64,000 nt of DNA from Flavobacteriales bacterium (GTDB lineage Bacteria; Bacteroidota; Bacteroidia; JACJYZ01): the NCBI GenBank assembly GCA_020435415.1, contig JAGQZQ010000001.1, positions 26,228 to 90,227 on the forward strand, in the 5' to 3' direction. This document shows positions 1-64,000 of this stretch, piece by piece (within the stretch, counting starts at the first letter, position 1; every line of letters begins with the position of its first letter). The position numbers and the translations under genes are program-made. The notes below the pieces were generated by a model. The model made no database searches. It had not been told where the DNA came from and was given only the letters and a program-made list of their open reading frames with translations.

Positions 1-284
1 AGTTGATAGTCGAGCTTTTTTTCCAGCTCCGCTATATACTTGTCCGCTGCCTTCGCTGCATATATCGCGAGGTTCTTCCCCCCTTTATAAAAGTAAATGT
101 CAAACTCCTGAAACCGGTAGAAGGTCCACAACATCTCTATGTGTTGTACCCTGTTCTGCCCGAAGGTCATCTGCGAACCATTGTAATACTGTGCCTGCGC
201 TCGTGGTGCAGATGCCACGACCAAAAGTATCGCCGGGATCAGCAGACGAAGAAACGTAATACGGGATGTTTTCGGTTGTTTCAA
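1..284 (-). CDS. Partial secreted hypothetical protein; the 5' end of the gene is in the window and the 3' end lies beyond coordinate 1
   Basis: Minus-strand frame with no stops from 284 down to 1. The upstream in-frame stop is at 351-353. The start is probably TTG at 282-284. N-terminus (M)KQPKTSRITFLRLLIPAILLVVASAPRAQA looks like a signal peptide. The plus-strand ORF 3..290 looks non-coding. Confidence 0.4.
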   Translation of the reverse strand, partial: MKQPKTSRITFLRLLIPAILLVVASAPRAQAQYYNGSQMTFGQNRVQHIEMLWTFYRFQEFDIYFYKGGKNLAIYAAKAADKYIAELEKKLDYQ

Positions 285-386
285 TCTTGAGACTTCTTGG
301 AATGTACAGTAAAAGTAACTATACTGTACAATAAAAGTAACTATTTTACATCAATCTTTGTACTTTCGTTATGTAAACCCCCGAGG

Positions 387-1037
387 ATGGCAACTGCACA
401 TTCATTTACATTCAATCCCTTTCAAGAGAACACATACATCGTTTATGATGAAACCGGGGAATGCCTCATCATCGACCCGGGTTGTTGCGATGCGAACGAA
501 CAGAATGCCATCACTTCCTTTATCCGGGATAACGGCTTAAAACCGGTAAGGTTACTGAATACGCATGCCCATGTTGATCACATCATGGGCAATGCTTTCA
601 TCGCAAGGAAATATGGCATTCCTTTAGCCGTTAACGAACTCGATCTTGCCTTATTGCGCAATGCCAGTTCACATGCCATGGCGTTCGGTGTGACCATGGA
701 ACCATCCCCCGAGCCGGACTCCTTCCTGGATGAAGGCATGGTGATTGAATTCGGAGACACAAAGCTGGATGTGGTGCACACACCGGGACATAGCCCGGGA
801 AGTGTTTGTCTCATCAATCATAATGACAAATGGGTGATCGGGGGTGACGTATTATTTTACAGTAGCATTGGACGTACGGATTTGCCGGGAGGAGATTTTA
901 CAACGTTAATCCATTCGATCCGGTCAAAATTGTTTATCCTGGATGATGACTTCACGGTTTATGCCGGCCACGGACCTTCCACGACCATAGGTCAGGAACG
1001 CAAGCATAATCCATTCCTGCAGGAACGGGTCGTTTAA
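387..1037 (+). CDS. MBL-fold metallo-hydrolase (glyoxalase II-like)
   Basis: HAHVDH motif and HTPGHSPGS, typical of metallo-beta-lactamase-fold hydrolases. Start chosen at the internal ATG (MATAHSF...). Confidence 0.75.
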   Translation: MATAHSFTFNPFQENTYIVYDETGECLIIDPGCCDANEQNAITSFIRDNGLKPVRLLNTHAHVDHIMGNAFIARKYGIPLAVNELDLALLRNASSHAMAFGVTMEPSPEPDSFLDEGMVIEFGDTKLDVVHTPGHSPGSVCLINHNDKWVIGGDVLFYSSIGRTDLPGGDFTTLIHSIRSKLFILDDDFTVYAGHGPSTTIGQERKHNPFLQERVV

Positions 1038-1039
1038 CC

Positions 1040-2353
1040 TTAGCGTTTAAAAAGAATATCCCTCAGTATTTTCGAAAAGAGATAAACATCCGTGTAACTG
1101 TTATACAGGGGCACCGGAGCCAACCGGATCACTTCCGGCTCACGCCAGTCACATATCACACCGAGATCATAAAGCTGATCAAACACCTCTTTACCCCTAT
1201 CAATAACAACCGACAATTGCGCACCCCGCATGGCAGGGTCTTCCGGCGTCAGAATCTTCACCTCCACGCCGGTTGAGGCCTCCACCTCCTTCAAACAATA
1301 CCACAGATAGGCTGTTAATTTGTCGCGTTTTAGGAATAAGTTTTCCGGACCTGCATCCACCATTTGTTCGAGTGCCGCCTGCTGCGGCGCCATGGCAACG
1401 GCAGGCAAACAGCTCATCATCCAACCCGCAGCTCCGGGTGTCGGGGTGAATTCCTTCTTCATTTTAAAACGTTCCGCTGGATCACATCCCCACCATCCTT
1501 CCAATCTAGGCAAACCGGGTTTGGAGGCGTATCTTTCGTTGACAAAAAAACCGGCGATGGCACCCGGCCCCGCATTCAGATATTTGTAATGACACCACAC
1601 TGCAAAGTCCACATCCCAGTCGTGCAGATTCAGCTCGATATTTCCAATGGCGTGTGCAAGATCAAAGCCTGCCTTCGCACCTACCCCATGCGCAGCCCTG
1701 GTAATTGCTTCCATGTCGTAGCGCTGTCCGGTATAGTAATTCACGCCCCCCATCATGACCAGTGCCAGCTCATCACCTGTAGCATTGATGGCCTCAATGA
1801 TCGCCTGGGGTTGTAACGTGGCCTCGCCTTCTGCGGGAAACAACTCTATAAGACAGGATCCGACATCAAGGCCGTGAAGTTTGAGTTGGGAAGACAAGGC
1901 ATAATAGTCAGACGAAAATGCTCCCGCCTCCATGATGATCTTATTGCGCTTACCGTTTGGTGTAAAGAAGGAAGTAAGCATTGCATGCAGATTGCCGGTC
2001 AGACTGCCCATCACGCACACCTCTGATTCCCGGGCACCCGTATAAAGAGCCAGCCCTTTGGCAAATCTTTTATGAAGATCAAACCATGGCGCATCCCCTC
2101 TGGTATATCCTTCCACACCCATCTCCGCCCATCGCTGCATTTCATCATTGACTGCCTGTGATGCGGACCGCGGTTGTAAGCCCAGGGAGTTTCCCACAAA
2201 ATACAAGGCTTCTTTTCCCCGAACCTTCGGAAAGAGCATTTGCTCGCGGAAACGTGAAAGCGGATCGGCATTGTCCTGTGCAGCAGCAAAGTCTGCACTA
2301 AACTCAAAGTTGGTTGAAGTGATGACAGGTTCTTTGTTTACAGACGTACTCAT
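1040..2353 (-). CDS. kynU: Kynureninase (PLP-dependent)
   Basis: Full-length similarity pattern to kynureninases in the PLP aminotransferase-class V fold. Start at MSTSVNKEP. Confidence 0.75.
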   Translation of the reverse strand: MSTSVNKEPVITSTNFEFSADFAAAQDNADPLSRFREQMLFPKVRGKEALYFVGNSLGLQPRSASQAVNDEMQRWAEMGVEGYTRGDAPWFDLHKRFAKGLALYTGARESEVCVMGSLTGNLHAMLTSFFTPNGKRNKIIMEAGAFSSDYYALSSQLKLHGLDVGSCLIELFPAEGEATLQPQAIIEAINATGDELALVMMGGVNYYTGQRYDMEAITRAAHGVGAKAGFDLAHAIGNIELNLHDWDVDFAVWCHYKYLNAGPGAIAGFFVNERYASKPGLPRLEGWWGCDPAERFKMKKEFTPTPGAAGWMMSCLPAVAMAPQQAALEQMVDAGPENLFLKRDKLTAYLWYCLKEVEASTGVEVKILTPEDPAMRGAQLSVVIDRGKEVFDQLYDLGVICDWREPEVIRLAPVPLYNSYTDVYLFSKILRDILFKR

Positions 2354-2406
2354 AACTGGGTTTAATTTGTGTGAAAGATATAAATTCGTGCCCAAAACCA
2401 GCCGAG

Positions 2407-3699
2407 ATGAATACCGAACGTTCCGAGAAGTTATATGTAAAAGCACAAAGCCTTTTTCCGGGAGGCGTTAATTCTCCCGTCAGGGCATTCGGTGCCGTCA
2501 GCGGAGATCCGATATTTATTGCAAAGGGAAAGGGAGCCAGGTTATGGGATGTGGATGGAAATGAATACATCGACTTTTGTTGCTCCTGGGGTCCGCTTAT
2601 TCATGGCCATGTGCATCCGGAAGTGATGCGAAAGGTTGAAGAGGTCATGCACCTGGGTACATCGTTTGGGGCACCTACCGAACTGGAGAATCAACTGGCT
2701 TCTCTGATCATAGACAACAACCGGATGGTGGATACGCTCCGGTTTGTAAGCTCCGGGACGGAAGCCACCATGTCTGCCATCAGGCTTTCACGGGGTTATA
2801 CCGGACGCAACAAGATTCTGAAGTTCGAAGGTTGCTATCATGGTCATTCCGATGGCCTGCTGGTGAAGGCTGGCAGTGGACTGGCCACACTGGGCACCGC
2901 ATCGTCTGCCGGGGTTCCCGCCGGTTATGCGCGGGAAACCATCGTCATTCCTTTGGCCGATGAGGGCGCGCTTCAGGAAGCCTTTAAACAGCATGGTCAG
3001 GATCTGGCATGTGTGATCACAGAGCCTTTGCCTGCCAACAATGGTTTACTCAGACAGGACCCGGCATACCTTCGTTTGCTGCGTGAACTATGTACCAAGG
3101 CAGGCACGGTACTGATCTTTGATGAGGTGATCACAGGATTTCGTTTAGGTTTTGAAGGTGCGGCCGGATATTATGATATCATACCCGACCTGGTAACCTA
3201 TGGGAAGGTGATCGGTGGCGGGTTTCCCGTTGGCGCTTACGGCGGCAAACAAGAGATCATGGAACAGATCGCACCAAGCGGACCGGTATATCAGGCAGGC
3301 ACACTTTCGGGCAATCCGGTGGCCATGGCAGGTGGACTGGCCCAACTGAGCTTGTGTCTGCAGTCTGGCTTTTATGACCACCTGGCTGCCCGTACCCGTG
3401 AATTTTGTGAACGTATAACCGAAAGCGCCCGTCAAAGTGGCTTTCCTTTTTCCGTTGTTTCCGAAGGATCTATTTTCTTTTTAAGTCTGAATGAAATGGA
3501 ACCACCCAAAGCAGCCCATGAAATAGATCCGGCTGCTATCAAACTATTTTCAGAATGGCACAGGCTATTGCTGGAGGAAGGCGTCTATGTCGGACCGTCC
3601 GGCTATGAAGTTTGTTTCCTGAGTTCGGCCCACACAGATGAAGATCTGGACCAGGCCGCACAGGGCATTCAACGTTCCCTTGAAAGATTATTTTCCTGA
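2407..3699 (+). CDS. hemL: Glutamate-1-semialdehyde 2,1-aminomutase
   Basis: N-terminal LFPGGVNSPVRAF motif and a class-III aminotransferase body, about 430 aa. Confidence 0.9.
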   Translation: MNTERSEKLYVKAQSLFPGGVNSPVRAFGAVSGDPIFIAKGKGARLWDVDGNEYIDFCCSWGPLIHGHVHPEVMRKVEEVMHLGTSFGAPTELENQLASLIIDNNRMVDTLRFVSSGTEATMSAIRLSRGYTGRNKILKFEGCYHGHSDGLLVKAGSGLATLGTASSAGVPAGYARETIVIPLADEGALQEAFKQHGQDLACVITEPLPANNGLLRQDPAYLRLLRELCTKAGTVLIFDEVITGFRLGFEGAAGYYDIIPDLVTYGKVIGGGFPVGAYGGKQEIMEQIAPSGPVYQAGTLSGNPVAMAGGLAQLSLCLQSGFYDHLAARTREFCERITESARQSGFPFSVVSEGSIFFLSLNEMEPPKAAHEIDPAAIKLFSEWHRLLLEEGVYVGPSGYEVCFLSSAHTDEDLDQAAQGIQRSLERLFS

Positions 3700-3705
3700 T
3701 CAGGA

Positions 3706-4554
3706 TTACCCCAGGAATTCAAACAACCATAACCAAAGCGGCTGAGCGACCAGCATGCCATCCAGAACTGACAAATGAAAAAAGTCGCTTTCCACCCTGG
3801 CGCTGCGCACAATGAAGAACGCGGTCATCAGGTTACTTCCGGAATACGCCAGTAACTGCGCCTGACTATAAAATCCCTGAAAAAAAGTGTGGCCGGCTAC
3901 CAAACCGGTGTGAAGCAAGAGGCTGAACAACGAAATGCGGATAGCTGCTACTTTGCCCACGGTATGCACCCAGGTCTTCAATCCTTCAGCGCTATCATCC
4001 TTGGCATCGCGAACATCAAAAGGAAGTGTCAGGGCAAAGATGAAGAGGCTCCGTTCAGCAAACATGATGTACATATTTTCCCGGGTCATCACGGTCCAAC
4101 CCGAAACAACTGGTAAAGCCACCGTTACAAGCGCCCACACTACAGCGATCAGAGGAAGCTTCAGATAAGGCAGTGCGCGCAATCCACCCCATTTGCCTAT
4201 TGGTAACCTGTACAACAGAACAGGAATGCAGGTAATAAGGCAAATGGTCCACGAGATGTGATCCAGAAAACGGATCAGAAACAACATGGGCACAATGGCA
4301 ATACCCAATGCTGCCAGAAGTATTTTCCGCCTTCTTCTGCTCCACTGCAATCGAACCGGAAGATCTTTTTTGGCTGAAGTTGTGATGGTAAGCACACGGT
4401 GCATGGAATAGGACCACCATGTAGCGATCAGGACCAGGGCAAAAGCCGGCCACAAATAAGCATCATATTGCTGACCGTGCATGAGGGTAAGCATGCATTG
4501 CATGGCCGCTCCTATGGCGATCCATCCGTTTGCATACACCAGGTTCTTGAACAC
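3706..4554 (-). CDS. Polytopic integral membrane protein, function unknown (possibly a prenyltransferase-like protein)
   Basis: 282-aa ORF with about 8 hydrophobic segments and an Asp-rich FDVRDAKDD segment. No confident family assignment. Confidence 0.55.
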   Translation of the reverse strand: MFKNLVYANGWIAIGAAMQCMLTLMHGQQYDAYLWPAFALVLIATWWSYSMHRVLTITTSAKKDLPVRLQWSRRRRKILLAALGIAIVPMLFLIRFLDHISWTICLITCIPVLLYRLPIGKWGGLRALPYLKLPLIAVVWALVTVALPVVSGWTVMTRENMYIMFAERSLFIFALTLPFDVRDAKDDSAEGLKTWVHTVGKVAAIRISLFSLLLHTGLVAGHTFFQGFYSQAQLLAYSGSNLMTAFFIVRSARVESDFFHLSVLDGMLVAQPLWLWLFEFLG

Positions 4555-4563
4555 GGGAAGCGA

Positions 4564-5181
4564 TTATTTATGAAAGGCCTGTTGATAAACAACAAGTCCG
4601 GTAAGAAAGCCCAGAAAGCTGGATGCCGCGCTGTGGCGTGTACGTTTGTTGCGCGCTTTGCCTGTATATCCTTCCCGGTAATAGAAGTCATCCTTCATCT
4701 TTTCATCCATTCCTGTCTCCTTCCTGGGTGATATATTTCCGATAAGAGACACATAAACCACCTGAGGAACGAGTCCATACAATGGGCCTAAAATAGCCGA
4801 TCCTCCCCCTACCAAGAAGGCTGGCGCTTTAAGCCACCCGGTATGGTAGTTTTGCCGGGCGTCGTAAATTCCCCTGATATACTTTGCCATTTCCTGTCTT
4901 GAATAATCGTCGCCTTCAAGGGTATCCACATCATAAACCCAAAGCTCATTATCCCCTTTAACGATGAGGAACACCCGGTACCTTGACATACTTTTCTCCT
5001 TTTCTTTACCCGGTACCTGGTAGATCACCTTTGAGGCAAGGGTATCAGCAGAGGTTACATGGAGCGTATCACCATTCATGAGCACAAGACGTACATCCGG
5101 TTGCTGGGCATACAACAAACCGCACATCATACACATGAAAGTGATCAGGATAAATGCTTTCCCGGAAACAGAGTAGGTCAT
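4564..5181 (-). CDS. Secreted hypothetical protein
   Basis: Signal peptide MTYSVSGKAFILITFMCMMCGLLYAQQ. Start set at the internal ATG so the gene does not overlap the gcvP promoter region. Co-oriented with the downstream membrane protein across a 9-nt gap. Confidence 0.5.
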   Translation of the reverse strand: MTYSVSGKAFILITFMCMMCGLLYAQQPDVRLVLMNGDTLHVTSADTLASKVIYQVPGKEKEKSMSRYRVFLIVKGDNELWVYDVDTLEGDDYSRQEMAKYIRGIYDARQNYHTGWLKAPAFLVGGGSAILGPLYGLVPQVVYVSLIGNISPRKETGMDEKMKDDFYYREGYTGKARNKRTRHSAASSFLGFLTGLVVYQQAFHK

Positions 5182-5321
5182 GAAGCGCCAAAGGTATAAA
5201 AACCGGGGGACGGGATGGAAAAAAAATACGCGTGGGTAGCTGTTTTTTCTTGCCAACATCACTACATTTGCACGTCCAAAATTAGCCCATAACAAGTAAC
5301 CTGAAGGTAACCCGGTATCAT

Positions 5322-8189
5322 ATGAAAGAAACCACATTTGTTCGCAGACACATAGGCCATGATGAAGAAACGGTAAAACGAGCGCTTGAAACGGTCGGAT
5401 GCGATACCCTTGATCAATTGATTGGTGAGACCATTCCTGCCAGTATCCGTCTTAAGAAGGATTTGCCTTTGGATGAAGGTCTTCTCGAGTCACAGTATCT
5501 CGATCATATCAGTCGCCTTGCAGACAAAAACCAGGTATACAAATCATACCTGGGTCAGGGTTATTATGACTGCATCACCCCATCACCGATCCTCAGAAAC
5601 CTTTTTGAGAACCCCGGATGGTATACCGCTTATACACCTTACCAGGCAGAAATATCACAAGGTCGCCTTGAATCTTTGTTGAACTTCCAGACCATGGTCT
5701 GTGACCTTACCGCCATGCCTTTGGCAAATGCCAGTCTGCTTGATGAAGCCACGGCAGCAGCGGAAGCCATGATCATGTTTTATAATGCCCGCACCAAAGA
5801 AGAAGTAACCCAGGGAAAAAATACGTTTGCGGTAGCGGAGAATTGTTTTCCTCAAACGCTCGACCTCCTGAAAACAAGAGCCATTCCGTTGGGCATTGAA
5901 CTTGTTGTGAAGCCCAGCAATGAGCTTGCCGGTGTAAACAACGCATTCGGCATGCTTCTTCAATACCCGGACGGATTGGGACTCGTTGAAGATTATAAAG
6001 GTCTTGTTGATGAGGCCCACAAGAAACAAATCAGGGTAGCTGTTGCATCAGATCTGATGAGCCTTGCCTTATTGGTCCCTCCCGGCGAATGGGGTGCGGA
6101 TGCGGTATTCGGGTCCAGTCAGCGATTTGGTGTACCCATGGGTTATGGTGGACCACATGCTGCATTCTTTGCCGTGACCGAAGATTTCAAAAGATTCATT
6201 CCCGGTCGTATCATTGGCGTATCTGTGGATAAACTTGGGAAGAAGGCGCTCCGCATGGCGCTTCAGACCAGAGAGCAGCACATCAAGCGTGAACGTGCCA
6301 CGTCAAATATCTGCACATCCCAGGTTCTCCTCGCCAACATGGCTGGTATGTATGCTGTGTATCATGGTCCTGAAGGCATTCGCTTTATTGCCGACCGCAT
6401 TCATCGTCGTGCAACCATGGTGAGCAACGCACTGAGCGCATTGGGTTATGAATTGAGGAATTCCGCATTCTTCGATACATTGTTCATCAATGGAGAGGGT
6501 GATAAAATCCGTGAACTTGCCGAAGCGAAGCGTATTAACTTAAGGTATACGAATGATGGCATTGGCATTTCGGTGGATGAAACAACCACTGAAGAAGATG
6601 TCAGACAACTGATCGCCGTTTTTGCAGAAGCATCAGGTAAACCGGCGCCTGCGGATTTATCCGGGGAAGGTATTCTGCCGGGATCCTTGAAGCGGACCTC
6701 TGCCTTCCTTACCCACGACGTGTTTAACAGCCACCGTTCGGAAACAGAATTGATGCGCTACATCAAGAAGCTGGAGAACAAGGACCTGTCCCTCACCCAC
6801 TCTATGATCCCACTCGGTTCATGCACGATGAAACTGAACGCAGCCACGCAATTGATGCCTGTGAGCTTCCGGAAATTCAACGGGCTACATCCTTTTGTTC
6901 CGGTTGAACAAGCGCAGGGCTATGCCGAGATTTTCAGAGATTTTGAAAAGGCACTGTGCGTTATCACAGGATTTGACAGTGTTTCGTTACAACCCAATTC
7001 CGGAGCTCAGGGAGAATATGCCGGACTGATGGTGATACGCGCCTACCATGAAAGCCGGGGTGATCATCACCGGAATGTGGCTTTGATCCCATCTTCCGCA
7101 CACGGCACCAACCCTGCCAGTGCCGTGATGGCCGGCATGAGTGTGGTGATTGTCAAATGCGACGAGAAGGGGAACATCGATCTGGAAGATCTGAAAGCAA
7201 AGATCGAGAAACACAAGAATGAACTTTCCTGCTTCATGGTGACCTACCCATCCACCCATGGGGTATTCGAGGAATCCATTATGGATGTGACCAAAATGAT
7301 CCACGAAGCAGGTGGGCAGGTATACATGGATGGTGCCAACATGAACGCTCAGGTAGGACTGACCAATCCTGCGACCATCGGAGCCGATGTATGTCACCTT
7401 AATTTACATAAAACCTTTGCCATTCCCCATGGAGGCGGTGGTCCCGGCATGGGCCCGATTGGTGTAGCAGCGCACCTGTCACCGTTTCTTCCAGGTCACC
7501 CCGTGATCAAAACCGGAGGAGATCATGGTATCACAGCCATATCGGCAGCTCCCTGGGGCAGTGCAAGTATTCATCTTATCTCCTACGCTTACATTAAACT
7601 ACTTGGCGCAAAAGGACTCAGGGCTTCCACCGAAGCTGCCATTCTGAATGCCAACTATCTGAAAGAACGCCTTGAAAAGTACTATCCGGTTTTGTACAAA
7701 GGCACCAAGAACAGGGTTGCTCATGAAATGATCCTGGACTGCAGACCATTCAAACGTAATGCCCAGATAGAGGTGGAAGATATCGCAAAACGACTGATCG
7801 ATTATGGATTTCATGCACCTACGGTATCATTCCCGGTGGCGGGTACCTTAATGATCGAACCAACCGAGAGTGAGTCCCTGGATGAACTGGACCGTTTTTG
7901 TGAGGCCATGATTTCCATCAGACAGGAAATAAAGGATATTGAAGAAGGCAAGGCAGATGCTGTGGACAATGTCTTAAAGAATGCGCCACATACAGTTATG
8001 GAAGTCAGTGGTGATAAATGGGATCACGCGTATAGCCGGTCCCAGGCTGCGTTCCCGTTACCGTGGTTGACCGAGGCCAAATACTGGCCAACTGTCAAGC
8101 GTGTAGACAACGCACAGGGTGATCGACAACTGATATGCACATGCCCTCCGATGGAGGCTTATGAGGAAAACTTACTCGAACAAGTTTAA
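5322..8189 (+). CDS. gcvP: Glycine dehydrogenase (decarboxylating), glycine cleavage system P protein
   Basis: 955-aa single-chain P-protein. The N- and C-terminal PLP-binding halves are conserved throughout. Confidence 0.95.
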
Positions 8190-8309
8190 GCGTCAAAAGT
8201 ATTTCTAAACGCTTGTATAATTATTTGCGAGTTTTTTTACCTTTGGAGCATTCGATTGTATCCAATTGTTTCTGAATTATTCTTTTAACCCTAACCTAAA
8301 TAATTGATT

Positions 8310-10223
8310 ATGAAGAAGATCTACACTGTTGCAGGTGCTGCATTCTTCCTGGCTAATATTGCGTTTGCTCAGCGTACCAATATTGCTCCAGCAGAAGTGA
8401 GGCCCGGTGCACAAAATGAAGTCTCCACAAACGTGGCACATTCCCTGAATGCAGGTATTGATGCATTGGGTGATACCATATGGTCTGAGGATTTTTCAGG
8501 TGGCATTCCGGCCGGCTGGGAAATCATTGACCACACTACACCGGCCACTGGAAATGTATGGGAATATGCAAGCACAGATACTATTTCCTGTATCCTCACA
8601 AGCGCCATATTCAAAGCTACTTCCGCCAAAAATGGGTATGCATTGATGTTTGGTGACCGGTACAATGCTGACGCTGGTTGCCTTAACAATCTCGGTGTCA
8701 CCTTGATGAACACTTCTCTTCAGACCCCGGCTATGGATTATACAGGTTATACATCTGTATTTCTTAAATTTCAGCATGCGTTCCGGTATTGTTGTGATCC
8801 AGCTAGCAAGTTGAGTATTTATGTGTCGAATGACAGCACCTCCTGGAAAGAATATAACGTCAAGGGTACTTACCCGGTTAGTACAGGAGTTAAGGTCAAT
8901 GACAATTCGCCTAACCCAATGATGGCATCGGTTAATATTTCGGATATTGCAAGCGGTCAGTCAAAGGTTTGGATCCGCTGGCGGATAGATGGCCCTAGTC
9001 ACTACTACTGGGCGGTTGATGATGTTGCAGTTGTTGAAGGCTACACTGAAGAAAATGCACTTGTAAGGCCGTTTGTTGACTTCAATTATATGGATGGTGG
9101 TTTTTACTCCATGTTGCCAAGGAGTCAGGGAGCCACTACACCGATCGATTTTCGTGGCGCAATATACAACAATGGTACTTCCGCTCTCGCTAACGTTGTA
9201 CTTAACGTAAAGGTGAAGGATCCTTCCGGTGCTACAGTCTATGATGAGTCTTCCACCGCTATGTCAACGGTTCCCCTTGATCTTGACACTGTTTCAACCA
9301 GTACGTCATTCTATCCGGGTTCAACATGTAATGAAATCGGTCAATACTCGATTGATTACACGGTAAACCAAACCGAAACGGATCAGTACATGGCAAACAA
9401 TACCGCATCCTTTAATTTTGCGCTTTCCGACACTGTTTTTGCACGTGATTATGGTGTTGCCAACAAGGCCATTGGCCTGACAACATGGGCCTCTTGTTCG
9501 CAGAATGCGGATGGTGAGGAAATCAGCACATTATATGAATTCAGCAGTGATGCAGTAGCCACTTCTATTTCCTTTTATAATATGGCAAGCACTACTCCCG
9601 GCGTAGCAGTGATTCTTAATCTTTACCGCTTTCAGGTAGATGGAAACGGCGCAATTGTTCAAACCAGTCCTATTGCAGCATCTGAAATTTATGACATTGT
9701 TGCCGGTGACGCTAACTCCTGGATTACTTTACCATTTACCACCCCGGTGACTGTAGAAAAGGATAGTGCATTCATGGCATCCATATCCATCTATAATATT
9801 GCCGGTAAAAGCTTCTGGGTTGGTGGTGATCTCGCAACCATTCAGCCTGATGCCACCTCATTCGCATACTGCTCAGGCGGTTGGGGTTGGGTAAGTGATC
9901 AACCGATGATCCGACTGAATGTAAATGATGGAAGTGGTAACTACTGTGTAGGTGTAAATGAGGTCGAAAACCCTCATAAAGTGAAGGTATTTCCCAATCC
10001 GAACAATGGTTACTTCAATATCATTGCTGAGAACCTGAGAGGCAGGAATAGCACAATTCAAGTAACCAATGTAATTGGTCAGGTTGTCTATTCTAAGGAC
10101 GTATGCGTTTCTACTTCTTACCTGAGTGAAACGATAGATCTATCTTCAATTGAGAAAGGTTTATATTTTGTGAAGTTGATCAACAACAACTCCGAAAGCG
10201 TATACAAGGTGGTCGTGGAGTAA
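8310..10223 (+). CDS. Secreted protein with a T9SS C-terminal sorting domain (Por_Secre_tail)
   Basis: Signal peptide MKKIYTVAGAAFFLANIAFAQ. C-terminal roughly 80 aa KVFPNPNNGYF...LYFVKL...VYKVVVE is typical of a T9SS CTD. A TAnnTTTG -7 motif (TACCTTTG, 8238-8245) lies upstream. Confidence 0.8.
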   Translation: MKKIYTVAGAAFFLANIAFAQRTNIAPAEVRPGAQNEVSTNVAHSLNAGIDALGDTIWSEDFSGGIPAGWEIIDHTTPATGNVWEYASTDTISCILTSAIFKATSAKNGYALMFGDRYNADAGCLNNLGVTLMNTSLQTPAMDYTGYTSVFLKFQHAFRYCCDPASKLSIYVSNDSTSWKEYNVKGTYPVSTGVKVNDNSPNPMMASVNISDIASGQSKVWIRWRIDGPSHYYWAVDDVAVVEGYTEENALVRPFVDFNYMDGGFYSMLPRSQGATTPIDFRGAIYNNGTSALANVVLNVKVKDPSGATVYDESSTAMSTVPLDLDTVSTSTSFYPGSTCNEIGQYSIDYTVNQTETDQYMANNTASFNFALSDTVFARDYGVANKAIGLTTWASCSQNADGEEISTLYEFSSDAVATSISFYNMASTTPGVAVILNLYRFQVDGNGAIVQTSPIAASEIYDIVAGDANSWITLPFTTPVTVEKDSAFMASISIYNIAGKSFWVGGDLATIQPDATSFAYCSGGWGWVSDQPMIRLNVNDGSGNYCVGVNEVENPHKVKVFPNPNNGYFNIIAENLRGRNSTIQVTNVIGQVVYSKDVCVSTSYLSETIDLSSIEKGLYFVKLINNNSESVYKVVVE

Positions 10224-10249
10224 CCGCTTTAACTTACCCATTATAATAA

Positions 10250-10280
10250 AAGAGCCCGGGAAATTCCCGGGCTCTTTTAT
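10250..10280. terminator. Bidirectional rho-independent terminator between convergent genes
   Basis: aaaagAGCCCGGGaaattCCCGGGCTcttttatt: a GC stem flanked by an A-run and a T-run. Confidence 0.7.
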
Positions 10281-10337
10281 TATAATGATTATATGTGCCC
10301 ATACCTGCCCGCTCGAAGGTCAACAACCTCTTCCCAC

Positions 10338-11084
10338 TTACTCCTTTAGCTTCCGCATGAATTTGGAGGCATACACAAAGGCATTGATCTCCGGGTTATC
10401 GGTCTGTAGTATCTCCTCCTGATTGCCCTCCCACCATTTATGCCCCTGGTGAATAAATACGATCTTCTCCCCGATCTCCATAACCGAATTCATATCATGG
10501 GTATTGACAATGGTCGTGATGTTGTATTCATCCGTGATCTCCTGGATCAGGTTATCAATCACGATAGAGGTCTGCGGGTCCAATCCTGAATTCGGCTCAT
10601 CACAGAACAGGTATTTGGGGTTCATAGCAATCGCCCTGGCAATGGCCACGCGTTTTTGCATTCCTCCGCTGATCTCTGAGGGGTAGAGTTTATTCGCATT
10701 TTCCAGGTGAACCCGCTTTAAGCAGAAATTCACGCGATCCCTCATTTCCTCCGCACTCATATCCGAAAACATCATCAGGGGAAATTTCACGTTCTCTTCT
10801 ACCGTCTGGCTATCAAAAAGCGCTCCTCCCTGAAACAGCATACCTATCTCCCTGCGAAGAAGCTTTCGCTCATGGTTTTTCATCACGGTGAAATTGCGGT
10901 CGTTGTAAAATATTTCTCCTTCATCCACCTCAAACAAACCTACCACACATTTCATCATCACGGTCTTTCCTGATCCGCTTGCGCCAATGATCAGATTGGT
11001 TTTTCCGGGTTCAAAGACAACAGAAACATCCTTCAAGACCTTCTTCTCACCAAATGATTTGGAGATGTGCCGGGCTTCAATCAT
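10338..11084 (-). CDS. mlaF: ABC transporter ATP-binding protein, MlaF/Ttg2A-like
   Basis: Walker A GASGSGKT, signature LSGGMQKRVAIARA, Walker B LFCDEP. Overlaps the upstream permease gene by 4 nt. Confidence 0.85.
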   Translation of the reverse strand: MIEARHISKSFGEKKVLKDVSVVFEPGKTNLIIGASGSGKTVMMKCVVGLFEVDEGEIFYNDRNFTVMKNHERKLLRREIGMLFQGGALFDSQTVEENVKFPLMMFSDMSAEEMRDRVNFCLKRVHLENANKLYPSEISGGMQKRVAIARAIAMNPKYLFCDEPNSGLDPQTSIVIDNLIQEITDEYNITTIVNTHDMNSVMEIGEKIVFIHQGHKWWEGNQEEILQTDNPEINAFVYASKFMRKLKE

Positions 11085-11821
11085 ATTAACAATAATTGGG
11101 TGAGGATGTAATTGGTGATCAGGATACCCACGCTGCTGAATACAACAGCCTTGGTGCTGGAATGCCCCACTTCGAGTGATCCTCTTTTGGTGTTATAACC
11201 ATGGTAGGCGGAAACAGAGGTAATGATAAACGCAAAGACCACTGTTTTTATAAATGCGTAGGTCACGTTAAACGGATCGAAGTCATATTGAATCCCATAA
11301 ATAAAGTTCCTGGAAGTTACAACGCCGGCCATTGTTCCTGCCAACCAACCACCGGTTATAGCTACACACATGCTGATGGCTACCAACACGGGATTTATCA
11401 ATACCGCAGCAATGATCTTGGGAAACGTGAGGTAGGCCGCTGAATTCACACCCATGATTTCCAGTGCATCAATCTGCTCGCTCACTCTCATGGTACCCAT
11501 TTCACTGGCAATATTGGAGCCCACTTTTCCGGCAAGGATCAAAGCGATAATGGTTGGCGAAAGTTCAAGAATAACGGATTCACGTGTGGCAAACCCAATC
11601 GCATAAGCGGGGATCAGATCGCTGTCTATACCCGAAGCCGTCTGAATAGTGATCACCGCACCCATGAACACCGAGATCAACACCACAATTCCCAGAGAAC
11701 CCAGACCGATCGTGTCTATCTCAAGGGAAATCTGCCTTCTGTAAATGGCGGCTTTTTCCGGCTTTTTGAACACCTGTAGAAGGAACAGACTATAATTCCC
11801 CAAATGGTAAAATACATTCAT
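11081..11821 (-). CDS. mlaE: ABC transporter permease, MlaE-like
   Basis: 246-aa polytopic membrane protein with MlaE/Ttg2B-like topology. Translationally coupled to the ATPase gene. Confidence 0.8.
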   Translation of the reverse strand: MNVFYHLGNYSLFLLQVFKKPEKAAIYRRQISLEIDTIGLGSLGIVVLISVFMGAVITIQTASGIDSDLIPAYAIGFATRESVILELSPTIIALILAGKVGSNIASEMGTMRVSEQIDALEIMGVNSAAYLTFPKIIAAVLINPVLVAISMCVAITGGWLAGTMAGVVTSRNFIYGIQYDFDPFNVTYAFIKTVVFAFIITSVSAYHGYNTKRGSLEVGHSSTKAVVFSSVGILITNYILTQLLLI

Positions 11822-11948
11822 GCAATACCCAAATTACCGGCTAAAAATAGGTATAATTTCTCAACATGACCGTCGTTAACCATATGAGGGGTAGCAGGTT
11901 TTCACAACACTCAAAAAGTTTGGTTAAGTTTGTTTAAATTGAATGGCC

Positions 11949-12113
11949 ATGAAAAAACGACAGGGACTTCTTTTAATCACCAGCGCACTTCTTTGTACCT
12001 TCCTGTTCTCGGGATGCTTTGTCTTTAGAAAGAAGAACCGATGTGATTCCTGTCCAAAGTGGAGTTCAACCACACCCGAAAAAAAGCATCACAGCCCTTT
12101 TATCAAAGGCTGA
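11949..12113 (+). CDS. Small putative lipoprotein (54 aa), missing from the ORF track
   Basis: ATG at 11949. MKKRQGLLLITSALLCTFLFSGC gives a signal peptide plus a lipobox Cys. Mature part has a CDSCPKW cysteine motif. Sits immediately upstream of feoAB on the same strand. Confidence 0.4.
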   Translation: MKKRQGLLLITSALLCTFLFSGCFVFRKKNRCDSCPKWSSTTPEKKHHSPFIKG

Positions 12114-12190
12114 TTCTCGTTGCGATCAAATACCCCATTTTAGGTATTGCCGGGATACCCTCCTCACCTTTACTTTGCATATTGACGTAA

Positions 12191-12451
12191 TTGATCCTGA
12201 GCCACGTGAGAAATCTGCTTCACCTTAAACCCGGAGAAAAGGGAACCATTCAATCCATCGTTGATCGCCATATTTCACTTAAATTAATGGAAATGGGATG
12301 CTCTTCCGGAGCAGAAGTCGTCATGGGCAGGGCTGCACCATTCGGGGATCCGATCACAATTATGGTATCCGGCTCCAGGATCAGCATGCGCAAATCCGAA
12401 GCTGCTTCTATTCTTCTGGCAGAACGCGCAACAACCGATTCACTTAGGTGA
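12191..12451 (+). CDS. feoA: Ferrous iron transport protein A (FeoA domain)
   Basis: LKPGEKGTI...V.MG motif of the FeoA SH3-like domain. No ATG is available; the start is TTG at 12191 or GTG at 12206. Overlaps feoB by 4 nt. Confidence 0.7.
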   Translation: MILSHVRNLLHLKPGEKGTIQSIVDRHISLKLMEMGCSSGAEVVMGRAAPFGDPITIMVSGSRISMRKSEAASILLAERATTDSLR

Positions 12452-14463
12452 AAGGAAATACATTAACGCCTTCCCGTTTGACCCGGATCGCACTGATCGG
12501 TAATCCCAATACCGGGAAAAGCAGCTTATTTAATGCGCTGACCGGACTCAGGCAAAAGACCGGAAATTTCCCGGGGGTAACGGTAGATAAAAAGACAGGA
12601 AGATTTACACACAGTTCACCGGCAGCAGCAAAAACCTTTGAGATCACTGATCTGCCCGGCACTTACAGTCTGATCCCATCCTCTCCGGATGAACAGGTCA
12701 CCACCCGGTTCATCACCAATCATGATCAAGACGCCTTACCCGATTGCGTTCTGGTAATTGCCGATGCCACCCAGCTCAAAAGGAGCCTTCTCATATGTAC
12801 CCAGGTTATCGACCTGGGACTTCCTACCGTATTGGCACTGAACATGTCCGATATCGCGCAACGAAAAGGGATCACAATCCTGGTGGATGTACTGAGCGCC
12901 CAACTGGGCGTTCCTGTGGTAGCGGTAGATGCGCGTTCGGGGACGGGCATATCCAGACTAAAGGAAGTACTCTCATTGACCAACCAGGGAACCCTCAAAG
13001 CGTTTCATCCGGGAAAAAAACAAAGTGCCGGATCCCACGATATCCCATACCTGAAAGATCTCCTTCTTCAGGTCCAACAACAATTATCACACGGGCCGGA
13101 TCTGGATGAAAATACACATGAAGCGATTCTTGAGGATACCCGGGAACGCCAGGTTAAGATCGACAGGCTGGTTGATCATATTCAAACCCGTAATGAAGGC
13201 TCCGGAAAGGATTTGACTACGATGCTGGATGGTGTTCTCACTCATCCGTTATGGGGATACCTCATCTTTTTGGGACTTATGCTGCTGATATTTCAGGCGA
13301 TCTTCAGTTGGGCACAGTGGCCGATGGACCTGATCGATATGGGCATGACCAATGCAGGCATAGCCATGAAAGAATTTCTCCCTGATCACTTCATCTCTCG
13401 CCTCCTGGTAGATGGTGTTTGGGCCGGATTGAGCGGTATATTGGTATTTGTTCCGCAAATCGCGCTGTTGTTCACGTTTATCGGCTTATTGGAAGACAGC
13501 GGCTATATGGCCCGGGTAAGCATGATCATGGATCGCTTGATGCGGAGCTTCGGTCTTGGCGGAAGATCGGTTATTCCCCTGATCGGCGGTATGGCCTGTG
13601 CCATTCCGGCCATCATGTCCACCCGCATTATCGGTCATGCGAGGGAACGATTGATCACCACGCTGGTCATCCCCTTTACCACCTGCTCCGCACGCTTACC
13701 GGTATATACACTTCTGATCTCCCTCGTTATTCCGGAAGATCAGATGCTGGGCCCGTTCAACCTCCAGGGTCTGGTATTTCTGGGTTTATATCTGCTTGGC
13801 TTTGCCATGGCCCTGCTGGCCGCCGCCATTCTGCATCTTTTATTTCGAAAGAGGGAAAAGAGTGTATTTATCATGGAGATACCTGAATTCCGAAGACCCC
13901 ACGTAGGGAATATTCTGAATACCGTCTTGGAGAAGGTCCGGATATTTGTAACTGATGCCGGTAAGATCATCATCGGTGTTTCCATGGTATTATGGTTTTT
14001 ATCGTCCTATGGGCCTACCCCCGAGAGTTCCGGATCGGCTGATCCACCTGCAACAACACTGGAAACAAGCTGGGCCGGACAGATTGGTAAAACGATTGAA
14101 CCGGTCATCAAACCATTGGGCTTTGACTGGAAGATAGGGATCGCCCTGATCACGTCATTTGCCGCCAGGGAGATATTTGTAGGCACCATGGCCACACTTT
14201 ATAGCATAGAAGACCAGGATAACGAACAATCGTTGCGGCAAAAACTACTCAGCGAACGGATTCCCGGGACCAATAAACCGAGGTATACACTGGCAGTCGG
14301 ACTTTCTTTGATGATATTTTATGCCTTTGCATTGCAATGTGTTAGCACCCTGGCGGTGGTATACCGGGAAACAAAAAGTTTAAAATGGCCCATTCTACAG
14401 TTCTCAATTATGGGGATTCTTGCTTACTTTGCAAGTCTGATAACCTACCAACTGTTCAGCTAA
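12448..14463 (+). CDS. feoB: Ferrous iron transport protein B
   Basis: N-terminal G-domain IALIGNPNTGKSSLFNALTG followed by a polytopic membrane domain. GTG start. Confidence 0.9.
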   Translation: MKGNTLTPSRLTRIALIGNPNTGKSSLFNALTGLRQKTGNFPGVTVDKKTGRFTHSSPAAAKTFEITDLPGTYSLIPSSPDEQVTTRFITNHDQDALPDCVLVIADATQLKRSLLICTQVIDLGLPTVLALNMSDIAQRKGITILVDVLSAQLGVPVVAVDARSGTGISRLKEVLSLTNQGTLKAFHPGKKQSAGSHDIPYLKDLLLQVQQQLSHGPDLDENTHEAILEDTRERQVKIDRLVDHIQTRNEGSGKDLTTMLDGVLTHPLWGYLIFLGLMLLIFQAIFSWAQWPMDLIDMGMTNAGIAMKEFLPDHFISRLLVDGVWAGLSGILVFVPQIALLFTFIGLLEDSGYMARVSMIMDRLMRSFGLGGRSVIPLIGGMACAIPAIMSTRIIGHARERLITTLVIPFTTCSARLPVYTLLISLVIPEDQMLGPFNLQGLVFLGLYLLGFAMALLAAAILHLLFRKREKSVFIMEIPEFRRPHVGNILNTVLEKVRIFVTDAGKIIIGVSMVLWFLSSYGPTPESSGSADPPATTLETSWAGQIGKTIEPVIKPLGFDWKIGIALITSFAAREIFVGTMATLYSIEDQDNEQSLRQKLLSERIPGTNKPRYTLAVGLSLMIFYAFALQCVSTLAVVYRETKSLKWPILQFSIMGILAYFASLITYQLFS

Positions 14464-14559
14464 GCCGGGGGTTTACGAACATTTGCTCCTCATTGGCCGG
14501 TTTATGGTTCAGAGAAACGACTGATATCCAATTTATTGACTTTTTAATTACTCGAATCT

Positions 14560-15177
14560 ATGGCTTTCAGGTGGTCCCGCATTCCGTATGATGTGATTCG
14601 TCATCATATTCCGGAAAATGCCTGGCTGTTGTTACTGCCCTTGATAGAAGGGCAACCGCTTCACATTATTTTATGGGATCACCGCCAGTCCAAGTTCGGT
14701 GATTACCGGTCTCCGGACAACCACGGGATCCATCGCATATCCGTGAATAAAAGTCAGAATCACTATTCGTTTCTCATTACCCTTATCCACGAGCTGGCGC
14801 ACATGATGGTTTATGAACGCTATGGCCAGAACAAACAACCGCACGGCCGTGAATGGAAACATGTTTTTCGCTCCATGCTTATGCCGTTCATCCAGGCCGG
14901 GTGTTTCCCACCTGATCTGACCAGGGAATTGCACCGTCATTTGGAAAACCCCAAAGCGACCACCGCTTCTGATCTATCCTTGTCTAAAATGCTCTCATCG
15001 TATGATTCGGATGGGGGTGTCCTTCTGGAAGATGTACCAACGGATACGGTCTTCAGACTGGAGAACGGCATGGTATTCCGCAAAGGAGAAAAACGCAGAA
15101 GCAGATATTCCTGCACAAGGATCCAGGATGACCGGCTGTACTATGTGAATGCACTTGCACGCGTCGAAGTGGTTTAA
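14560..15177 (+). CDS. SprT-like zinc metallopeptidase-domain protein
   Basis: HELAHMMVYE is an HExxH motif in a SprT-like context. 205 aa. Confidence 0.65.
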   Translation: MAFRWSRIPYDVIRHHIPENAWLLLLPLIEGQPLHIILWDHRQSKFGDYRSPDNHGIHRISVNKSQNHYSFLITLIHELAHMMVYERYGQNKQPHGREWKHVFRSMLMPFIQAGCFPPDLTRELHRHLENPKATTASDLSLSKMLSSYDSDGGVLLEDVPTDTVFRLENGMVFRKGEKRRSRYSCTRIQDDRLYYVNALARVEVV

Positions 15178-15285
15178 CACGTGCAACCTGTTACCTTGCA
15201 TCACGTCCTTTCAAAGGAATTCTTCGTCAATTTTGCTACCTTTGGGCTCCCGCATTGACGCGAGCAATCAACAACAGCAAACATC

Positions 15286-16575
15286 ATGAGTACTTTAACC
15301 GCAGAAAGCACACCATTGAAAGTCTCCCAAATGGCCGAGTCACTGATCGGCTCGGAGATCATCAAACTGGCCCAGGAGATCAATGAAAAAATCAGTAAGG
15401 GAGAGAAGGTATACAATCTCACCATCGGTGATTTCAACCCCAAGGTATTCCCCATTCCCTCTGAATTGAAAGAGGAAATCATCCGTGCCATTAATGAGGA
15501 TGAAACCAACTATCCCGTACCCAACGGTATGCCGGCCCTCAGAGGCGCCATTTCCGAATACCTGCAGGCCAGAATGGGTGTAAGCTATAATGAACAGGAG
15601 ATTGTGGTATCCGGAGGTGCAAGGCCCTTGATCTATTCCGCTTATCGCGCCCTGGTAGATGAAGGTGATACCGTATTGTTCCCGGTACCTTCGTGGAACA
15701 ACAACCACTATGCACACATGCTGGGTGCAAAGGCCGTGTGGGTGGAAACCAAGCCGGAAAACAACTTCATGCCTACGGCGGCTGAATTGAAACCGTACAT
15801 TGGAGAGGCAAGCCTCCTGGGACTATGCTCTCCACTTAATCCTACCGGCACCGTATTTACCAAAGAAGCTTTGGAAGAAATCTGCCAGTTGGTTGTCAAG
15901 GAAAATGAAGCTCGTCTGCAAAGCGGAAGGAAACCACTATACCTGCTGTATGATCAGATTTATTGGGTATTAACCCATGGCGATACCGTTCACCATGACC
16001 CGGTAACGATCAATCCTGCCATGCGCCCCTATACCGTTTTTGTTGACGGGATGTCCAAGGCTTTTGCAGCCACAGGGATTCGGGTAGGATGGTCTTTCGG
16101 CCCTGAACGGATCATTCAGAAAATGAAGGGCATCTTATCCCATGTTGGCGCGTGGTCTCCCAAAGCCGAGCAGGTGGCAGCAGGCCGGTACCTGAAACGC
16201 ACAGAAGATGTTGATCGCTTTCTTACAAGCTTTAAAACCGCGGTAATGGACCGTCTGGAAGGTTTTTATAAAGGTTTTTCTGACCTTAAAAGTGAAGGCT
16301 TTCCTGTTGATGCTATTGCTCCGCAAGCTGCCATCTACCTGACTATAAAGATTGATCTGAAAGGAAAAAAATTGCCGGATGGTACGGTGATCAGCACGAC
16401 ACAGCAGACCACCAAATACCTGCTGGAAGAAGCAAAAATGGGCATTGTTCCTTTCAATGCATTCGGTGCATCCAATGACTCCGCCTGGTATCGCCTCTCC
16501 GTTGGCACATGCCGGATGGAAGATGTGGCCGACGCCATTGCCAGTTTACGTAGTGCACTTTCCAAACTTAGCTAA
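15286..16575 (+). CDS. PLP-dependent aminotransferase, class I/II
   Basis: 429 aa with aminotransferase fold motifs (..NPTG.., lysine region DGMSKAF). Confidence 0.75.
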   Translation: MSTLTAESTPLKVSQMAESLIGSEIIKLAQEINEKISKGEKVYNLTIGDFNPKVFPIPSELKEEIIRAINEDETNYPVPNGMPALRGAISEYLQARMGVSYNEQEIVVSGGARPLIYSAYRALVDEGDTVLFPVPSWNNNHYAHMLGAKAVWVETKPENNFMPTAAELKPYIGEASLLGLCSPLNPTGTVFTKEALEEICQLVVKENEARLQSGRKPLYLLYDQIYWVLTHGDTVHHDPVTINPAMRPYTVFVDGMSKAFAATGIRVGWSFGPERIIQKMKGILSHVGAWSPKAEQVAAGRYLKRTEDVDRFLTSFKTAVMDRLEGFYKGFSDLKSEGFPVDAIAPQAAIYLTIKIDLKGKKLPDGTVISTTQQTTKYLLEEAKMGIVPFNAFGASNDSAWYRLSVGTCRMEDVADAIASLRSALSKLS

Positions 16576-17669
16576 TGTCCCAATCAAACAACACTTATTG
16601 CGTGATCATGGCCGGCGGAATCGGAAGCCGCTTCTGGCCGATGAGTCGTTCAAACCGCCCCAAACAGTTCCTGGATATCCTTGGAACCGGAGAAAGTTTA
16701 TTACAGCAGACTTACCGGCGGTTTTTGCCTCTGTGCAAACCGGAAAACATCCTGGTTGTAACGCATGCGTCATACACAGATATGGTGATGCGCCAACTTC
16801 CGGACCTGCCTAAGGAGAATATCCTTGCGGAACCATCCCGCCGGAACACCGCACCGTGCATTGCATTTGCATCATACAAGATCAGTAAGTTCAACCCGAA
16901 TGCCAATATCATCATCGCTCCTTCGGATCATCTGGTAACCAATGAGAAGGAATTCGTAAGGGTGATGGAAACCGCACTTCAGGCTACGGAGAATCAAAAC
17001 CTCCTGGTAACACTTGGAATTAAACCCAGCCGACCCGATACCGGTTATGGATACATCCAGTTTACCCAGGAAAACCTTCCGGACCATGAAGAGGTGCACA
17101 AGGTCAAGACCTTCACCGAAAAACCGGACCTGGACATGGCCCACTACTTCATGGAAAGCGGAGAGTTCCTGTGGAATTCCGGTATGTTTGTATGGAATGT
17201 GAGCAGCATTCTGGAAGCACTGGAAAGATATCTTCCTGAAATCAACGCAGTATTCCTGGAAGGTGTACATGAGTTGAATACACCCGGCGAAGAGGCCTTC
17301 ATCGCCAAAGCCTATGCGGTTTGTAAAAACATCTCCATCGATTACGGTGTGATGGAAAAGGCCGGAAATGTTTTTGTTTTACCGGCCGATTTCGGCTGGT
17401 CCGATCTGGGAACCTGGGGGTCTCTCTATGACCACATGCCCAAAGATTCGAACGGCAATGCCATTGGAGGAAACAACGCCATCCTTTACGATTCAAAGGA
17501 CTGTGTGGTGCAGCTTCCCGGCAATAAGTTGGCCGTACTACAGGGATTAGAAGATTTTATCATCGTGGATTCTGAGAATGCGTTACTCGTCTGCCGCAAA
17601 TCGGAGGAGCAGCAGATCAAGGAGTTTGTGAACGAGGTGAAGGTCAGCCGCGGCGACGAATTTGTGTAA
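16575..17669 (+). CDS. manC: Mannose-1-phosphate guanylyltransferase (GDP-mannose pyrophosphorylase)
   Basis: N-terminus CVIMAGGIGSRFWP...PKQF is the nucleotidyl transferase motif. TAATG stop/start overlap with the upstream gene. Confidence 0.85.
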   Translation: MSQSNNTYCVIMAGGIGSRFWPMSRSNRPKQFLDILGTGESLLQQTYRRFLPLCKPENILVVTHASYTDMVMRQLPDLPKENILAEPSRRNTAPCIAFASYKISKFNPNANIIIAPSDHLVTNEKEFVRVMETALQATENQNLLVTLGIKPSRPDTGYGYIQFTQENLPDHEEVHKVKTFTEKPDLDMAHYFMESGEFLWNSGMFVWNVSSILEALERYLPEINAVFLEGVHELNTPGEEAFIAKAYAVCKNISIDYGVMEKAGNVFVLPADFGWSDLGTWGSLYDHMPKDSNGNAIGGNNAILYDSKDCVVQLPGNKLAVLQGLEDFIIVDSENALLVCRKSEEQQIKEFVNEVKVSRGDEFV

Positions 17670-17688
17670 AAACGCTCTTCATACTGTA

Positions 17689-18807
17689 TTAACCCCTTCT
17701 TATTTCTTCTTCCAACTCCTGTTTCAGTTCATCAATATCCCTTAACTCTTTTTTGAGTTCTTTCGGAATGGATTTGCTGAGTTGGTATTCGCTCACACCC
17801 ATGGGTTTTGACATCCCTTTGAGTGCATACTCCACTACCACACTGTTCTTGGTTGGACATAGCAGGATGCCTATGGTTGGCTTATCATCTTCGCCTTTCA
17901 GCATATCGTCCACTGCGGAAAGATAAAAATTCAACTGCCCGGCATATTCCGGTTTGAATTTATCGATCTTCAGTTCTACTACTACATAGCTCTTCAGACG
18001 GATATGGTAGAATAGCAAATCGATATAAAAATCATCTTCACCCACCTGCAGGTGATATTGCCTGCCAACAAATGCAAAACCTTTACCCAGTTCAATCAGG
18101 AAACGGGTGATATGCTCCATCAACTTATCCTCCAACTCCTTTTCCTTATACTTTTTACTCAAGCCAAGAAAATCAAACACGTAAGGATCTTTGATTGTCT
18201 GTTCGGCGAGTTCGGATTGTGGTGAAGGAAGCAGGTGTTTAAAATTGGTGGACTTGCCTTTGCGCTCCTGTCTCTGATAAAGTCCTGTTTCGATCTGATG
18301 CTCCAATATGGCCCTTGACCAGCCGTATTCAACGCATTGATTGGCATACCATAGCCTTTCCTTGATGTTGTTTGCTTTGTTCATCAAAGCAATGTTATGA
18401 CCCCAGGGCAACTGAGAAACCACCCTATCAAAATTATTCGGATTAACCGCTTCGGTACTTCCGGACAATTCGCCAACAGGCTGTTGGCGAATTGTCTTTT
18501 TGCCAACGGATTGTTGGCGAAACAAATCCGGATAAGTTTCTGCAAACCGCCTCATATAACGCAGATTACTATCTGACAGTCCCTTCATATCCGGAAACTC
18601 CTTTCGCAAATCAGCAGAAAGTGTTTCGGTCACTTTAGCGCCCCACCCTTTTTGTTCTTGCTGTTTGAGGATGGCCTTGCCGATATCCCAGTACAAGCGA
18701 ATCAGCTCGGCATTGGCAGCCAGGGCAGCCCTTATGCGGGCTGAAGCAATTCGTTGCTTCAGGTCTTCCAGTAAACCCAGATATGCTTTTTCCCGGTCAA
18801 CTTTCAT
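17689..18807 (-). CDS. DUF1016/YhcG-family protein with a C-terminal PDDEXK nuclease-like domain
   Basis: The N-terminal region (ARIRAALAANAELIRLYWDIGKAI...) is characteristic of the YhcG family. The C-terminus has a D...ELK PD-(D/E)XK-like core. Confidence 0.65.
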   Translation of the reverse strand: MKVDREKAYLGLLEDLKQRIASARIRAALAANAELIRLYWDIGKAILKQQEQKGWGAKVTETLSADLRKEFPDMKGLSDSNLRYMRRFAETYPDLFRQQSVGKKTIRQQPVGELSGSTEAVNPNNFDRVVSQLPWGHNIALMNKANNIKERLWYANQCVEYGWSRAILEHQIETGLYQRQERKGKSTNFKHLLPSPQSELAEQTIKDPYVFDFLGLSKKYKEKELEDKLMEHITRFLIELGKGFAFVGRQYHLQVGEDDFYIDLLFYHIRLKSYVVVELKIDKFKPEYAGQLNFYLSAVDDMLKGEDDKPTIGILLCPTKNSVVVEYALKGMSKPMGVSEYQLSKSIPKELKKELRDIDELKQELEEEIRRG

Positions 18808-18924
18808 AACAAATGGAAAGGTTAAACACGGCTAAGCCAATGCTGTTGAGACAATTTACTTAGCTACCATTCAATTGGAGTTTGTAGCATAACCAGAAAC
18901 AACCACCGAAAACCTCACCCTCGC

Positions 18925-20316
18925 TTACAGCGAACCGATCATCCTGGATGGATCCACCCATTCGGTGAACTGATCATCGGTAAGCAGATCGAGATCAATG
19001 GCTGCCTTCCTTAGGGTGCTTCCCTCCTGGTACGCCTTCTTTGCGATCTTAGCGGCATTCTCATATCCGATGTGGGTATTCAACGCGGTGACCAGCATCA
19101 GTGAATTCTCAAGGTTTTCCTTTACCCGGGGTGTATTGGCCTCAATACCTGCCACACAATTTGATAAGAAGGACTGGCTCGCGTCACCGATCAGCCTTGC
19201 TGCCATCAGGAAGTTATAGATCATCACCGGTTTGAAAACGTTGAGCTCGAAATGTCCTTGCATTCCGCCGGCAACGATGGCTGCATCATTTCCGATCACC
19301 TGAGCACAAACCATGGTCATGGCTTCACACTGGGTAGGATTTACCTTCCCGGGCATGATGGATGATCCGGGTTCATTGGCAGGGAGAATCAACTCACCAA
19401 TACCACACCGCGGACCTGAACCCAGTAAACGTATATCATTTGCGATCTTCATCAGGCTTACTGCCACCGTCTTCAGAGCACCCGATGCCTCTACAATGGC
19501 ATCATGCGCTGCCAACGCTTCAAACTTGTTTTCAGCGGAAACAAAAGGCAGACCTGTGAGCTCTGCAATCTGGTTCGCCACTTTCACCGCATATCCCTTC
19601 GGCGTGTTGATTCCTGTTCCAACCGCTGTTCCACCCAGGGCAAGCTCCGCCAGGTGAGGCAGTGCGTTGTTCAGCGCACGGATGCCATGATCGATCTGGC
19701 TGACATAACCGGAAAATTCCTGGCCCAGGGTAAGGGGCGTGGCATCCATCAGATGCGTGCGTCCGATCTTCACGATATCCGCGAACTGTGTAGCCTTGTC
19801 CTTAAGTCCATCACGAAGTGCCTCCAATCCCGGAATGGTATTCTCCACCACCATGCGGTATCCTGCGATATGCATGGCCGTGGGGAAGGTATCATTGGAA
19901 GATTGCGATTTATTCACGTCATCATTCGGATGAATGAATCGGTCTCCATCACCCAGCTTATTACCTTGAATCACGTGGGCACGGTTGGAGATCACCTCAT
20001 TCACGTTCATGTTAGACTGTGTACCTGATCCGGTTTGCCAAACGACCAGGGGAAACTCGTCATCCAGCTTGCCGGCAATGATCTCATCGCACACCTTCGC
20101 GATCAGTTCACTTTTTTCCGATGGCATAACGCCAAGGGCGGTATTTGTCAAGGCTGCTGCTTTTTTGAGATAGGCAAAAGCGTGGATCACCTCAACCGGC
20201 ATGTGTTGGCCGCCGATCTTAAAGTTCTCCCTGGAGCGTTGTGTTTGTGCTCCCCAATATTTACCGGCGGGGACTTTTACCTCGCCCATTGTATCTTTTT
20301 CAATTCTGTATTCCAT
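18925..20316 (-). CDS. fumC: Fumarate hydratase, class II
   Basis: [16 protein letters not shown] signature of the fumarase/aspartase family. N-terminus [17 protein letters not shown] is typical of FumC. Confidence 0.9.
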
Positions 20317-20340
20317 GTGACAGGGTTTTGTCGTGAAAAA

Positions 20341-20679
20341 TTATAGCAATGTTTTTACATTTTCCGGAGGTCGCCCGATAACGGCTTTGTTGCCACTGAC
20401 AACGATCGGTCTTTCAATAAGGATAGGGTTATTTGCCAGAACCTTAATCCATCCTCCTTCGGTGAGAGACTTTCCTTTATACTCCTCTTTATAAAGCTTC
20501 TCGGACTTCCTGATGATGTCCTCTGCTTTAAGTCCGAGCTTGTCAAGGATGGCCTTGAGTTCCTGCTCGGTCGGAGGTGTTTTAAGATATTCAACCACTT
20601 CGGTCTTTGCGCCCGAATCTTCAATAATCTGTAACGTCTGCCGACTTTTCTGACATCTCGGGTTGTGGTAGATCTTCAT
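20341..20679 (-). CDS. ArsC/Spx-family protein (YffB-like)
   Basis: MKIYHNPRCQKSR... is the N-terminal Cys motif of the ArsC family. Confidence 0.75.
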   Translation of the reverse strand: MKIYHNPRCQKSRQTLQIIEDSGAKTEVVEYLKTPPTEQELKAILDKLGLKAEDIIRKSEKLYKEEYKGKSLTEGGWIKVLANNPILIERPIVVSGNKAVIGRPPENVKTLL

Positions 20680-20692
20680 GACTAAGGTGTGA

Positions 20693-21782
20693 TTAGTTTC
20701 TTCCGAATTCCATCAGATACGCCTTGATAAACTCATCCAGATCCCCGTCCATCACATCCTGTACATTGGATGTTTCAATACCCGTACGCAGGTCTTTCAC
20801 CATTTTGTACGGGTGCATGACATAGTTCCTGATCTGGGATCCCCACTCGATCTTCTTCTTCTTACCCTCTTCCTCAGCCAACTTTTCCTGGCGTTTTCTC
20901 AGCTCAAGTTCATATAACTGTGACTTAAGCATTTTAAGCGCTTTCTCCTTATTTCTCAATTGGGAACGTTCCTCCTGGCACTCAATGATCAGGCCGCTGG
21001 GGGCATGTCTCACGCGGACAGCCGTTTCAACCTTGTTTACGTTTTGTCCGCCCGCACCACCGGAACGAAATGTATCCCATGTGATATCGGCATCCTTGAT
21101 CTCGATCTCAATATTATCATCTACCAGGGGGTAGGCATATACCGAAGCAAAGGAGGTATGTCTTTTGTTGGCAGAATCAAACGGGGACAACCGCACCAGG
21201 CGATGCACGCCATTCTCACCTTTGAGGTAACCGTAAGCAAGTGGGCCGTCAAACTCCAGGGAACACGTTTTGATGCCCGCCACATCTCCCTGCAGCAGGT
21301 TCACTTCTTTCACCTTGTAACCGTGCGCTTCCCCCCACATGATGTACATGCGCATAAGCATGGCTGCCCAATCCTGGCTCTCGGTCCCGCCTGCACCCGC
21401 ATTGATCTGAAGGATGGCACCCAATTGATCTTCTTCCTGGGAGAGCATGTTCTTGAATTCAAGATCCTCAACCAGTTTCAGCGTTTTATCGTATTGGGAC
21501 TGCACCTCCTCCTCACTGCTCTCACCCGCCTCATGGAACTCCATGAACACGGCCAGGTCATCAAATGCAGCTGCCGTCTCAAGATATGCTTTGGTCCATA
21601 CCTTAACGGCATTGACTTCCTTCATGACGGCTTCGGCTTTCTTGGGATCGTTCCAAAAATCCGGCTGTTGCGTAATGGCTTCCTTTTCCTTCAGGAATGT
21701 TTGTTTCCCATCGACGTCAAAGATGCCTCCTTAACGCATCCAGGCGCCTCTTCAATTCGTTCTTCTGTTCGTTGGATATCAT
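20693..21782 (-). CDS. prfB: Peptide chain release factor 2, needing a programmed +1 frameshift
   Basis: Frame 0 runs from ATG 21782 through [21 protein letters not shown] to CTT-TGA at 21722-21717. The +1 frame continues from GAC at 21718 as [13 protein letters not shown]...MKEVNAV... to the GGQ-containing body, ending at 20693. This is the classic CTT TGA C shift site, preceded by AGGAGG. Confidence 0.9.
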
Positions 21783-21832
21783 GGGCGCAAAGATAAAATA
21801 ATGTGCTTAAAATCCGCTGGCCTGAATACAGA

Positions 21833-22291
21833 TCAGGTATTGAGTATGTTCCGGACAGCTTTCCATACAAGGGCGGGCTCAAATCCTTTTCCGATCACAA
21901 AATCCGCAATCCGTTTGTTTACAGCCGGACCGGATCGGCCTGAGGTTCCTGCCTTTTTAAGTATCCAGGCATCCAGCGCTTCCTGGTATTCATCATCCGG
22001 GATCTCCTCCATGGCCTTTCGGATGCAGTATGGTGATATGTTCCGTTGTTTGAGCTCCAGGTTGATTCGGATCTTACCCCAACGCTTTATCCTGAACTTT
22101 CCGCGGGCGAATGCACGTGAAAACCGTTCTTCATTAATAAAGTTTTCCGTGATCAGGGAGGCGATGAGCAATTCAACATCCTGGCGGCCCAGTCCTAATG
22201 TATAGAGTTTTTTGCGCACTTCCTGCTGACAACGCTCCTGGTAAGCACAATAATGGCGGGCTTTTTCTAGTATTTCCGGGGAAACAGACAT
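21833..22291 (-). CDS. recX: Regulatory protein RecX
   Basis: 152 aa. Three-helix-repeat pattern and RecX-like sequence (CAYQERCQQEVRKKL...). Confidence 0.75.
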   Translation of the reverse strand: MSVSPEILEKARHYCAYQERCQQEVRKKLYTLGLGRQDVELLIASLITENFINEERFSRAFARGKFRIKRWGKIRINLELKQRNISPYCIRKAMEEIPDDEYQEALDAWILKKAGTSGRSGPAVNKRIADFVIGKGFEPALVWKAVRNILNT

Positions 22292-22489
22292 GGAAGGCGA
22301 AACTAAGTATTCTGTGTGTCACTTTTTGAATCATACCTATGAAAGTTTGAAATCCGGATGAAACGTCCTTCGAATAAGGGATTGAATGAATCCTTCTAAT
22401 TAAGATTACGTATATTAGCAGGTAGCTAGGGGTTTTACAGGAAGACCAATCCGGCAAGTAGAGTTTTTTACGCGTCACCTCCGATCAGT

Positions 22490-23638
22490 ATGTTCAGAAT
22501 CAGATTAACCGATCTTGCCCGAAGGACAGGCGTGTTTGGGCTCCTGTTGATAATTTGCTCTTCAGGAAGCGCCCAGCAAAAAGCAACGGGCGATGGTGAA
22601 CAATTGCCACTAGTCGACGGGTCCTGCGGTTCTCCTACAGGTCCGTTCTTCGAATGGGACGGTTCGTCCTACTCCAATTACACACAAGCCAACACAGCAG
22701 GTAAATGCAATAATAACCTCACAGCCGGGCAAACATATTGCTATACCTTTCTCTATCCATCCACCGGTAGCCTTAATTTGAAGATTTATGTTAACGGGAG
22801 CTGCGGTAATTGTGATGGCAGTTTTAGTATCAATTCCGACCCTGCTTGTACCGGTGGGTGCTGGGGGCCATTTTCCAGTTTCTCAGGTTGCACCAACACC
22901 CTTTATAACTCCAGTTGTTCTCTTCAGGAGTCCGGAGGATTTGAGATGGGAACCGGTTGCACCCCAGCCATTACATGTAATACTACTTTCACCTGGTGCT
23001 TTACAGTACCAGCAGGTTGCAGCACCCTGGACATATGTCCCTTATCCAACTGTTCGGCAGGTTCCAGCAATTGTGCCGGTGGGTTGCCGGTTAAGCTTAT
23101 GAATACTCTGATAGAAGAACATGGCGAGAAAATCTTTATGGCTTGGGTAACAGGCACCGAAGAGAATAACGACTATTTTACAGTAGAAAAATCCGATGAT
23201 GGAATTCATTATCAGTTACTGACTACGGTTCAGGGCTCAGGCAACAGTTTTAAGCCAAAAAAATACAGCATTTACGATACGGAACCATATCATGGCATGA
23301 ACTACTACCGACTGTCCCAAACCGATTATGATGGAAAAACAGAGGTGCTTGACCACCTTGCGGTAAATAAAGACCCGGAAGGATTATCCATTTCATCTCT
23401 CTACCCTAATCCAGCCAACGATCTTGCACACGTATCCATTACAACCGAAACCAGTGAGCAGGCGCAGGTCCAGATCATCGACATGACCGGAAGATTGCAT
23501 TACCAGTCTTTCTACGACCTGAACGAAGGCACCAATGTGATTTATCTTCCCACCAATGAACTGCCTCAAAGCACCTATTTCTTCAGAGTTACCACCAAAC
23601 GGGGCACGGAGTATATCCGGTTTGAGAAGGTCAACTAA
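22490..23638 (+). CDS. Cys-rich secreted protein with a T9SS C-terminal sorting domain
   Basis: Signal peptide, about 30 Cys in the N-terminal 170 aa, and a C-terminal LYPNPANDL...YFFRV...RFEKVN T9SS CTD. Confidence 0.75.
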   Translation: MFRIRLTDLARRTGVFGLLLIICSSGSAQQKATGDGEQLPLVDGSCGSPTGPFFEWDGSSYSNYTQANTAGKCNNNLTAGQTYCYTFLYPSTGSLNLKIYVNGSCGNCDGSFSINSDPACTGGCWGPFSSFSGCTNTLYNSSCSLQESGGFEMGTGCTPAITCNTTFTWCFTVPAGCSTLDICPLSNCSAGSSNCAGGLPVKLMNTLIEEHGEKIFMAWVTGTEENNDYFTVEKSDDGIHYQLLTTVQGSGNSFKPKKYSIYDTEPYHGMNYYRLSQTDYDGKTEVLDHLAVNKDPEGLSISSLYPNPANDLAHVSITTETSEQAQVQIIDMTGRLHYQSFYDLNEGTNVIYLPTNELPQSTYFFRVTTKRGTEYIRFEKVN

Positions 23639-23808
23639 CCCTTCAGGGTGAACAATTATTTTCACAGTTTATGTTATCGGGATTTTATTACCTTTGCAGC
23701 CGTTCTTGATTGATAGTCGTAAGTCGCTAGTAGTTAGTAGTAAGTATATAGGCTACCGATGAATGTTATGTTTTTTCGACTAGCGACTAACTACTCAGTA
23801 CTAATTTT

Positions 23809-23889
23809 GGTGCGGTAGCTCAGTTGGTACCTGCCTGCCGTCGCGCAGACCAGGGCATCGGCAGGCAGGGAGCAAAGGACTGAAAATCC
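23809..23889 (+). pseudogene. Truncated second copy of the tRNA-Phe 5' half, with a 40-nt hairpin insertion in the D-loop
   Basis: ggtgcggtagctcagttggta + [cctgcctgccg..18 nt..cggcaggcagg] + gagcaaaggactgaaaatcc matches the 5' half of the real tRNA. After that it diverges and has no T-arm or acceptor 3' strand. A TAATTTTG -7-like motif sits at 23802-23809. Confidence 0.6.
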
Positions 23890-23966
23890 CTCCACACCAT
23901 TAAAGGTTGAGGTATTAAGTAAGGTAGGGATGGTTAATGGTGAGGAATAAGTAAAATATAAATACT

Positions 23967-24039
23967 GGTGCGGTAGCTCAGTTGGTAGAGCAAAGGACTG
24001 AAAATCCTTGTGTCGGGGGTTCGACTCCCTCCCGCACCA
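23967..24039 (+). tRNA. tRNA-Phe (anticodon GAA)
   Basis: Cloverleaf: GGTGCGG acceptor stem, D-arm AGCTCAGTTGGTAGAGC, anticodon loop CTGAAAA, T-arm GGTTCGACTCC, 3' CCGCACCA. Confidence 0.9.
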
Positions 24040-24040
24040 C

Positions 24041-24110
24041 AAAAACAGTTTGGAGCAAGAGCATACAGCATACAGTCCGTGCGGTAAGCTTCCTTGCTCC
24101 AAATTGTTTT
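24041..24110 (+). terminator. Long hairpin followed by a T-run, immediately after tRNA-Phe
   Basis: aaaaacagtttggagcaag ... cttgctccaaattgttttt: a 19-bp stem with one G:T wobble and a 32-nt loop. Confidence 0.5.
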
Positions 24111-24392
24111 TGTCCCTGTTGCTGTATGCTCAAACTGTATGCTCACTAGTATGTTGAGATAAACCCGTCAATGACTGTTTCCCTCCCACCAATAATTATC
24201 CCCAATCACTTACAATTACCAAACCTACCTGTCTATACGAAGGCTTGTGCAATAGCAGCCAGGTCGTCAATTTGACGGTTCGAAGTCATGTCGGTCAGCA
24301 CCACGAAAACAGCAACAGCATACAGTGAGTACATGCTGACCGTATGCTCTTGTTATTTTCGTCCTGTTGCTGTATGCTCACACTGTATGCAG
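24111..24392. repeat. Pair of 28-nt direct repeats (24115-24142 and 24363-24390, one mismatch), with inverted partial copies between them
   Basis: cctgttgctgtatgctcaMactgtatgc occurs twice. The reverse-complement fragment gcatacagcatacagt is at 24061-24076, and agcaacagcatacagtgag is at 24311-24329. Confidence 0.6.
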
Positions 24393-24395
24393 ATT

Positions 24396-25703
24396 TCAAA
24401 ACCTCACCCCAATCACCAGGATATCATCCACCTGTTCCTCGCTTCCTTTCCATTTCGTGAATTGTTCTTCAAGGATACGTTTCTGCTCGACGATGTCCTT
24501 GTCATGTATTTCCTTTAAAAGATCTCTGAACTTTTTCGTTTTGAATTTTTTACCCGTCCGTTCCCCGAACTGGTCTGCAAATCCATCGGTAAAGAGATAC
24601 ATCATATCCCCTTCCTGATACGGCACATGTTTGTCCTGAAATTGTTCCACCCCATTGATGTGTTTTCCGGCAATCGGGTAACGATCACCCTCCACTATGT
24701 TAAGTTCTCCTTTTCGGAACATGTACATAGGGCGCATAGCTCCTGCAAAGGCTATGGTCTTCTCCTCCCGATCGATACTGCATAAGCCGATATCCATACC
24801 ATCAGGAGACTCTACCGACTCATGGGCCTGGTTCAATAATTGCCTGATATGCTGATGGAGTTTGTTCAGGATGCCGGCCGGATCAGTCAGACGCTGCCCT
24901 TCCACCAGCAGATTGAGTTGCGTGAAGCCCAGCATTGACATCATAGCGCCCGGTACACCGTGACCCGTGCAATCAGCCACTGCCAGTATATCCCTGTTCC
25001 TGACACTTGCATGCCAGTAAAAATCACCGCTAACGATATCCTTTGGTTTAAAGAAAACAAATGAATTCGGGAGGCTTCCTGCCAATTCCTTTCCCTTTGG
25101 AAGAATCGCACTTTGTATCTTCCGTGCATAGCGAAGGCTTTCTCTGATCAGTTGATTTTGCTCTTCGACCTTTTCCTTTTCCTTCTCCAGATCAATTGTC
25201 CTTGACCGCACCTTTTCCTCCAGGCCCTCGTTCAGTACCTTCAATTCTGAATTAACGGAGTCGAGCATCTTCAAACTATTTTCCAATTCCTGACTCACCC
25301 TTTCCCGCTCCTTCAGCAGGTTTTGACGCTCAATGGCATATCTGATGGACTTCTCCATGAGGTAGTCGTCATATTTTCCCTTCTCCAGGTAATCCTGGGC
25401 ACCCAACTGTATGGCCCTCACTGCGGTCTTATGATCTGACAAACCTGTCATGATGATGATGGGAAGATGCGGGTACTTCTTTTTGATCTCAGTATATCCA
25501 TCCAGATGGGAACTGTCCGGCAGAGACAAATCCAGCAACATCACATCCACGTGGTAGCGTTTTAAGATATCCAGTCCTTCGCTCACCCTACTGGCGATAT
25601 GAAGCGCAGACCCCCTTAGGTTGGTAGAATCGAACAATTCACGAAAGAATTGCTGATCGACCGGGTTATCCTCAATCATCAATATCGACAGATCCCTATT
25701 CAT
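24396..25703 (-). CDS. Response regulator: receiver domain plus PP2C-type Ser/Thr phosphatase (RsbU-like)
   Basis: N-terminal REC (LSILMIEDNPVD..., Asp pocket), a central coiled coil, then a C-terminal PP2C/SpoIIE domain (SGDFYW...DCTGHGVPGAMMSM...FTDG). ATG at 25703 lies 2 nt after the stop of the upstream RR gene. Confidence 0.8.
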   Translation of the reverse strand: MNRDLSILMIEDNPVDQQFFRELFDSTNLRGSALHIASRVSEGLDILKRYHVDVMLLDLSLPDSSHLDGYTEIKKKYPHLPIIIMTGLSDHKTAVRAIQLGAQDYLEKGKYDDYLMEKSIRYAIERQNLLKERERVSQELENSLKMLDSVNSELKVLNEGLEEKVRSRTIDLEKEKEKVEEQNQLIRESLRYARKIQSAILPKGKELAGSLPNSFVFFKPKDIVSGDFYWHASVRNRDILAVADCTGHGVPGAMMSMLGFTQLNLLVEGQRLTDPAGILNKLHQHIRQLLNQAHESVESPDGMDIGLCSIDREEKTIAFAGAMRPMYMFRKGELNIVEGDRYPIAGKHINGVEQFQDKHVPYQEGDMMYLFTDGFADQFGERTGKKFKTKKFRDLLKEIHDKDIVEQKRILEEQFTKWKGSEEQVDDILVIGVRF

Positions 25704-26151
25704 GATTTTTTGGCAATCGGGCAGTCTGGAACCAGAACTGTTCGATTTGTCTGGCCACCTCAAAGAAGTGGTCGAGATCAACAGGTTTTGTGACATAACA
25801 ATTGGCATGATCATTATAACAAGCTTGAATATCCTGCTCGGAGGTGGAGGTGGTAAGTACGACAACCGGAATCTGTCTGAGCTTCTGATCCATCTTGATC
25901 TCTGCAAGCACCTCTCTTCCGTCCTTTTTCGGCAGATTCAGATCCAGCATGATCAGATCCGGTGTGGGTACTCCTTCGTAGCCGGAGATCTTTCTCAGAA
26001 ATTGCAAAGCCTTGATTCCGTCTGTCACTATATGAATATTGAACTCATGGTAATTTCTTTCCATGGCGGTTTGCGTCAGCTCGATGTCCTCCGGGCTGTC
26101 TTCTACAAGCAACACCTGTATGGGGTAATGAGGTTTATTTTCTGTGTCCAT
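25696..26151 (-). CDS. Single-domain CheY-like response regulator
   Basis: 151 aa. VLLVEDSPEDIELT...LIMLDLNLPKKDG...VVVLTTS. is the REC fold. Confidence 0.85.
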   Translation of the reverse strand: MDTENKPHYPIQVLLVEDSPEDIELTQTAMERNYHEFNIHIVTDGIKALQFLRKISGYEGVPTPDLIMLDLNLPKKDGREVLAEIKMDQKLRQIPVVVLTTSTSEQDIQACYNDHANCYVTKPVDLDHFFEVARQIEQFWFQTARLPKNHE

Positions 26152-26159
26152 ATACGGAA

Positions 26160-27353
26160 CTATTTAGGTAACGTGAAATGAAACGTGGTGCCCTTTCCGA
26201 GGCTTGACTCTACCCATATCTCACCGCCATGCTTGGTCACGACTTTCTGGCACATGGCGAGACCGATCCCAGTCCCCTCATATTCCTCTCTGGTATGCAG
26301 TCTTTGAAAGATGATGAATATGCGTTTAAAGAAATCCTCTTCAATCCCAATTCCATTATCCTTGACAAAGAATTGCCAGTAACCATCCACCTCATTGGCG
26401 CCCACTTCTATCACCGGACTCACACCTTCACGCCGGAATTTGATGGCATTGCCGATAAGGTTCTGGAACAGGAGTTGAAGTTGGGCGTTGATTCCCGGAA
26501 CCGTTGGAAGCGGACCGACTTTAATGTGCGCATTGCATTCGGAAATCCGAATCCTGAGATCGGTCATCACCTTCTGAACCAGATCAGCCACGTCTACCTG
26601 CTCAATATCCTCATCATTGGTATTTGAAAGTCTTGAATAGGTCAGAAGGGCTTCTATCAACTGTTTCATCCTCTTGGTTCCATCCACAGCCACATTAATG
26701 TACCGCTCGCCTTTCTCATCCAGCGTATCCTTTATATGGTTTTGCAACAGTTGCAAATAACTTGTAATGGCCCGCAATGGCTCCTGAAGGTCATGGGATG
26801 CCACATAGGCGAATTGCTCCAATTCCCTATTGGATCGTTGCAAGGCTTCGGTGCGCTCCTGTATGCGGATTTCAAGGAACTTATGACTTTGCTTCAACTC
26901 TTGCTCCTGGGTATATTTCTCCACAAAGAACTGAACCTTGTTGAGCAGAACCTGAGGATCGAACGGTTTGGTGATATAGCTGAACGCACCTTTTTCATAG
27001 CCTTTAAATACATTGATGTTTGATGTATAAATGGCTGAGATGAATATGAAAGGCATCCGGGCCGTCTTTTCTTCGGAGCGCAGGATTTCTGCCAACTCAT
27101 ATCCGTCCATCTCAGGCATCTGAATATCCAACAGGGCAAGCGCAAAGTCGTGTCTCAGCGTGAGCTTTAGTGCCTCGTTCCCGCTGCTTGCGCGGAACAG
27201 TTCAACATCAAGGTCCTTCATCAGCCGCTCGAGTGCAATCAGGTTCTCAGGCCTGTCATCAACCATCAGAATTTTGGGCCTGTCAATTCTCAGGTCCTTT
27301 TCAGGACTGGACACCTCATGCGGTTGGTCCATGGTCATCATTCCTTTATCCAT
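26160..27353 (-). CDS. Receiver-histidine kinase fusion (REC + HisKA + HATPase_c)
   Basis: N-terminal REC (ILMVDDRPENL...LLDIQMPEMDG), H-box SHDLQEPLRAI, and a C-terminal ATPase with G-box GTGIGLAMC. The start overlaps the 3' end of the upstream hybrid HK gene. Confidence 0.8.
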   Translation of the reverse strand: MDKGMMTMDQPHEVSSPEKDLRIDRPKILMVDDRPENLIALERLMKDLDVELFRASSGNEALKLTLRHDFALALLDIQMPEMDGYELAEILRSEEKTARMPFIFISAIYTSNINVFKGYEKGAFSYITKPFDPQVLLNKVQFFVEKYTQEQELKQSHKFLEIRIQERTEALQRSNRELEQFAYVASHDLQEPLRAITSYLQLLQNHIKDTLDEKGERYINVAVDGTKRMKQLIEALLTYSRLSNTNDEDIEQVDVADLVQKVMTDLRIRISECNAHIKVGPLPTVPGINAQLQLLFQNLIGNAIKFRREGVSPVIEVGANEVDGYWQFFVKDNGIGIEEDFFKRIFIIFQRLHTREEYEGTGIGLAMCQKVVTKHGGEIWVESSLGKGTTFHFTLPK

Positions 27354-30300
27354 ATTCTCATAAGTGAAAGTAAGCGTTCAATATCCACTGGTTTTGATAT
27401 ATAGTCGTTGGCGCCGGCATCTATGCACTTCTGCCTGTCTTCTTTCATGGCTTTTGCTGTAAGAGCGATAATGGGAAGATTACGGAACTGCGTATTTTTT
27501 CTGATCTCACGCATGCAGTCGTATCCATCCATTTCCGGCATCATGATATCCATCAGGACGATATCCGGGTGCGGTTGTTCCTTGAGTGCTTCGAGGGCCA
27601 CTATACCATTCTCAGCCTTTGAAATAATGAAGCCCTGGTCCTTGAGCACCTTGGACAGTGCGAAAATGTTGCGCATGTCGTCATCAACCAGAAGCACATG
27701 TTTATCGTGAAAGAGTCGTTCCTTGTCATATAAACTGGTGATCATTCCCTGCTTTTTATCCGGGAGGTTGTTCACCGTACGATGCAGGAACAGGGCGGTC
27801 TCATCCAACAAACGTTCTTCGCTTTTCACGCCTTTGATGATGATGGAATCCGCTGACATTCTGAGTTCTTCATTCTCTTCCCTGGTGAGCTCTTTTCCGG
27901 TATACACAATAATGGGCGGGACCTTCTTCTCCTTTTTTCTTTCCTCCAGCATGTGTATCAATTCAAAGCCCGTCATATCCGGCAATCCGATATCCAGCAC
28001 CATACAATCCACCTGCTGGTTATCGAGAATCTCCAGTGCCTGTTTTCCGGTTGACGCTTCAACACATTTCACGTCGCCGTTACCTATCAGTTTTTTAATC
28101 GACTTTCTCATCACGTTGTTATCCTCCACAATGAGGAGGTTCTTCATTTTACGATTGATAAAGTCCTCTATCCTGGAGAATGCTTCTTCCAGCTGCGGTT
28201 TGGTCACAGGCTTGGTCAGGTATTCAAGTGCTCCGGAACGAATAGGATCCAGGGTTTTTTCATTCACAGACATGATGTGCACCGGAATGTGACGTAGTGC
28301 CGGATTTCCCTTTAACTCCTTCAACACCATATGTCCGTCGATGCCCGGCAGATCAATATCCAGCAAAATCGCATGGGGCATAAATTTGGAAGCCAGCGCA
28401 AGTCCGTCTTCACCCGTGGTCGCCGCCAGGTATTTGAATCCTTTTTCATTTGCCTGTTTGGCCAGGACCCGTGCAAAGCCAAGATCATCATCAATGATGA
28501 GCATACATAGATCATCCTTCGTTATCTGATCCCTTTGATCATCAATTCCCGGGACATTCAGATAGCGATTATCCGTAAATGACACCGGCTGTTTAGGTTC
28601 ATGTTTCACCCACACTTCCTCCGCCGGTTTACCGTCCCCTTTGCTTATTATTAGTGGTATTGACAAGGTAAAAGTGGAACCTTTTCCGGCATCACTTTCA
28701 AGGCTGATATTTCCTCCGAGTAGTTTGGCCAACTCACGGGAGATGGACAGCCCCAGGCCGGTACCGCCATATTTACGTGCCGTCCCACCATCGGCCTGTT
28801 GGAAAGCTTCAAAGATCACATCCTGCTTGTCCTTGGGAATCCCTATTCCTGTATCGGAAACCATGACATTCAGATTACTTCCTGCATCTTTCCGGAAGGT
28901 TATTTTCACACTTCCTTCTTCCGTAAACTTCAAGGCATTTGATATCAGATTCTTGATCACCTGATCCATTCTCTGACGGTCGGTTTGAATGGTTTCAGGA
29001 ACGCCATCTTCTACAACCACACTCAAATCCAAACCCTTCTCAGATGCCTGTCTCTTGAAATTCCTCCGAATGTCAGCAGCTATTTCATGTACCGTCACCT
29101 TTGAAATATTCAGGTCCATCTTACCAGCCTCGATCTTGGAAAGATCCAGTATTTCATTGATCAGAATCAGAAGATCCTGTCCGCTTTTGCTAATAACCTG
29201 CGCACTTTCCACCTGATCTTCAGTCAGGTTCTTTTCCTTGTTGGCGGATAAGTCACCGGCAAGAATCAACAAGCTGTTCAGAGGCGTACGCAGTTCATGG
29301 CTCATGTTGGCCAGGAATTCACTTTTGTATTTGCTGCTTATTTCCAGTTGCTTTGCCTTCAGTTCAATATCCGTTCTGGCGGTTTCCAGGTCCTTGTTCT
29401 TTTGCTCCACCACCTGGGTTTGTTCTTCCAGTTCTTCGTTGGCGGCCTGCAGTTCTTCCTGTTGCTCCTTGAGTTTCTGGGCCTGTTCTTCCAACTCCTC
29501 ATTGCTTTGCTGCAATTCCTCCTGCTGGGTTTGCAGCTCACCGTTCAGCTTTTGCATGGCGGCCTGCTGTTCCTTGAGTTCTGTGATCTCAAACCTGACG
29601 GAAATGAATTTTTCGATCTTACCATTGACGTTTAGAATGGGGACAATGGTCGTATCCACCCAATAGTAACTTCCATCTTTGGCCTTGTTGATAATCTCAC
29701 CACTCCATACCCTACCCGTTGTGATGGCTTTCCACATACCCACGAACAAGCCGTCCGGTTGTTTGCCGGACTTAAGCATGCGGTGATTCTGGCCTATTAA
29801 TTCTTCGCGGGGGAACTTGGACACTTTCACAAATCGGTCGTTGACATAGGTGATATTTCCATCCACATCGGTAATGGAGACCAGAGCCACGTCATTCAGT
29901 CCTTCCAGTTGCTGCTCAATCTCCCGTTTGGCATTGGCCAATTGCGTACCTTTTTCCGTAGCTTCATCCAGCAACTGCTGAATCTTCATTTTGGTAATCG
30001 CAGTATTCACTGCCACTCCAAGCGTTTCCATGCTCCCCTTCACAAATTCCAACTGAATTTCTTCGAATGCCTGTGGCTTGCCAAGCTCGATAACCCCGAG
30101 TGAGCGGTCCTCAAACAGGAAGGGACTCACCAGGACGTTCCGCGGTGGTATATCCACCAATGTGGATTTCACCCGGATGCTCTTCTCGTCCACGTCATGG
30201 AGCATGATGGGTTTCTTCGCAGAAGCCACCTGACCAATCAGACCTTCACCCATTCCATACCTGCCGTTGCCATCGCTATTTGAGAATGCATATTTCCCTG

Positions 30301-31276
30301 CGAGTTCCAGGTCATTTCTTTGTTCGTTTTTAAGGTATACCGAACCGATATTGGCCTCCGTGTAATTGGCAATGAATTCGATCACATCATTCACCAGGGT
30401 GGTCACATCCTTATCTCCCTGAATCACATCGCTGAGTTCATTCTTTCCGGTACTCAGCCATTTGTACTGTTGGGTTTCCTGTTCTTTCTTAATCAGCGCG
30501 TCCCTCATGCGAACCATCGCATTTCCAAGCGCTGCCAACTCCGTAGACCCACTCACCGATATATCTGTGTCCAGATTTCCGTCACCAATATTTTCAGCCA
30601 CGTTCACTGCTCTGGCCACGGGCCTCACAATCGAACGCGTAATGAACCATGAGAAAATGATACAGAGTATGGAGAGAAATGCAAGTAGAGACCATTCCAC
30701 CGTGATCATATTACTCAATTGTGCCGTTGTCAGGACCTGATCATCATTCATAAATTTCTCCTGCTTCCGGCGCATGGCGTCTATCAAACCGGTGATCTCC
30801 TTATTGAGATTGACCATTTTACTCTCTATAAGATCTTCGGCGGCCTGCTGGTTGGTTGCGGCAACGTTCTCCACCTCGGTCTGGTACTGGTCTAACGTTT
30901 GCAACAAACCTTCCAGTCGGTTCACCTCATTCACCCAGGCCTCATGCTCCTCCATCTTCACCTTTTCCGTAAGCCCTTTCAACACGGCCATTGGCGGCCT
31001 GATCTCTTCATCCCATATCTTTCTTCGGCCTGACCTGTTGGTATCCTTACCCAGCATCACCCATCCACGAAGCTGGGAAATGCTTTGATGTACGCCTGCC
31101 ATCAATTCCAGGTCGGCATTTAAGGCCGGAGCCCTGAGCGTGTGAAGCCTGTCAGCGGTGGCATCTACATTTTCTGCCATCGAAATGATGATCAATACAG
31201 AAATGATCAGGGAGATGATCATCGCTCCATAACCGAAGCTGATTTTCTTTCCTATCGAGTCAAGCTTGAAATTCAT
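27338..31276 (-). CDS. Large hybrid sensor histidine kinase with an MCP-like sensor + HAMP + GAF + PAS + Q/E-rich coiled coil + HisKA + HATPase_c + three receiver domains
   Basis: 1312 aa. TM1, roughly 150 aa periplasmic helical region, TM2, then a HAMP-like segment. Central GAF/PAS region. Tandem QEELQ(Q/A)(S/A)NEELEEQ repeats. H-box MSHELRTPLNS. G-box GGTGLGLSISRELAKLLGG. Three REC domains (LIIDDD..., LLIVEDN..., LLVDDD...IVLMDIMMPEMDG). Confidence 0.85.
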   Translation of the reverse strand: MNFKLDSIGKKISFGYGAMIISLIISVLIIISMAENVDATADRLHTLRAPALNADLELMAGVHQSISQLRGWVMLGKDTNRSGRRKIWDEEIRPPMAVLKGLTEKVKMEEHEAWVNEVNRLEGLLQTLDQYQTEVENVAATNQQAAEDLIESKMVNLNKEITGLIDAMRRKQEKFMNDDQVLTTAQLSNMITVEWSLLAFLSILCIIFSWFITRSIVRPVARAVNVAENIGDGNLDTDISVSGSTELAALGNAMVRMRDALIKKEQETQQYKWLSTGKNELSDVIQGDKDVTTLVNDVIEFIANYTEANIGSVYLKNEQRNDLELAGKYAFSNSDGNGRYGMGEGLIGQVASAKKPIMLHDVDEKSIRVKSTLVDIPPRNVLVSPFLFEDRSLGVIELGKPQAFEEIQLEFVKGSMETLGVAVNTAITKMKIQQLLDEATEKGTQLANAKREIEQQLEGLNDVALVSITDVDGNITYVNDRFVKVSKFPREELIGQNHRMLKSGKQPDGLFVGMWKAITTGRVWSGEIINKAKDGSYYWVDTTIVPILNVNGKIEKFISVRFEITELKEQQAAMQKLNGELQTQQEELQQSNEELEEQAQKLKEQQEELQAANEELEEQTQVVEQKNKDLETARTDIELKAKQLEISSKYKSEFLANMSHELRTPLNSLLILAGDLSANKEKNLTEDQVESAQVISKSGQDLLILINEILDLSKIEAGKMDLNISKVTVHEIAADIRRNFKRQASEKGLDLSVVVEDGVPETIQTDRQRMDQVIKNLISNALKFTEEGSVKITFRKDAGSNLNVMVSDTGIGIPKDKQDVIFEAFQQADGGTARKYGGTGLGLSISRELAKLLGGNISLESDAGKGSTFTLSIPLIISKGDGKPAEEVWVKHEPKQPVSFTDNRYLNVPGIDDQRDQITKDDLCMLIIDDDLGFARVLAKQANEKGFKYLAATTGEDGLALASKFMPHAILLDIDLPGIDGHMVLKELKGNPALRHIPVHIMSVNEKTLDPIRSGALEYLTKPVTKPQLEEAFSRIEDFINRKMKNLLIVEDNNVMRKSIKKLIGNGDVKCVEASTGKQALEILDNQQVDCMVLDIGLPDMTGFELIHMLEERKKEKKVPPIIVYTGKELTREENEELRMSADSIIIKGVKSEERLLDETALFLHRTVNNLPDKKQGMITSLYDKERLFHDKHVLLVDDDMRNIFALSKVLKDQGFIISKAENGIVALEALKEQPHPDIVLMDIMMPEMDGYDCMREIRKNTQFRNLPIIALTAKAMKEDRQKCIDAGANDYISKPVDIERLLSLMRIWIKE

Positions 31277-31871
31277 GGTGGTTGTTTGATTGTTGGTGTA
31301 CTTTCATAAGTGTTTCGCTTATTTTATCGGGAGAAAGGATGAGGTCGGGCTGGCACGCTTCGATCGCTGCCAGCGGCATATATGGTGACTCAGCGGATTC
31401 CGGACTTTGTGCAATGGTAAACCCGCCATACTCTTTGATCTTCGTTAGGCCACGTGCACCGTCGTTGTTGGCTCCGGTAAGCACAACACCCACCAGGCGC
31501 TCGCGGTAAGCGTCAGCGGCCGTTTCAAATAGGACATCACACGATGGCCTGGCATAACAGACCCTCTCGTCAATAGTGAGGCTCAGGGTACGATCGGTTT
31601 CAACGAGAAGATGATAATTCGGTGGTGCAATGTAGACCGTGCCCGGCATGGCCGTCTCTTTTTCATCCGCTTCCTTGACCCTGATGCGACATTGTTTATC
31701 AAGAATCGTAGGCCAGACGGAACCTGCGTCAGGTGCAATGTGTTGCACAATCAGGATGGTCAAAGAAAAATTCTGAGGCAACGGAACAAGAATCTCACGG
31801 ATCGCCTTCAGGCCACCGGCTGACGCCCCTATAACAAGAGCTTCATATCTTGTTCGCTTATTCAGTTGCAT
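31260..31871 (-). CDS. cheB: Chemotaxis-type protein-glutamate methylesterase, catalytic domain only (no receiver domain)
   Basis: ALVIGASAGGLKA...LIVQHIAPD is the CheB methylesterase active-site region. Only about 203 aa, so there is no N-terminal REC. Start at ATG 31871, overlapping the cheR stop. Confidence 0.8.
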   Translation of the reverse strand: MQLNKRTRYEALVIGASAGGLKAIREILVPLPQNFSLTILIVQHIAPDAGSVWPTILDKQCRIRVKEADEKETAMPGTVYIAPPNYHLLVETDRTLSLTIDERVCYARPSCDVLFETAADAYRERLVGVVLTGANNDGARGLTKIKEYGGFTIAQSPESAESPYMPLAAIEACQPDLILSPDKISETLMKVHQQSNNHHEFQA

Positions 31872-32700
31872 ATCTTTTTTTATAAATCCGCTGTCCTTCG
31901 TCCAACGCTTCAAAATACTTTCCGTACTCTGAAAACATTAATGTCTCTTTGTGTCCAAGACAGAGAATGCCACCTCTGACCAGGCTTTGATGAAATAAAC
32001 GAATGACTTTATTCTGAAGATCTTTATTGAAATATATCAGAACATTGCGGCATACGATCATATTGGTTTCGGTAAAATCCCCGTCAGTCACCAGGTTATG
32101 ATGAGCCCAGACAATGTTTTTTTTCAGGTTGTTATTCATGATCGCCGAATCGTACTTCGCGTAAAAATGATCTGTGAATGAGGCACGCGCTCCACTGGAA
32201 ACATAATTCATGGCATGACGCTTCATCTGCTGGATTGGATAAATACCTTCCCGCGCCTGCTTTACGACATCATAATTGAAATCCGTGGCATATAATTGTG
32301 TGCGGTCATACACTCCTTCCTCGGACAGAAGGATGGCCATGGAATAGACTTCCTCGCCGGTGCTGCATCCGGCGTGCCATATCTTGCAATAGGACCATGT
32401 TTTTAGAAGGGGCACCACCTTTTCCCTGACTGCAGCATAAAACTTCGGGTCCCTGAACATTTCGGTGACATTAATGCTCAGATCTTTCAGAACCTCCGAG
32501 GCAAAAGACGGATCGGCAAGTACGCGGTGCTGAAGCATCGACACGCTCTCCAACCCTGATAATCTGAGGCGTTGGAGAATCCGGCGTTTGACATGCGCCT
32601 TGGAGTAACTCCTGAAATCATAGCCATACCTTTGGAATATGGCTTCCAAAAGCAGAGGTATCTCAATGTCGTTAATATCCGGCTTGCTCACTACTTCCAT
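31858..32700 (-). CDS. cheR: Chemotaxis-type protein-glutamate O-methyltransferase
   Basis: 280 aa with a CheR N-terminal helical domain plus a SAM-dependent MTase (IWHAGCSTGEEVYSMAI). Confidence 0.85.
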   Translation of the reverse strand: MEVVSKPDINDIEIPLLLEAIFQRYGYDFRSYSKAHVKRRILQRLRLSGLESVSMLQHRVLADPSFASEVLKDLSINVTEMFRDPKFYAAVREKVVPLLKTWSYCKIWHAGCSTGEEVYSMAILLSEEGVYDRTQLYATDFNYDVVKQAREGIYPIQQMKRHAMNYVSSGARASFTDHFYAKYDSAIMNNNLKKNIVWAHHNLVTDGDFTETNMIVCRNVLIYFNKDLQNKVIRLFHQSLVRGGILCLGHKETLMFSEYGKYFEALDEGQRIYKKRYATE

Positions 32701-32968
32701 GCCCGTGAGTCATATTTGTTCATGCTGAATCGGGACTAACAACCTTAGCCCTACCGATTGTTCACCGGAGGATATCCTGTAATCATTACGGACATATGCA
32801 CAATCAGTGCCTGGTTTTACGCCCCGACCGAACGGAAGTTACTCGGTATTTATACCTAATTTTCGCATTTAAAGCGACTTACATAACTATGGTTCATGTC
32901 CATATAACCCCTAAGTCACCCGTGCACCCATTTAATGAGCAGGTTTGATTTTATTTAACTTTGGCGAC

Positions 32969-33700
32969 ATGCAACTAGTCATTGACATCGGTTCCTCGCA
33001 TACCAAAACAGGCCTTTTTTCAGGCAGGGATTTGGTTTCATCCCACAGCTTCGATGGCATTCCTGATCCGGAAACTTTAAGCGCCTGGTTGAAGTTGTAC
33101 CCATCGCCTTATGCAACCATTGTTTCCAGTGTCAATCAGGAGGCACCGGAATTATATGATTTTATTAAACAGAACATGATCCTCGTGCTGGTAGACAGCC
33201 AAATGTCTCTTCCTGTGAAGGTAGACTACAGAACACCGGAGACCCTTGGCAATGACCGGTTGGCCGGCATCATGGGCGCTTATGGTCGTTTTCCTGTAAA
33301 AGACGTTCTGGTGATTGATGCCGGTACATGTATCACTTATGACCTGCTTGACAAAAATGGTGTTTACCAGGGAGGCAGCATCAGCCCCGGGCGTCGGATG
33401 CGGTTTCAGGCGCTGAACAAATTCACGGCACGCCTTCCACTCGTCAATGGAAACGATGAAATGGCGCTTACCGGAAAGGATACCACCACTTCAATACAGT
33501 CGGGAGTGCAGCATGGGATACTCTCCGAAGTGGCCGGGATAATAGGTTTGTATCAACAGCAATATAAGGATGTTACCGTCGTTTTGACCGGGGGCGACAG
33601 TGCCTTCTTTGATAAGAATCTGAAAATTAACATCTTTGTCGCCCCAAACCTGGTACTTGAGGGATTGAACCTTATGTTAGAATGCCATGCGAAAGTTTAA
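32969..33700 (+). CDS. coaX: Type III pantothenate kinase
   Basis: MQLVIDIGSSHTKTGLF is the N-terminal ASKHA motif of CoaX. Confidence 0.85.
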   Translation: MQLVIDIGSSHTKTGLFSGRDLVSSHSFDGIPDPETLSAWLKLYPSPYATIVSSVNQEAPELYDFIKQNMILVLVDSQMSLPVKVDYRTPETLGNDRLAGIMGAYGRFPVKDVLVIDAGTCITYDLLDKNGVYQGGSISPGRRMRFQALNKFTARLPLVNGNDEMALTGKDTTTSIQSGVQHGILSEVAGIIGLYQQQYKDVTVVLTGGDSAFFDKNLKINIFVAPNLVLEGLNLMLECHAKV

Positions 33701-34973
33701 ATTGATGCTGCTCATACTGGCGGGCCTCTGCGGAGTCGTCAATGCCCAGGAACGCAGCAATTCGCCATACAGCAGGTATGGTATCGGCGAGCTTTATGGC
33801 AACACCTTTTCATATGCCACCTCTTTGGCTGGGGCCAGTATCGCATTCCGTCCAAACGTAGAACTAAACCTACAGAACCCCGCATCACTCACGGCTATGA
33901 CCAGCCGGGCGCAATTCGGAATTGGTATTTTCAGTCACATCAACAAACTGAAGGTGGCCTCTTCCTCCGTGCCATCATTAAGGAATACCACGCAATTGTC
34001 TCAGATGAGCATGGGCTTTCGGATAAAGTCAAACTGGAAAGGTGCCCTGTCCCTTGCCCCGTATAGTGGCGTAGGATATTCCATGGTAGAAAAGGTCAAC
34101 ATTGACCAGGTAGGTGAGGTGAAATACAAGTTCAATGGCTATGGTGGAGTGAATAAGTTCACCATGACACATGCCTACCAATGGAAAAACCTGTCTGTTG
34201 GTGTCAACGCGAGTTACATCTTCGGCCGGATAGATCGTCAACGCTCGGATTCATTACCGGATAATATATTCGGATTCAATAGCGCAGCGAGCAGCCAGCT
34301 ACTGGTGCGTAACTTCGTTTTTGAGACCGGAGCACAGTACCATCGGAACCTTTACTATCAAAACAATAAGGGAAACCGTGACTCGCTTGAACTTATTCTG
34401 GGAGCTACGTATGGTCCGCCCGGTCATCTTAACAAGACAAGGGAAGACTTCCTGATCACGATGACCACGCCCGGTGGCACCACTGTTGACACATCATTCA
34501 GCGAAAGCTTTGAAGGCAAAATGGTCTTACCCCTTTCCTGGGGCGCCGGTGCCTCCATCGGCAAAACAGCCGGTGATAAGCAATGGCGGATTGGTGTGGA
34601 CTATACAGCACAACCATGGTCTAACTACACGCTTTTTGACAAAGCAGATTCCATTGGAAATGCCCATCGCTTATCCATTGGCGGCCTGTATCAAAACGAT
34701 GCGGAAGGCATACAATGGCGAGGTGGATTATTCCTTTCGCAAACCTACCACGAACTCAAAGGGATCGCCATTCAGGAAAATGGCATAGCTTTTGGTTTGA
34801 GTGTACCCATGAAGGTGGCAAAACCTCTTGGAAGTAATTATTTAAACCTCGGTTTTGTCATTGGAGAACGTGGAACAACCGATCAATCTTTAATTAAGGA
34901 GCAGTTTATCCGGCTAAATGTGGGATTCTCATTTCAAACGGCAACTTGGTTCCTGAAACGTAAATACGACTGA
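33687..34973 (+). CDS. Putative outer-membrane beta-barrel protein, hypothetical
   Basis: Signal peptide MRKFKLMLLILAGLCGVVNAQ, alternating amphipathic beta-strand pattern, C-terminal aromatic residue. Confidence 0.6.
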   Translation: MRKFKLMLLILAGLCGVVNAQERSNSPYSRYGIGELYGNTFSYATSLAGASIAFRPNVELNLQNPASLTAMTSRAQFGIGIFSHINKLKVASSSVPSLRNTTQLSQMSMGFRIKSNWKGALSLAPYSGVGYSMVEKVNIDQVGEVKYKFNGYGGVNKFTMTHAYQWKNLSVGVNASYIFGRIDRQRSDSLPDNIFGFNSAASSQLLVRNFVFETGAQYHRNLYYQNNKGNRDSLELILGATYGPPGHLNKTREDFLITMTTPGGTTVDTSFSESFEGKMVLPLSWGAGASIGKTAGDKQWRIGVDYTAQPWSNYTLFDKADSIGNAHRLSIGGLYQNDAEGIQWRGGLFLSQTYHELKGIAIQENGIAFGLSVPMKVAKPLGSNYLNLGFVIGERGTTDQSLIKEQFIRLNVGFSFQTATWFLKRKYD

Positions 34974-34974
34974 T

Positions 34975-36303
34975 ATGAAGGCTTGGAAACTTTATTTAAC
35001 GCTAATTTGTGTATGTGGGATGGCTTTAACCCAAGCTTCCGCACAATGTTATCAGACCAAAGATAATGGTCAGAAGTTCGGACCGGACAGCGCAAAATGC
35101 GTTGAAAATCTCTCTCTGTATAGTGAATACTACAAACAAAACAATATGGAGATGGCGCAGAAGCCATGGCAGGAGGCCATTACCAACTGCCCGAGGTCTT
35201 CACAAAACCTTTATATACACGGCCCATCCATTCTGAAGTATGCTATTAAAAAGGCCACAGACCCAAAGATTCAAAAGAAACTGGTGGATTCCTTGATGTG
35301 CGTTTATGATAAACGCGTTGAGTATTTCGGAAAGAAAGGATATGTACTGGGCCGGAAAGCATCAGATTATTATACCCTTACCAGGGATAGTGAAGGCGCT
35401 TATGCCATGTTCAAGGAATGCATGGAACTGGAAGGAAATGAGACGGAAGCCATACCTTTGGTATATTACTTCCAGTCTGCCTGCGACCTTCTTAGCAAGG
35501 AGAAACTTACCAAAGAAGATGTACTTGGACTTTTTCAGAGCATTGGTAATGTGATTGATTACAACCTGAAGAAAGACCCGAACGACAAGAATTATCAGGC
35601 AGCGCAGGAAAATGTGGAAAAGATTTTTGTCAATTGCAGCGGTATTGCCGATTGTGGTGCGATGATCGGGATTTTCGGGCCGCAATTTGATTCAAAGGTA
35701 GATGATCTGGACTGGCTGAAGAAAGTAGCAGGATTATTAGATCGTCAGAAGTGCCAGGATTCCCCCTTATTCTTTAAGGTGGTGGATGCCATTGGAAAGA
35801 AGGAACGTTCTGCCACCGTTTTCCGGATGCTCGCAGGATTGGCGGCCGGAAAAGGTGATTGCACGACAGCCATAAAATATCTGCAGGATGCCGTTGAAAT
35901 GGAGGAAGATGCGACCCAGAAGGCAAAGGACCTGCTTTCCATTGCAAAATGCTACGCCAATCAAAAGCAGTTCGGACAGGCAAAATCCTATGCGCTGCGC
36001 GCTGCTTCCACCAAGAGTGGATGGGGAGATCCATACATCTCGATTGCAGAGTGGTGTGCCGCATCATCTTCATCGTGCGGAGACAATGAATGTCTGGCCA
36101 AAGCCGGTTACTGGGTTGCCGTGGATTTCCTTACCAAAGCCAAGTCCGTTGATGGTTCCGTGGCATCAGAAGCGAATGAAAAGATCAGCAAATACAAACA
36201 ATATTTCCCGAACAATGAGGACTGCTTCTTCCATGGCATCAAAGAAGGAGACGAGGTGGAAGTCGGTTGCTGGATCAATGAAAAGACCAAGGCCAGGTTC
36301 TAA
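34975..36303 (+). CDS. Secreted helical (TPR-like) hypothetical protein
   Basis: Signal peptide MKAWKLYLTLICVCGMALTQASA. 442 aa of alpha-helical repeat-like composition. Confidence 0.55.
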   Translation: MKAWKLYLTLICVCGMALTQASAQCYQTKDNGQKFGPDSAKCVENLSLYSEYYKQNNMEMAQKPWQEAITNCPRSSQNLYIHGPSILKYAIKKATDPKIQKKLVDSLMCVYDKRVEYFGKKGYVLGRKASDYYTLTRDSEGAYAMFKECMELEGNETEAIPLVYYFQSACDLLSKEKLTKEDVLGLFQSIGNVIDYNLKKDPNDKNYQAAQENVEKIFVNCSGIADCGAMIGIFGPQFDSKVDDLDWLKKVAGLLDRQKCQDSPLFFKVVDAIGKKERSATVFRMLAGLAAGKGDCTTAIKYLQDAVEMEEDATQKAKDLLSIAKCYANQKQFGQAKSYALRAASTKSGWGDPYISIAEWCAASSSSCGDNECLAKAGYWVAVDFLTKAKSVDGSVASEANEKISKYKQYFPNNEDCFFHGIKEGDEVEVGCWINEKTKARF

Positions 36304-36859
36304 GTTTGGTCTGATCCCTACACTATGTCTGCTTAGCATACTGACCGCATGCGAGGCAGACCTTGCCAAGGTGGATCTGGTCACATCTCAGGATGAGACA
36401 GCACCAGAGGTGGCGCACAATGTTGAAGCGCTTTACAGCGATTCAGCCATGCTGAAGGTGAAGTTGAACGCCCCCCTTATGGAACGCTTTTACGGCGAGA
36501 AACCCTATGTGGAATTTTCCAAAGGATTGCACGTGGTATTCTACGACTCAGTTGCCCAACCCAATGCTGAATTGACCGCAGGATATGCCATCCGCTATGT
36601 GAACGAACGCAAGATGGAAGCGCGACGGAATGTGGTGGTCGTGAATGAGCGGGGTGAACGGCTGGTGACAGAACATCTGGTGTGGGACGAGCAAAAACAA
36701 ATCATTTTTACAGAAGAAGAAGTACACATCACCAGGGATGATGAGGTGATCTGGGGTCAGGGACTTGAAGCCGATCAACATTTTAACCGATACCGCATTA
36801 AAAAACCGATTGGTTCATTTCACCTACCTGAAGAAAAAACGGAAGAACATGTTCCTTAA
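36278..36859 (+). CDS. LptC-like lipoprotein (candidate LPS export periplasmic protein)
   Basis: MKRPRPGSKFGLIPTLCLLSILTAC gives a lipobox. About 190 aa with an OstA/LptC-like beta-jellyroll pattern. The chosen start overlaps the upstream gene by 26 nt. Confidence 0.5.
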   Translation: MKRPRPGSKFGLIPTLCLLSILTACEADLAKVDLVTSQDETAPEVAHNVEALYSDSAMLKVKLNAPLMERFYGEKPYVEFSKGLHVVFYDSVAQPNAELTAGYAIRYVNERKMEARRNVVVVNERGERLVTEHLVWDEQKQIIFTEEEVHITRDDEVIWGQGLEADQHFNRYRIKKPIGSFHLPEEKTEEHVP

Positions 36860-37004
36860 ATGGGCCTGGGTGATTGTAGGTATCGTGTGTCTGTTCACAA
36901 CTATGCTGGCACTTTATCGGGGAGATGTGGAGATGGCTGGAACTTTTTTTATCTTTACTTTGGCTTCGGCGCTATTATACTGGCGACGTAGGAATACAAC
37001 TTAA
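36849..37004 (+). CDS. Small membrane protein (51 aa)
   Basis: MFLKWAWVIVGIVCLFTTMLALYRGDVEMAGTFFIFTLASALLYWRRRNTT has two hydrophobic helices. ATG overlaps the LptC-like stop. Confidence 0.35.
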   Translation: MFLKWAWVIVGIVCLFTTMLALYRGDVEMAGTFFIFTLASALLYWRRRNTT

Positions 37005-37078
37005 GTTAAAACACCGTACCGATCATGGAGTCTTCTGAAGACGCGGACCAGACCATAACCAAGCCCTGATCTATATTC

Positions 37079-38338
37079 ATGGAAACAGGCTTGGTCATTC
37101 TGATCTCACTCTTTTTTTCGGCATTCTTCTCAGGCATTGAGATCGCGTATATCACCTCCAACAAACTCGATCTGGAGCTTCGCAGGAAGAAAGGCCTGAT
37201 CTCTGCAAAATTACTGGCCGGCATTACCCGATATCCATCACGGTTTATTGGTATGCTGTTGATCGGCAATAATGTAGCGCTGGTTTTCTATGGTATAGCC
37301 ATGGCACGGCTGCTTGAGCCAGACTTGCGTTTGTACCTGCACTCCGATGCTTATGTGATGGTGGTACAAACGCTTATTTCCACCATCATCGTTCTGCTGA
37401 CCGCCGAGTTTCTTCCAAAGGTGCTCTTCCGCATCAACCCTAATTTTATCCTGCTGACCCTTGCCGCTCCCCTGTGGCTTCTCTACTTTCTGCTTTATCT
37501 TCCCGTGGTACTCATCATGCAAGTGGCCCAATTCATACTAACACGCATATTTGGTATTGCCTTTCATGCAGAAGATCCTGTATTCGGTAAAACGGATCTT
37601 GATCATTACCTGGACCTGGTGACCACAGGAATCAATCGGCCGGAAGACATTGATCCTGAAATCAAGATTCTTAAAAATGCACTCGACTTTACCAATATCA
37701 AGGTGAAGGAATGCATGGTTCCCCGTACAGAAATTGTTGCCCTGAATATTGACGATCCCATCAATCAACTCAAGGAACAATTTATCCGGACCGGGCTTTC
37801 CAAGATCCTCATCTTCAACGAAAACATTGATAACATCATCGGCTATACCCATTCCTATGAGTTATTCAAGAACCCAAAAAATATCAAAGCCATCCTTCTG
37901 CCGATCATCATTGCTCCGGAAAGCATGAGGGCCAGTGAGTTGATGGAGAATTTTATCCGTGATCACAAAAGCGTCGCCGTAGTGGTTGATGAATTTGGCG
38001 GTACCGCTGGAATGGTAACCATGGAGGATATCATTGAAGAGATCTTCGGTGAGATCGAAGATGAGCATGACTCGGAAGAACTGGTTGAAAAACAGCTCGG
38101 TGACCATGACTACCTGTTCTCCGCCCGACATGAGATAGACTACCTGAATGAGACTTACGATCTTGGCCTGAAAACCTCAGATGAATACGAAACACTCGGA
38201 GGTATGGTCACCCACTTTCATGAAAGCATCCCTGAAGTGGATGAGGAGATCGCGGTTGACAATCATATTTTTGTTATCAAAAAGGCATCTGATTCCCGGA
38301 TCGATCTGATTCGTCTTAAAGTTCGGAATACGTCCTGA
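37079..38338 (+). CDS. CNNM/HlyC-CorC family membrane protein (DUF21 + CBS pair + CorC_HlyC); a GldE-like candidate
   Basis: N-terminal 4-TM DUF21, a CBS pair (ILIFNENIDNIIGY..., AVVVDEFGGTAGMVTMEDIIEEI), and a C-terminal transporter-associated domain. Confidence 0.8.
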   Translation: METGLVILISLFFSAFFSGIEIAYITSNKLDLELRRKKGLISAKLLAGITRYPSRFIGMLLIGNNVALVFYGIAMARLLEPDLRLYLHSDAYVMVVQTLISTIIVLLTAEFLPKVLFRINPNFILLTLAAPLWLLYFLLYLPVVLIMQVAQFILTRIFGIAFHAEDPVFGKTDLDHYLDLVTTGINRPEDIDPEIKILKNALDFTNIKVKECMVPRTEIVALNIDDPINQLKEQFIRTGLSKILIFNENIDNIIGYTHSYELFKNPKNIKAILLPIIIAPESMRASELMENFIRDHKSVAVVVDEFGGTAGMVTMEDIIEEIFGEIEDEHDSEELVEKQLGDHDYLFSARHEIDYLNETYDLGLKTSDEYETLGGMVTHFHESIPEVDEEIAVDNHIFVIKKASDSRIDLIRLKVRNTS

Positions 38339-38413
38339 TATCTGCGTTTGCCGTCTTTTTATTTTCAATTATCCATTGTATCTTCGCACCTCATTTTCAA
38401 GACCTATAAAGGC

Positions 38414-40525
38414 ATGGCTATTATTGGAAGTATTAGAAAAAAAATGGGCTGGGTACTTCTGTTCTTCGTCGGAGGTGCGCTCCTGGCCTTCATACTGGGA
38501 GATTTTTTGAACTCAGGATCCTCCATGTTTACAGGAGATCGCACCACAGTGGCGGAAGTTGGTGGCACCAAAATCTCAGCAAACGTTTATGAACGTAACG
38601 TGGAAGAACGCCTTGCATCTTTTCAGATGAACAGCAACGGCGAGAACATACCCAGCGAGACTCAGGACATGCTGAGGGATGAAGCATGGGAACAAATGAT
38701 CCGTGACCTGATCATGGAACAACAATATAATGAGACCGGCATCGCCGTGGGTGGAGAAGAACTGAAAGACATGGTCTCCGGACAGAATATTCATCCTGAG
38801 GTTGCCAGGGCATTCACCAATCCGCAGACCGGTGAATTTGATCCATCCAGCATCCTTAGCTCCATCAAGAGACTACGGGAAACCGAAGATGGAAACAACC
38901 GGTGGGCCATGTTTGAAGATAAGATTGTGAAGGAAAGGACCTTTGAGAAGTATGCCATGCTTATTCAGAAAGGCCTTTATGTCACTACAGCAGAAGCTGA
39001 AAGGGATATACAATCCGGCAGTGCAAAGGCCAATATCTCATACGTGTACAAGTCATTCAGCAGTGTGTCTGATAGCTCAATTACGGTGACAGATCAGGAG
39101 ATCAGAGAATACTATGAAGCCCACAAACACCTTTACAAACAAAAGGAAGAGGAAAGAAGCCTTGAATATGTGATCTTTAATGTGGATCCCTCAGCAGAAG
39201 ACACACTTGAAGCACGCAACTGGATCAGTGAGATCAAAGAAAAACTCGTTGAATCCACGACTGACAGTCTGTTTGTTAACCGCCATGCAGACACGCCTTT
39301 CGATGACCGTTTTTATGGCAAGGGATCTATTGCCGCCAACCTGGATTCCATCTTTTTTGCAGCGGATTCAACAGGCCTGGTCGTAGGTCCTTATTTTGAA
39401 AATGGCGCCTATAAACTGGCCAAGCTATCTGAAAAACGTATGCACTCCGACAGTGTCAAAGTACGTCAGTTTGTCCTCCTGGCAAAGGAAGGCGATACCC
39501 TCGCTACCTATGCCCGTGCCGACAGCCTGATGAAACTGATCCAGAACGGAACACCATTCGGTGATGTGGCCTTTAACAACAACGATGATCCCTCTACCCA
39601 GGCAGACAGCGGGAACATCGGTTGGGTAACCGAATACGACCAACGCATGACATATTATGGTCCTCGTTTCACAGATACCTGCTTTGCCAATACCAGTAAA
39701 GGGCTGATCCTGCTGAAAACACCATATGGCGCTCATGTCATTGATGTTCAGGAAAGGACGAAGCTGGTACCCCAGGTTCGCATTGCCTTTGTAGATCGTT
39801 ACCTGAAGCCAAGTCAGGAGACTTACAACAATGTTTATCAGCAAGCCAATGAGTTCGCCGGAAAAAGCCGTACCGAGGAAACCTTTAGTCAAAACTCGAC
39901 CAAGCTGAATAAACGTGTGGCGGAGGGTTTGCGCACAGGTGACAGAAATATTCCTGGACTGGAGTCCGCCAGACCAATGGTACGTTGGGCATACAACAGT
40001 GAAGTCGGTGATGTATCCGATGTCATGGCTTTTGGAGACAAATTCGCTGTGGCCTTACTGACAGAGGTGCTTGAAGAAGGCTACATCCCCATCGATAAGA
40101 GAAAACCGGAACTGGAAATAGCAGCAAAGAAGGAAAAGAAAGTCAAACAATTCCAGGAAGAGTTCAAATCTAAGATGGCGGGTATCAATGACATTAATGC
40201 ATTGGCCAGTGCCATGGGATCGGAAGCACAAAAGGTAGAAGGCATTACCTTCTCCGCCAGCTTCGTTGCAGGACTAGGCATGGAGCCTGCCGTGATCGGT
40301 CATGCTTTCGGTGAGAAACAAGGTCAGCTTTCTCAACCGATCAAAGGAAATACAGGCGTTTTTGTGATCGTGGTAGAATCCGTGACTCCCGCCCCCGAGG
40401 GCCAGGATATTGCTACAAAAAAGAAATCCATGAGGGCAACCGCACAATCCAGGGCTGCTACGGATGTGGTTAATGCGCTCCTGGAAAAGGCAGATGTGCA
40501 GGATTACCGCGCCAAGTTCTATTAA
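38414..40525 (+). CDS. PpiD/SurA-like periplasmic peptidyl-prolyl isomerase/chaperone
   Basis: N-terminal membrane anchor, a long SurA_N-like chaperone region, then a parvulin-type rotamase domain. Start set at MAIIGSIRKK. Confidence 0.7.
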   Translation: MAIIGSIRKKMGWVLLFFVGGALLAFILGDFLNSGSSMFTGDRTTVAEVGGTKISANVYERNVEERLASFQMNSNGENIPSETQDMLRDEAWEQMIRDLIMEQQYNETGIAVGGEELKDMVSGQNIHPEVARAFTNPQTGEFDPSSILSSIKRLRETEDGNNRWAMFEDKIVKERTFEKYAMLIQKGLYVTTAEAERDIQSGSAKANISYVYKSFSSVSDSSITVTDQEIREYYEAHKHLYKQKEEERSLEYVIFNVDPSAEDTLEARNWISEIKEKLVESTTDSLFVNRHADTPFDDRFYGKGSIAANLDSIFFAADSTGLVVGPYFENGAYKLAKLSEKRMHSDSVKVRQFVLLAKEGDTLATYARADSLMKLIQNGTPFGDVAFNNNDDPSTQADSGNIGWVTEYDQRMTYYGPRFTDTCFANTSKGLILLKTPYGAHVIDVQERTKLVPQVRIAFVDRYLKPSQETYNNVYQQANEFAGKSRTEETFSQNSTKLNKRVAEGLRTGDRNIPGLESARPMVRWAYNSEVGDVSDVMAFGDKFAVALLTEVLEEGYIPIDKRKPELEIAAKKEKKVKQFQEEFKSKMAGINDINALASAMGSEAQKVEGITFSASFVAGLGMEPAVIGHAFGEKQGQLSQPIKGNTGVFVIVVESVTPAPEGQDIATKKKSMRATAQSRAATDVVNALLEKADVQDYRAKFY

Positions 40526-40551
40526 TAAATTGCTAAGATTTTGTTTCAGAA

Positions 40552-40577
40552 GACCCCGCAGATAGCGGGGTTTTTTG
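40552..40577. terminator. Rho-independent terminator between convergent genes
   Basis: gaCCCCGCagataGCGGGGtttttt. Confidence 0.75.
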
Positions 40578-41840
40578 TTATCCCAGGATCTCCATCCGCA
40601 CCGAGTCCAGCTTGATGAAGATGAAAAGGAGGATCGTAAAACCCCATAGCGAAGATCCACCATAGCTAAAGAAGGGCATGGGTATTCCAATGACCGGCGC
40701 CAAACCAATGGTCATCCCTATGTTGATGGCAAAGTGAAAAAAAAGAATGGATGCCACCCCATATCCGTATATCCTGCTGAAATGGGAACGCTGTCGTTCT
40801 GCCGCATAGAGTATTCGCAGCATAAGAAACAGAAAAAGGGAGATCACAACGAAACTACCCAGGAAGCCCCACTCTTCTCCCACCGTGCAAAAAATGAAGT
40901 CTGTGCTTTGCTCGGGTACAAAATCATACTTGGTTTGGGTTCCTTTCAGAAAACCTTTCCCGGTTACCCCTCCTGAACCAATTGCGATCTTTGACTGATT
41001 TACGTTATAACCCGCTGCATGAATGTCGGCCTCTTTACCAATCAATACATTGATGCGTTTGCGATGGTGATCGGCCAGAACATTGTCAAAAACATAATCG
41101 ACACTGTACACCAGGCCTGCACAAAGCACAAAGCCTCCGATCACCGCGATGATGTCTGACTTTGACTTTCTGACAAGGTAAACCAGCAACATTGCCACGC
41201 CGGCAAAACAGGCAATAAGGACAAGCTTATCAACCAACAAGGCCAGTATGAACACCAGTGCAAGGCCTGCCCCGATGATCAGGACGTTTCCGGATAGCCC
41301 TTCCCGAAACAACACGAGAACAAATGCGGAATAAACCAAAGACGAACCTGCGTCTCCCTGAAGAACGATAAGGGCCGCCGGAGCCAGGAGAAGGGCAAAG
41401 GACCACATTTTTATTTTCAGGTCCTGAAACTTTATTTCATGAAGCCCGAGGTATCTTGCCAGGGCAAGAGCGGTTGCAAATTTGGCGAACTCCGCCGGCT
41501 GCAGCCGGAATGCACCGATTTCAAACCAGGAACGGGAACCCGCCACCTCTCTTCCGAAAAACAACACGGCCAGCAGCATCGCCAGCGTAATGCCATACAG
41601 GATCATCGAAAAGGACTCCCAGAATTTACTTTCTATCAACAGCAAGGTTAATCCGATCACAAATGCTGTAGCAATCCAGATCATTTGCTTGCCATAGTTC
41701 CTGGATACGTCCAGGATACTCGCATGACTCTCATCATACACCGCCGCATAAATATTCACCCATCCCATGATCACCAGTAACAAGTAGGTTATCACCAACC
41801 ACCAGTCGATCCCTTGCATTATGTTCTTTCTCGTGCGCAT
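40578..41840 (-). CDS. rodA: Rod shape-determining protein RodA (SEDS family)
   Basis: 420-aa polytopic FtsW/RodA/SpoVE family protein, sitting in the mre operon context. Confidence 0.85.
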   Translation of the reverse strand: MRTRKNIMQGIDWWLVITYLLLVIMGWVNIYAAVYDESHASILDVSRNYGKQMIWIATAFVIGLTLLLIESKFWESFSMILYGITLAMLLAVLFFGREVAGSRSWFEIGAFRLQPAEFAKFATALALARYLGLHEIKFQDLKIKMWSFALLLAPAALIVLQGDAGSSLVYSAFVLVLFREGLSGNVLIIGAGLALVFILALLVDKLVLIACFAGVAMLLVYLVRKSKSDIIAVIGGFVLCAGLVYSVDYVFDNVLADHHRKRINVLIGKEADIHAAGYNVNQSKIAIGSGGVTGKGFLKGTQTKYDFVPEQSTDFIFCTVGEEWGFLGSFVVISLFLFLMLRILYAAERQRSHFSRIYGYGVASILFFHFAINIGMTIGLAPVIGIPMPFFSYGGSSLWGFTILLFIFIKLDSVRMEILG

Positions 41841-41851
41841 CGATGCTAAAG

Positions 41852-43651
41852 CTATGGATGGGTTTCTATCATTCTTTTCTCAAGGTCTTTTCGTGAGACT
41901 TCACCCTTGAGGTATTTTTCAATCATCAGTGTGGCAATGGGTGCCGCCCAGCTCGAACCGAAACCAGCATTCTCAACATATACCACAATCGCGATCCTGG
42001 GTTCATCCTTCGGTGCAAAGGCCATGAATATGGAATGGTCTTCCCCATGCGGATTTTGTGCCGTCCCCGTCTTACCGCATATGGCAATGCCTTCTACTTT
42101 TGCCCGGCTTGCTGTTCCGGCCTGAACCACCTTTTCCATTCCCTCAATCACCCACTTGAAGTGCGATGAGTCGATGGTGGTGTGGATCGGTTTCATGTAT
42201 TTCTCATCAATACTTTCCCGGCCTTCAACAGACTTAACAATGTGCGGAATGTAGTAATACCCCCGATTGGCAATGGTGGCTCCCAGATTCGCCATCTGCA
42301 AAGGGGTTACCCCAAGTTCGCCCTGACCTATCGCCAATGAAATAACGGAGAGCGACTTCCAACGGCCTTTGCCATGATAACGGTCATAGTATTCAGCCTT
42401 GGGAACAAGTCCCTTGAGATCCTGATCCATATCGGTTCCCAGGGAGGCCCCAAGGCCGAAACTGGTCACATGGTCACGCCAGGCATTGTAACCCTTCTCG
42501 GTTGTAGGATAGGGATCAATAATCGATTTGAATACCCGGCAATAGTATGCGTTACAGGAATGCTGGATGGATTGTACAAGGTTAAGCGGACTGGTATGGG
42601 CGTGACATCCTACCGTAAGTCCTCCAAAATGAAAACCGCGCTGACACCCATAACTTGTGGATGGAACCACCACCCCTTCCTGAAGACCTACCAGGGCATT
42701 CACCAGTTTGAAGGTGGATCCGGGTGGGTAGTTCGCCATTGTAGCCCTGTTGTACAAAGGTTTCAGACTATCCATCACCAGTTTGTTATAGTTGGTTGTT
42801 CGTTCCCGTCCCACCAGCAGGTTGGGGTTGTATACCGGCGCGGTGACCAATGCCAGGATTTCTCCTGTCGAAGGTTCTATGGCCACGATGCTGCCCATTT
42901 TATTGGCCATGAGATGCTCTCCGTAAGCCTGTAATGTGGCATCAAGGGTGGTGTGTATGTTCTTTCCCGGTACGGATAGGGTATCATATGCTCCGTTCTC
43001 AAAGCTTCCCACAACACGGTTATGTACATCAACCATTCTCACCTTTAACCCGCGCTGCCCCCTCAATACCGTTTCATAATAATGCTCTATCCCGCTGACA
43101 CCGATATAGTCACCAGCTTTGTAGTAAGAATCGCGTGCCAATATCTTATCATCCACTTCTCCCACATATCCGAGCACATGGCCCGCCAGGCTATCCGGAT
43201 ATTTTCTTAATGTCCTTGGCTGAAGGAAGAATCCCGGAAACTTGAACAGCTTTTCCCGGATGATCGCACTGGGATTTGAAAGAATATTCTTTTCAATTAC
43301 CGAGGCCTTGTAAGGAGAATAAGACCTGGCATCTTTCAATCGCTTTACAAAAACAACAGGTTTCAAACCGATGAGCTCACAAAATGCCGTGGTATCCAGA
43401 TCCTTTACCTGGCGCGGAATCACCATCAGGTCATATGCCGGTTCATTGTACGCCAGCAGTTTTCCCTGGCGATCGAATAATAATCCCCGGGCAGGATATT
43501 CGGTCACATAACGCAGGACGTTATCATTGGCGTACAGCTTGTACTGATCATCCACCACCTGGATATAGAACAAACGCAAAAGAAGTATCAGTCCCGTGCC
43601 GATAAAGATCATGGCCACCACCAGCATCTTCGACGAGATCACCCTGCTCAT
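41852..43651 (-). CDS. mrdA: Penicillin-binding protein 2
   Basis: Transpeptidase motifs STFK, SCN and KTGTA. 599 aa. Confidence 0.9.
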   Translation of the reverse strand: MSRVISSKMLVVAMIFIGTGLILLLRLFYIQVVDDQYKLYANDNVLRYVTEYPARGLLFDRQGKLLAYNEPAYDLMVIPRQVKDLDTTAFCELIGLKPVVFVKRLKDARSYSPYKASVIEKNILSNPSAIIREKLFKFPGFFLQPRTLRKYPDSLAGHVLGYVGEVDDKILARDSYYKAGDYIGVSGIEHYYETVLRGQRGLKVRMVDVHNRVVGSFENGAYDTLSVPGKNIHTTLDATLQAYGEHLMANKMGSIVAIEPSTGEILALVTAPVYNPNLLVGRERTTNYNKLVMDSLKPLYNRATMANYPPGSTFKLVNALVGLQEGVVVPSTSYGCQRGFHFGGLTVGCHAHTSPLNLVQSIQHSCNAYYCRVFKSIIDPYPTTEKGYNAWRDHVTSFGLGASLGTDMDQDLKGLVPKAEYYDRYHGKGRWKSLSVISLAIGQGELGVTPLQMANLGATIANRGYYYIPHIVKSVEGRESIDEKYMKPIHTTIDSSHFKWVIEGMEKVVQAGTASRAKVEGIAICGKTGTAQNPHGEDHSIFMAFAPKDEPRIAIVVYVENAGFGSSWAAPIATLMIEKYLKGEVSRKDLEKRMIETHP

Positions 43652-44157
43652 CGACTCACGGGATTTGTGAAGATCAGTTTAACAACGATGATCAGAAATG
43701 AGGTGATCAGGGTGTTGATAATGGTGCGGAACAGGACGGACCAAAAATAGTCCAGTGAGAAGGCTTCCAGGTAAAACAGAACAAGGTGGTGAAGAAAGAC
43801 CATGATCACCGTGTAGAAGACCATTCCCCGCAAACCCTGCGCACCTGCCTTGGTTTGTTTGTAGTCGTATGTATCCCGTTCAGAAAGAGACCGGGTAATC
43901 AATGGTTGACAAAATACCATGAAGACACAAGCGGCTGCATGCATACCAGCTGTATTGGAGAACATGTCTATGATGATGCCGGTCACGAAAGCGATAGGAA
44001 GAAGCAACACTTTTCTTTCATTCACAGGAAGCGCCAGCAGAATACTCAGGTACAGGAATGGGGTGAACCTTCCCAGGAAACTGATGTTGTTCAGGATCAG
44101 GACCTGGATCAGGATGAAGATTATAAAACGGATCGTATGTTTAAGCACTTCATTCAT
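43648..44157 (-). CDS. mreD: Rod shape-determining protein MreD
   Basis: Small polytopic membrane protein downstream of mreC. 4-nt overlap with mrdA. Confidence 0.7.
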   Translation of the reverse strand: MNEVLKHTIRFIIFILIQVLILNNISFLGRFTPFLYLSILLALPVNERKVLLLPIAFVTGIIIDMFSNTAGMHAAACVFMVFCQPLITRSLSERDTYDYKQTKAGAQGLRGMVFYTVIMVFLHHLVLFYLEAFSLDYFWSVLFRTIINTLITSFLIIVVKLIFTNPVSR

Positions 44158-44983
44158 TCATCGGCTCTTCATTCATTTTCTGAAGTTCTTGCTGTTCGTC
44201 TTTTCGGATGTTTTGAATGGCATATACAAATGACAGGTTGCCAAAGTCCGCAGCGGTCCTGACCTTCACAGAATAGAAATTATCCCCGGGAAGCACTTCG
44301 TAATCAACCACGGTGCCAATCATCAGACCCGCCGGGAAAACGGCAGATGCACCGCTCGTTACCACGGTATCTCCTTCCAGGATATCAGCAGGCAAAGGCA
44401 CATCACCCATGGTCAACAGACTCGGATCATTGCCGTCCCATTGGATCACGCCGGTGTACTTATTGCGTGAGAATCGCGCGCCAACGGTAAACTCTTTGTG
44501 AAGCAGGGACCTTGCGACCGCATAGTGTTTGGATACATTGGTGATCATGCCAACGATCCCTTTACCGGAAATAAGCCCCATGTACTCTTCCAATCCGTCT
44601 TCACTTCCTGAGGAGAGCGTGATATAATTGCTGCGCTGGTTCAGAGAATTGGCGATCACTTCTGCGGGATAAAAAAAGTATTGCATCCCATTCAGGCTAT
44701 CCATGGTACGCTGGTATTCCGATGTTGATGACGACGCCATCAACAAACTTCTTAACCTTGCATTCTCATCCGCCAATAAACGGTTCTTCTCCCTGAGGGA
44801 GAAATAAGAAGTTACGTTATCCCATGCACCGAATACACCTCCGGCAACGCGGCTTGACGAATTAATAAATCCTGCCCGTTGGTAGGTATTGTTTCTCACC
44901 ACCAGGGAAAAACACAGAATTTCAAAGGCAACGAATACGAAAAAGTAATGGTTTCTCCAGATGAAGCTGAACAGTGCGCGCAT
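44150..44983 (-). CDS. mreC: Rod shape-determining protein MreC
   Basis: N-terminal TM, a coiled coil, and a beta-rich C-terminus. Position between mreB and mreD. Confidence 0.8.
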   Translation of the reverse strand: MRALFSFIWRNHYFFVFVAFEILCFSLVVRNNTYQRAGFINSSSRVAGGVFGAWDNVTSYFSLREKNRLLADENARLRSLLMASSSTSEYQRTMDSLNGMQYFFYPAEVIANSLNQRSNYITLSSGSEDGLEEYMGLISGKGIVGMITNVSKHYAVARSLLHKEFTVGARFSRNKYTGVIQWDGNDPSLLTMGDVPLPADILEGDTVVTSGASAVFPAGLMIGTVVDYEVLPGDNFYSVKVRTAADFGNLSFVYAIQNIRKDEQQELQKMNEEPMNE

Positions 44984-45011
44984 GAAGCCGTACTCCTTTA
45001 CATTCCTTGAA

Positions 45012-46034
45012 CTACCTGATCAGGAACGGGAACTTATGTACGTTTTTGAGTGCTATGCCGGTCCCCCTGGCTACTGCCCTTAGCGGGTCTTCGGCAATGT
45101 GCACAGGCAATTTCGTTTTTAGTGCAATCCGTTTATCCAGGCCACGAAGCAATGCACCACCACCGGCAAGATAAATTCCGGTCCTGTAAATATCGGCGGA
45201 TAGCTCGGGAGGTGTCATCTCCAGTGCGTTCAGGATGGCCTCTTCAATTTTGGAAATGGATTTGTCCAGCGCATGGGCGATCTCCACATAAGACACTGAG
45301 ATCTCTTTCGGAATCCCCGTCATAAGGTCACGACCATGTACGGCGAAGTCTGGTGGTGGATTGTCTATTTCCGTAAGTGCGGCACCCACCTCAATCTTGA
45401 TGCGCTCTGCAGAACGCTCACCGATCAGGATGTTGTGCTGACGACGCATGTAGTCTTCAATGTCACTGGTGAAGTCATCACCGGCTACACGGATGGACTT
45501 ATCACAAACGATCCCACCCAAAGCTATCACAGCGATTTCACTGGTACCTCCACCGATGTCGATCACCATGTTGCCGTTGGGTTCCTCCACATCAATCCCC
45601 ATACCGATGGCAGCGGCCATAGGCTCATGGATAAGGTAAACTTCCTTGGCACCGGCATGCTCTGCGGAGTCACGTACAGCCCGTTTTTCCACCTCCGTGA
45701 TACCGGAAGGAATGCATATCACCATGCGCAATGCAGGCTGGATCAGTCTTCCCTTGCGGTTGATCATCTTGATCATTCCGCGGATCATGTGTTCCGCAGC
45801 GTGGAAATCTGCGATCACACCATCCTTGAGCGGACGTATGGTTTTGATATTTTCATGGGTCTTTCCATGCATCTGCATGGCCTGCTTGCCTACAGCGATC
45901 ACCCGCCCCGACAAGCGGTCTGTTGCCACGATGGACGGTTCATCCACCACCACCTTATCGTCAGATAGTATCAGCGTGTTTGCTGTTCCCAGATCAATGG
46001 CAATTTCCTGCGTTAAGAAGTCGAATAATCCCAT
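45012..46034 (-). CDS. mreB: Rod shape-determining protein MreB
   Basis: Actin-fold motifs IDLGTANT, DIGGGT and LAGGGALL. 340 aa. Confidence 0.95.
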   Translation of the reverse strand: MGLFDFLTQEIAIDLGTANTLILSDDKVVVDEPSIVATDRLSGRVIAVGKQAMQMHGKTHENIKTIRPLKDGVIADFHAAEHMIRGMIKMINRKGRLIQPALRMVICIPSGITEVEKRAVRDSAEHAGAKEVYLIHEPMAAAIGMGIDVEEPNGNMVIDIGGGTSEIAVIALGGIVCDKSIRVAGDDFTSDIEDYMRRQHNILIGERSAERIKIEVGAALTEIDNPPPDFAVHGRDLMTGIPKEISVSYVEIAHALDKSISKIEEAILNALEMTPPELSADIYRTGIYLAGGGALLRGLDKRIALKTKLPVHIAEDPLRAVARGTGIALKNVHKFPFLIR

Positions 46035-46231
46035 AAGCTAACCCCCGGACGAAAAGTGTGAACTTTGTTTAATCACTAAAAATAATGTTTTAAAATGGAC
46101 TGATGGGGTCAGCGGGATAAGTTTTTTAAACAATTGAATGCTAAAAACTATGGTGATGGTGGTTCGGGGAGTCTACAATGGTCATTCAAATGCAACTCCA
46201 TCGGATCATGGGAAGCAAACTCAACTTCATC

Positions 46232-46771
46232 TTACTTCCTGATCACGGTATTAAATTTCCCATGCTCAAAACGAATGGTATCCACCGCATTGGGATAGTG
46301 TTTGGGATCATCTGGATCTATCACCATGATTAACTGAAACTCTCCCCTGACCTCACCGGTAATCTCATCATAATGAGTCACCTTGATGAAATTGTCAAAG
46401 CCAATCATAGGAATAACGTGATACACATTATCAATCACATCTCCATCCTCTTGCAAGGTGGCATAAAATGCGCCGGTGATCACCGAATCTGTGTGGGCAT
46501 CTATTGTGTCAATCATATTCCACTGATTCTTGTACGGGATACGGAAAATATATAGCGACTCCCTTAGAAATTGATATTCATTGTATACATCAATGTTAAG
46601 GTCAAAACCGTAACCAAACGGTTTACTTGGAATGCCTTCGATCAAGGCACGCCAGGGCTGGCCATTTTTCACCGCCGTGGCCTCGCCTTCATAACCCTTA
46701 AGGAGGATGGGGTCCGGCTTGCAGCCTTGCAGCATGGGCAGGATTATAAGAAGAGTGACCAGGTACCGCAT
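46232..46771 (-). CDS. Lipoprotein, tandem paralog A (family of unknown function)
   Basis: MRYLVTLLIILPMLQGC is a lipobox. 179 aa. About 85% identical to paralogs B and C. Confidence 0.7.
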   Translation of the reverse strand: MRYLVTLLIILPMLQGCKPDPILLKGYEGEATAVKNGQPWRALIEGIPSKPFGYGFDLNIDVYNEYQFLRESLYIFRIPYKNQWNMIDTIDAHTDSVITGAFYATLQEDGDVIDNVYHVIPMIGFDNFIKVTHYDEITGEVRGEFQLIMVIDPDDPKHYPNAVDTIRFEHGKFNTVIRK

Positions 46772-46864
46772 TAGTTCTTTAATACCATTAGTTTCCTTGT
46801 CTCAACAAATTCGTTTGTTTTCAGCTGGACAAAAATACTTCCACAGGAACCTATAAGCGAATAT

Positions 46865-47404
46865 CTACTTCCTGATCACCGTAGTGAATTTCCCATGTTC
46901 AAACCGAATGGTATCCACCGCATTGGGGTAGTGTTGAGGGCGACTCAAATCAATGATCGTAGTCAATTGAAACTCTCCGCTGACTTCACCGGTATGTTCG
47001 TTGTAATGGGTTACGGTTATATAATTATCAAAATCAACGGCATTGAAAACATGATATATATTATCAATCACATCTCCATCCTCCTGCACGGTGGCATAAA
47101 ATGCGCCGGTGATCACCGAATCTGTATGGGCATCTATTGTGTCAATGATATTCCACTGATTCTTATATGGGATACGGAAAATAAATAACGATTCCCTTAG
47201 AAATTGGTATTCATTGTATACATCCACATTAATATCAAACCCGTAACCATAAGGTTCACTTGGAACGGCCCTGATCAATGCACGCCAGGGTCGGCCATTT
47301 TTCACCGCCGTGACCTCCCCTTTATAGCCCTGAAGCAGGATGGGGTCCGGCTTGCAGCCTTGAAGCAGGGGAAGGATCAATAGTAGAGTGACCAGGTACC
47401 GCAT
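46865..47404 (-). CDS. Lipoprotein, tandem paralog B
   Basis: Same length and lipobox as A. Identical 54-nt upstream leader. Confidence 0.7.
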   Translation of the reverse strand: MRYLVTLLLILPLLQGCKPDPILLQGYKGEVTAVKNGRPWRALIRAVPSEPYGYGFDINVDVYNEYQFLRESLFIFRIPYKNQWNIIDTIDAHTDSVITGAFYATVQEDGDVIDNIYHVFNAVDFDNYITVTHYNEHTGEVSGEFQLTTIIDLSRPQHYPNAVDTIRFEHGKFTTVIRK

Positions 47405-47496
47405 TAGTTCTTTAATACCATTAGTTTCCTTGTCTCAACAAATTCGTTTGTTTTCAGCCGGATAAAATACTTCCACAGGAATCTATAAGCGAATAC

Positions 47497-48036
47497 CTAC
47501 TTCCTGATCACCGTAGTAAATTTCCCATGTTCAAACCGAATGGTATCCACCGCATTGGGGTATTGCTTAGGATCATCCGGATCAATGACCACCATCAATT
47601 GAAACACCCCGCTAACTTCACCGGTATGCTTGTTGTAATGGGTTACGGTTAGATAATTGTCAAAATGAACGTCATTAAAAACATAGTATGCATTGTCCAT
47701 CACATCTCCATCCTCCGCCAGGGTAGCATAAAATGCACCAGTAATCAACGAGTCGGTATGCCAACCTATCGTGTCGATCAGGTTCATCTGATTTTGATAG
47801 GGAATCCTGAAAATAAACAAAGACTCCCTTTGAAACTGGTATTCATTATAGACCTCCATGAGAATATCAAACCCATAGCCAAGTGGTTTGTTTGGAACAG
47901 CCCGGATCAAGGCACGCCAGGGCTGGCCATTTTTCACCGCCGTAGCCTCGCCTTCATAACCCTGAAGCAGGATAGGGTCCGGCTTGCAGCCTTGAAGCAG
48001 GGGCAGGATCAAAAGTAGAGTGACCAGGTACCGCAT
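47497..48036 (-). CDS. Lipoprotein, tandem paralog C
   Basis: Same as A and B. The upstream leader copy at 48037-48095 is followed by unique sequence. Confidence 0.7.
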   Translation of the reverse strand: MRYLVTLLLILPLLQGCKPDPILLQGYEGEATAVKNGQPWRALIRAVPNKPLGYGFDILMEVYNEYQFQRESLFIFRIPYQNQMNLIDTIGWHTDSLITGAFYATLAEDGDVMDNAYYVFNDVHFDNYLTVTHYNKHTGEVSGVFQLMVVIDPDDPKQYPNAVDTIRFEHGKFTTVIRK

Positions 48037-48459
48037 TAGTTCCTTAATACCATTAGTTTCCTTGTCTCAACAAATTCGTTTGTTCTCAGCCGGACAAAAT
48101 ATTGTCCAGGCGTTAACCCCGAAATATCCAACTTAAAGGTATGAAGTCCTGAAGGAAAACCGCCATTGTCTTTGGCAAGGATTAATTTTCAGCATGATTT
48201 CAGGTGTTTGGTTTGAAGCAAAGCTATCCCAAACGGAACCGTTAGTAAAGGGACAAGTCAATGACGTTTGATAGTTAGGATGATCTGGTCCGGGGTTATT
48301 TTGTCAACAACAAAAACCTCGTCAGATACAGATTACGGAGCTTGTAATCGCATCAAAAGAATATTCAGCGGTACCCATTGTGGAATGGAATCCTTACTGC
48401 ACAAAACGTGCAAAGGTCATCAAAATAGAAACTTCAGGATAAAGGGGACAAATCCTCGT

Positions 48460-49983
48460 CTAATGTTTAAAATGCCGCTTACCGGTCACGACCATGGCCA
48501 TGTTCTGTGAATTGCAGTAGTCTACAGAATCCTGATCCTTTACGGAGCCACCCGGTTGTACCACAGCTGTGATGCCCGCCTTGTGCGCGATCTCCACGCA
48601 ATCCGGGAAGGGGAAAAAGGCATCCGAAGCCATGACGGCACCCTGCAGGTCAAAGCCGAAGTGCCTGGCTTTGGCAATGGCTTGCTCCAGGGCATCCACG
48701 CGCGAGGTTTGTCCCACGCCACTTGCCAGAAGCTGCCCGTCTTTGGCCAATACAATGGCGTTGGACTTCGTATGCTTCACCAGCTTCACCGCAAAGATCA
48801 TGTCCGCGATTTCGCTCTGCGCCGGTTTCCTTTCGGTAGCGGTTGTAAAATCAGCGGCGGTTTCTGTGAAAACATCCCTGTCCTGCTCCAGCACACCATT
48901 CAGAATTGTGCGGAATTGTTTGGTGGAACGTTTGATCTCCTTTCTCTTCAGGATGATCCTGTTCTTCTTTGACTGTAGCAGAGTCAATGCCTCCGGTGCG
49001 AAGTCGGGTGCGATGAGTACTTCAAAAAACAACTTGTTCATCTCCTCTGCTGTGGCCAGATCAATGGGGCGGTTGCTCACCAGTATCCCACCGAATGCAC
49101 TCACCGGATCCCCAGCCAGGGCATCTTTCCACGCATCAATAAGGTGCTCCCTGCTTGCCAGTCCACAGGCATTGTTGTGCTTCAGCACGGCCACGGTGGT
49201 TTCTTCAAAATCATCTATCAGCGCCACGGCGGCATCTATGTCGAGCAGGTTGTTGTAAGATATTTCCTTGCCGTTCAATTTGTCAAATGCCTGATCGAGG
49301 TCGCCGTAGAAAACGCCCTGCTGATGGGGATTCTCACCGTATCTCAACACATGGGCCGGAGCCGCATCTGCTTTAAATACCATTGGCTGATCTCCCTGAA
49401 AGAAGCTGAATATGGCGCTGTCATAGTGCGATGAAACATCAAATGCACGGCATGCCAGGGCCTGACGTTGGGCCAGGGTGGTAACGCCGTCGTTCTCATC
49501 CAGGAAACCTTCAAGTACGGCATACTCTTTTAAGGAAGGCACGATCACCACATCGCTGTAGTTCTTTGCTGCCGCACGAATAAGGGAAATGCCACCGATA
49601 TCTATCTTTTCTATGATCTCCTGGTGGGATGCTCCGGATGCAACCGTATCTTCAAAAGGATAGAGGTCTACGACCACGAGGTCAATCTCCGGGATCTCAT
49701 ATGTAGCCAGTTGCTCCACATCGCCTGCTTCTGACCTGCGACTCAGGATACCTCCGAATACTTTTGGGTGCAGGGTCTTTACCCGCCCCCCAAGAATGGA
49801 CGGATAGCTGGTCAGTGATTCGACCGGGGTTACCGGAACCCCCAATCCTTCAATGAATGTTTGGGTTCCTCCGGTGGAAAACAGCTGGACGCCTTTTTCA
49901 TGAAGTTTCCTCACAGGGCCTTCCAGACCATCTTTGCTAAATACAGAAATCAGTGCCGACTTTATTTTTTTCTTTCCTTCCAT
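48460..49983 (-). CDS. purH: Bifunctional AICAR transformylase / IMP cyclohydrolase
   Basis: N-terminal MGS-like domain (ALISVFSKDGL) and a C-terminal AICARFT domain. 507 aa. Confidence 0.9.
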   Translation of the reverse strand: MEGKKKIKSALISVFSKDGLEGPVRKLHEKGVQLFSTGGTQTFIEGLGVPVTPVESLTSYPSILGGRVKTLHPKVFGGILSRRSEAGDVEQLATYEIPEIDLVVVDLYPFEDTVASGASHQEIIEKIDIGGISLIRAAAKNYSDVVIVPSLKEYAVLEGFLDENDGVTTLAQRQALACRAFDVSSHYDSAIFSFFQGDQPMVFKADAAPAHVLRYGENPHQQGVFYGDLDQAFDKLNGKEISYNNLLDIDAAVALIDDFEETTVAVLKHNNACGLASREHLIDAWKDALAGDPVSAFGGILVSNRPIDLATAEEMNKLFFEVLIAPDFAPEALTLLQSKKNRIILKRKEIKRSTKQFRTILNGVLEQDRDVFTETAADFTTATERKPAQSEIADMIFAVKLVKHTKSNAIVLAKDGQLLASGVGQTSRVDALEQAIAKARHFGFDLQGAVMASDAFFPFPDCVEIAHKAGITAVVQPGGSVKDQDSVDYCNSQNMAMVVTGKRHFKH

Positions 49984-50167
49984 GGTGTTTTTGTATGGTT
50001 CCGTTCACAACCGTGACGAGCGAGGGCGCAAGTTACGATGACCTGCCGGGGCAAGCAAAGACCGCCACGCTTACTTTTTAACATAGAATTCACAACACAC
50101 CCCTGCTGTCTCATTCTTAATTCTTAATTTTCCTCTTCATTCTTAACTCTACATTCTTAATCCCCTT

Positions 50168-51409
50168 ATGATTTTTCTCCGGCTGGTACGTGAAAGTGTG
50201 ATGTTTGCCCTGCATGCCTTGTGGGTGAACAAGCTACGCACCATCCTCTCGCTTTTGGGGATTACCATCGGCATCTTTGCAATCATCGCGGTTTTCACGG
50301 GCATCGATTCGCTGGAGATCAACATGCGTAAGAGTTTTGATAAGCTGGGCACCAATGTTGTTTATGTTCAGAAATGGCCATGGACCTTCGGCCCCAACTA
50401 TGCCTGGTGGAAATACTGGCAGCGTCCGCTCACCACCGTTGAAGAGGCGGAACTGGTTGCGGAACGGTGTCATGCCGCCAGTGAGGTGGCATTCCAGGCG
50501 AGCGATAACGGAACGGTCAAATACCGCAACAACAGTGCCGACAGGGTTACCATCCTGGCGGTTTCCCAAACGATGGATCGCATCCAGAATTACGAGTTCA
50601 GTGAAGGGCGGTTTTTCAGTGAGATCGAGTCTGCCGGAGGACGTAACCTGGCTATATTGGGTGCGAATATAGCTTCCAGTCTTTTCCCGCTTGGCAATGC
50701 CCTCGGTAAGAATATCAAGGTCATGGGACGCAGTGTTCGTGTAGTGGGTGTTCTCAAGAAGGAAGGGGAAAGTATGTTTGATACCGGTGGAGACAATACG
50801 GTGATCATCCCACTGAAATTCGCCGGAAACATCATGTACATCAAAGGTCCGGCGGCCAACCCCATGATCATGGTGCAGGCCAGACCGGGCATACCCAACT
50901 CCGAACTCATCAGTGAACTGGAGGGTGTGATGCGCTCCATCCGTAAGATCCGTCCGGGCGAAGAATCCAACTTTGCGTTAAATGAATCAAAGCTGCTCAC
51001 CAATAACTTCAGCGGGATTTTTACTGTGCTCAGTCTGGTTGGACTGATCATTGGTGGGTTCTCCATTCTGGTAGGTGGGATCGGCATCGCCAACATCATG
51101 TTCGTGTCTGTAAAGGAACGTACCAATCTGATCGGTATTCAGAAAGCCATCGGAGCGAAGAGCCACTTTATCCTGATCCAGTTCCTTTCCGAATCCATCA
51201 CGTTGTGTCTGATCGGCGGCTTTTTCGGACTGATGATCGTTTGGTTTGGTACTATTGTAGCCAGCTCCCTTCTGGACATGGAGTTCTCGCTTACCTTCGG
51301 AAATGTGATGATCGGGGTGCTGGCATCCGGACTGATCGGGGTGATCTTCGGCTTTATTCCGGCATGGATGGCATCCAGGATGGACCCGGTTGAAGCGATC
51401 CGTTCTTAA
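50168..51409 (+). CDS. ABC transporter permease, FtsX/MacB-LolE family
   Basis: N-terminal TM, a large periplasmic MacB_PCD-like domain, then a C-terminal FtsX 3-TM bundle with the motif PAWMASRMDPVEAIR. Confidence 0.8.
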   Translation: MIFLRLVRESVMFALHALWVNKLRTILSLLGITIGIFAIIAVFTGIDSLEINMRKSFDKLGTNVVYVQKWPWTFGPNYAWWKYWQRPLTTVEEAELVAERCHAASEVAFQASDNGTVKYRNNSADRVTILAVSQTMDRIQNYEFSEGRFFSEIESAGGRNLAILGANIASSLFPLGNALGKNIKVMGRSVRVVGVLKKEGESMFDTGGDNTVIIPLKFAGNIMYIKGPAANPMIMVQARPGIPNSELISELEGVMRSIRKIRPGEESNFALNESKLLTNNFSGIFTVLSLVGLIIGGFSILVGGIGIANIMFVSVKERTNLIGIQKAIGAKSHFILIQFLSESITLCLIGGFFGLMIVWFGTIVASSLLDMEFSLTFGNVMIGVLASGLIGVIFGFIPAWMASRMDPVEAIRS

Positions 51410-54400
51410 GTCTGTTGCACCTTCTCCGGTTTTCCAACGATTTCCCCCAGCAAGTTCAGTGCCTGCTCCACCGAATGAATCCCCCTTACGATCAACCGCA
51501 GGGTTTCCCCACTTTCTTTCATGGCCGTATCCGCACCCCTGCGTTGCACAAAGGCAAGGATGGCGGAAAATACGGGTGACTGGTAATAGGCCTCCAGATC
51601 CTGTGGCGGAAAATGACCGATCAGGCGATCGTTCTTGAGAAATAATTTTTCGAAGCCGAGTGAAGCACCCAGCCATTTCAGCCGCATCGTGTCCAGCAGG
51701 TCCTGCACCTGTTGCGGCAGTGGTCCGAAACGATCACGCAGCTGTTCCACGAAAACCGTCAGGCCATCTTCATCTTCTACCTTGTTCAAGGACCTGTATA
51801 AAGAAAGTCGCTCGCTGATCTTGTTCACATACGTATCCGGTATCAACACTTCCAGGTCTGTCTCTATCTGACATTCATGTACAAACACACTTTCTGCTTC
51901 TTCATCTTTGAACAGCTCCCCGAATTCTTCATGCTTTAGCTCACGAATGGCCTCATCCAGAATTTTATGATATGCCTCAAATCCCATCTCTGAAATGAAG
52001 CCGCTTTGCTCTCCACCCAACAGGTTTCCAGCTCCCCGGATATCCATGTCGCGCAGGGCGATGTTAAAGCCGCTGGAGAGATCCGAGAATTCTTCGATGG
52101 CCCTCAGGCGTCTCCTGGCGTCATTGGAAAGGGTGGCCAGAGGTGGTGCCAGCAAGTAGCAAAAGGCTTTTTTGTTGGAACGTCCCACACGCCCCCGCAT
52201 CTGGTGAAGGTCACTTAAGCCATACATGTGTGCCTGATTGATGATGATGGTGTTGGCATTGGGAATATCCAATCCGGATTCGATGATGGTGGTGGCCACA
52301 AGAACATCATATTTCCCTTCAATGAAATCCACCATGATCTTCTCCAGGTGCTTTCCATCCATCTGCCCGTGAGCCACAGCAACCCTGGCGCCCGGCGCTG
52401 CGCGTTCCACCATATGTGCCACCTCATGGATGTTCTTCACGCGGTTGTGTACGAAAAATACCTGTCCACCTCTCGACAATTCATAATCCACAGCCTCTGC
52501 CACTATGGCTTCATTAAAGGGTTGGAGCTGGGTCTGGATCGGGTAGCGGTTCGGCGGTGGGGTATTGATCACCGAAAGGTCCCTCGCACCCATGAGCGAA
52601 AAGTGCAAGGTTCTCGGGATGGGTGTGGCGGTGAGGGTAAGGGTGTCCACATTCACCCGCATGGCTTTCAGTTTTTCCTTGGCGGTCACCCCGAACTTCT
52701 GCTCTTCGTCCACAATGAGGAGTCCGAGATCTTTGAACTTGACATCCTTGCTGAGCAGCCGGTGGGTGCCGATGATGATGTCGATTTTTCCCTCAGCCAG
52801 TTTCTTCAACGTTTCCTTTTGCTGGGCGGATGTCTTGAAGCGATTCAGGTAATCTACATTGCACGGAAAATCTTTCAGTCGTTCAGCGAAGGTTTTGGAA
52901 TGCTGAAGCGTAAGAATGGTGGTAGGTGCGAGAATGGCCACCTGTTTGCTGTCGGCCACGGCTTTGAACGCAGCGCGTATGGCAATCTCTGTTTTTCCGA
53001 AGCCCACATCTCCGCATATGAGGCGGTCCATCGGATGGGGTTGCTCCATGTCCTTTTTCACATCGGCGGTGGCCGTCACCTGATCGGGTGTATCTTCATA
53101 CAGGAAGGAGGCTTCCAGTTCATGCTGGAGATAGGTATCGGGTGAAAATGCCAGACCGTCCTGCATCTTGCGCTTGGCGTAGAGCGCAATCAGGTCCTTG
53201 GCGATGTCCTTGACCTTCTTTTTGGTTTTGGACTTGAGATTGGACCAGGCCTTGGACCCAAGCTTGTTGATCTTGGGCACGTGGCCTTCCTTGCCCGAAA
53301 AGCGCATGATGCGATGAAGCGAATGAATGCTTACGTAGAGGATATCGCTGTCCTGGTAGGTTAACCGCACGGCTTCCTGTTTCCTGCCGTTGACATCAAT
53401 TGTTTCCAGTCCATCAAACCGGCCCACACCATGGTCGATGTGCGTGACAAAATCGCCCGGTTTCAGGTCATAGAGTTCCTTAAGCGTAAGCGCCTGGCTG
53501 CCGGTAAAACCGGTCTTCAGTCGGTACTTATGATACCTGTTGAATATCTGGTGATCCGTATAGCAGGCATATTTCAGTCCTTCATCAATGAACCCTTCAT
53601 GAAGTGATTTCGCATAGGGCTGAAAGTGGCGGTCTTCCTTTCCTTCAGGCGCAATGTCATCCAGAATGGCATAAATGCGCTCTATCTGTTTGGCATGATC
53701 CGCGAAGATGATGTTACGGTAACCTTTCTTATTACAGGAAGCGATGTCATCGGCAAGCAGCTCAAAATTTTTGTTGAATGATGGCTGGGGGTGCAGGTCA
53801 AAATTAATGGTATCATCCACCTGACCGTTGTATCGCCCGAAGATCACCTGCCGCCACGGCTTCCATACTGCATCAATTTCTTCATAGGTAGCCAGCACCT
53901 GCGTCGGTTGCGGTTGCTCTTCCCTTTTCTCTAATCCATCGTACGCCTTCACACATTGCGTCATTTCCTGCTCCAGGCGATCTCTGACCAATTCCGGATG
54001 ACGTATCCACAGGGTGGCGTTCTCCATCAACAACGGAAAGGGTGCCTTTTGATCCAAAACCTTTTCTTCATGGAAATCCGGCACGATAGACAGGCGGTCA
54101 AGCATGGAAACAGAAAGCTGCGTGTCCGGTTCGAATGTTCTGAGTGATGAGATATGATCATCGATCCATTCTATGCGGTAAGGAAATTCATGGTGAAACG
54201 TATAGACGTCAACGATGCCTCCGCGGATAGAAAACTGTCCGGGTTCATAAACAAAATCCACCGCCTCAAAACCGAAAGAGAACAGCTTCTCACGCATTTC
54301 CTCGATGTCTCCTTCCTGGTCCAACTGGAGGTCAATGCGCTTGTCGCGGTATCGCCTGCCCGGCCATATTTTCTCTGCCAGGGCTTCAGGGAAGGTGACG

Positions 54401-54780
54401 ATGGCCAGTCCTCTTTTATTGGGCTTACCTGCCCGTTCCATCACCTCATTCCGTGTGATCACGTTGCTGTTGATGCGTGGGCCGTAATACTGCCGGTACG
54501 ACTCCGGAAAGAACATGGCTTGTCCGGGTGCAAGCACCGTTTGAAGATCATTGTAAAAATATGCTGCTTCCTCTTTATCGTCGAGTACGAAGAGGTGTAT
54601 GCCACCTGATTGTGATAGCACCTGTGAGAAATACACCGGAAGAGCACTTCCGATGAGGCCGGTCAGATGAAGGTGTTGCGGTTGCTCGTTCTGAAGGCCA
54701 TTCAGAATCCGGTGAACCTGATCGGTTTCTTTAAATGATTGAAGAAAGGTATCAAATGCAAACGTTTCGCCGGAATTCAC
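51406..54780 (-). CDS. mfd: Transcription-repair coupling factor
   Basis: 1124 aa. UvrB-homology N-terminus, RNAP-interaction domain, superfamily-2 helicase motifs (GDVGFGKTE, DEEQKFG), and a TRCF C-terminus. Confidence 0.95.
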   Translation of the reverse strand: MNSGETFAFDTFLQSFKETDQVHRILNGLQNEQPQHLHLTGLIGSALPVYFSQVLSQSGGIHLFVLDDKEEAAYFYNDLQTVLAPGQAMFFPESYRQYYGPRINSNVITRNEVMERAGKPNKRGLAIVTFPEALAEKIWPGRRYRDKRIDLQLDQEGDIEEMREKLFSFGFEAVDFVYEPGQFSIRGGIVDVYTFHHEFPYRIEWIDDHISSLRTFEPDTQLSVSMLDRLSIVPDFHEEKVLDQKAPFPLLMENATLWIRHPELVRDRLEQEMTQCVKAYDGLEKREEQPQPTQVLATYEEIDAVWKPWRQVIFGRYNGQVDDTINFDLHPQPSFNKNFELLADDIASCNKKGYRNIIFADHAKQIERIYAILDDIAPEGKEDRHFQPYAKSLHEGFIDEGLKYACYTDHQIFNRYHKYRLKTGFTGSQALTLKELYDLKPGDFVTHIDHGVGRFDGLETIDVNGRKQEAVRLTYQDSDILYVSIHSLHRIMRFSGKEGHVPKINKLGSKAWSNLKSKTKKKVKDIAKDLIALYAKRKMQDGLAFSPDTYLQHELEASFLYEDTPDQVTATADVKKDMEQPHPMDRLICGDVGFGKTEIAIRAAFKAVADSKQVAILAPTTILTLQHSKTFAERLKDFPCNVDYLNRFKTSAQQKETLKKLAEGKIDIIIGTHRLLSKDVKFKDLGLLIVDEEQKFGVTAKEKLKAMRVNVDTLTLTATPIPRTLHFSLMGARDLSVINTPPPNRYPIQTQLQPFNEAIVAEAVDYELSRGGQVFFVHNRVKNIHEVAHMVERAAPGARVAVAHGQMDGKHLEKIMVDFIEGKYDVLVATTIIESGLDIPNANTIIINQAHMYGLSDLHQMRGRVGRSNKKAFCYLLAPPLATLSNDARRRLRAIEEFSDLSSGFNIALRDMDIRGAGNLLGGEQSGFISEMGFEAYHKILDEAIRELKHEEFGELFKDEEAESVFVHECQIETDLEVLIPDTYVNKISERLSLYRSLNKVEDEDGLTVFVEQLRDRFGPLPQQVQDLLDTMRLKWLGASLGFEKLFLKNDRLIGHFPPQDLEAYYQSPVFSAILAFVQRRGADTAMKESGETLRLIVRGIHSVEQALNLLGEIVGKPEKVQQT

Positions 54781-54795
54781 AGGTCAATCTCCTCT

Positions 54796-55830
54796 TCAGG
54801 CCGGCACTTTCTTTCCGGCGGCAATAAATTCCATCACCTTGTTCACCATCTCTTCTGAGCCTACGATGTAGGGAACGCGTTGGTGAATATCGGTCGGCTT
54901 GATGTCCATGATGCGTCCGTGACCATCGGTGGCCACACCACCTGCCTGTTCCGCGATAAAGGCCAGCGGGTTGCATTCGTACAGCAGACGGAGTTTTCCC
55001 TGGGGGTTCTTTGCGGTGGACGGATAAATAAATATCCCTCCCTTGATCAGGTTGCGGTGAAAATCGGCCACCAGCGAACCGATGTATCTTGAAGACAACG
55101 GACGACCGGTGGCGCTGTCTTCCTCCTGACAATACTTGATGTATTTTTTTACTCCTTCGGGAAAATGCACATAGTTCCCTTCATTGATGGAATATATCTT
55201 ACCGTCTTTGGGAATGGTCAGATCGGGATGTGACAGGCAGAACTCACCGATGGACGGGTCCAGGGTAAAGCCATTCACGCCACGTCCTGTGGTGTATACC
55301 ATCATGGTAGAAGAACCGTAGATCACGTAACCTGCGGCCACCTGCTCGGTTCCGGGCTGAAGGAAATCTTCCAGGTTACCCGGTCCGGAAAGCGACACAC
55401 GGCGGTAGATTGAAAATATCGTTCCGATGGAAACATTCACATCGATATTGGACGAGCCGTCAAGCGGATCAAAGACCACCACATACTTTGCATTATCCGA
55501 AATGCTGCCATCGAAAGGGATGAGGTCTTCATTCTCTTCAGATGCCACGGCACAACACTCTCCTCCGGATTTCAGCGCGGCGATGAACTGTTCATTGGCA
55601 AACACATCCAGCTTCTTCACTTCTTCCCCCTGCACATTCACGCTGCCGTCCTCACCGAGAATATCCACCAGTCCGGCCTTGTTCACCGCACGGTTCACAA
55701 TCTTGGCCGCCAGACCGATATCGCTGAGCAATCTGGACAGCTCTCCCCTCGAATAAGGGAACTCCGCCTGGCGCTCGATAATGAACTCGTTGAGGGTGGT
55801 TACATGTTTGTCTTTGTTCAATCCTACCAT
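54796..55830 (-). CDS. fbp: Fructose-1,6-bisphosphatase class 1
   Basis: N-terminus TLNEFII...GELS.LL and metal-binding DPLDGSSN, typical of FBPase I. Confidence 0.9.
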
Positions 55831-55902
55831 AACTGATGTTTTAATACCTCACAAATATCGGAATTATCGGCCAATACAGGAAATCTAACGGTTTATGGTC
55901 TA

Positions 55903-55960
55903 AAGTTTAAGGTTTAATGTTTAAGGTTGGTCCGAACCTTAAACATTAAACCTTAAACCT
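55903..55960. promoter_or_regulatory. Perfect inverted repeat, 26-bp arms around a 6-nt spacer, in the fbp / GNAT divergent promoter region
   Basis: Left arm 55903-55928 (aagtttaaggtttaatgtttaaggtt), spacer ggtccg, right arm 55935-55960. The right arm is the exact reverse complement of the left. Confidence 0.8.
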
Positions 55961-56000
55961 TAAACCATCTATTCCTTACCTTTGACACAAATTACAGCCC

Positions 56001-56480
56001 ATGAACTTCACGATAAGAAAAGCGGTGCGGGAAGATGTTCCCGACCTGTTGCGCCTGATACGCGAATTGGCCTTGTATGAAAAAGCACCTGATGAGGTCA
56101 CCGTAACCGAAGAAGAACTTGCCCGTGACGGCTTCGGTGACAAGCCCATCTTCGATGCCATTGTCGCCGAAACGCCGGAACGGATCGTAGGGATGGCCCT
56201 GTACTTCCCGGTATACTCCACCTGGAAAGGCAAGTGCATTTATCTTGACGACCTGATCGTGGAAGAATCCATGCGGGGCAGCGGTATCGGAAAAGCTTTG
56301 TTAACGGAACTCATGCGCATCAGCAAAGCCTTCGGTGCACGCCGACTGGCATGGCAGGTGCTGGACTGGAACGAACCCGCCATTAAGTTTTATGAAAGTC
56401 TGGGGAGCCAGCTGGATGGCACCTGGATCAACTGCAAGCTGACGGGTGAGCAGCTGCATGAGATGGAACTTACCCGTTAA
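56001..56480 (+). CDS. GNAT-family N-acetyltransferase
   Basis: 159 aa. Acetyl-CoA binding motif (R/Q)xxGxG/A is RGSGIGKALL. Confidence 0.8.
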   Translation: MNFTIRKAVREDVPDLLRLIRELALYEKAPDEVTVTEEELARDGFGDKPIFDAIVAETPERIVGMALYFPVYSTWKGKCIYLDDLIVEESMRGSGIGKALLTELMRISKAFGARRLAWQVLDWNEPAIKFYESLGSQLDGTWINCKLTGEQLHEMELTR

Positions 56481-56679
56481 AAGTTTGTGGTTTGCTTCGT
56501 CCTCCATAGCTTTAGCGAAGGAGGGTGGTTTGTAGTTTGTGGTTCGGTGTCAAACGTTAATCATTATGCAAAGTTGTTTTACCTGATCATATGCGCCAAA
56601 CCAATGCTTAAGGATTCTTCCGGGACTCCTCGTGTCAACTACAAACTAGAAACCAGAAACTAGAAACCACATTAATTAT

Positions 56680-57945
56680 ATGAAAGTATTCAAGTTTGGG
56701 GGCGCATCGGTGAAAGATGCTGATTCCGTGAAGAACGTCGCCCGTGTGTTGAAGCAATTTCCTGAGGAGTCACTTGTGGTGGTGGTATCGGCCATGGGCA
56801 AAACCACGAACGAACTCGAAAAGCTGGTGGCATGTCACCTCCAGGGCCACAAAAACAAAACACTCAAACAACTCAAGTTTATCCGCGACTTTCACATGAC
56901 CATCGTGAATGGACTGTTCGGAAAAGAAGATGCGGTCGAAGGTCTGGAAAACCTTTTAAGTGAACTGGAAACCCGGTCCCTGAAGAAACCCACTACCAAC
57001 GAAGATTTCGCTTATGATCAGATCGTATGCTACGGCGAACTCATTTCCACCCGCATCGTGGCAGCCTACCTGAACAACGTGGGCATGTCCTGCACATGGT
57101 GGGATGCGCGCGACCTTATCCTCACGGACAGCACCTACCGCGAAGGGAAAGTCAACTGGAAAGTGACGCGGGAACGGGTACGCAAAAACCTGTTGCCGAA
57201 ACGTAAAAAACATATTTCCCTCACCCAGGGTTTCATCGGTAGCACTTCCCAAAAACATACGACAACACTGGGCCGGGAAGGATCCGATTATACCGCTGCC
57301 ATCCTTGCCCACACCCTCGAGGCGGAAGAAGTGACCATCTGGAAAGATGTACCCGGCGTACTCAATGCCGATCCCAAGTGGTTTGATGACACGGTTCTCC
57401 TCCCCCAGCTGTCTTACCGTGATGCCATTGAGCTCTCCTATTACGGCGCCACCGTCATTCACCCGAAGACCATCCAGCCTTTACAAAACAAGAAAATCCC
57501 GTTGCGGGTGAGGTCGTTCGTGAACCCGAAAGCCAAGGGCACCGTCATCGCTGAAGCGCATTACCGCAAACTCATCCCATCATTCATCTTCCGAATCGAC
57601 CAGGCTTTGCTGTCCATCCAGGCAAAGGATTTCTCTTTCATCGCCGAGGATAACCTGAGCTTGATCTTCAGTCTGTTCGCCAAACACCGCATCAAAATCA
57701 ACGTGATGCAAAACAGCGCCATCTCCTTTCTGGTAGCAATGGATAACAACAAAAAGAAGGTCTCCGCCCTGACAAAAGACTTGTCTAAACACTTCAATGT
57801 ACAAAGCCAAACCGGGCACCTGGAGCTGATCACCATCAGGTATTACGATCAGAAAACCATCGACCGCGTTTGCATCAACAAGGAAATTCTACTGGAACAA
57901 AAAGGACCGGAGAATGTGCAGCTGGTGGTGAAGGATAGGGGGTGA
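56680..57945 (+). CDS. lysC: Aspartate kinase
   Basis: N-terminus KFGGASV is the amino-acid kinase fold. C-terminal ACT-like regulatory region. 421 aa. Confidence 0.85.
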   Translation: MKVFKFGGASVKDADSVKNVARVLKQFPEESLVVVVSAMGKTTNELEKLVACHLQGHKNKTLKQLKFIRDFHMTIVNGLFGKEDAVEGLENLLSELETRSLKKPTTNEDFAYDQIVCYGELISTRIVAAYLNNVGMSCTWWDARDLILTDSTYREGKVNWKVTRERVRKNLLPKRKKHISLTQGFIGSTSQKHTTTLGREGSDYTAAILAHTLEAEEVTIWKDVPGVLNADPKWFDDTVLLPQLSYRDAIELSYYGATVIHPKTIQPLQNKKIPLRVRSFVNPKAKGTVIAEAHYRKLIPSFIFRIDQALLSIQAKDFSFIAEDNLSLIFSLFAKHRIKINVMQNSAISFLVAMDNNKKKVSALTKDLSKHFNVQSQTGHLELITIRYYDQKTIDRVCINKEILLEQKGPENVQLVVKDRG

Positions 57946-57992
57946 TGTGATGATGTGGTGATGTGGTGATGTGGTGATTTGGTGATGTTGAT
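57941..57992. repeat. (GGTGATGT)n octamer repeat starting at the lysC stop codon
   Basis: ggtgatgtgatgatgtggtgatgtggtgatgtggtgatttggtgatgttgat: about 6 units. Confidence 0.8.
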
Positions 57993-58008
57993 CTGAAGAA
58001 GAAACAAT

Positions 58009-58245
58009 TTATCCATCCGCAAGCGCCTCAAATTCCTTTCTTTTATTTTCAAACCACTCCTGCATAGCCTTTGGATTCTGCATCAGTTCCTGCATTTCAT
58101 CCATGGCTTTGAGGTGAGCGGTATCCCCTTTCTGAAACATTTCCCTTCCATGTTGTTTGCTTAATTCCGCCATCTCCTCGAAAGTGTTCGCGTGAAATTC
58201 CTGGTCGCATGCGCCGCCCAGTTGTTTGCATGTCATGGTTTTCAT
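58009..58245 (-). CDS. DUF1059-family small protein, copy 1
   Basis: MKTMTCKQLGGACDQEF... is a conserved DUF1059 N-terminus. 78 aa. Confidence 0.7.
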   Translation of the reverse strand: MKTMTCKQLGGACDQEFHANTFEEMAELSKQHGREMFQKGDTAHLKAMDEMQELMQNPKAMQEWFENKRKEFEALADG

Positions 58246-58281
58246 GATGTTGGTGTTGGTTCCGTTTACTTAATCCCAAAC

Positions 58282-58307
58282 TATGCAATAGAAAATTTTC
58301 TATTGCA
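58282..58307. promoter_or_regulatory. 13/13 perfect palindrome with no spacer
   Basis: atgcaatagaaaa|ttttctattgcat, 37 nt upstream of the DUF1059 copy-1 start and downstream of higA. Confidence 0.6.
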
Positions 58308-58378
58308 TGATTTTGGGGTTAACAACGCAAATACAATAGCCGCATAAAGCAAGGAATGTACCAAACCTACCGAGATCT

Positions 58379-58678
58379 TCAGGCAGCATTGTCGTTATAA
58401 TATTTGATCTGTTTTAATACTCCGGCCTTCTTTTCCCTTTCCTCCTCCAGGTCATAGTCATCCTGCAGTCCGAGCCAGAACTTGGCAGTGGTTCCGAAAT
58501 ACCGGCTTAACCTGAGAGCGGTATCCGCAGTGATTCTCCTGTTTCCCTTGATAATCTCTGAAGTCCTTGTTTGTGGTATTTCAATGTCTTTTGACAAACG
58601 ATAAGCACTTATGTTCAACGGAATCAGAAACTCTTCCAACAAAATTTCACCGGGGTGTATGTTTGGTAGCTTGGCCAT
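58379..58678 (-). CDS. higA: HigA-type antitoxin (XRE-family HTH)
   Basis: 99 aa. HPGEILLEEFL...SAYRLSKDIEIPQTRTSEIIKGNRRIT is a HigA/VapI HTH. Located downstream of the toxin gene, which is HigBA order. Confidence 0.8.
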   Translation of the reverse strand: MAKLPNIHPGEILLEEFLIPLNISAYRLSKDIEIPQTRTSEIIKGNRRITADTALRLSRYFGTTAKFWLGLQDDYDLEEEREKKAGVLKQIKYYNDNAA

Positions 58679-58689
58679 GATTCAAGATT

Positions 58690-58971
58690 TTAGTGATAGT
58701 CCATTATTTCAACTTCCGAGGCTTGCCCGTTATTCCATCGAAAAACAATTCGCCATTGATCATTGATCCGGATGCTGTAGAAGTTTTTATGTGCACCTTG
58801 CAATTTCTCTAATCTGTTCGCCGGAGGCACCCGCAAGTCTCCTATGTTCTGTGCATTATTCAACATTCTGAGTTTTCTTCTTCCAACCTTTTGAATCTCC
58901 AATGGCAATTGTTTTACCCGATCACCATTCCAGATACTTTCTGTTTCCTTTGATCCAAATGACACAATCAT
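58690..58971 (-). CDS. higB: HigB-type toxin (RelE/ParE superfamily)
   Basis: 93 aa. Resembles the plasmid-maintenance killer protein HigB. Toxin gene comes first, antitoxin second. ATG lies 1 nt after the stop of DUF1059 copy 2. Confidence 0.75.
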   Translation of the reverse strand: MIVSFGSKETESIWNGDRVKQLPLEIQKVGRRKLRMLNNAQNIGDLRVPPANRLEKLQGAHKNFYSIRINDQWRIVFRWNNGQASEVEIMDYH

Positions 58972-58972
58972 A

Positions 58973-59248
58973 CTAACGCATTACATTAGTAACGTTAAAA
59001 GTAACCAATATGTTTCGATTTAAAAAGAAGCTTTCTTTCTCAAATTCCTTTCTCTTGTTTTCAAACCAGTCCTGCATGGCTTTTGGATCCTGCATCAGTT
59101 CCTGCATTTCGTTCATGGCTTTGAGGTGTGCTTCATCGCCTTTCTGAAGCATTTCCCTTCCGTGTTGCTTGCTTAATTCCGCCATCTCCTCGAAAGTATC
59201 CGCCTGGAACTCCTGGTCGCATGCACCACCCAGTTGATTGCATGTCAT
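58973..59248 (-). CDS. DUF1059-family small protein, copy 2, with a divergent C-terminal tail
   Basis: About 88% nt identity to copy 1 over about 210 nt. The upstream ATG of copy 1 is CTG here, so the start is set at the MTCNQ ATG. The last 21 aa are unrelated and run up to the higB start. Confidence 0.55.
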   Translation of the reverse strand: MTCNQLGGACDQEFQADTFEEMAELSKQHGREMLQKGDEAHLKAMNEMQELMQDPKAMQDWFENKRKEFEKESFFLNRNILVTFNVTNVMR

Positions 59249-59386
59249 TGTTTTCAGCTTATTTCGTGCGTACCTCAATTCGCATTATCATTGGTTAATG
59301 ATAGGGTAGCTGTAAGCTACAGAATAGTACGACGAAGGTGCACCTGTCCCGGTATCGCAATGATCCGGGAACCTTCGCCGAACCTC

Positions 59387-59467
59387 CACATCACACATCA
59401 CACATCACACATCACACATCATACATCATACATCACACATCATACATCATACATCATACATCATACA
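59387..59467. repeat. (CACATCA / TACATCA)n heptamer microsatellite, about 12 units
   Basis: cacatcacacatcacacatcacacatcatacatcatacatcacacatcatacatcat...: its reverse complement is (TGATGTG)n on the minus strand, downstream of the 2-hydroxyacid dehydrogenase gene. Confidence 0.85.
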
Positions 59468-59548
59468 CCCCCCGCGTACCCCTGGGCAAACCTTCCCCCG
59501 TCAACCCGACGCGTTACGCACTGCCTCCTGCCTCCTGCCTACTGCCTA

Positions 59549-60490
59549 CTAACTCCTGCCTACTGACCTAATCTTCTCCGCCAGAAACACCGCCAGCTTC
59601 TCGTACGACTCATACGACCATCCGGCAATGTGCGGGGTGATGATGGCATTCGGATTGTCTATCAGGTATTGCAATGGCCCGGGAATTGCGTCGGTGGATA
59701 GTTTTTCGAATGACGACTTTTCATACTCCAGAACATCCAGACCGGCGCCGATCACCTTCCCTTTCTTCATTGCATCTGCGAGGTCGGAGGTATTTACAAC
59801 CGCTCCACGGGACGTGTTGATGAGGTAGATATTCTTGATGAAGCGATCCAGGTATGCCGCATTAACCAGTCCTCGTGTTTCGTCGGACAGCGGTACATGT
59901 AAGCTCAGGATATCTGCCTGGGCGAATATCTCATCCATCGACACACTGCGCACCATACCTTCCTCGATCATTGGCAGGTAAGGATCAAACACCATGACTT
60001 CCGTAGTGAATCCCCTCAGACGACGAGCAAGTGCGGAACCGGTATTTCCATAACCGATGATGGCTACGGTTTTTTCGTCGAGTTCTATCCCGCGGTTGGC
60101 TTCACGTTCCCATTTTCCCGCGCGTACTTCATCCCATGAACGGGAAATGTTTTTTGTAAGTGACAGCATCAGACCCAGCGCATGATCTCCCACCGCATCG
60201 CGATTGCCTTCCGGTGCGGAAAAGCAACGAATGCCTTTTTCTTCGGCATAAGCCACATCTATGTTCTCCATGCCGGAGCCATAACGTGCAATCCATTTAA
60301 GATTGCCAGCACGGTCGATAAACTCCCGGTTCACGGGAAACTTGCTGCGGATGACCAGCCCCTCGTAATTCGGGATGAGGTCATACGCTTCTTCAGGGGT
60401 AATGTCATATTGAAGATCGCATTCCCACCCATCACCGGAAAGGAGGCTCATCATCCGTTCGTGCACACTGTCTGCAAAAAGGACTTTCAT
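59549..60490 (-). CDS. D-isomer-specific 2-hydroxyacid dehydrogenase (NAD-binding; PGDH-like)
   Basis: 313 aa. Rossmann GxGxxG (IIGYGNTG) and catalytic R/E/H arrangement of the D-2-HADH family. Confidence 0.8.
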   Translation of the reverse strand: MKVLFADSVHERMMSLLSGDGWECDLQYDITPEEAYDLIPNYEGLVIRSKFPVNREFIDRAGNLKWIARYGSGMENIDVAYAEEKGIRCFSAPEGNRDAVGDHALGLMLSLTKNISRSWDEVRAGKWEREANRGIELDEKTVAIIGYGNTGSALARRLRGFTTEVMVFDPYLPMIEEGMVRSVSMDEIFAQADILSLHVPLSDETRGLVNAAYLDRFIKNIYLINTSRGAVVNTSDLADAMKKGKVIGAGLDVLEYEKSSFEKLSTDAIPGPLQYLIDNPNAIITPHIAGWSYESYEKLAVFLAEKIRSVGRS

Positions 60491-60706
60491 GTTTTTTCGG
60501 AGGTTAATAATTAGAGGTTTCTGGTTAAAAGTTTAAGGTTCGTTAACGGGGTTATCGTATATCCATAAACCAATGTAGCATCATGGGAGTTCACTTGATC
60601 ATACCTTTTGTCCCTGGATGGATGCATATCACCAAACCAGCCTGCCTCGCAATAGTCCAAGCGTCGGCTGGCAGGTCATCACATCACCAATTCACCACAT
60701 CAACTA

Positions 60707-62059
60707 TCATCCATATATCATGTGGCCGATGGTGAAGTAGACCAGCAAGCCAAGTACATCATTGGTGGTAGTGATAAAAGGACCTGTTGCCAATGCAGGA
60801 TCTATCTTATACCGATGCAACATGAGGGGAATCAGGGTCCCAAAGATAGAGGCAAAAATAATAACGGTCATTAATGCGGAACTTACCGTGAAGCTTAACA
60901 TCAGATCATTGTTGAATATCCAGTTGTAGATCAGCAGAACGGCAGAGCAAATAGCGCCATTGATGAGGGAGACAGAAAGCTCCTTCATCACCTTCGAGAA
61001 AATATTGTTAAACTCCAGGGATTTATTTGCCAGACCCTGAACGATGATTGCGGAAGACTGCACACCCACATTTCCTCCCATGGCCGCAATCAGGGGTATG
61101 AAAAATGCCATGGACGGATTGATCTGTAGTTGCTGTTCATGTGAACTGATCACCTGTGCACCCAACAGACCACCCAACAGACCGATCAGCAGCCAGGGTA
61201 ATCGTGCCCTCGAAAGTACCCAAACGCGGTCACGCTGTTCCACATTGCCGGAGATACCGGATGCCAGCTGGTAATCACGGTCGGCTTCTTCCTGCATCAC
61301 ATCCACCACGTCGTCAATCGTAATGCGACCGATCAACCGTTTGTGGTCATCCACCACCGGCAGCACAACCAGGTCATATTTTTTCATGATGACAGCCACT
61401 TCCTCGCCAGGGGTATCGGCACTTACGGAAATCACATCTTCATCATAAGCATTTGCCACTTTGGTTATGGTAGGATGCACCAACATATTCTTGAGTGGAA
61501 GTAATCCCACCAGACGATCTTCGTCATCCACTACATACACAGCGTATACATCATCCACCTCCTCAGCCTGCTTGCGCAACTCATCAATACACGTATGAAT
61601 ATCCCACGTAGTTCGGGCCTTGATCAGTTCCTTGGCCATCAGACCACCGGCGGAATCCTCATCGTAACCCATCAGGTGTACAATGTCACTGGCCTGCTCA
61701 ATGTCCTCCATGTGGGTGAGGACTTCCTGCTTTTTATCTTCCGGCAGCAGGGCCATGAGGTCGGCAGCATCATCGGACTCGAGGTTCTCGATCACATCCT
61801 CAGCGATCTCACGGGATGTGAAGTTCTCGAGCAGTTCTTCCCGTTCGTCTTCATCCATTTCGATGATGACTTCGGCGACCTTTCCCTTCTCAAGCGACTG
61901 GTATAGCACCTTGACCTGGTCTACTTCCAGTTCATCAACAATCTCGGCAATATCCGCAGGGTGGAGGTGTTCGGTAAGCGAATTCAGCGCGACGGTGTCA
62001 TGCTGTTTGATGGCTTCCTTGATACCGGAGATCAGATCCTTTGTTAACTCAAAAGCCAT
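60707..62059 (-). CDS. mgtE: Magnesium transporter MgtE
   Basis: MgtE_N domain, a CBS pair, then a C-terminal 5-TM MgtE domain. 450 aa. Confidence 0.9.
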   Translation of the reverse strand: MAFELTKDLISGIKEAIKQHDTVALNSLTEHLHPADIAEIVDELEVDQVKVLYQSLEKGKVAEVIIEMDEDEREELLENFTSREIAEDVIENLESDDAADLMALLPEDKKQEVLTHMEDIEQASDIVHLMGYDEDSAGGLMAKELIKARTTWDIHTCIDELRKQAEEVDDVYAVYVVDDEDRLVGLLPLKNMLVHPTITKVANAYDEDVISVSADTPGEEVAVIMKKYDLVVLPVVDDHKRLIGRITIDDVVDVMQEEADRDYQLASGISGNVEQRDRVWVLSRARLPWLLIGLLGGLLGAQVISSHEQQLQINPSMAFFIPLIAAMGGNVGVQSSAIIVQGLANKSLEFNNIFSKVMKELSVSLINGAICSAVLLIYNWIFNNDLMLSFTVSSALMTVIIFASIFGTLIPLMLHRYKIDPALATGPFITTTNDVLGLLVYFTIGHMIYG

Positions 62060-62073
62060 GTCCTGCGCACAAT

Positions 62074-62841
62074 TTAGGTTCTATCCGGCCGTAGGGCCCG
62101 GGCGAGTTCGTCAAATGCTTCAACCGATAACTCTTCTGCCCTTTTGGTTAGGTATGGGACCTCACCGAACGAGGGCAAAATAACGGTTTTTAGTGCATTC
62201 CTCAAAGTCTTTCTGCGTTGATTGAATGCCAGCTTCACAACTTGTCGGAACCACTTCTCATCGGCAAGAATGCGGGGCGTCTCTCTGCGCACCAGCCGTA
62301 TCACGGATGACTTCACCTTAGGCGGTGGAAAGAATGCTCCCGGCTGTAATGTCATGACCTGTTCAACTTCATAATAGGCCTGGATCAGCACACTCAGAAT
62401 ACCGTAAGTTTTACTGCCCGGTTGCTCCCTGACCCTATCAGCCACTTCCTTCTGGAACATTCCCACCACCAGCGGTATCATCGGGCGATTGTCCAGAATC
62501 CTGAATAATATCTGCGAAGAGATGTTATACGGAAAATTGCCGATGACTGCCAATGACAGGCATTCTGTTTGTGCCGGGTCCCATTTCAGAAAGTCTTCCA
62601 GGAACAATTGCGGTTTGATGGCAGGAATCAGGTCAGTCACGAAGGCTGCCGCCTCGGGGTCTATTTCCACCACATAGAGTTTATCACCATACGTTGTCTG
62701 CAGGTGCTGGGTGAGGATACCTTTCCCCGGACCTACCTCGACGACCTTCTCAAAATCGATACCCTGCAAGGCCTGCACGATCTGAAGTGCCGTGTTGGTG
62801 TCGGTAAGGAAGTGCTGTCCGAAATGCTTTTTGGGTCGCAT
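62074..62841 (-). CDS. rsmA: 16S rRNA (adenine1518/1519-N6)-dimethyltransferase
   Basis: N-terminus KKHFGQHFL and SAM motif VVEVGPGKGILT. Confidence 0.9.
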   Translation of the reverse strand: MRPKKHFGQHFLTDTNTALQIVQALQGIDFEKVVEVGPGKGILTQHLQTTYGDKLYVVEIDPEAAAFVTDLIPAIKPQLFLEDFLKWDPAQTECLSLAVIGNFPYNISSQILFRILDNRPMIPLVVGMFQKEVADRVREQPGSKTYGILSVLIQAYYEVEQVMTLQPGAFFPPPKVKSSVIRLVRRETPRILADEKWFRQVVKLAFNQRRKTLRNALKTVILPSFGEVPYLTKRAEELSVEAFDELARALRPDRT

Positions 62842-62928
62842 GCCCGAAAATAGAAAGATTATTCCGACTGTCGTTTAACTTCATCACAGTGGTTATGTAT
62901 CTTCGTATGTAATCAATGTAACGGTATC

Positions 62929-63816
62929 ATGAAAAAACTGCTTTTTCTCACGTACCTGATGTTGACCGCTTTCGGATCGGTTTTCGCACAGGACGACTAT
63001 GCCGATACCACCAACGGGAAAGCTTATGAGCTGTATGTGGTTATCAAGAACGACGGCACTAAATATGTTGGCAAGATTATCTCGGACGACGCCCGGGAAT
63101 TACTTTTGGAAACAGAGAAGGTTGGTCAGATTTACATCCCCAAACATGAGATCAAAGAGGTGAAGAAGATTGAATCCGGACAGCTCTCCAAAGCCGGTGA
63201 GTTTATTGCGGATGATCTTTTTGCAACACGATATTTTATTTCAACCAATGGTTTGCCCGTAGCAAAAGGAGAGAGTTATATTCTCTGGAACCTGTACGGA
63301 CCCGATTTTCAGTTTGCGGTCAGCGATCATGTCACCGTTGGTGTTCTTACCTCATGGTTTGCGGTACCCATTATCGGTTCTGTCAAATATTCAGCGAGTC
63401 TCAGCGAGTATGTGCATGTGGGCGTTGGTGGACTTCTGGGTACCTTATCATATATAAGACCCAGTTGGGGAATGGCACTTCCCTATGGGACGCTTACGCT
63501 TGGGAACAAAAGAGCCAACATTAGCGTTTCCGGAGGTTACGGAGGTTATTTCGGTGACGGTGAATCCGGAGGCAGGGCATTGTTCGCAGTAGCCGGATTG
63601 GCCAAGATAAACACTAAATTTTCCTTTGTATTTGATTCATTTATCATTCCTCCAAAATCCGGTGAGCCCTGGGGCAGTGCCTATCTGTTTATACCCGGTT
63701 TGAGGATAGAAACGAAGGAAGATCGGGCCTTCCAGTTTGGATTTGCGGGTGCGACTTTTGAAGGTGAAACGGCTCCCATCCCGATCCCCATGATTCAATG
63801 GTTCAGAAAATTCTGA
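62929..63816 (+). CDS. Secreted hypothetical protein, possibly an outer-membrane beta-barrel
   Basis: Signal peptide MKKLLFLTYLMLTAFGSVFAQ. Gly/aromatic-rich beta-strand pattern. C-terminal F. Confidence 0.55.
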   Translation: MKKLLFLTYLMLTAFGSVFAQDDYADTTNGKAYELYVVIKNDGTKYVGKIISDDARELLLETEKVGQIYIPKHEIKEVKKIESGQLSKAGEFIADDLFATRYFISTNGLPVAKGESYILWNLYGPDFQFAVSDHVTVGVLTSWFAVPIIGSVKYSASLSEYVHVGVGGLLGTLSYIRPSWGMALPYGTLTLGNKRANISVSGGYGGYFGDGESGGRALFAVAGLAKINTKFSFVFDSFIIPPKSGEPWGSAYLFIPGLRIETKEDRAFQFGFAGATFEGETAPIPIPMIQWFRKF

Positions 63817-63817
63817 C

Positions 63818-64000
63818 ATGGATGTAGAAAAAATCCGCAACATCTGTCTCGGGAAACCGGGTACCACGGAAGACATGAAGTGGGGCGATCACTTATGCTT
63901 TTGCGTGGCTGGAAAAATATACCTGATCCTGGGTATGGATGACCATCCGGTTACCGCATCCGTAAAAGTAACAGATGATGAATTCGAAACATGGAGCCGG
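63818..64000 (+). CDS. MmcQ/YjbR-family protein, 3'-partial (continues past the window end)
   Basis: MDVEKIRNICLGKPGTTEDMKWGDHLCF is a conserved YjbR N-terminus. Confidence 0.6.
   Translation, partial: MDVEKIRNICLGKPGTTEDMKWGDHLCFCVAGKIYLILGMDDHPVTASVKVTDDEFETWSR

Follow-up and report, generated by a model that had tools for sequence, protein, structure and literature searches.

The tRNA-Phe locus studied here lies among housekeeping genes (fumarase, ArsC, RF-2, RecX and two-component proteins) in a stretch of Flavobacteriales DNA of 64,000 nucleotides, hereafter the window. An intact tRNA-Phe gene is preceded on the same strand by a partial copy of itself, and this copy is split in two by a hairpin (Table 1). 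Aligned with nucleotides 1-41 of tRNA-Phe (GAA), the copy is identical at 41/41 positions; a repeat search pairs 23803-23829 with 23961-23987 (27 nt, 93% identity). The hairpin consists of a perfect 11-bp stem and an 18-nt loop. It is flanked by GGTA and GAGC and sits exactly between A21 and G22 of the D-loop, and excising it restores the tRNA sequence with zero duplicated bases. The initial annotation had recognized this hairpin-split duplicate of the first 41 nucleotides, and correctly placed it upstream of the intact gene; the gap, given there as about 80 nt, is exactly 77 nt.

The split copy has no T-arm and hence no complete cloverleaf. As the initial annotation anticipated, it is not functional as a tRNA. 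ARAGORN calls no tRNA, unusual or otherwise, at 23809-23899, its sole call being the intact gene, and Rfam gives no match to the copy or to the hairpin at a threshold as lenient as E<=10. Within the 64-kb window the hairpin is found a single time, and 100 shuffles gave 0 matches. Compared with shuffled sequences it folds strongly both as DNA and as RNA (z of -3.9 and -3.1, respectively). A scan of 23830-23880 for intrinsic terminators found none; GAGCAAAGG lies directly 3' of the stem.

Table 1. Features of the tRNA-Phe locus, in window coordinates
Position	Strand	Feature	Evidence
23689-23696	+	TACCTTTG followed by C, candidate native -7 promoter box of the tRNA-Phe locus	motif match
23715-23795		imperfect hairpin of short word-like repeats, 17-nt arms	inverted repeats 23715-23731 and 23729-23745 vs 23779-23795
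23802-23809	+	TAATTTTG, final base is nucleotide 1 of the tRNA copy	motif match; position atypical
23809-23829	+	tRNA-Phe copy, nucleotides 1-21 (acceptor 5' strand, D-stem 5' strand, D-loop up to A21)	21/21 vs 23967-23987
23830-23869	+	40-nt hairpin, stem CCTGCCTGCCG/CGGCAGGCAGG, loop TCGCGCAGACCAGGGCAT	looped member of the CCTGCCTGCC/GGCAGGCAGG palindrome family
23870-23889	+	tRNA-Phe copy, nucleotides 22-41 (D-stem 3' strand, anticodon arm)	20/20 vs 23988-24007
23890-23899	+	possible remnant of a tRNA 3' acceptor end, CTCCACACCA	local alignment to CTCCCGCACCA; suggestive only
23890-23966	+	77-nt spacer in place of a nuclease gene	inverted repeat, ATG, C-terminal codon match
23967-24040	+	intact tRNA-Phe (GAA)	ARAGORN; Rfam RF00005, 74 bits
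24039-24113		hairpin, 21-nt arms, from the tRNA 3' end to a T-rich run	repeat search

Two further hairpins flank these elements. The one that begins at the 3' end of the intact tRNA is likely a terminator, part of a repeated element, or both. The imperfect hairpin upstream, which separates the candidate promoter from the tRNA copy, is possibly a separate small insertion. A 7-mer in the spacer, GGTGAGG, was considered as a third tRNA 5' end and dropped, being within chance expectation.

tRNA genes are common integration sites, and integrase-type events duplicate the 3' end of the tRNA beside an integrase gene and an island. The direct repeat of tRNA sequence seen here recalls such events, and the initial annotation invoked the classic tRNA integration hotspot. 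However, the repeated segment is the 5' part of the tRNA and not its 3' end, the two copies are merely 77 nt apart, and there is no compositional break. The flanking genes include no phage genes, and none of the eight flanking ORFs (window positions 18925-31276) encodes an integrase. Housekeeping neighbours without an integrase rule out an ordinary attachment-site scar, and there is very little chance that an integrase-mediated island or prophage left this structure.

Hairpin-split tRNA duplicates and GIY-YIG genes

When one genome from each species was searched for this stem with any loop of 10-30 nt, at least 120 loci from many phyla were recovered. Palindromes of this stem type thus recur in many genomes, in agreement with the initial suggestion that the hairpin belongs to a dispersed family. 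Among the matches listed, many are unrelated G+C-rich palindromes or REP-like elements, and several have the stem inside a duplicated tRNA piece at the same D-loop position. These include a tRNA-Phe locus from Patescibacteria (L052), two tRNA-Arg loci (L109 and L072) and two tRNA-Leu loci (L048 and L086); in L078, the hairpin is inside a 3' duplicate. A small ORF adjoins the hairpin-split fragment in every one of these loci. Except in L078, the ORF separates the split 5' copy from the intact tRNA; in L078, it immediately precedes the intact tRNA, and the split copy is 3' of the tRNA.

The ORFs encode stand-alone GIY-YIG domains of 80-90 amino acids (PF01541) that consist of the catalytic domain only. 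This link to a nuclease was overlooked in the initial annotation. The resulting cassette has a regular layout: a tRNA promoter, a split 5' tRNA duplicate, a short leader, the GIY-YIG gene and the intact tRNA. The duplicate is interrupted mostly between A21 and G22 by a G+C-rich palindrome, most commonly CCTGCCTGCCGGCAGGCAGG. The 3' end of the nuclease gene abuts or overlaps the tRNA, and its stop codon falls inside the tRNA in several cases; in L072 and L109, it is the TAG of the D-loop. Two cassettes are at tRNA-Phe genes like the one in the window. In both L052 and L137, GCTCAGTGGTA, the palindrome and GAG..CTGAAAAT are followed by the GIY-YIG gene (PF01541 matches with E values of 3e-13 and 5e-17) and then by intact tRNA-Phe. 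The second of these, L137, is split after GGTA exactly like the copy in the window.

Stems of the type CCTGCCTGCC(G)/(C)GGCAGGCAGG split tRNA duplicates at this D-loop position in many Bacteroidota and Patescibacteria. The looped form found in the window (CCTGCCTGCCGTCGCGCAG...) appears in two tRNA-Arg copies of L189 with the same stem and the first 8 loop bases, one of the two hairpins having a single changed stem base. Related loops are present at L017, L118, L082, L092, L024, L090 and L110. When the spacer and the upstream and downstream regions of the window locus were compared by BLAST with all fetched loci, meaningful matches were obtained for the hairpin only. A metagenome scan for the stem-loop set between GGTA and GAGC gave no match.

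Two samples indicate how regular the association is. The first is independent of the hairpin and comprises 80 metagenome loci picked by similarity of the protein alone. In 53/80, a tRNA on the same strand has its start within -19 to +106 nt of the point where the protein match ends. These are mainly tRNA-Arg, a bias that may be due in part to the query, with Phe, Asn, Gln, Leu, Met and Glu represented as well. A 5' tRNA duplicate precedes the gene in 37 of the 54 loci that could be evaluated, and nearly all of these duplicates are split by a G+C-rich palindrome. The second sample is a strict scan for hairpin-split tRNA duplicates across every fetched locus, with a nuclease gene counted if it lies within 700 nt. 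It yielded 38 duplicates, split at linear nucleotides 20-23 in 26 cases. A GIY-YIG gene accompanies 37 of the 38 and usually separates the split copy from the intact tRNA; only the case in the window is without one.

Cassettes are distributed patchily over two phyla and target several tRNA species. The same architecture is found in cultured Bacteroidota, namely Olivibacter (L202, tRNA-Arg) and Paucihalobacter (L072, with two tandem units), and in a Weeksellaceae metagenome-assembled genome (MAG; L201, tRNA-Asn). An identical Olivibacter protein occupies one locus in many assemblies, which suggests long vertical residence. Gene-less units of the same build adjoin tRNAs in L127, L123 and L189. 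In L189, it is the tRNA copy 3' of the gene that is split, and another intact tRNA serves the cell.

The window sequence itself comes from a MAG, and palindromes can arise in assemblies. An assembly artefact or a chance resemblance is nevertheless extremely improbable, given 41/41 identity split at exactly one point, a hairpin that is missing from shuffled sequences, and the recurrence of the architecture in the Olivibacter and Paucihalobacter isolates and in dozens of independent assemblies.

The cassette nuclease has more than 7,000 clustered relatives, mostly from Bacteroidota and Patescibacteria, which are named only 'GIY-YIG nuclease family protein'. Searches of Rfam and of open-access papers found no description of the cassette or its palindrome sequence, and Rfam searches of the window region and five cassette loci matched only tRNA. 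The combination of GIY-YIG gene, palindrome and tRNA is widespread and apparently undescribed.

Coupling of palindrome and nuclease

The catalytic residues Y6, Y17, G19, R27, H31 and E73 are invariant in an alignment of the cassette nucleases, whose nearest solved relatives are UPF0213 proteins and SLX1. When the palindromes are placed on the protein tree, their type follows the nuclease clade. Palindromes of the CCTGCCTGCC type go with two clades. The 'YKGHC' clade instead has CCCGCCCG-loop-CGGGCGGG, located after nucleotide 17. The exact 20-mer given above is common to 17 loci whose proteins have a median identity of 55%, so the palindrome is the more tightly constrained of the two.

Nearly all loci have a G+C-rich hairpin 12-70 nt before the start codon, whether or not its tRNA-derived flanks have decayed. 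Retention of the hairpin next to the ORF while the flanks decay ties it to the nuclease gene and not to the tRNA. Variants of the stem include both G-T and C-A mismatches, so pairing at the RNA level and at the DNA level are indistinguishable from this comparison.

Promoter motifs and expression

In the initial annotation, a match to the motif TAnnTTTG was taken to precede the tRNA copy immediately and possibly to drive its transcription as a leader of the real tRNA. The motif is present, as TAATTTTG, but it overlaps the copy instead of preceding it. Transcription directed by TAATTTTG would start inside the copy. A promoter role is not supported by this position, which is atypical, as motifs at related loci are usually 7-18 nt away. 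The other occurrence at the locus, at 23689-23696, is 112 nt from the copy, and there is none in the 77 nt preceding the intact tRNA-Phe.

Across the family, TAnnTTTG is found at most 80 nt upstream of 26/42 split copies compared with 3/42 intact tRNAs. It is mostly 7-18 nt before the split copies, commonly as TAnnTTTGC. The concentration of the motif at split copies and not at intact tRNAs implies that the native promoter remains with the split copy, upstream of both the nuclease gene and the tRNA. Thus, the proposal that the half copy is transcribed as a leader of the real tRNA is reasonable. The more distant match (TACCTTTGC) appears to be the better candidate promoter in the window, since its TAnnTTTGC context equals that of the boxes 7-18 nt upstream of split copies in related cassettes.

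A leader of this kind could have been selected as an RNA or DNA element with a function in the tRNA-Phe operon, for example as a processing or stability leader, a decoy or a protein-binding site. Identity of 41/41 in the copy and 11/11 pairing in the stem indicate that the structure is either young or maintained. It also folds better than shuffled sequences and has a promoter-like motif before it, and in the predicted fold of the precursor the acceptor strand of the copy contests the 3' strand of the real tRNA. However, a recent origin, or gene conversion from the neighbouring tRNA gene, could account for the identity, and no Rfam family matches. The best homologue of the flanking T9SS protein beyond the source MAG is 42% identical, with no orthologous locus. 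Furthermore, related loci keep the hairpin beside the ORF while the tRNA-derived flanks decay. Selection for such a function is improbable, and most probably the feature is an inert relic.

The window locus as a probable gene-less derivative

The window shares two parts of the cassette, the 5' tRNA duplicate upstream of an intact tRNA on the same strand and a CCTGCCTGCC/GGCAGGCAGG-type palindrome after nucleotide 21. There is no GIY-YIG gene of 80-90 amino acids between the split copy and the intact tRNA. A profile search for GIY-YIG domains, run in six frames at full sensitivity on the spacer and on the entire 64-kb window, returned nothing. The locus is therefore filed as a gene-less derivative and not as a complete member. 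On balance, we favour the view that it descends from a nuclease cassette and is now only a transcribed leader.

The 77-nt spacer offers some hints of such an origin. It contains an inverted repeat with 13-nt arms (23891-23903 and 23934-23946) and an ATG at 23930. The best match to the C-terminal motif of the nuclease, GxG[KR]E[FY][LI]K, is at 23933-23956, directly after this ATG and at the usual distance from the tRNA (7.3 bits with a codon weight matrix). Scores as high occur in shuffled spacers with P=0.028 and at 7e-5 of window positions, in a test made post hoc. A search with nhmmer using cassette 3' ends found no significant match in the spacer. These features weakly suggest that the spacer comprises the leader, the start codon and a decayed 3' end of the nuclease gene from which the middle has been lost.

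The beginning of the spacer, CTCCACACCA, resembles the tRNA 3' end CTCCCGCACCA in a local alignment that is equalled by 2.2% of shuffled 14-mers (P ~0.02). Because of this resemblance, the split copy may descend from a complete tRNA that lost its variable loop and T-arm. Such a remnant fits a once-complete tandem tRNA better than the truncated split copy of the usual cassette.

An alternative history does without a nuclease gene altogether. A mobile palindrome of the CCTGCCTGCC family could have entered the D-loop of the redundant copy in a tandem pair of tRNA-Phe genes, and the T-arm could then have been lost by microhomology deletion. In addition to the resemblance of CTCCACACCA to a tRNA 3' end, the 21-nt deletion that this history implies is bounded by TCC repeats, and the spacer holds no significant ORF remnant. 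Palindromes are also found alone at many places outside tRNA sequences, and the exact 20-mer CCTGCCTGCCGGCAGGCAGG is present in 35 viral-contig stretches, far above chance. Most of these viral copies are solo. One belongs to a full cassette (L238), which is also the only match in a viral scan for the palindrome between TA and G, and two occupy the variable-loop position of tRNA-Met (L231 and L208) with no nuclease gene nearby. Some split copies contain two or three palindromes (L122, L136, L173, L185 and L048), which indicates that insertion recurs. A fixed target motif for the palindrome was considered and rejected: TA/G is common within tRNA copies and absent from solo copies.

Against this history stands the nuclease gene within 700 nt of 37/38 strict hairpin-split duplicates. 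Moreover, a palindrome whose type tracks the nuclease clade is not independent of the nuclease, and the weak C-terminal trace in the spacer is at the right distance from the tRNA. We also know of no mechanism by which a palindrome of 20-40 nt moves independently without target duplication. A locus that never held a nuclease gene is accordingly a minority possibility, and a rather unlikely one. If the locus is instead a derivative of the cassette, an internal deletion would have taken the nuclease gene. What remained would be the promoter, the split copy, the hairpin, approximately 40 nt of leader, the ATG and approximately 34 nt of decayed C-terminal coding sequence. This remainder would most likely serve only as a 5' leader of approximately 160 nt on the tRNA-Phe precursor, to be removed by RNase P.

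Possible mechanism and significance

The cassette may spread like a free-standing homing-endonuclease gene for which the tRNA sequence provides homology. The 5' duplication would keep the host alive by regenerating an intact tRNA. Indirect evidence for homing comes from the several tRNA species targeted, the tandem units of L072 and the patchy occurrence in two phyla. The palindrome could be the cognate structured site of the nuclease, acting as a cruciform or hairpin substrate, as an operator or as an mRNA 5' hairpin. Cleavage or binding of a hairpin or cruciform is suggested by the nature of the two partners, a Slx1-related nuclease with a catalytic domain only and a constant perfect palindrome. 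Roles as an operator or as an mRNA 5' hairpin are equally plausible.

The true ends of the element are ambiguous because the structure is a tandem duplication, and three descriptions of its arrival are equally valid. A unit composed of the palindrome, tRNA nucleotides 22..k, the gene and tRNA nucleotides 1..21 might have inserted between nucleotides 21 and 22. Alternatively, a circle carrying the split 5' part of the tRNA might have integrated via recombination within nucleotides 1-21. Lastly, a break in the tRNA gene might have led to copying of the cassette from a donor. The tandem units of L072, the nested gene-less units of L127 and L123, and the arrangement in L189 are compatible with either recurrent entry at one point or unequal exchange.

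A more ambitious proposal is that the 20-bp palindrome (CCTGCCTGCC.GGCAGGCAGG and variants) and the minimal 80-aa GIY-YIG nuclease together make up a mobile system of two parts that is parasitic on tRNA genes. We regard this as a tentative idea that is more apt to fail than to hold. Such a system would enter tRNA genes at structural junctions, chiefly between A21 and G22 of the D-loop. It would regenerate a working tRNA by carrying or creating the 5' duplicate and would borrow the tRNA promoter. Gene-less miniatures, of which the window would be an example, and solo palindromes scattered in genomes would be left behind. If the proposal is true, it describes a transposition or homing mechanism without a described counterpart and gives a function to part of the UPF0213/YhbQ family.

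The interest of the window feature is in the class to which it points. It is a small, decayed example of an apparently large group, judging by the number of clustered proteins. A GIY-YIG clade that resides between tRNA promoters and tRNA genes and has a co-varying palindrome provides a testable hypothesis for the function of an orphan family. The cassette also bears on the biology of selfish genes, as it occupies an essential gene without killing the host, and a nuclease this small, with a defined 20-bp partner, may interest enzymologists. For genome annotation, hairpin-split tRNA fragments are missed by tRNA finders and can be misread. For example, ARAGORN built a false tRNA from such a fragment in L189.

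Comparison with known systems

Integrase-dependent islands and prophages resemble the cassette in that they insert into tRNA genes and keep the tRNA functional by means of a duplicated segment. They duplicate the 3' end, however, and combine a tyrosine integrase with kilobases of cargo. The cassette has a 5' duplicate, at most one gene of 250 nt as cargo and no integrase.

MITEs and palindromic elements derived from IS200/IS605 are likewise gene-less miniatures of an autonomous element that form hairpins, and they produce no target duplication. The window and cassette elements differ from the IS200/IS605 derivatives because they have no TnpA or TnpB partner and no pair of left and right ends, and their solo palindrome copies share no fixed target oligonucleotide. 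The initial annotation proposed an insertion scar or a MITE-like element for the window. A scar or miniature of an insertion event agrees with the present results. A MITE in the strict sense does not, as the hairpin lacks a target-site duplication and has only its own stem by way of terminal inverted repeats.

The nearest formal analogue of the palindrome and gene pair is the REP/REPIN-RAYT system (PMC3733652). It too has dispersed, short G+C-rich palindromes that also flank, and co-vary with, a single-copy nuclease-type gene, and solo palindromes outnumber the gene (PMC3733652). In contrast, RAYTs are HUH tyrosine transposases and the cassette protein is a GIY-YIG nuclease (PMC3733652). REPs have a GTAG or CGTC tag at one end (PMC3733652). 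The window hairpin has none, and its insertion splits the GTAG of the D-loop before the final G. REPs are also not tied to tRNA duplicates, unlike cassette palindromes. A REP/RAYT system has many palindrome copies per genome and a RAYT gene; the hairpin is present once in 64 kb.

The nearest functional analogue is SegB of phage T4, a free-standing GIY-YIG homing endonuclease whose gene is located among tRNA genes (PMC2330249). Part of its 27-bp recognition site is a conserved tRNA motif, the T-psi-C stem-loop; SegB cuts the gene-less allele, and its gene spreads by being copied in with its flanks (PMC2330249). Both SegB and the cassette protein are encoded by GIY-YIG genes lodged at tRNA genes, and the cassette too may spread by homing. 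SegB is a full-length enzyme with neither a partial tRNA duplication nor a palindrome (PMC2330249), whereas the cassette proteins are catalytic domains of 80-90 amino acids. SegB is also a phage gene, and a tblastn search with the L072 family protein found no match in 50,697 phage records.

The nearest relatives in sequence are the UPF0213/YhbQ/YazA/Slx1 proteins (PDB 1zg2 and 1ywl; PMC7017083). Slx1 cuts DNA in a structure-selective manner, in keeping with a partner that forms a hairpin or cruciform. Slx1 also has a C-terminal zinc finger and needs Slx4 (PMC7017083), unlike the cassette nuclease. Bacterial UPF0213/YhbQ members have no assigned function (PMC7017083), and the open-access papers searched report no link between the UPF0213/YhbQ/Slx1 family and either tRNA genes or palindromes. 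Thus, the cassette class shares individual traits with SegB, with REP/RAYT elements and with the UPF0213/YhbQ/Slx1 proteins, and differs from each of them in defining features.

Junction of the nuclease gene with the tRNA

In two of the tRNA-Arg cassettes (L072 and L109) and in one tRNA-Phe cassette (L052), the reading frame of the GIY-YIG nuclease gene enters the tRNA, such that its stop codon resides within the tRNA. This stop codon is the TAG of the D-loop in both tRNA-Arg examples. If RNase P cut the precursor, the resulting mRNA would thus lack a stop codon.

Copies of tRNAs that carry the hairpin also affect annotation. The tRNA-Arg locus L189 carries units with a window-like looped hairpin and no nuclease gene, and here a tRNA-Arg beginning within the 3' arm of the palindrome is called by both ARAGORN and Rfam (32 bits). 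This call demonstrates how hairpin-split tRNA copies can be mis-annotated. A full cassette is present in the viral contig L238. Downstream of its gene, an insert breaks the tRNA copy after the anticodon stem, and ARAGORN called no tRNA in this cassette.

Palindromes in viral tRNAs and as solo copies

Two viral contigs (L231 and L208) carry the exact 20-mer palindrome in a tRNA-Met that is otherwise complete, at the position of the variable loop. ARAGORN reports a tRNA whose extra arm is long, and the L208 version is also missing part of its T-arm. A palindrome at this position may be tolerated by tRNA-Met.

Solo 20-mers in three other viral contigs are surrounded by direct repeats of local sequence, 7-14 nt long, that look like target duplications. 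In contrast, the palindrome insertions in tRNAs lack target duplications.

Multiple and possibly nested palindromes

Some loci carry several palindromes. In L048, the intact tRNA-Leu is followed downstream by a 3' pseudo-copy in which three palindrome units stand in tandem at the D-loop position and another related hairpin lies in the T-arm. At L141 and L174, the palindrome that accompanies the GIY-YIG gene, either upstream of it or beside it, is split at its own centre by a long insert (about 95 nt each), paralleling the window hairpin, which is split by an 18-nt loop. Such splits suggest nested insertion at the palindrome centre.

Coordinates of palindromes, repeats and other features
Sequence	Position	Strand	Feature	Details
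L189	1664-1770		tRNA-Arg call	
L238	500-900		Full cassette	IMG/VR contig
L231	2239-2330		tRNA-Met with 20-mer	
L208	about 8590-8660		tRNA-Met with 20-mer	
L209; L215; L225	1652-1687; 8382-8429; about 3384-3417		Solo 20-mers with direct repeats	CACAGAGA, TCTCGTCTCTCGCT, TTGCGGA
L048	about 3140-3300		3' pseudo-copy of tRNA-Leu	
Window	10239-10287		Perfect palindrome	24-nt arms, CATTATAATAAAAGAGCCCGGGAA/TTCCCGGGCTCTTTTATTATAATG
Window	20693-21625	-	Release-factor ORF	PCRF match starts at profile position 28
Window	23715-23795		Imperfect hairpin of short word-like repeats (AGTCGTAAGTCGCTAGTAGTTAGTAGTAAGT ... ACTAGCGACTAACTACT)	Between candidate promoter and tRNA copy
Window	24039-24142 and 24296-24392		Hairpin-forming repeat, ~100 nt, two copies	Downstream of tRNA-Phe
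Window	55890-55968		A+T-rich long hairpin	34-nt arms, 94% complementary, GGTTTAA-type word repeats

Other repeats and features of the window

The two copies of the ~100-nt repeat, the first of which begins at the 3' end of tRNA-Phe, have in common a 35-nt block (TTTT.TCCCTGTTGCTGTATGCTCA.ACTGTATGC, 89%) and GCATACAG inverted repeats. This repeat may be a terminator-bearing miniature element. Word-like flanks similar to the imperfect hairpin that precedes the tRNA copy accompany CCTGCC palindromes in five other Bacteroidota loci (L075, L087, L098, L103 and L110).

Elsewhere in the window, the perfect palindrome is probably a bidirectional terminator. A programmed +1 frameshift is usual for prfB, and the late start of the PCRF match is consistent with such a frameshift, with the N-terminal part encoded in another frame.

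Possible relation to REP families

The CCTGCCTGCC core is found within long palindromes tagged GTAGCGGCAGGCGTC...GACGCCTGCCGCTAC in Opitutae and relatives (L016, L044, L065, L099 and L113). In Isosphaera/Planctomycetia (L022, L031 and L077), the same core lies in a different extended palindrome, GGGGCAGGCATT...AATGCCTGCCCC, from which the GTAG tag is absent. The core looks like one that these two groups have in common through descent or convergence. Both the GTAG-tagged and the untagged palindromes resemble classical REP families.

Follow-up and report, generated by a model that had tools for sequence, protein, structure and literature searches.

The six minus-strand genes that occupy positions 24396 to 32700 of the 64,000-nucleotide stretch of Flavobacteriales DNA analysed here (the window) are a phosphatase-output variant of a widespread signalling module that has already been named cfcABCDE in Pseudomonas. 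The operon, first pointed out in an earlier note on this DNA, is not of an unknown kind: its layout matches that of P. putida cfcABCDE and the gene context of P. alkylphenolica BmsA, and the arrangement is widespread across phyla. To the fuller reading, in which this Flavobacteriales version of a cfcABCDE/BmsA-type module is a two-component pathway that adopted adaptation enzymes without chemoreceptors, CheA or CheW, and that operates by the five-step mechanism outlined below, we assign a probability of about 0.55.

The genes and the sites within them that are relevant to this proposal are the following.

31858 to 32700, minus strand: cheR (280 aa), a CfcB-like protein-glutamate methyltransferase (Pfam CheR_N and CheR, E = 2e-40)
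31260 to 31871, minus strand: cheB (203 aa), a CfcC-like receiver-less methylesterase/deamidase (Pfam CheB_methylest only, E = 5e-57)
27338 to 31276, minus strand: HK1 (1312 aa), a CfcA/BmsA-type membrane hybrid histidine kinase (Pfam)
29327 to 29554, minus strand: acidic heptad coiled coil of HK1 (aa 575-650), the putative methyl-accepting region
29426 to 29536, minus strand: two QQEELxxxNEELEE blocks of HK1, with EE pairs at aa 586/587, 593/594, 607/608 and 614/615
29297 to 29299, minus strand: codon of the phospho-accepting His660 of HK1, in the H-box ANMSHELRTPL
27362 to 28513, minus strand: three tandem receiver domains of HK1 (aa 922-1305; Pfam Response_reg, three stretches)
26160 to 27353, minus strand: HK2 (397 aa), a REC-HisKA-HATPase protein and CfcD-like second kinase (Pfam)
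25696 to 26151, minus strand: RR151, a single-domain Rcp-type receiver (Pfam Response_reg)
24396 to 25703, minus strand: REC-PP2C (435 aa), a SiaA-like Ser/Thr phosphatase output (Pfam Response_reg and SpoIIE)
24316 to 24338, minus strand: terminator-like hairpin at the operon end (9-bp stem, then a T-rich tail), 58 nt past the PP2C stop

All six co-directional open reading frames, with the overlapping or abutting ends and the domains that the earlier note had described, were confirmed. The genes are translationally coupled: four junctions are overlaps (14, 17, 16 and 8 nt) and the remaining one is a gap of 8 nt. Two start codons were corrected in the process: gene calls on metagenome contigs place the most likely cheB start at 31871, which gives the protein of 203 aa and the 14-nt overlap with cheR, and that of the REC-PP2C gene was moved to 25703 (435 aa). 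No other terminator-like site was found on the minus strand between 23600 and 33100, hence none lies within the operon, and the genes on either side encode unrelated housekeeping functions. The operon is genuine, and CheR and CheB are its only chemotaxis-type parts. Among the ~50 open reading frames of the window, Pfam detected no CheW, MCPsignal, CheA-type or Hpt domain (HK1 included), and phmmer searches of the window with E. coli CheW and the Tsr signalling domain gave no match, in keeping with the claim that CheA, CheW and a stand-alone MCP are all missing there. The description of the host as T9SS-bearing also agrees with the type IX C-terminal sorting domains found in two window proteins.

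The large kinase was found by Pfam and inspection of its translation to consist of a transmembrane helix, a periplasmic helical domain, a second transmembrane helix, HAMP, GAF, PAS, the acidic coil, HisKA-HATPase and three receivers, as expected from its prior description as a 1312-aa hybrid kinase; the translation shows both hydrophobic segments, as well as the acidic pocket Asp, the Thr/Ser and the Lys of the receivers. Its N-terminus had been called MCP-like, and this holds for the two transmembrane helices and the HAMP domain; the periplasmic domain (aa 1-219) has no significant Pfam match of its own, CHASE3 included, and is only homologous (E = 1e-28) to that of a Fulvivirga orthologue which matches 4HB_MCP_1. 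A Flavobacterium orthologue of HK1 carries CHASE3.

The Q/E-rich coil reported ahead of the H-box is present (44% E+Q and a net charge of -11 over 80 aa), and when compared with other kinases the acidic coil stands out at 38% E+Q and a net charge of -10.5, against 17% and -0.2. It is near-identical across phyla, with a conservation of 3.09 bits per column that is comparable to the H-box, making it as conserved as the catalytic boxes. Its insertions and deletions are multiples of 7 aa, and the distance from the coil Asn to the phosphorylated His equals 5 mod 7 in 137 of 137 kinases, which amounts to a constant heptad register with the phospho-histidine. The EE pairs recur every 7 residues at heptad positions b and c, position d being Leu and position a Asn or Gln, and are preceded by an invariant QQ, so the HK1 coil displays heptad-spaced Glu/Gln pairs on an exposed coiled-coil face, a feature of MCPs. 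The consensus for MCP methylation sites is EExxA[ST], or [ASTG]2-xx-[EQ]2-xx-[ASTG]2 (the Alexander-Zhulin pattern); the first occurs in only 14% and the full second pattern in 1% of 135 family coils, and HK1 itself has EELQAA and EELQQS. An MCP-type four-helix hairpin with a signalling tip was not found in HK1, which has no MCPsignal domain and whose coil is a single helix that runs into the kinase in fixed heptad phase with the His, not one arm of an antiparallel hairpin.

Comparative genomics was used to ask, from two directions, which proteins travel with these enzymes. In a forward scan based on CheR, covering 53 genome loci from many phyla, a GAF-coil-kinase-REC protein was encoded in the same locus as CheR in 44, with variable gene order. 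Four of the nine loci that had no kinase place CheR at a contig end or on a very short contig; five loci of the Thioploca/Beggiatoa type contain CheR and CheB with no kinase nearby, which counts against the kinase as the target. In a reverse scan of 120 metagenome loci, selected by a DNA pattern of the coil motif alone, GAF-plus-kinase proteins accounted for 96 of the 107 motif-bearing open reading frames, and of the 26 loci with 1.5 kb or more on each side of the motif, 24 encode CheR or CheB (12 of the 13 with 3 kb or more). Some minimal loci contain CheR, CheB and HK1 and nothing more, leaving HK1 as the one constant partner. The module is found in at least ten phyla, among them Bacteroidota, several classes of Proteobacteria, Deinococcota, Firmicutes, Planctomycetes and Omnitrophota. 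A related coil also occurs in CheB-CheR fusion proteins, for which we know of no characterised case: when 30 of these were retrieved with a query that left out the coil, 27 had at least 3 NEEL-type heptads.

The two-way association of CheR/CheB with the coil motif and the related coil in the fusion proteins make HK1 the best candidate methyl-acceptor, as the earlier note had suggested, and direct methylation of its coil would be the best-supported mechanism on these sequence comparisons. Sensing by HK1 would involve the helical domain in the periplasm together with the GAF and PAS domains in the cytoplasm, and would be followed by autophosphorylation on His660. CheR would methylate exposed Glu pairs of the rigid QQEELxxxNEELEE coil, which connects the sensor domains to the catalytic helix, and the receiver-less CheB would strip these methyl groups and may deamidate neighbouring Gln. 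Methylation is predicted to alter the charge and stability of the coil and so to set or adapt kinase output. We put at a little short of even odds the proposal that CheR and CheB directly methylate and demethylate this coil, in which case HK1-family kinases and CheB-CheR fusions would make up a second class of methyl-accepting sensory proteins, one independent of MCPs; no experiment showing methylation of any HK1-family kinase was found in the literature examined. If true, chemotaxis-style adaptation or memory would extend to ordinary two-component pathways, also in non-motile bacteria. The question is narrowed to ~40 residues and four Glu pairs that are open to mutation or mass-spectrometric mapping, either in this organism or in the experimentally tractable P. 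putida.

The methylation of glutamates by CheR and CheB is a textbook feature of chemoreceptors, and essentially no substrates of these enzymes are known outside that setting. This absence of a demonstrated substrate is the sole ground for regarding the two proteins as inactive pseudo-enzymes retained as scaffolds, an account we find scarcely credible given that sequence comparison shows the catalytic residues of both the methyltransferase and the methylesterase to be kept. CheR is closest in the Protein Data Bank to B. subtilis CheR (5FTW), has a basic alpha2 helix, and is 60-73% identical to CheRs of other phyla, which indicates strong purifying selection. In MCPs, it is the acidic methylation helix that this basic helix touches. 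CheR also conserves its SAM-binding motif and the counterparts of R98 and Y235 (catalytic residues named after PMC3447774), and the Ser-His-Asp triad motifs of CheB (GASAGG, QHI and NNDG) match those of CheB proteins of solved structure in alignments. It is also very improbable that CheR and CheB serve conventional chemoreceptors encoded elsewhere in the genome, with their adjacency to the kinase reflecting co-regulation only. The inspected DNA covers 64 kb of that genome, and a CheW gene lies near one related locus (L143) and an MCP gene near another (L162), but neither CheW nor MCP gave a match in the window or in the remaining ~170 related loci, synteny with a coil-bearing kinase holds in both search directions and across phyla, and the orthologous pair of P. 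putida has been excluded from chemotaxis. Flavobacteriales, to our knowledge, generally have no CheA, CheW or MCPs.

More weight is due to two other accounts. It is unlikely that CheR and CheB modify a target other than the coil (e.g. HK2, a receiver domain, the GAF/HAMP region or the output protein), the coil being conserved merely as a signal-transmitting helix. Coiled-coil linkers ahead of the H-box are common in kinases, the MCP site consensus does not fit this coil, and an HK2-type REC-kinase accompanies CheR in 41 of the 53 genome loci; set against this are the minimal CheR-CheB-HK1 loci, a coil far more conserved and acidic than the linkers of other kinases, the recurrence of NEEL heptads in CheB-CheR fusions despite their different kinase context, and the retention by CheR of its basic alpha2 helix. 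We judge it unlikely, too, that kinase methylation is real but is a slow set-point or maturation mark and not a fast reversible adaptation, with CheB optional and acting mainly as a deamidase. No CheB is encoded in 24 of the 53 genome loci, among them that of Deinococcus deserti and most of those of Pedobacter, which fits poorly with reversible adaptation; the CheB of this operon was confirmed by Pfam to be without a receiver, as had been claimed, so it would receive no phospho-feedback; and the invariant QQ ahead of the EE pair is consistent with such a role. However, in loci that have CheB, its gene is translationally coupled to cheR and its catalytic triad is intact, which argues for a working methylation/demethylation cycle in this operon.

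Downstream of HK1, the remaining proteins suggest a second tier of phosphotransfer. What had been described as a REC-kinase fusion and a CheY-like response regulator are indeed a REC-HisKA-HATPase protein and a single receiver, but the latter is specifically of the phytochrome (Rcp) type, and the tier that leads from a REC-kinase to an Rcp-type regulator had been missed. The kinase core of HK2 (H-box SHDLQEPLR) is phytochrome-type and closest to bacteriophytochrome kinases (8AVV, 8e-44), and the closest solved structures to RR151 are the phytochrome response regulators RcpA and Rcp1 (2e-39). The HK2 receiver belongs to the 'VDDRPENL...LLDIQMPEMDG' type that is common to output regulators of other loci (99-145 bits). 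From this similarity of receiver type, and by analogy with CfcA and CfcD of P. putida, phosphorylated HK1 would phosphorylate the HK2 receiver, after which HK2 would signal to RR151, its Rcp-type partner, and probably to REC-PP2C, although the receiver of the latter resembles neither the type served by HK1 nor RR151.

The PP2C Ser/Thr phosphatase named as the output is intact by Pfam and motif alignment: it matches PDB 6K4E at 6e-44 with the SGDFY, DCxGHG, TDG and DDI motifs aligned and the metal-binding Asp motifs kept, and scores 224 bits against NCBIfam SiaA, under the equivalog cut-off of 700 bits. This SiaA-like enzyme would dephosphorylate a phospho-Ser/Thr protein encoded elsewhere. The suggestion that it feeds a partner switch is only a guess; no STAS, anti-sigma or SiaB/SiaC-like gene is present in the window; nor was any of these, or a cognate Ser/Thr kinase, found in the operon, the window or the locus of the nearest relative.

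The closest described system is that of Pseudomonas. P. putida CfcA has a CHASE domain between two transmembrane helices, a GAF domain, a kinase and three receivers; it activates a c-di-GMP regulator, with salt as the reported stimulus, and the cfcABCDE cluster includes a CheR/CheB pair for which a chemotaxis role has been ruled out and no target is known, plus a second kinase, CfcD, that carries a receiver. Mutants in the other cfc genes were reported, as unpublished work, to keep the crinkly-colony phenotype, which speaks against the mechanism proposed here. In P. alkylphenolica, the BmsA orthologue sits in a CheR-CheB-hybrid-kinase context. The present operon shares with these a membrane-bound hybrid kinase in which two transmembrane helices flank a periplasmic helical sensor and are followed by GAF, a kinase core and three receivers; a CheR and a receiver-less-type CheB clustered with that kinase in the absence of CheA, CheW and MCP; and a second, receiver-bearing kinase (HK2, like CfcD). 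The ANMSHELR of the HK1 H-box is identical to the peptide encoded by the H496A mutagenic primer for CfcA; a homology search with a HAMP-GAF query gave no match, so the comparison with CfcA is by description and this peptide only. The operon differs in having an in-operon REC-PP2C in place of the unlinked REC-GGDEF-EAL protein CfcR, an extra PAS domain in HK1, a periplasmic domain that receives no CHASE3 call by Pfam, a phytochrome-type HK2 core with an Rcp-type partner, and a non-flagellated Bacteroidota host. The Pseudomonas module controls c-di-GMP and biofilm formation, whereas the PP2C variant would wire the same adaptable sensor front end to protein dephosphorylation.

Other systems are related in part. 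Chemosensory/ACF pathways such as Wsp (MCP-CheW-CheA-CheR-CheB with REC-GGDEF) likewise use CheR/CheB, direct non-motility outputs through receiver-domain proteins and place acidic pairs with heptad spacing on an exposed helix face, whereas the operon has no MCP signalling domain, CheW, CheA or HPt, its CheB has no receiver, and its candidate acceptor consists of one helix, collinear with a HisKA kinase, that falls outside the MCP site consensus. CheB-CheR-PAS-histidine kinase fusions, which are annotated in sources as 'two-component system, chemotaxis family, CheB/CheR fusion protein', also tie the methylation enzymes to a histidine kinase and not to an MCP and have a conserved NEEL-type heptad coil, but they hold enzymes, coil and kinase in one polypeptide and their coil reads NEELQSxNEE in place of QQEELxxxNEELEE. 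Cyanobacterial Cph1-Rcp1 pairs resemble HK2 and RR151 most closely in kinase core and regulator, although HK2 has no photosensory PAS-GAF-PHY module and is instead under the control of a receiver at its N-terminus. The closest PP2C domain is that of SiaA (6K4E), from the SiaABCD system of P. aeruginosa, and RssB and HsbR-type regulators have a similar REC-PP2C layout; the operon differs from SiaA/RsbU/HsbR-type systems by the missing SiaB/SiaC, STAS and anti-sigma genes, and from SiaA in that the phosphatase input is a receiver and not HAMP. Among modules with this CheR/CheB-kinase front end, the usual output is REC-GGDEF(-EAL) and a PP2C output is rare; the nearest Flavobacteriales relative has the same six-gene order, with a REC-PAS-PP2C protein in the PP2C position.

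Positions 32700 to 24396 of the minus strand contain a head-to-tail run of six open reading frames (ORFs). ORF and Pfam analysis confirmed the gene content that an earlier note had proposed for this operon, namely CheR, CheB, a hybrid kinase, a REC-kinase, a receiver and a PP2C phosphatase.

Genes of the operon (32700 to 24396), in order from CheR
CheR, 280 aa, minus strand: Pfam CheR_N and CheR domains
CheB, start 31871, minus strand: Pfam CheB_methylest domain, no receiver
HK1, 1312 aa, minus strand: membrane hybrid histidine kinase with Pfam HAMP, GAF, PAS, HisKA and HATPase_c domains and three Response_reg stretches
HK2, 397 aa, minus strand: Pfam REC-HisKA-HATPase_c kinase
RR151, 151 aa, minus strand: single receiver by Pfam
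REC-PP2C, start 25703, minus strand: Pfam Response_reg and SpoIIE (PP2C) domains

None of the six proteins matched an NCBIfam equivalog at or above its cut-off. The likeliest CheB start, 31871, follows the gene calls of two metagenome contigs that encode an identical CheR; given this start and that of the PP2C protein at 25703, the gene junctions comprise overlaps of 14, 17, 16 and 8 nt plus one gap of 8 nt. A terminator-like hairpin lies 58 nt past the final operon stop, none was found on the minus strand within the operon, and a scan for σ70 promoters was uninformative (9 sites versus 13.9 expected). The neighbors are unrelated, with a T9SS-sorted protein, recX, prfB, arsC and fumarase on one side and coaX plus unknown ORFs on the other. 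A 103-aa ORF located 3' of the PP2C gene (23791..24102) was rejected as a STAS/SiaC partner, as it has no Pfam match and lies past the terminator.

[quoted passage not shown] The host was correctly recognized as a T9SS-bearing Bacteroidetes, since NCBI assigns an identical CheR to a Flavobacteriales MAG and two window proteins contain T9SS sorting domains.

At the sequence level, the active sites of the operon enzymes are intact. In alignments with solved CheR structures, the window protein keeps the SAM-binding CSTGEEVYS motif plus the FRD Arg and IYF Tyr, which correspond to the catalytic residues R98 and Y235 (PMC3447774), and its α2 helix is strongly basic. CheB retains the motifs of its Ser-His-Asp triad, so the predicted catalytic residues of both proteins speak against their being inactive pseudo-enzymes. 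Similarly, the PP2C domain aligns end to end with P. aeruginosa SiaA (PDB 6K4E, 6e-44) and keeps the Asp-containing motifs, in agreement with the phosphatase output first proposed, and every receiver of the operon has the acidic pocket, Thr/Ser and Lys when its translation is inspected by eye.

Comparison with Pseudomonas places this operon within a known and genetically characterized kind of system. An orthologue of BmsA in Pseudomonas has cheR, cheB and a hybrid kinase gene as its neighbors; in P. putida KT2440 this cluster is cfcABCDE, and the hybrid kinase is the product of cfcA (PP_3761). The REC-GGDEF-EAL regulator CfcR, whose receiver is 48% identical to that of CfcD, depends on CfcA His496 for its activity, and the primer used to introduce H496A codes for ANMS(H)ELR, the H-box of HK1. 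The CheR/CheB pair of the P. putida cluster has no role in chemotaxis, and mutants in other cfc genes keep the crinkly phenotype (reported as unpublished). An account citing Tagua 2022 gives CfcA a CHASE domain in the periplasm, flanked by two TM helices, together with GAF, a kinase core and three receivers, and reports a response to salt. A HAMP-GAF homology query aimed at Pseudomonas CfcA gave no match in a database that is apparently poor in long proteins (fusion-search matches were all ≤731 aa). Therefore, from the gene make-up, the CfcA architecture and the H-box match, we assign the window operon to the cfc/BmsA kind with a probability of roughly 0.85; within the cfcABCDE/BmsA module it represents a Bacteroidota variant with a PP2C output, and not a new system.

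The module is widespread. Homologs 60-73% identical to the window CheR occur in Flavobacteriales, Fulvivirga, Rhodohalobacter, Marinobacterium, Methylophaga and Bowmanella, and the Fulvivirga and Flavobacterium loci have the order CheR-CheB-hybrid kinase-REC-kinase. A genome scan with CheR as query (one genome per species), in which locus contents were assigned from our own ORF calls and phmmer searches with window domains, yielded 53 loci from Bacteroidota, Gammaproteobacteria (Thioploca, Coxiellaceae, Legionellaceae), Desulfobacterota, Alphaproteobacteria, Planctomycetes, Firmicutes, Ignavibacteria, Omnitrophota, Bdellovibrionota and Myxococcia. A GAF-coil-kinase-REC(1-3) hybrid kinase shares the locus with CheR in 44 of the 53, in variable gene order; a REC-kinase is present in 41 and CheB in 29. 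The nine loci that have no hybrid kinase consist of four in which CheR lies at a contig end or on a very short contig and five of the Thioploca/Beggiatoa type. In the latter (L011 and L013-L016, from Thioploca, Beggiatoa and Thiotrichales), a closely related CheR-CheB pair (56-57% identity) is found, with no family kinase in the available flanks. Relatives also occur in 86 plasmid or chromid records, including Deinococcus deserti plasmid 2 (L182), which encodes hybrid kinase-CheR-kinase-diguanylate cyclase. A coil-bearing kinase and CheR occur without CheB at 24 of the 53 genome loci, including Pedobacter and relatives (L032-L057), and likewise on the Deinococcus plasmid. Apparent CheR fusions of 1177-1941 aa in high-GC contigs (L123, L135, L156) are artefacts of the simple ORF caller and were not counted.

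Hybrid kinases of four phyla have in common a near-identical acidic segment upstream of the H-box, which consists of QQEELQQSNEELEEQ, 7 or 14 aa, QQEELQAANEELEEQ, about 30 aa, and KYKSEFLANMSHELRTPL. Among 77 non-redundant full-length kinases, this coil is conserved at 3.09 bits per column, compared with 3.5 for the H-box, 3.7 for the G-box, 1.6-2.3 for GAF and 1.1-1.7 for the periplasmic domain. When 27 diverse members were aligned, the coil indels measured 7 or 14 residues, and the spacing between the conserved Asn and the phospho-His (33, 40, 47, 54, 68, 75 or 82 residues) equals 5 mod 7 in 137 of 137 distinct sequences; it follows that the coil forms one unbroken helix whose phase relative to the catalytic His does not change. 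Within the heptad, position d is Leu, a is Asn, Gln or a small residue, b/c and e/f carry successive EE pairs, and g/a is an invariant QQ. The 80 residues before the H-box average 38% E+Q with a net charge of -10.5 across the family, versus 17% and -0.2 in 85 other kinases of these loci. The PAS domain of HK1 (29573..29884) is an insertion that most family members lack, and contains a segment, GQNHRMLKSG, which we take to resemble the LOV motif GxNCRFLQ with His replacing the photoactive Cys.

The coil had been described at the outset as Q/E-rich, and this description stands. The segment is acidic, conserved and in phase, and, like an MCP methylation helix, it has exposed acidic pairs one heptad apart beside Gln. 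However, the kinase lacks the MCP signalling domain and antiparallel hairpin. Just 14% of family coils match EExxA[ST], the classic consensus for MCP sites, and 1% the longer pattern [ASTG]2-xx-[EQ]2-xx-[ASTG]2, a result on which the coil was rejected as a canonical MCP methylation helix. The resemblance is one of function and not of family membership.

Across phyla, CheR/CheB and the coil-bearing kinase are associated in both directions, as seen by combining the CheR-based scan with a reverse search of metagenome contigs, in which a degenerate DNA pattern encoded only QQEE[L/F]xxxNEE[L/F]EE and no CheR. This search returned 120 loci; in 107 of them a retained ORF carried the motif, and 96 of these 107 ORFs encode GAF-plus-kinase proteins with the same domain layout. 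CheR or CheB was present in 24 of 26 loci with at least 1.5 kb on each side of the kinase gene, and in 12 of 13 when each flank was at least 3 kb. Two metagenome contigs are the sole related loci with a CheW or MCP gene near a coil-bearing kinase: one has CheW by a 495-aa CheR that is possibly a CheR-TPR (L143), and the other an MCP (L162). In a Flavobacterium locus, a CheB-CheR-PAS-kinase fusion contains six consecutive heptads, NEELQSANEEIVSSNEELQSLNEELETSKEEIESTNEEL, soon after the CheR domain, and a search using CheR plus the following domain, with the coil left out of the query, showed that 27 of the 30 fusion homologs reaching at least 70 residues past the query end carry three or more of these heptads, 45-60 residues downstream. 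Thus, two architectures join CheR/CheB with a NEEL-type acidic heptad coil, one in cis and the other in trans. In Flavobacterium cellulosilyticum (L005, 1..9858), a CheB-CheR-PAS-kinase fusion and another hybrid kinase, of CHASE3-PAS type and with a receiver of its own, lie within 10 kb upstream of a cfc-like cluster, a gene set that suggests a local concentration of methylation-linked kinases.

These observations provide a concrete, testable candidate for a methylation site, in that CheR and CheB may tune the kinase by acting on the coil's EE pairs, a proposal to which we assign about even odds. The main rival is that the two enzymes modify some other site within the module and not the coil; in the accessible literature on cfc/BmsA-type CheR/CheB, the methylated substrate is nowhere stated, and full-text searches on CheR/CheB with a kinase, Bacteroidetes, a fusion or CheA absence found nothing relevant. 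In a softer variant, methylation would not provide adaptation but act as a slow set-point mark. This variant is favored by the many loci without CheB (24/53), with which reversible adaptation is hard to reconcile. With the coil EE pairs as candidate, the question of which substrates are methylated by non-chemotactic CheR/CheB pairs is sharpened.

The output of the module also varies. At other loci, in-cluster outputs are mostly REC-GGDEF-EAL or REC-GGDEF, with REC-LytTR in the Pedobacter type; the Marinobacterium locus (CheR-CheB-hybrid kinase-REC-kinase-RR-REC-GGDEF-EAL) has the layout of the window operon except that GGDEF-EAL replaces PP2C in the final gene. A REC-PP2C output was also found at one Omnitrophota locus, and the nearest relative, a Flavobacteriales MAG (L179; CheR 73% identical), has six genes in the same order, the last encoding REC-PAS-PP2C. 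Another Flavobacteriales genome has CheR-CheB-kinase alone. The outputs elsewhere and the L179 gene order indicate that the PP2C output is a rare variant conserved within one lineage, and its target is probably a phospho-Ser/Thr protein encoded elsewhere in the genome. Three REC-PAS-PP2C paralogs surround the L179 operon (4287..9669 and 16572..18230), two upstream and one as its last gene.

In P. putida, signalling from kinase to regulator is direct; CfcA~P reportedly phosphorylates both CfcR and CfcD, with the CfcA receivers dispensable and CfcD acting negatively. For the window operon, HK1 would phosphorylate the HK2 receiver, and HK2 would then signal to RR151 and probably also to the PP2C protein. 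This two-tier wiring is proposed because HK2 and output regulators of other loci have in common a VDDRPENL...LLDVQMPEMDG receiver type (99-157 bits mutually), to which the receivers of RR151 and the window PP2C do not belong (29-52 bits), and because bacteriophytochrome kinases are the closest matches of the HK2 kinase core, and Rcp1/RcpA those of RR151.

The remaining window content is that of an ordinary chromosome, as judged from gcvP, feoB, mfd, purH and an intact minus-strand cell-shape cluster, mreB-mreC-(169-aa ORF)-PBP2-rodA (40578..46034). Three tandem paralogous ORFs of 179 aa each (46232..48036, minus strand; 77-81% mutual identity) have a lipoprotein-like signal, LLQGC, and no significant Pfam family, with only a weak match to DUF6252. 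The release factor 2 gene, prfB (20693..21800, minus strand), contains a classic programmed +1 frameshift near 21722, where a short ORF ends CTT TGA C and the RF-2 frame goes on in +1.

Follow-up and report, generated by a model that had tools for sequence, protein, structure and literature searches.

Proteases exported by the type IX secretion system (T9SS) contribute heavily to both virulence and nutrient acquisition in Bacteroidota. Among the small proteins that act on secreted metzincins, AprI (AprI/Inh, MEROPS I38) is an eight-stranded β-barrel whose free N-terminal trunk enters the active site of the peptidase. In polymorphic toxin loci (CDI, Rhs, T6SS), orphan immunity genes occur as tandem arrays, each gene lying after a 3' fragment of the effector gene, with homogenised junctions. 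In Pseudomonas aeruginosa, bamI relieves the toxicity of Mep72, and BamI and Mep72 form a complex (PMC4334185). Potempins of Tannerella forsythia are lipoprotein β-barrels co-transcribed with the T9SS peptidases (KLIKK) that they inhibit (PMC9890683). PotE, PotB1 and PotB2 are eight-stranded up-and-down barrels, paralogues that have diverged elsewhere keep unusually similar signal peptides, and 'orphan' lipoprotein ORFs were also noted (PMC9890683). Potempins are the sole described lipoprotein guard against a bacterium's own T9SS proteases, and they have been presented as unique to Tannerella forsythia.

The locus analysed here is an array of three lipoprotein genes in a 64-kb stretch of DNA, referred to below as the window. 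With a probability of roughly 60%, the three genes are old paralogues whose family pairs specifically, in the downstream position, with a T9SS-secreted M12B metallopeptidase that it would restrain.

Anatomy of the array and its insertion between purH and mreB

The features of the locus are as follows, in the direction of transcription.

48460..49983, minus strand: purH, ORF, upstream housekeeping flank, with tblastn synteny in 66 relatives
48189..48459, minus strand: purH-proximal remainder of the gap, ORF-free, three-frame translation full of stops
48036..48188, minus strand: relic of a C-terminal sorting domain (CTD) from a lost T9SS cargo gene, 50 codons past an in-frame stop, ending in …KLILAKDNGGFPSGLHTFKLDISGLTPGQYFVRLRTNEFVETRKLMVLRN and a stop codon
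47497..48036, minus strand: copy 3, ORF for a 179-aa lipoprotein with lipobox LLQGC, adjoining purH and first in order
47405..47496, minus strand: spacer between copies 3 and 2, by sequence comparison a copy of the CTD tail, ending in …KYFIRLKTNEFVETRKLMVLKN and a stop codon (the '54-nt leader')
46865..47404, minus strand: copy 2, ORF for a 179-aa lipoprotein paralogue
46772..46864, minus strand: spacer between copies 2 and 1, by sequence comparison the same CTD-tail copy, its frame broken by a 1-nt insertion
46232..46771, minus strand: copy 1, ORF for a 179-aa lipoprotein paralogue with lipobox MLQGC, adjoining mreB and last in order
45012..46034, minus strand: mreB, ORF, downstream flank followed by mreC, mreD and mrdA, with Pfam MreB_Mbl on the identical protein

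The three co-oriented genes form direct repeats with start-to-start distances of 633 and 632 nt, as the original prediction had described, and all three products carry a 16-residue signal peptide, the lipobox L(L/M)QGC and Cys17, which bears out the lipoprotein call. Copies 3 and 2 are identical in protein sequence to NCBI KDD36_00320 and KDD36_00315, respectively. For copy 1, the NCBI annotation gives 167 aa from Met13, while comparison with the paralogues favours the 179-aa start. The array was unreported by Tandem Repeats Finder, whose maximum period of 500 lies below the period of the array. Protein identity among the copies, claimed to be about 85%, was measured at 77-81%, and the coding sequences are 78-83% identical at the nucleotide level. 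Variable patches do exist, but at about residues 45-61, 81-97 and 106-158 instead of the two places first given, and the patch at 81-97 is mostly specific to copy 3. The termini, described as invariant, have one change in the C-terminal 21 residues and six changes in the first 44.

The array occupies a junction of housekeeping genes, as had been proposed. Of 80 relatives, 66 have purH immediately upstream of mreB; the two genes are 4-287 nt apart in 65 of these and 563 nt apart in one, compared with 2,425 nt for the array-bearing gap. The array block is a lineage-specific insertion between the two genes. Its left boundary lies somewhere in 48189..48459, a stretch in which no peptidase HMM match was found. 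As regards the mechanism of insertion, a search of the flanks gave no direct repeats of at least 9 nt, and the intergenic DNA was not alignable in relatives. An HMM scan found the peptidase catalytic domain nowhere in the 64-kb window, and when the window was scanned in full for the family, the peptidase and the CTD, the relic was the only match outside the array. None of the 81 matches of a limited search was a cognate peptidase in this MAG.

Origin of the shared leader and age of the copies

Each copy had been credited with a common promoter leader. The common sequence is real, with a 41-nt core 100% identical in the three units (chance expectation, 0 matches) and 0-2 differences among the units over the last 54 nt. 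The two spacers, reported to be nearly identical, are the same at 88 of 93 positions, and the triplication took the lipoprotein gene together with 92-93 nt upstream, in tandem, as had been suggested. The promoter role did not hold up: a sigma-70 scan gave no match in the leaders and counts at shuffle level, the Bacteroidota TAnnTTTG promoter motif was present in only one of the three spacers, and the leader RNA folded no better than shuffles (z-scores of -0.4 to -1.7). Judged by its sequence, the leader instead corresponds to the C-terminal strand of a T9SS type-A sorting domain, of which it retains the final ~20 codons. The relic upstream of copy 3 scored 23.5 bits against TIGR04183 (cutoff 23.0, E = 4e-5, model positions 41-71 of 72) and 20 bits against PF18962, under the cutoff of 27 (E = 8e-4), and a CTD HMM made from the partner peptidases described below also picked out this stretch in L024/L025 (E = 0.002). 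The TAA stop of the relic and the ATG of copy 3 overlap (TAATG), and the last 54 nt of the copy 3/copy 2 spacer differ from the relic at 2 positions. The relic is a truncated pseudogene remnant and is non-functional as a domain.

Gene conversion, already suspected from the spacers, is seen in a mosaic phylogenetic signal (75 runs against 96 ± 5.7 expected, P = 1.5e-4), and variable third-codon positions number 15 of 59 in the termini versus 69 of 120 in the core (P = 6e-5). Gene conversion has homogenised the unit ends and spacers, and the cores have diverged under purifying selection, which may be largely older than the loss of the peptidase.

These data also bear on the idea that the array is a recently amplified, diversifying surface antigen or dosage family, with a separate promoter leader for every copy. 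Triplication with conserved upstream sequence, variable patches and a lipoprotein product possibly located at the surface would all suit such a family. However, dS among the copies is 0.55-0.99, so the copies are old and not recent duplicates, and dN/dS is 0.14-0.22 overall, with 0.42 in the highest segment, which is not diversifying; the variable sites are those that vary and are generally unconstrained family-wide, and the leader is a CTD relic with no conserved promoter consensus. The antigen or dosage explanation is accordingly very improbable. Still less credence is given to an assembly artefact or to decaying pseudogenes of a dead module, which could be suspected from the MAG source, from short-read assemblies that end in the repeat and from the pseudogene relic of the adjoining peptidase. 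Against this, two independent metagenome assemblies, ERZ28655481 and ERZ27309210, match 48154-47385 and 48154-47439 at 100%, running from the unique flank upstream of copy 3 across that copy and the spacer to the start of copy 2 before both end inside the near-identical leader, so that part of the locus is reproduced and the array is real. Mis-expansion of a repeat is ruled out because the copies differ at 17-22% of bases, and the three ORFs are intact at exactly 179 codons with dN/dS well under 1.

The lipoprotein family and its partner peptidase

A profile made from the three window copies alone was used in an exhaustive HMMER search against cluster representatives, giving a family of 456 cluster representatives, 103 of them at E <= 1e-10; copy 3 matches the family HMM at E = 1.7e-62. 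Among the best 150 of the 456, nearly all are 160-200 aa long and matched across most of their length. The family shares the motifs Y-G-x-A-x-A-x-K-N-G-x-x-W, D-G-D-V, E-x-x-G-x-F and P-D-T-I-x-F-x-x-G-x-F, with full-length homology of the window copies (~180 aa). An orphan family had been considered when a word-seeded search with one copy returned just the three copies, and this was overturned by the exhaustive search. Cys17 is invariant in 69 of 69 aligned family sequences. At the family level, the consensus C-x-K-(D/E)-(D/E) agrees with C-X-K-(D/E)2-X, the surface-export signal of Bacteroidota; the window copies read C-K-P-D-P, which departs from the strict form of the motif.

The statement that the family has no recognisable domain is correct at curated thresholds, but apart from the 456 relatives there are weak matches to two described families. 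For DUF6252 (PF19765), copy 2 scored 17.5 bits (E = 0.005) over its C-terminal 49 residues only, against a gathering threshold of 27.2, and copies 1 and 3 were unmatched; for NCBIfam NF052634 (Riean_0653 family), copies 2 and 3 scored 13.0 and 15.4 bits and copy 1 none, against a cutoff of 57. Of the 69 aligned family members, 9 have a DUF6252 match (best E = 5.5e-6) and 47 a Riean_0653_fam match (best E = 2.8e-8), all under the curated cutoff. Both consist of small Bacteroidota proteins of similar length, and the similarity is weak and consistent, but neither has a described link to a T9SS peptidase and they are distant relatives at best. The Riemerella paper on Riean_0653 gives no neighbourhood or localisation data.

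A structure model of copy 2 built from the 69-sequence alignment reached a pLDDT of 94.3 and replaced a model from three sequences (pLDDT 33). In the prediction, the mature protein (~160 residues) folds into a soluble up-and-down β-barrel of a generic kind, and a Foldseek search of the model against the PDB gave no significant match. One end of the barrel, with the KNG, NEYQF and DGDV turns, is conserved family-wide.

To recover loci, a degenerate DNA pattern on DGDV…DTIxFxxGxF was used, which lies inside the lipoprotein gene only. The search gave 14 loci (among them L017, which has no family member), and in 12 independent loci a peptidase with CTD had its stop 2-67 nt before the lipoprotein start. 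In the reciprocal test, independently chosen peptidases were followed by a family member in 4 of 4 cases. In 16 independent intact pairs from Bacteroidota and allies, the lipoprotein start lies at most 67 nt downstream of the peptidase stop or overlaps it. The partner is a zinc metallopeptidase of the reprolysin-like (M12B) type, ~600 aa long and equipped with a T9SS sorting domain: all 8 full-length neighbours have Reprolysin_3/4/5 and Por_Secre_tail, and the HExxHxxGxxH motif is intact in 8 partner peptidases. Their best named NCBIfam similarity is to Mep72 (E = 1e-10). Peptidase and lipoprotein co-diverge across 11 pairs (Mantel r = 0.78, P = 1e-4). The module is carried by Saprospiraceae, Cytophagales (Leadbetterella, Dyadobacter, Cyclobacteriaceae), Bacteroidales, Marinilabiliales, Flavobacteriales and Ignavibacteriales, and no earlier description of an M12B peptidase/lipoprotein pairing was found in the literature library searched. 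The partner peptidases also have a ~190-residue N-terminal region that could already be a latency prodomain.

Arrays and decayed modules were found at other loci as well. L005 has the peptidase with three lipoprotein copies and spacers 94% identical, and L023 has at least three abutting lipoprotein copies. Two further loci also keep the lipoprotein although the peptidase has decayed: in L014 (Tangfeifania diversioriginum DSM 27063) the peptidase is internally deleted, and in L019 only a CTD-tail relic is left. In the window, only the CTD tail of the peptidase is left and the peptidase itself is absent. The suggestion that the copies resemble immunity proteins is on the right track, since the family serves a secreted peptidase as its dedicated partner.

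Proposed function and comparison with known systems

The anatomy and history of the array, as reconstructed here, are considered highly probable. The ancestral module would have paired a peptidase gene encoding a type-A sorting domain with the lipoprotein gene immediately behind it. A tandem duplication whose left breakpoint lay in the peptidase gene, ~93 nt before its 3' end, would have produced units of CTD tail plus lipoprotein gene, later three, and deletion would have left no more than the final ~50 codons of the peptidase gene. Gene conversion would keep the CTD tail, the signal peptide and the N- and C-terminal coding parts nearly identical. Inhibition of the partner peptidase by the lipoprotein, proposed by analogy with the action of potempins on KLIKK peptidases, AprI on AprA and BamI on Mep72, is a serious candidate that falls a little short of an even chance. 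The lipoprotein barrel, tethered to the outer membrane, would hold the bound peptidase inactive at the envelope until its release, and the orphan copies might be partners of a peptidase whose gene lies elsewhere, or else a defence against the peptidases of neighbours. Points that weigh against inhibition are a gene order opposite to that of potempins and BamI, the possible latency prodomain already present in the partner peptidases, the departure of the window copies from the surface-export motif, and purifying selection that may largely be older than the loss of the peptidase.

Two other functions for the lipoprotein were weighed. CpaB is a dedicated chaperone for the metzincin CpaA in Acinetobacter, and the lipoprotein could similarly assist the T9SS metallopeptidase in its secretion or maturation, or tether it to the surface, and not inhibit it; it would then escort the enzyme or keep it at the outer membrane. 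The tight operonic linkage and the co-divergence are just as compatible with such a role, weak similarity to CpaA was seen in one partner peptidase (E = 2e-5), the outer membrane where the lipoprotein would be located is the T9SS exit site, and the conserved barrel end (KNG, NEYQF, DGDV) suggests one docking surface. However, a pure chaperone role accounts less easily for three intact copies that persist with no peptidase beside them, and PotA is reported to be dispensable for prokarilysin secretion or maturation (PMC9890683); a chaperone or tether is thus judged unlikely. Less likely again is a ligand-binding barrel (of lipocalin, hemophore or TbpB-lobe type) capturing a peptide or haem released by the peptidase for uptake, with the array broadening ligand range or dosage.

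For the preferred reading, a restraining partner of the peptidase, the potempins offer the nearest comparison. The window family also consists of small outer-membrane lipoproteins, predicted to be β-barrels, that adjoin CTD-bearing T9SS peptidases. In contrast to the potempin gene, which lies upstream of the peptidase, the window family is downstream in 16 of 16 pairs with adjacency kept, and neither a sequence relationship nor a close structural one to potempins was found. AprI/Inh and BamI-Mep72 are alike in that a metzincin has an adjacent, co-expressed small protein neutralising it before export. Unlike the window family, AprI and BamI are not lipoproteins and belong to T1SS or T2SS instead of T9SS, and the BamI gene lies upstream, whereas the window family is downstream of the peptidase. 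The trunk mode of AprI is impossible for the lipidated N-terminal cysteine of the window family, and homology to I38 was not detected as a PDB sequence match.

The orphan immunity arrays of polymorphic toxin loci share with the window diverged partner genes in tandem, each after an effector 3' fragment, and homogenised junctions. The 'effector' here differs in being a secreted peptidase, and the retained fragment is a secretion tag, not a toxin tip. The window also illustrates how such a module may evolve, with a breakpoint inside the secretion tag, gene conversion at the junctions, and loss of the enzyme with its partners kept. If the analogy with potempins holds, pairing of protease and guardian would be a general design principle of T9SS cargo, and the family would provide a new scaffold for metzincin inhibitors; cultured carriers of the module exist, among them Leadbetterella sp. 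DM7 and Dyadobacter, so the idea is directly testable. A bolder and rather doubtful extension is a hitherto undescribed, phylum-wide class of envelope lipoprotein guardians for T9SS M12B metzincins, potempin-like but independently evolved and far more widespread, with the window array as an orphan anti-protease shield kept against peptidases that neighbouring Bacteroidota secrete. If true, such an orphan-shield array would be the protease-world counterpart of the orphan immunity arrays.

The three-copy array between purH and mreB

In the Flavobacteriales MAG (KDD36_00310 to 00320, 157.8-kb contig), the minus strand carries purH, then after 423 nt copies 3, 2 and 1 in that order, and 197 nt further on mreB-mreC-mreD-mrdA; the lipoprotein genes follow each other with a period of 633/632 nt:

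46232-46771, minus strand, copy 1, 179-codon ORF
46865-47404, minus strand, copy 2, 179-codon ORF
47497-48036, minus strand, copy 3, 179-codon ORF

Each copy begins with MRYLVTLL(L/I)ILP(L/M)LQGC, a short signal peptide with the lipobox Cys at position 17. The copies are 77-81% identical as proteins, somewhat less than the ~85% of the original prediction, and their coding sequences are 78-83% identical as nucleotides. NCBI starts copy 1 (KDD36_00310; 46232-46771, minus) at Met13, giving 167 aa and no signal peptide; the sequences of the other two copies and the conserved leader favour the 179-aa start.

Short-read assemblies stop at true repeats. Two independent metagenome assemblies match the window at 100% (48154-47385 and 48154-47439), and both cross the copy 3/spacer/copy 2 junction before stopping inside the near-identical leader, indicating that the array is real and not an assembly artefact.

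The array was also confirmed as an insertion into a housekeeping context. Among 80 MreB loci of relatives (81-90% MreB identity), purH lies directly upstream of mreB on the same strand in 66, with a gap of 4-287 nt in 65 and 563 nt in one, compared with 2,425 nt in the window; the upstream sequence is ~1.1 kb or shorter in ten of the remaining 14 loci, and in four it reaches 3.0-4.5 kb, still without purH. Neither the lipoprotein family nor the peptidase was found at any of the 80 loci. The G+C content is 43.9% in the array and 51.7% in purH and mreB; no flanking repeats of the insertion were found, and HMM scans of the window detected nothing else beside the array.

The original prediction had considered recent duplication, diversification and gene conversion, of which only the last was borne out. 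With dS = 0.55-0.99, dN = 0.11-0.14 and dN/dS = 0.14-0.22 between copies (Nei-Gojobori), and dN/dS ≤ 0.42 in every segment of the gene, the copies did not arise recently and have been kept under purifying selection. The agreeing pair shifts along the gene (copies 1 and 2 at ~nt 240-320, 2 and 3 at ~nt 360-405, 1 and 3 at ~nt 460-465), giving 75 runs of pairwise agreement where permutations give 96 ± 5.7 (P = 1.5e-4). The third position varies in 15 of 59 terminal codons (1-40, 161-179) versus 69 of 120 core codons (Fisher P = 6e-5), and the two non-coding inter-copy spacers are identical at 88/93 nt, indicating that gene conversion homogenises the unit ends and that protein-level constraint alone is insufficient.

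The leader and the lost peptidase

The shared leader that had been noticed upstream of each copy is real. Its last 54 nt show 0-2 differences among units, and it holds a 41-nt core that is identical in all three (0 expected by chance):

46779-46819, minus strand, 41-nt invariant core
47412-47452, minus strand, 41-nt invariant core
48044-48084, minus strand, 41-nt invariant core

The TAA ending the leader reading frame overlaps the ATG of each copy (TAATG), and this frame translates as …YF(V/I)RL(R/K)TNEFVETRKLMVL(R/K)N before the stop. Upstream of copy 3 it runs for 50 codons (KLILAKDNGGFPSGLHTFKLDISGLTPGQYFVRLRTNEFVETRKLMVLRN, then stop) until a stop further upstream closes it. This peptide matches the T9SS type-A sorting-domain model TIGR04183 (23.5 bits, cutoff 23, E = 4e-5; positions 41-71 of 72) as well as PF18962 (E = 8e-4). 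No catalytic-domain remnant was detected in the 423-nt purH-copy 3 gap or elsewhere in the 64-kb window. The leader is thus the fossil 3' end of a T9SS-secreted protein gene, duplicated each time with the lipoprotein gene. It had been called a promoter leader; it contains no sigma-70 match, the Bacteroidota TAnnTTTG element is not conserved in it (found in one spacer only), and its RNA structure is no better than that of shuffles. A small inverted repeat (AACAAA-CGAA-TTTGTT) lies in the core; its folding energies are no better than those of shuffles, and no role is proposed for it.

Two further T9SS type-A sorting domains were detected in the window at 9975-10217 (+) and 23393-23617 (+) (own CTD HMM, E = 3e-8 and 8e-8), neither joined to a reprolysin-like domain, so the organism encodes additional T9SS cargo.

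Family loci were found through a degenerate DNA pattern wholly inside the lipoprotein gene and exact look-up of a few relatives, and all recovered loci were scanned in six frames with HMMs of the family, the partner-peptidase body and the sorting domain (CTD). The order peptidase body, CTD, lipoprotein was found in 12 independent loci (L002-4, the same locus three times, L005 to L013, L016 and L018), with the lipoprotein starting 2-67 nt past the peptidase stop. Pfam finds Reprolysin_3/4/5 (M12B) and Por_Secre_tail in each of the eight full-length neighbours (601-635 aa; one ORF 426 aa), the HExxHxxGxxH zinc site is intact in eight, and the best named NCBIfam similarity is to metzincin Mep72 (E = 1e-10), one also resembling CpaA. 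In the reciprocal direction, four peptidases (Leadbetterella sp. DM7, a Dyadobacter, a Cyclobacteriaceae MAG and one other) were drawn from a peptidase-profile search blind to the lipoprotein, and in all four a family member abuts or overlaps the stop codon. Pairwise distances of peptidase and lipoprotein correlate over 11 pairs (Mantel r = 0.78, P = 1e-4), thus the two genes diverge jointly. The T9SS metzincin and the downstream β-barrel lipoprotein form a conserved, co-diverging two-gene module, found in Saprospiraceae, Chitinophagales, Cytophagales, Bacteroidales, Marinilabiliales (Tangfeifania), Flavobacteriaceae and an Ignavibacteriales MAG, and in the window the lipoprotein is present as an array of three copies and its peptidase has been lost.

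In Dyadobacter (L108/L109 1-8851), the pair directly follows a gene for an RHS-repeat protein (Tox-SHH toxin tip) and a DUF7668 gene and precedes a T9SS Peptidase_C25 gene, surroundings of secreted effectors. The L012 contig (JBKHIH010000078.1), labelled Thiohalospira sp. MAG, has a pair closely resembling the one in a Bacteroidales MAG (L011) and is probably a binning contaminant, since T9SS is not expected in a gammaproteobacterium.

Arrays and peptidase losses recur in other loci, so the window, with its relic and three copies, marks one extreme of a range. In L005, a peptidase CTD is followed by three tandem copies (74-77% identical) with 126-nt spacers, 94% identical to each other, whose likeness to the local CTD tail is merely suggestive (5/500 shuffles score equally well). 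L023, the locus of the closest available relative (42% identity), has at least three abutting copies. In cultured Tangfeifania diversioriginum DSM 27063 (L014 5145-6412), an intact lipoprotein gene follows a 229-aa, internally deleted peptidase remnant with the N-terminal 100 positions fused to the CTD, a second, independent instance of peptidase decay with lipoprotein retention. Only a weak CTD-tail relic (E = 0.0017) precedes the lipoprotein gene in a Saprospiraceae MAG (L019 2929-4055), and four loci (L001, L015, L020, L021) show no peptidase trace.

Some neighbouring features were also observed. Just downstream of the L005 array (2414-3697, -) lies a pair of adjacent paralogues (228 and 186 aa) that have in common a membrane segment and a near-identical, zinc-ribbon-like N-terminal region (CxxC…CxxC). 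In L019, the N-terminus of another family peptidase lies ~240 nt downstream of the lipoprotein, where the contig stops, which hints at tandem modules. In L001, a complete family gene is followed 1.6 kb downstream by an isolated fragment (3987-4115, +; E = 1.6e-6) whose match is confined to the C-terminal 41 positions of the HMM; it is probably a decayed second copy.

The lipoprotein family and its predicted fold

A word-seeded search of 5.8 billion proteins returned nothing beyond the three copies; exhaustive HMMER with a mature-domain profile gave 456 cluster representatives at E ≤ 1e-3 (103 at E ≤ 1e-10), and nearly all of the best 150 of the 456 have lengths of 160-200 aa and align over their whole length. 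Common to the family are the lipobox Cys and the motifs Y-G-x-A-x-A-x-K-N-G-x-x-W, D-G-D-V, E-x-x-G-x-F and P-D-T-I-x-F-x-x-G-x-F. No curated family covers it: sub-threshold matches were obtained to DUF6252 (9/69 members, best E = 5.5e-6) and NCBIfam Riean_0653_fam (47/69, best E = 2.8e-8), with the window copies scoring 17.5 bits (cutoff 27.2) and 13-15 bits (cutoff 57), respectively. The view that no domain is recognisable thus stands for curated thresholds, but not for the relatives and these weak likenesses.

After the lipidated Cys, K/R occurs at +3 in 53% of family members, and D/E at +4 in 52% and +5 in 35% (background D/E 14%). Most members are probably surface-exposed, since these residues match the optimal lipoprotein export signal determined by experiment in Bacteroidota, C-X-K-(D/E)2-X (PMC5080379); the window copies read C-K-P-D-P and do not strictly satisfy it.

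The AlphaFold2 model (69 sequences; pLDDT 94.3, pTM 0.86) is all-β past the signal helix, with nine main strands and one 3-residue strand, and the suggested Foldseek search gave no significant match in the PDB. From topology alone, the turns K-N-G, N-E-Y-Q-F and E-D-G-D, identical in all three copies and the best conserved across the family, would lie at the end opposite the lipidated N-terminus, which points to the conserved distal end of the barrel as the putative functional face. Copy differences concentrate in anchor-proximal loops (19/49 variable versus 3/16 at the distal end, ends assigned from topology), and the differing positions also vary family-wide (entropy 3.02 vs 2.33, P = 5e-5), which looks like relaxed constraint, not targeted diversification.

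Proposed function and comparison with known systems

By analogy with known pairs, the lipoprotein would bind the peptidase at the cell envelope and restrain it until release. The copies retained without their enzyme may serve a peptidase from another locus of this genome, although a limited search found no cognate peptidase in the MAG; they may protect against neighbours' peptidases, or may simply not yet have decayed. No account of an M12B peptidase-lipoprotein pairing was found in the literature searched, weak evidence given its incomplete coverage. The triplication itself is modest, and its value lies in the two-gene module it exposed and a clear testable hypothesis.

BamI is co-transcribed with Mep72, binds it and relieves its toxicity, and the parallel to AprI/AprA was drawn in the same study (PMC4334185). 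Potempins, the Tannerella forsythia lipoproteins paired with KLIKK peptidases, are β-barrel lipoproteins of the outer membrane that share transcripts with T9SS peptidases and make stable inhibitory complexes with them, shielding surface proteins (PMC9890683). Their signal peptides are unexpectedly conserved although they are otherwise 4-14% identical (PMC9890683), which the homogenised unit ends of the window copies resemble. The module would thus work like the potempin/KLIKK pairing, yet it is not a member, since it has no sequence or close structural similarity to it and differs in its opposite gene order, larger protein and other peptidase family.
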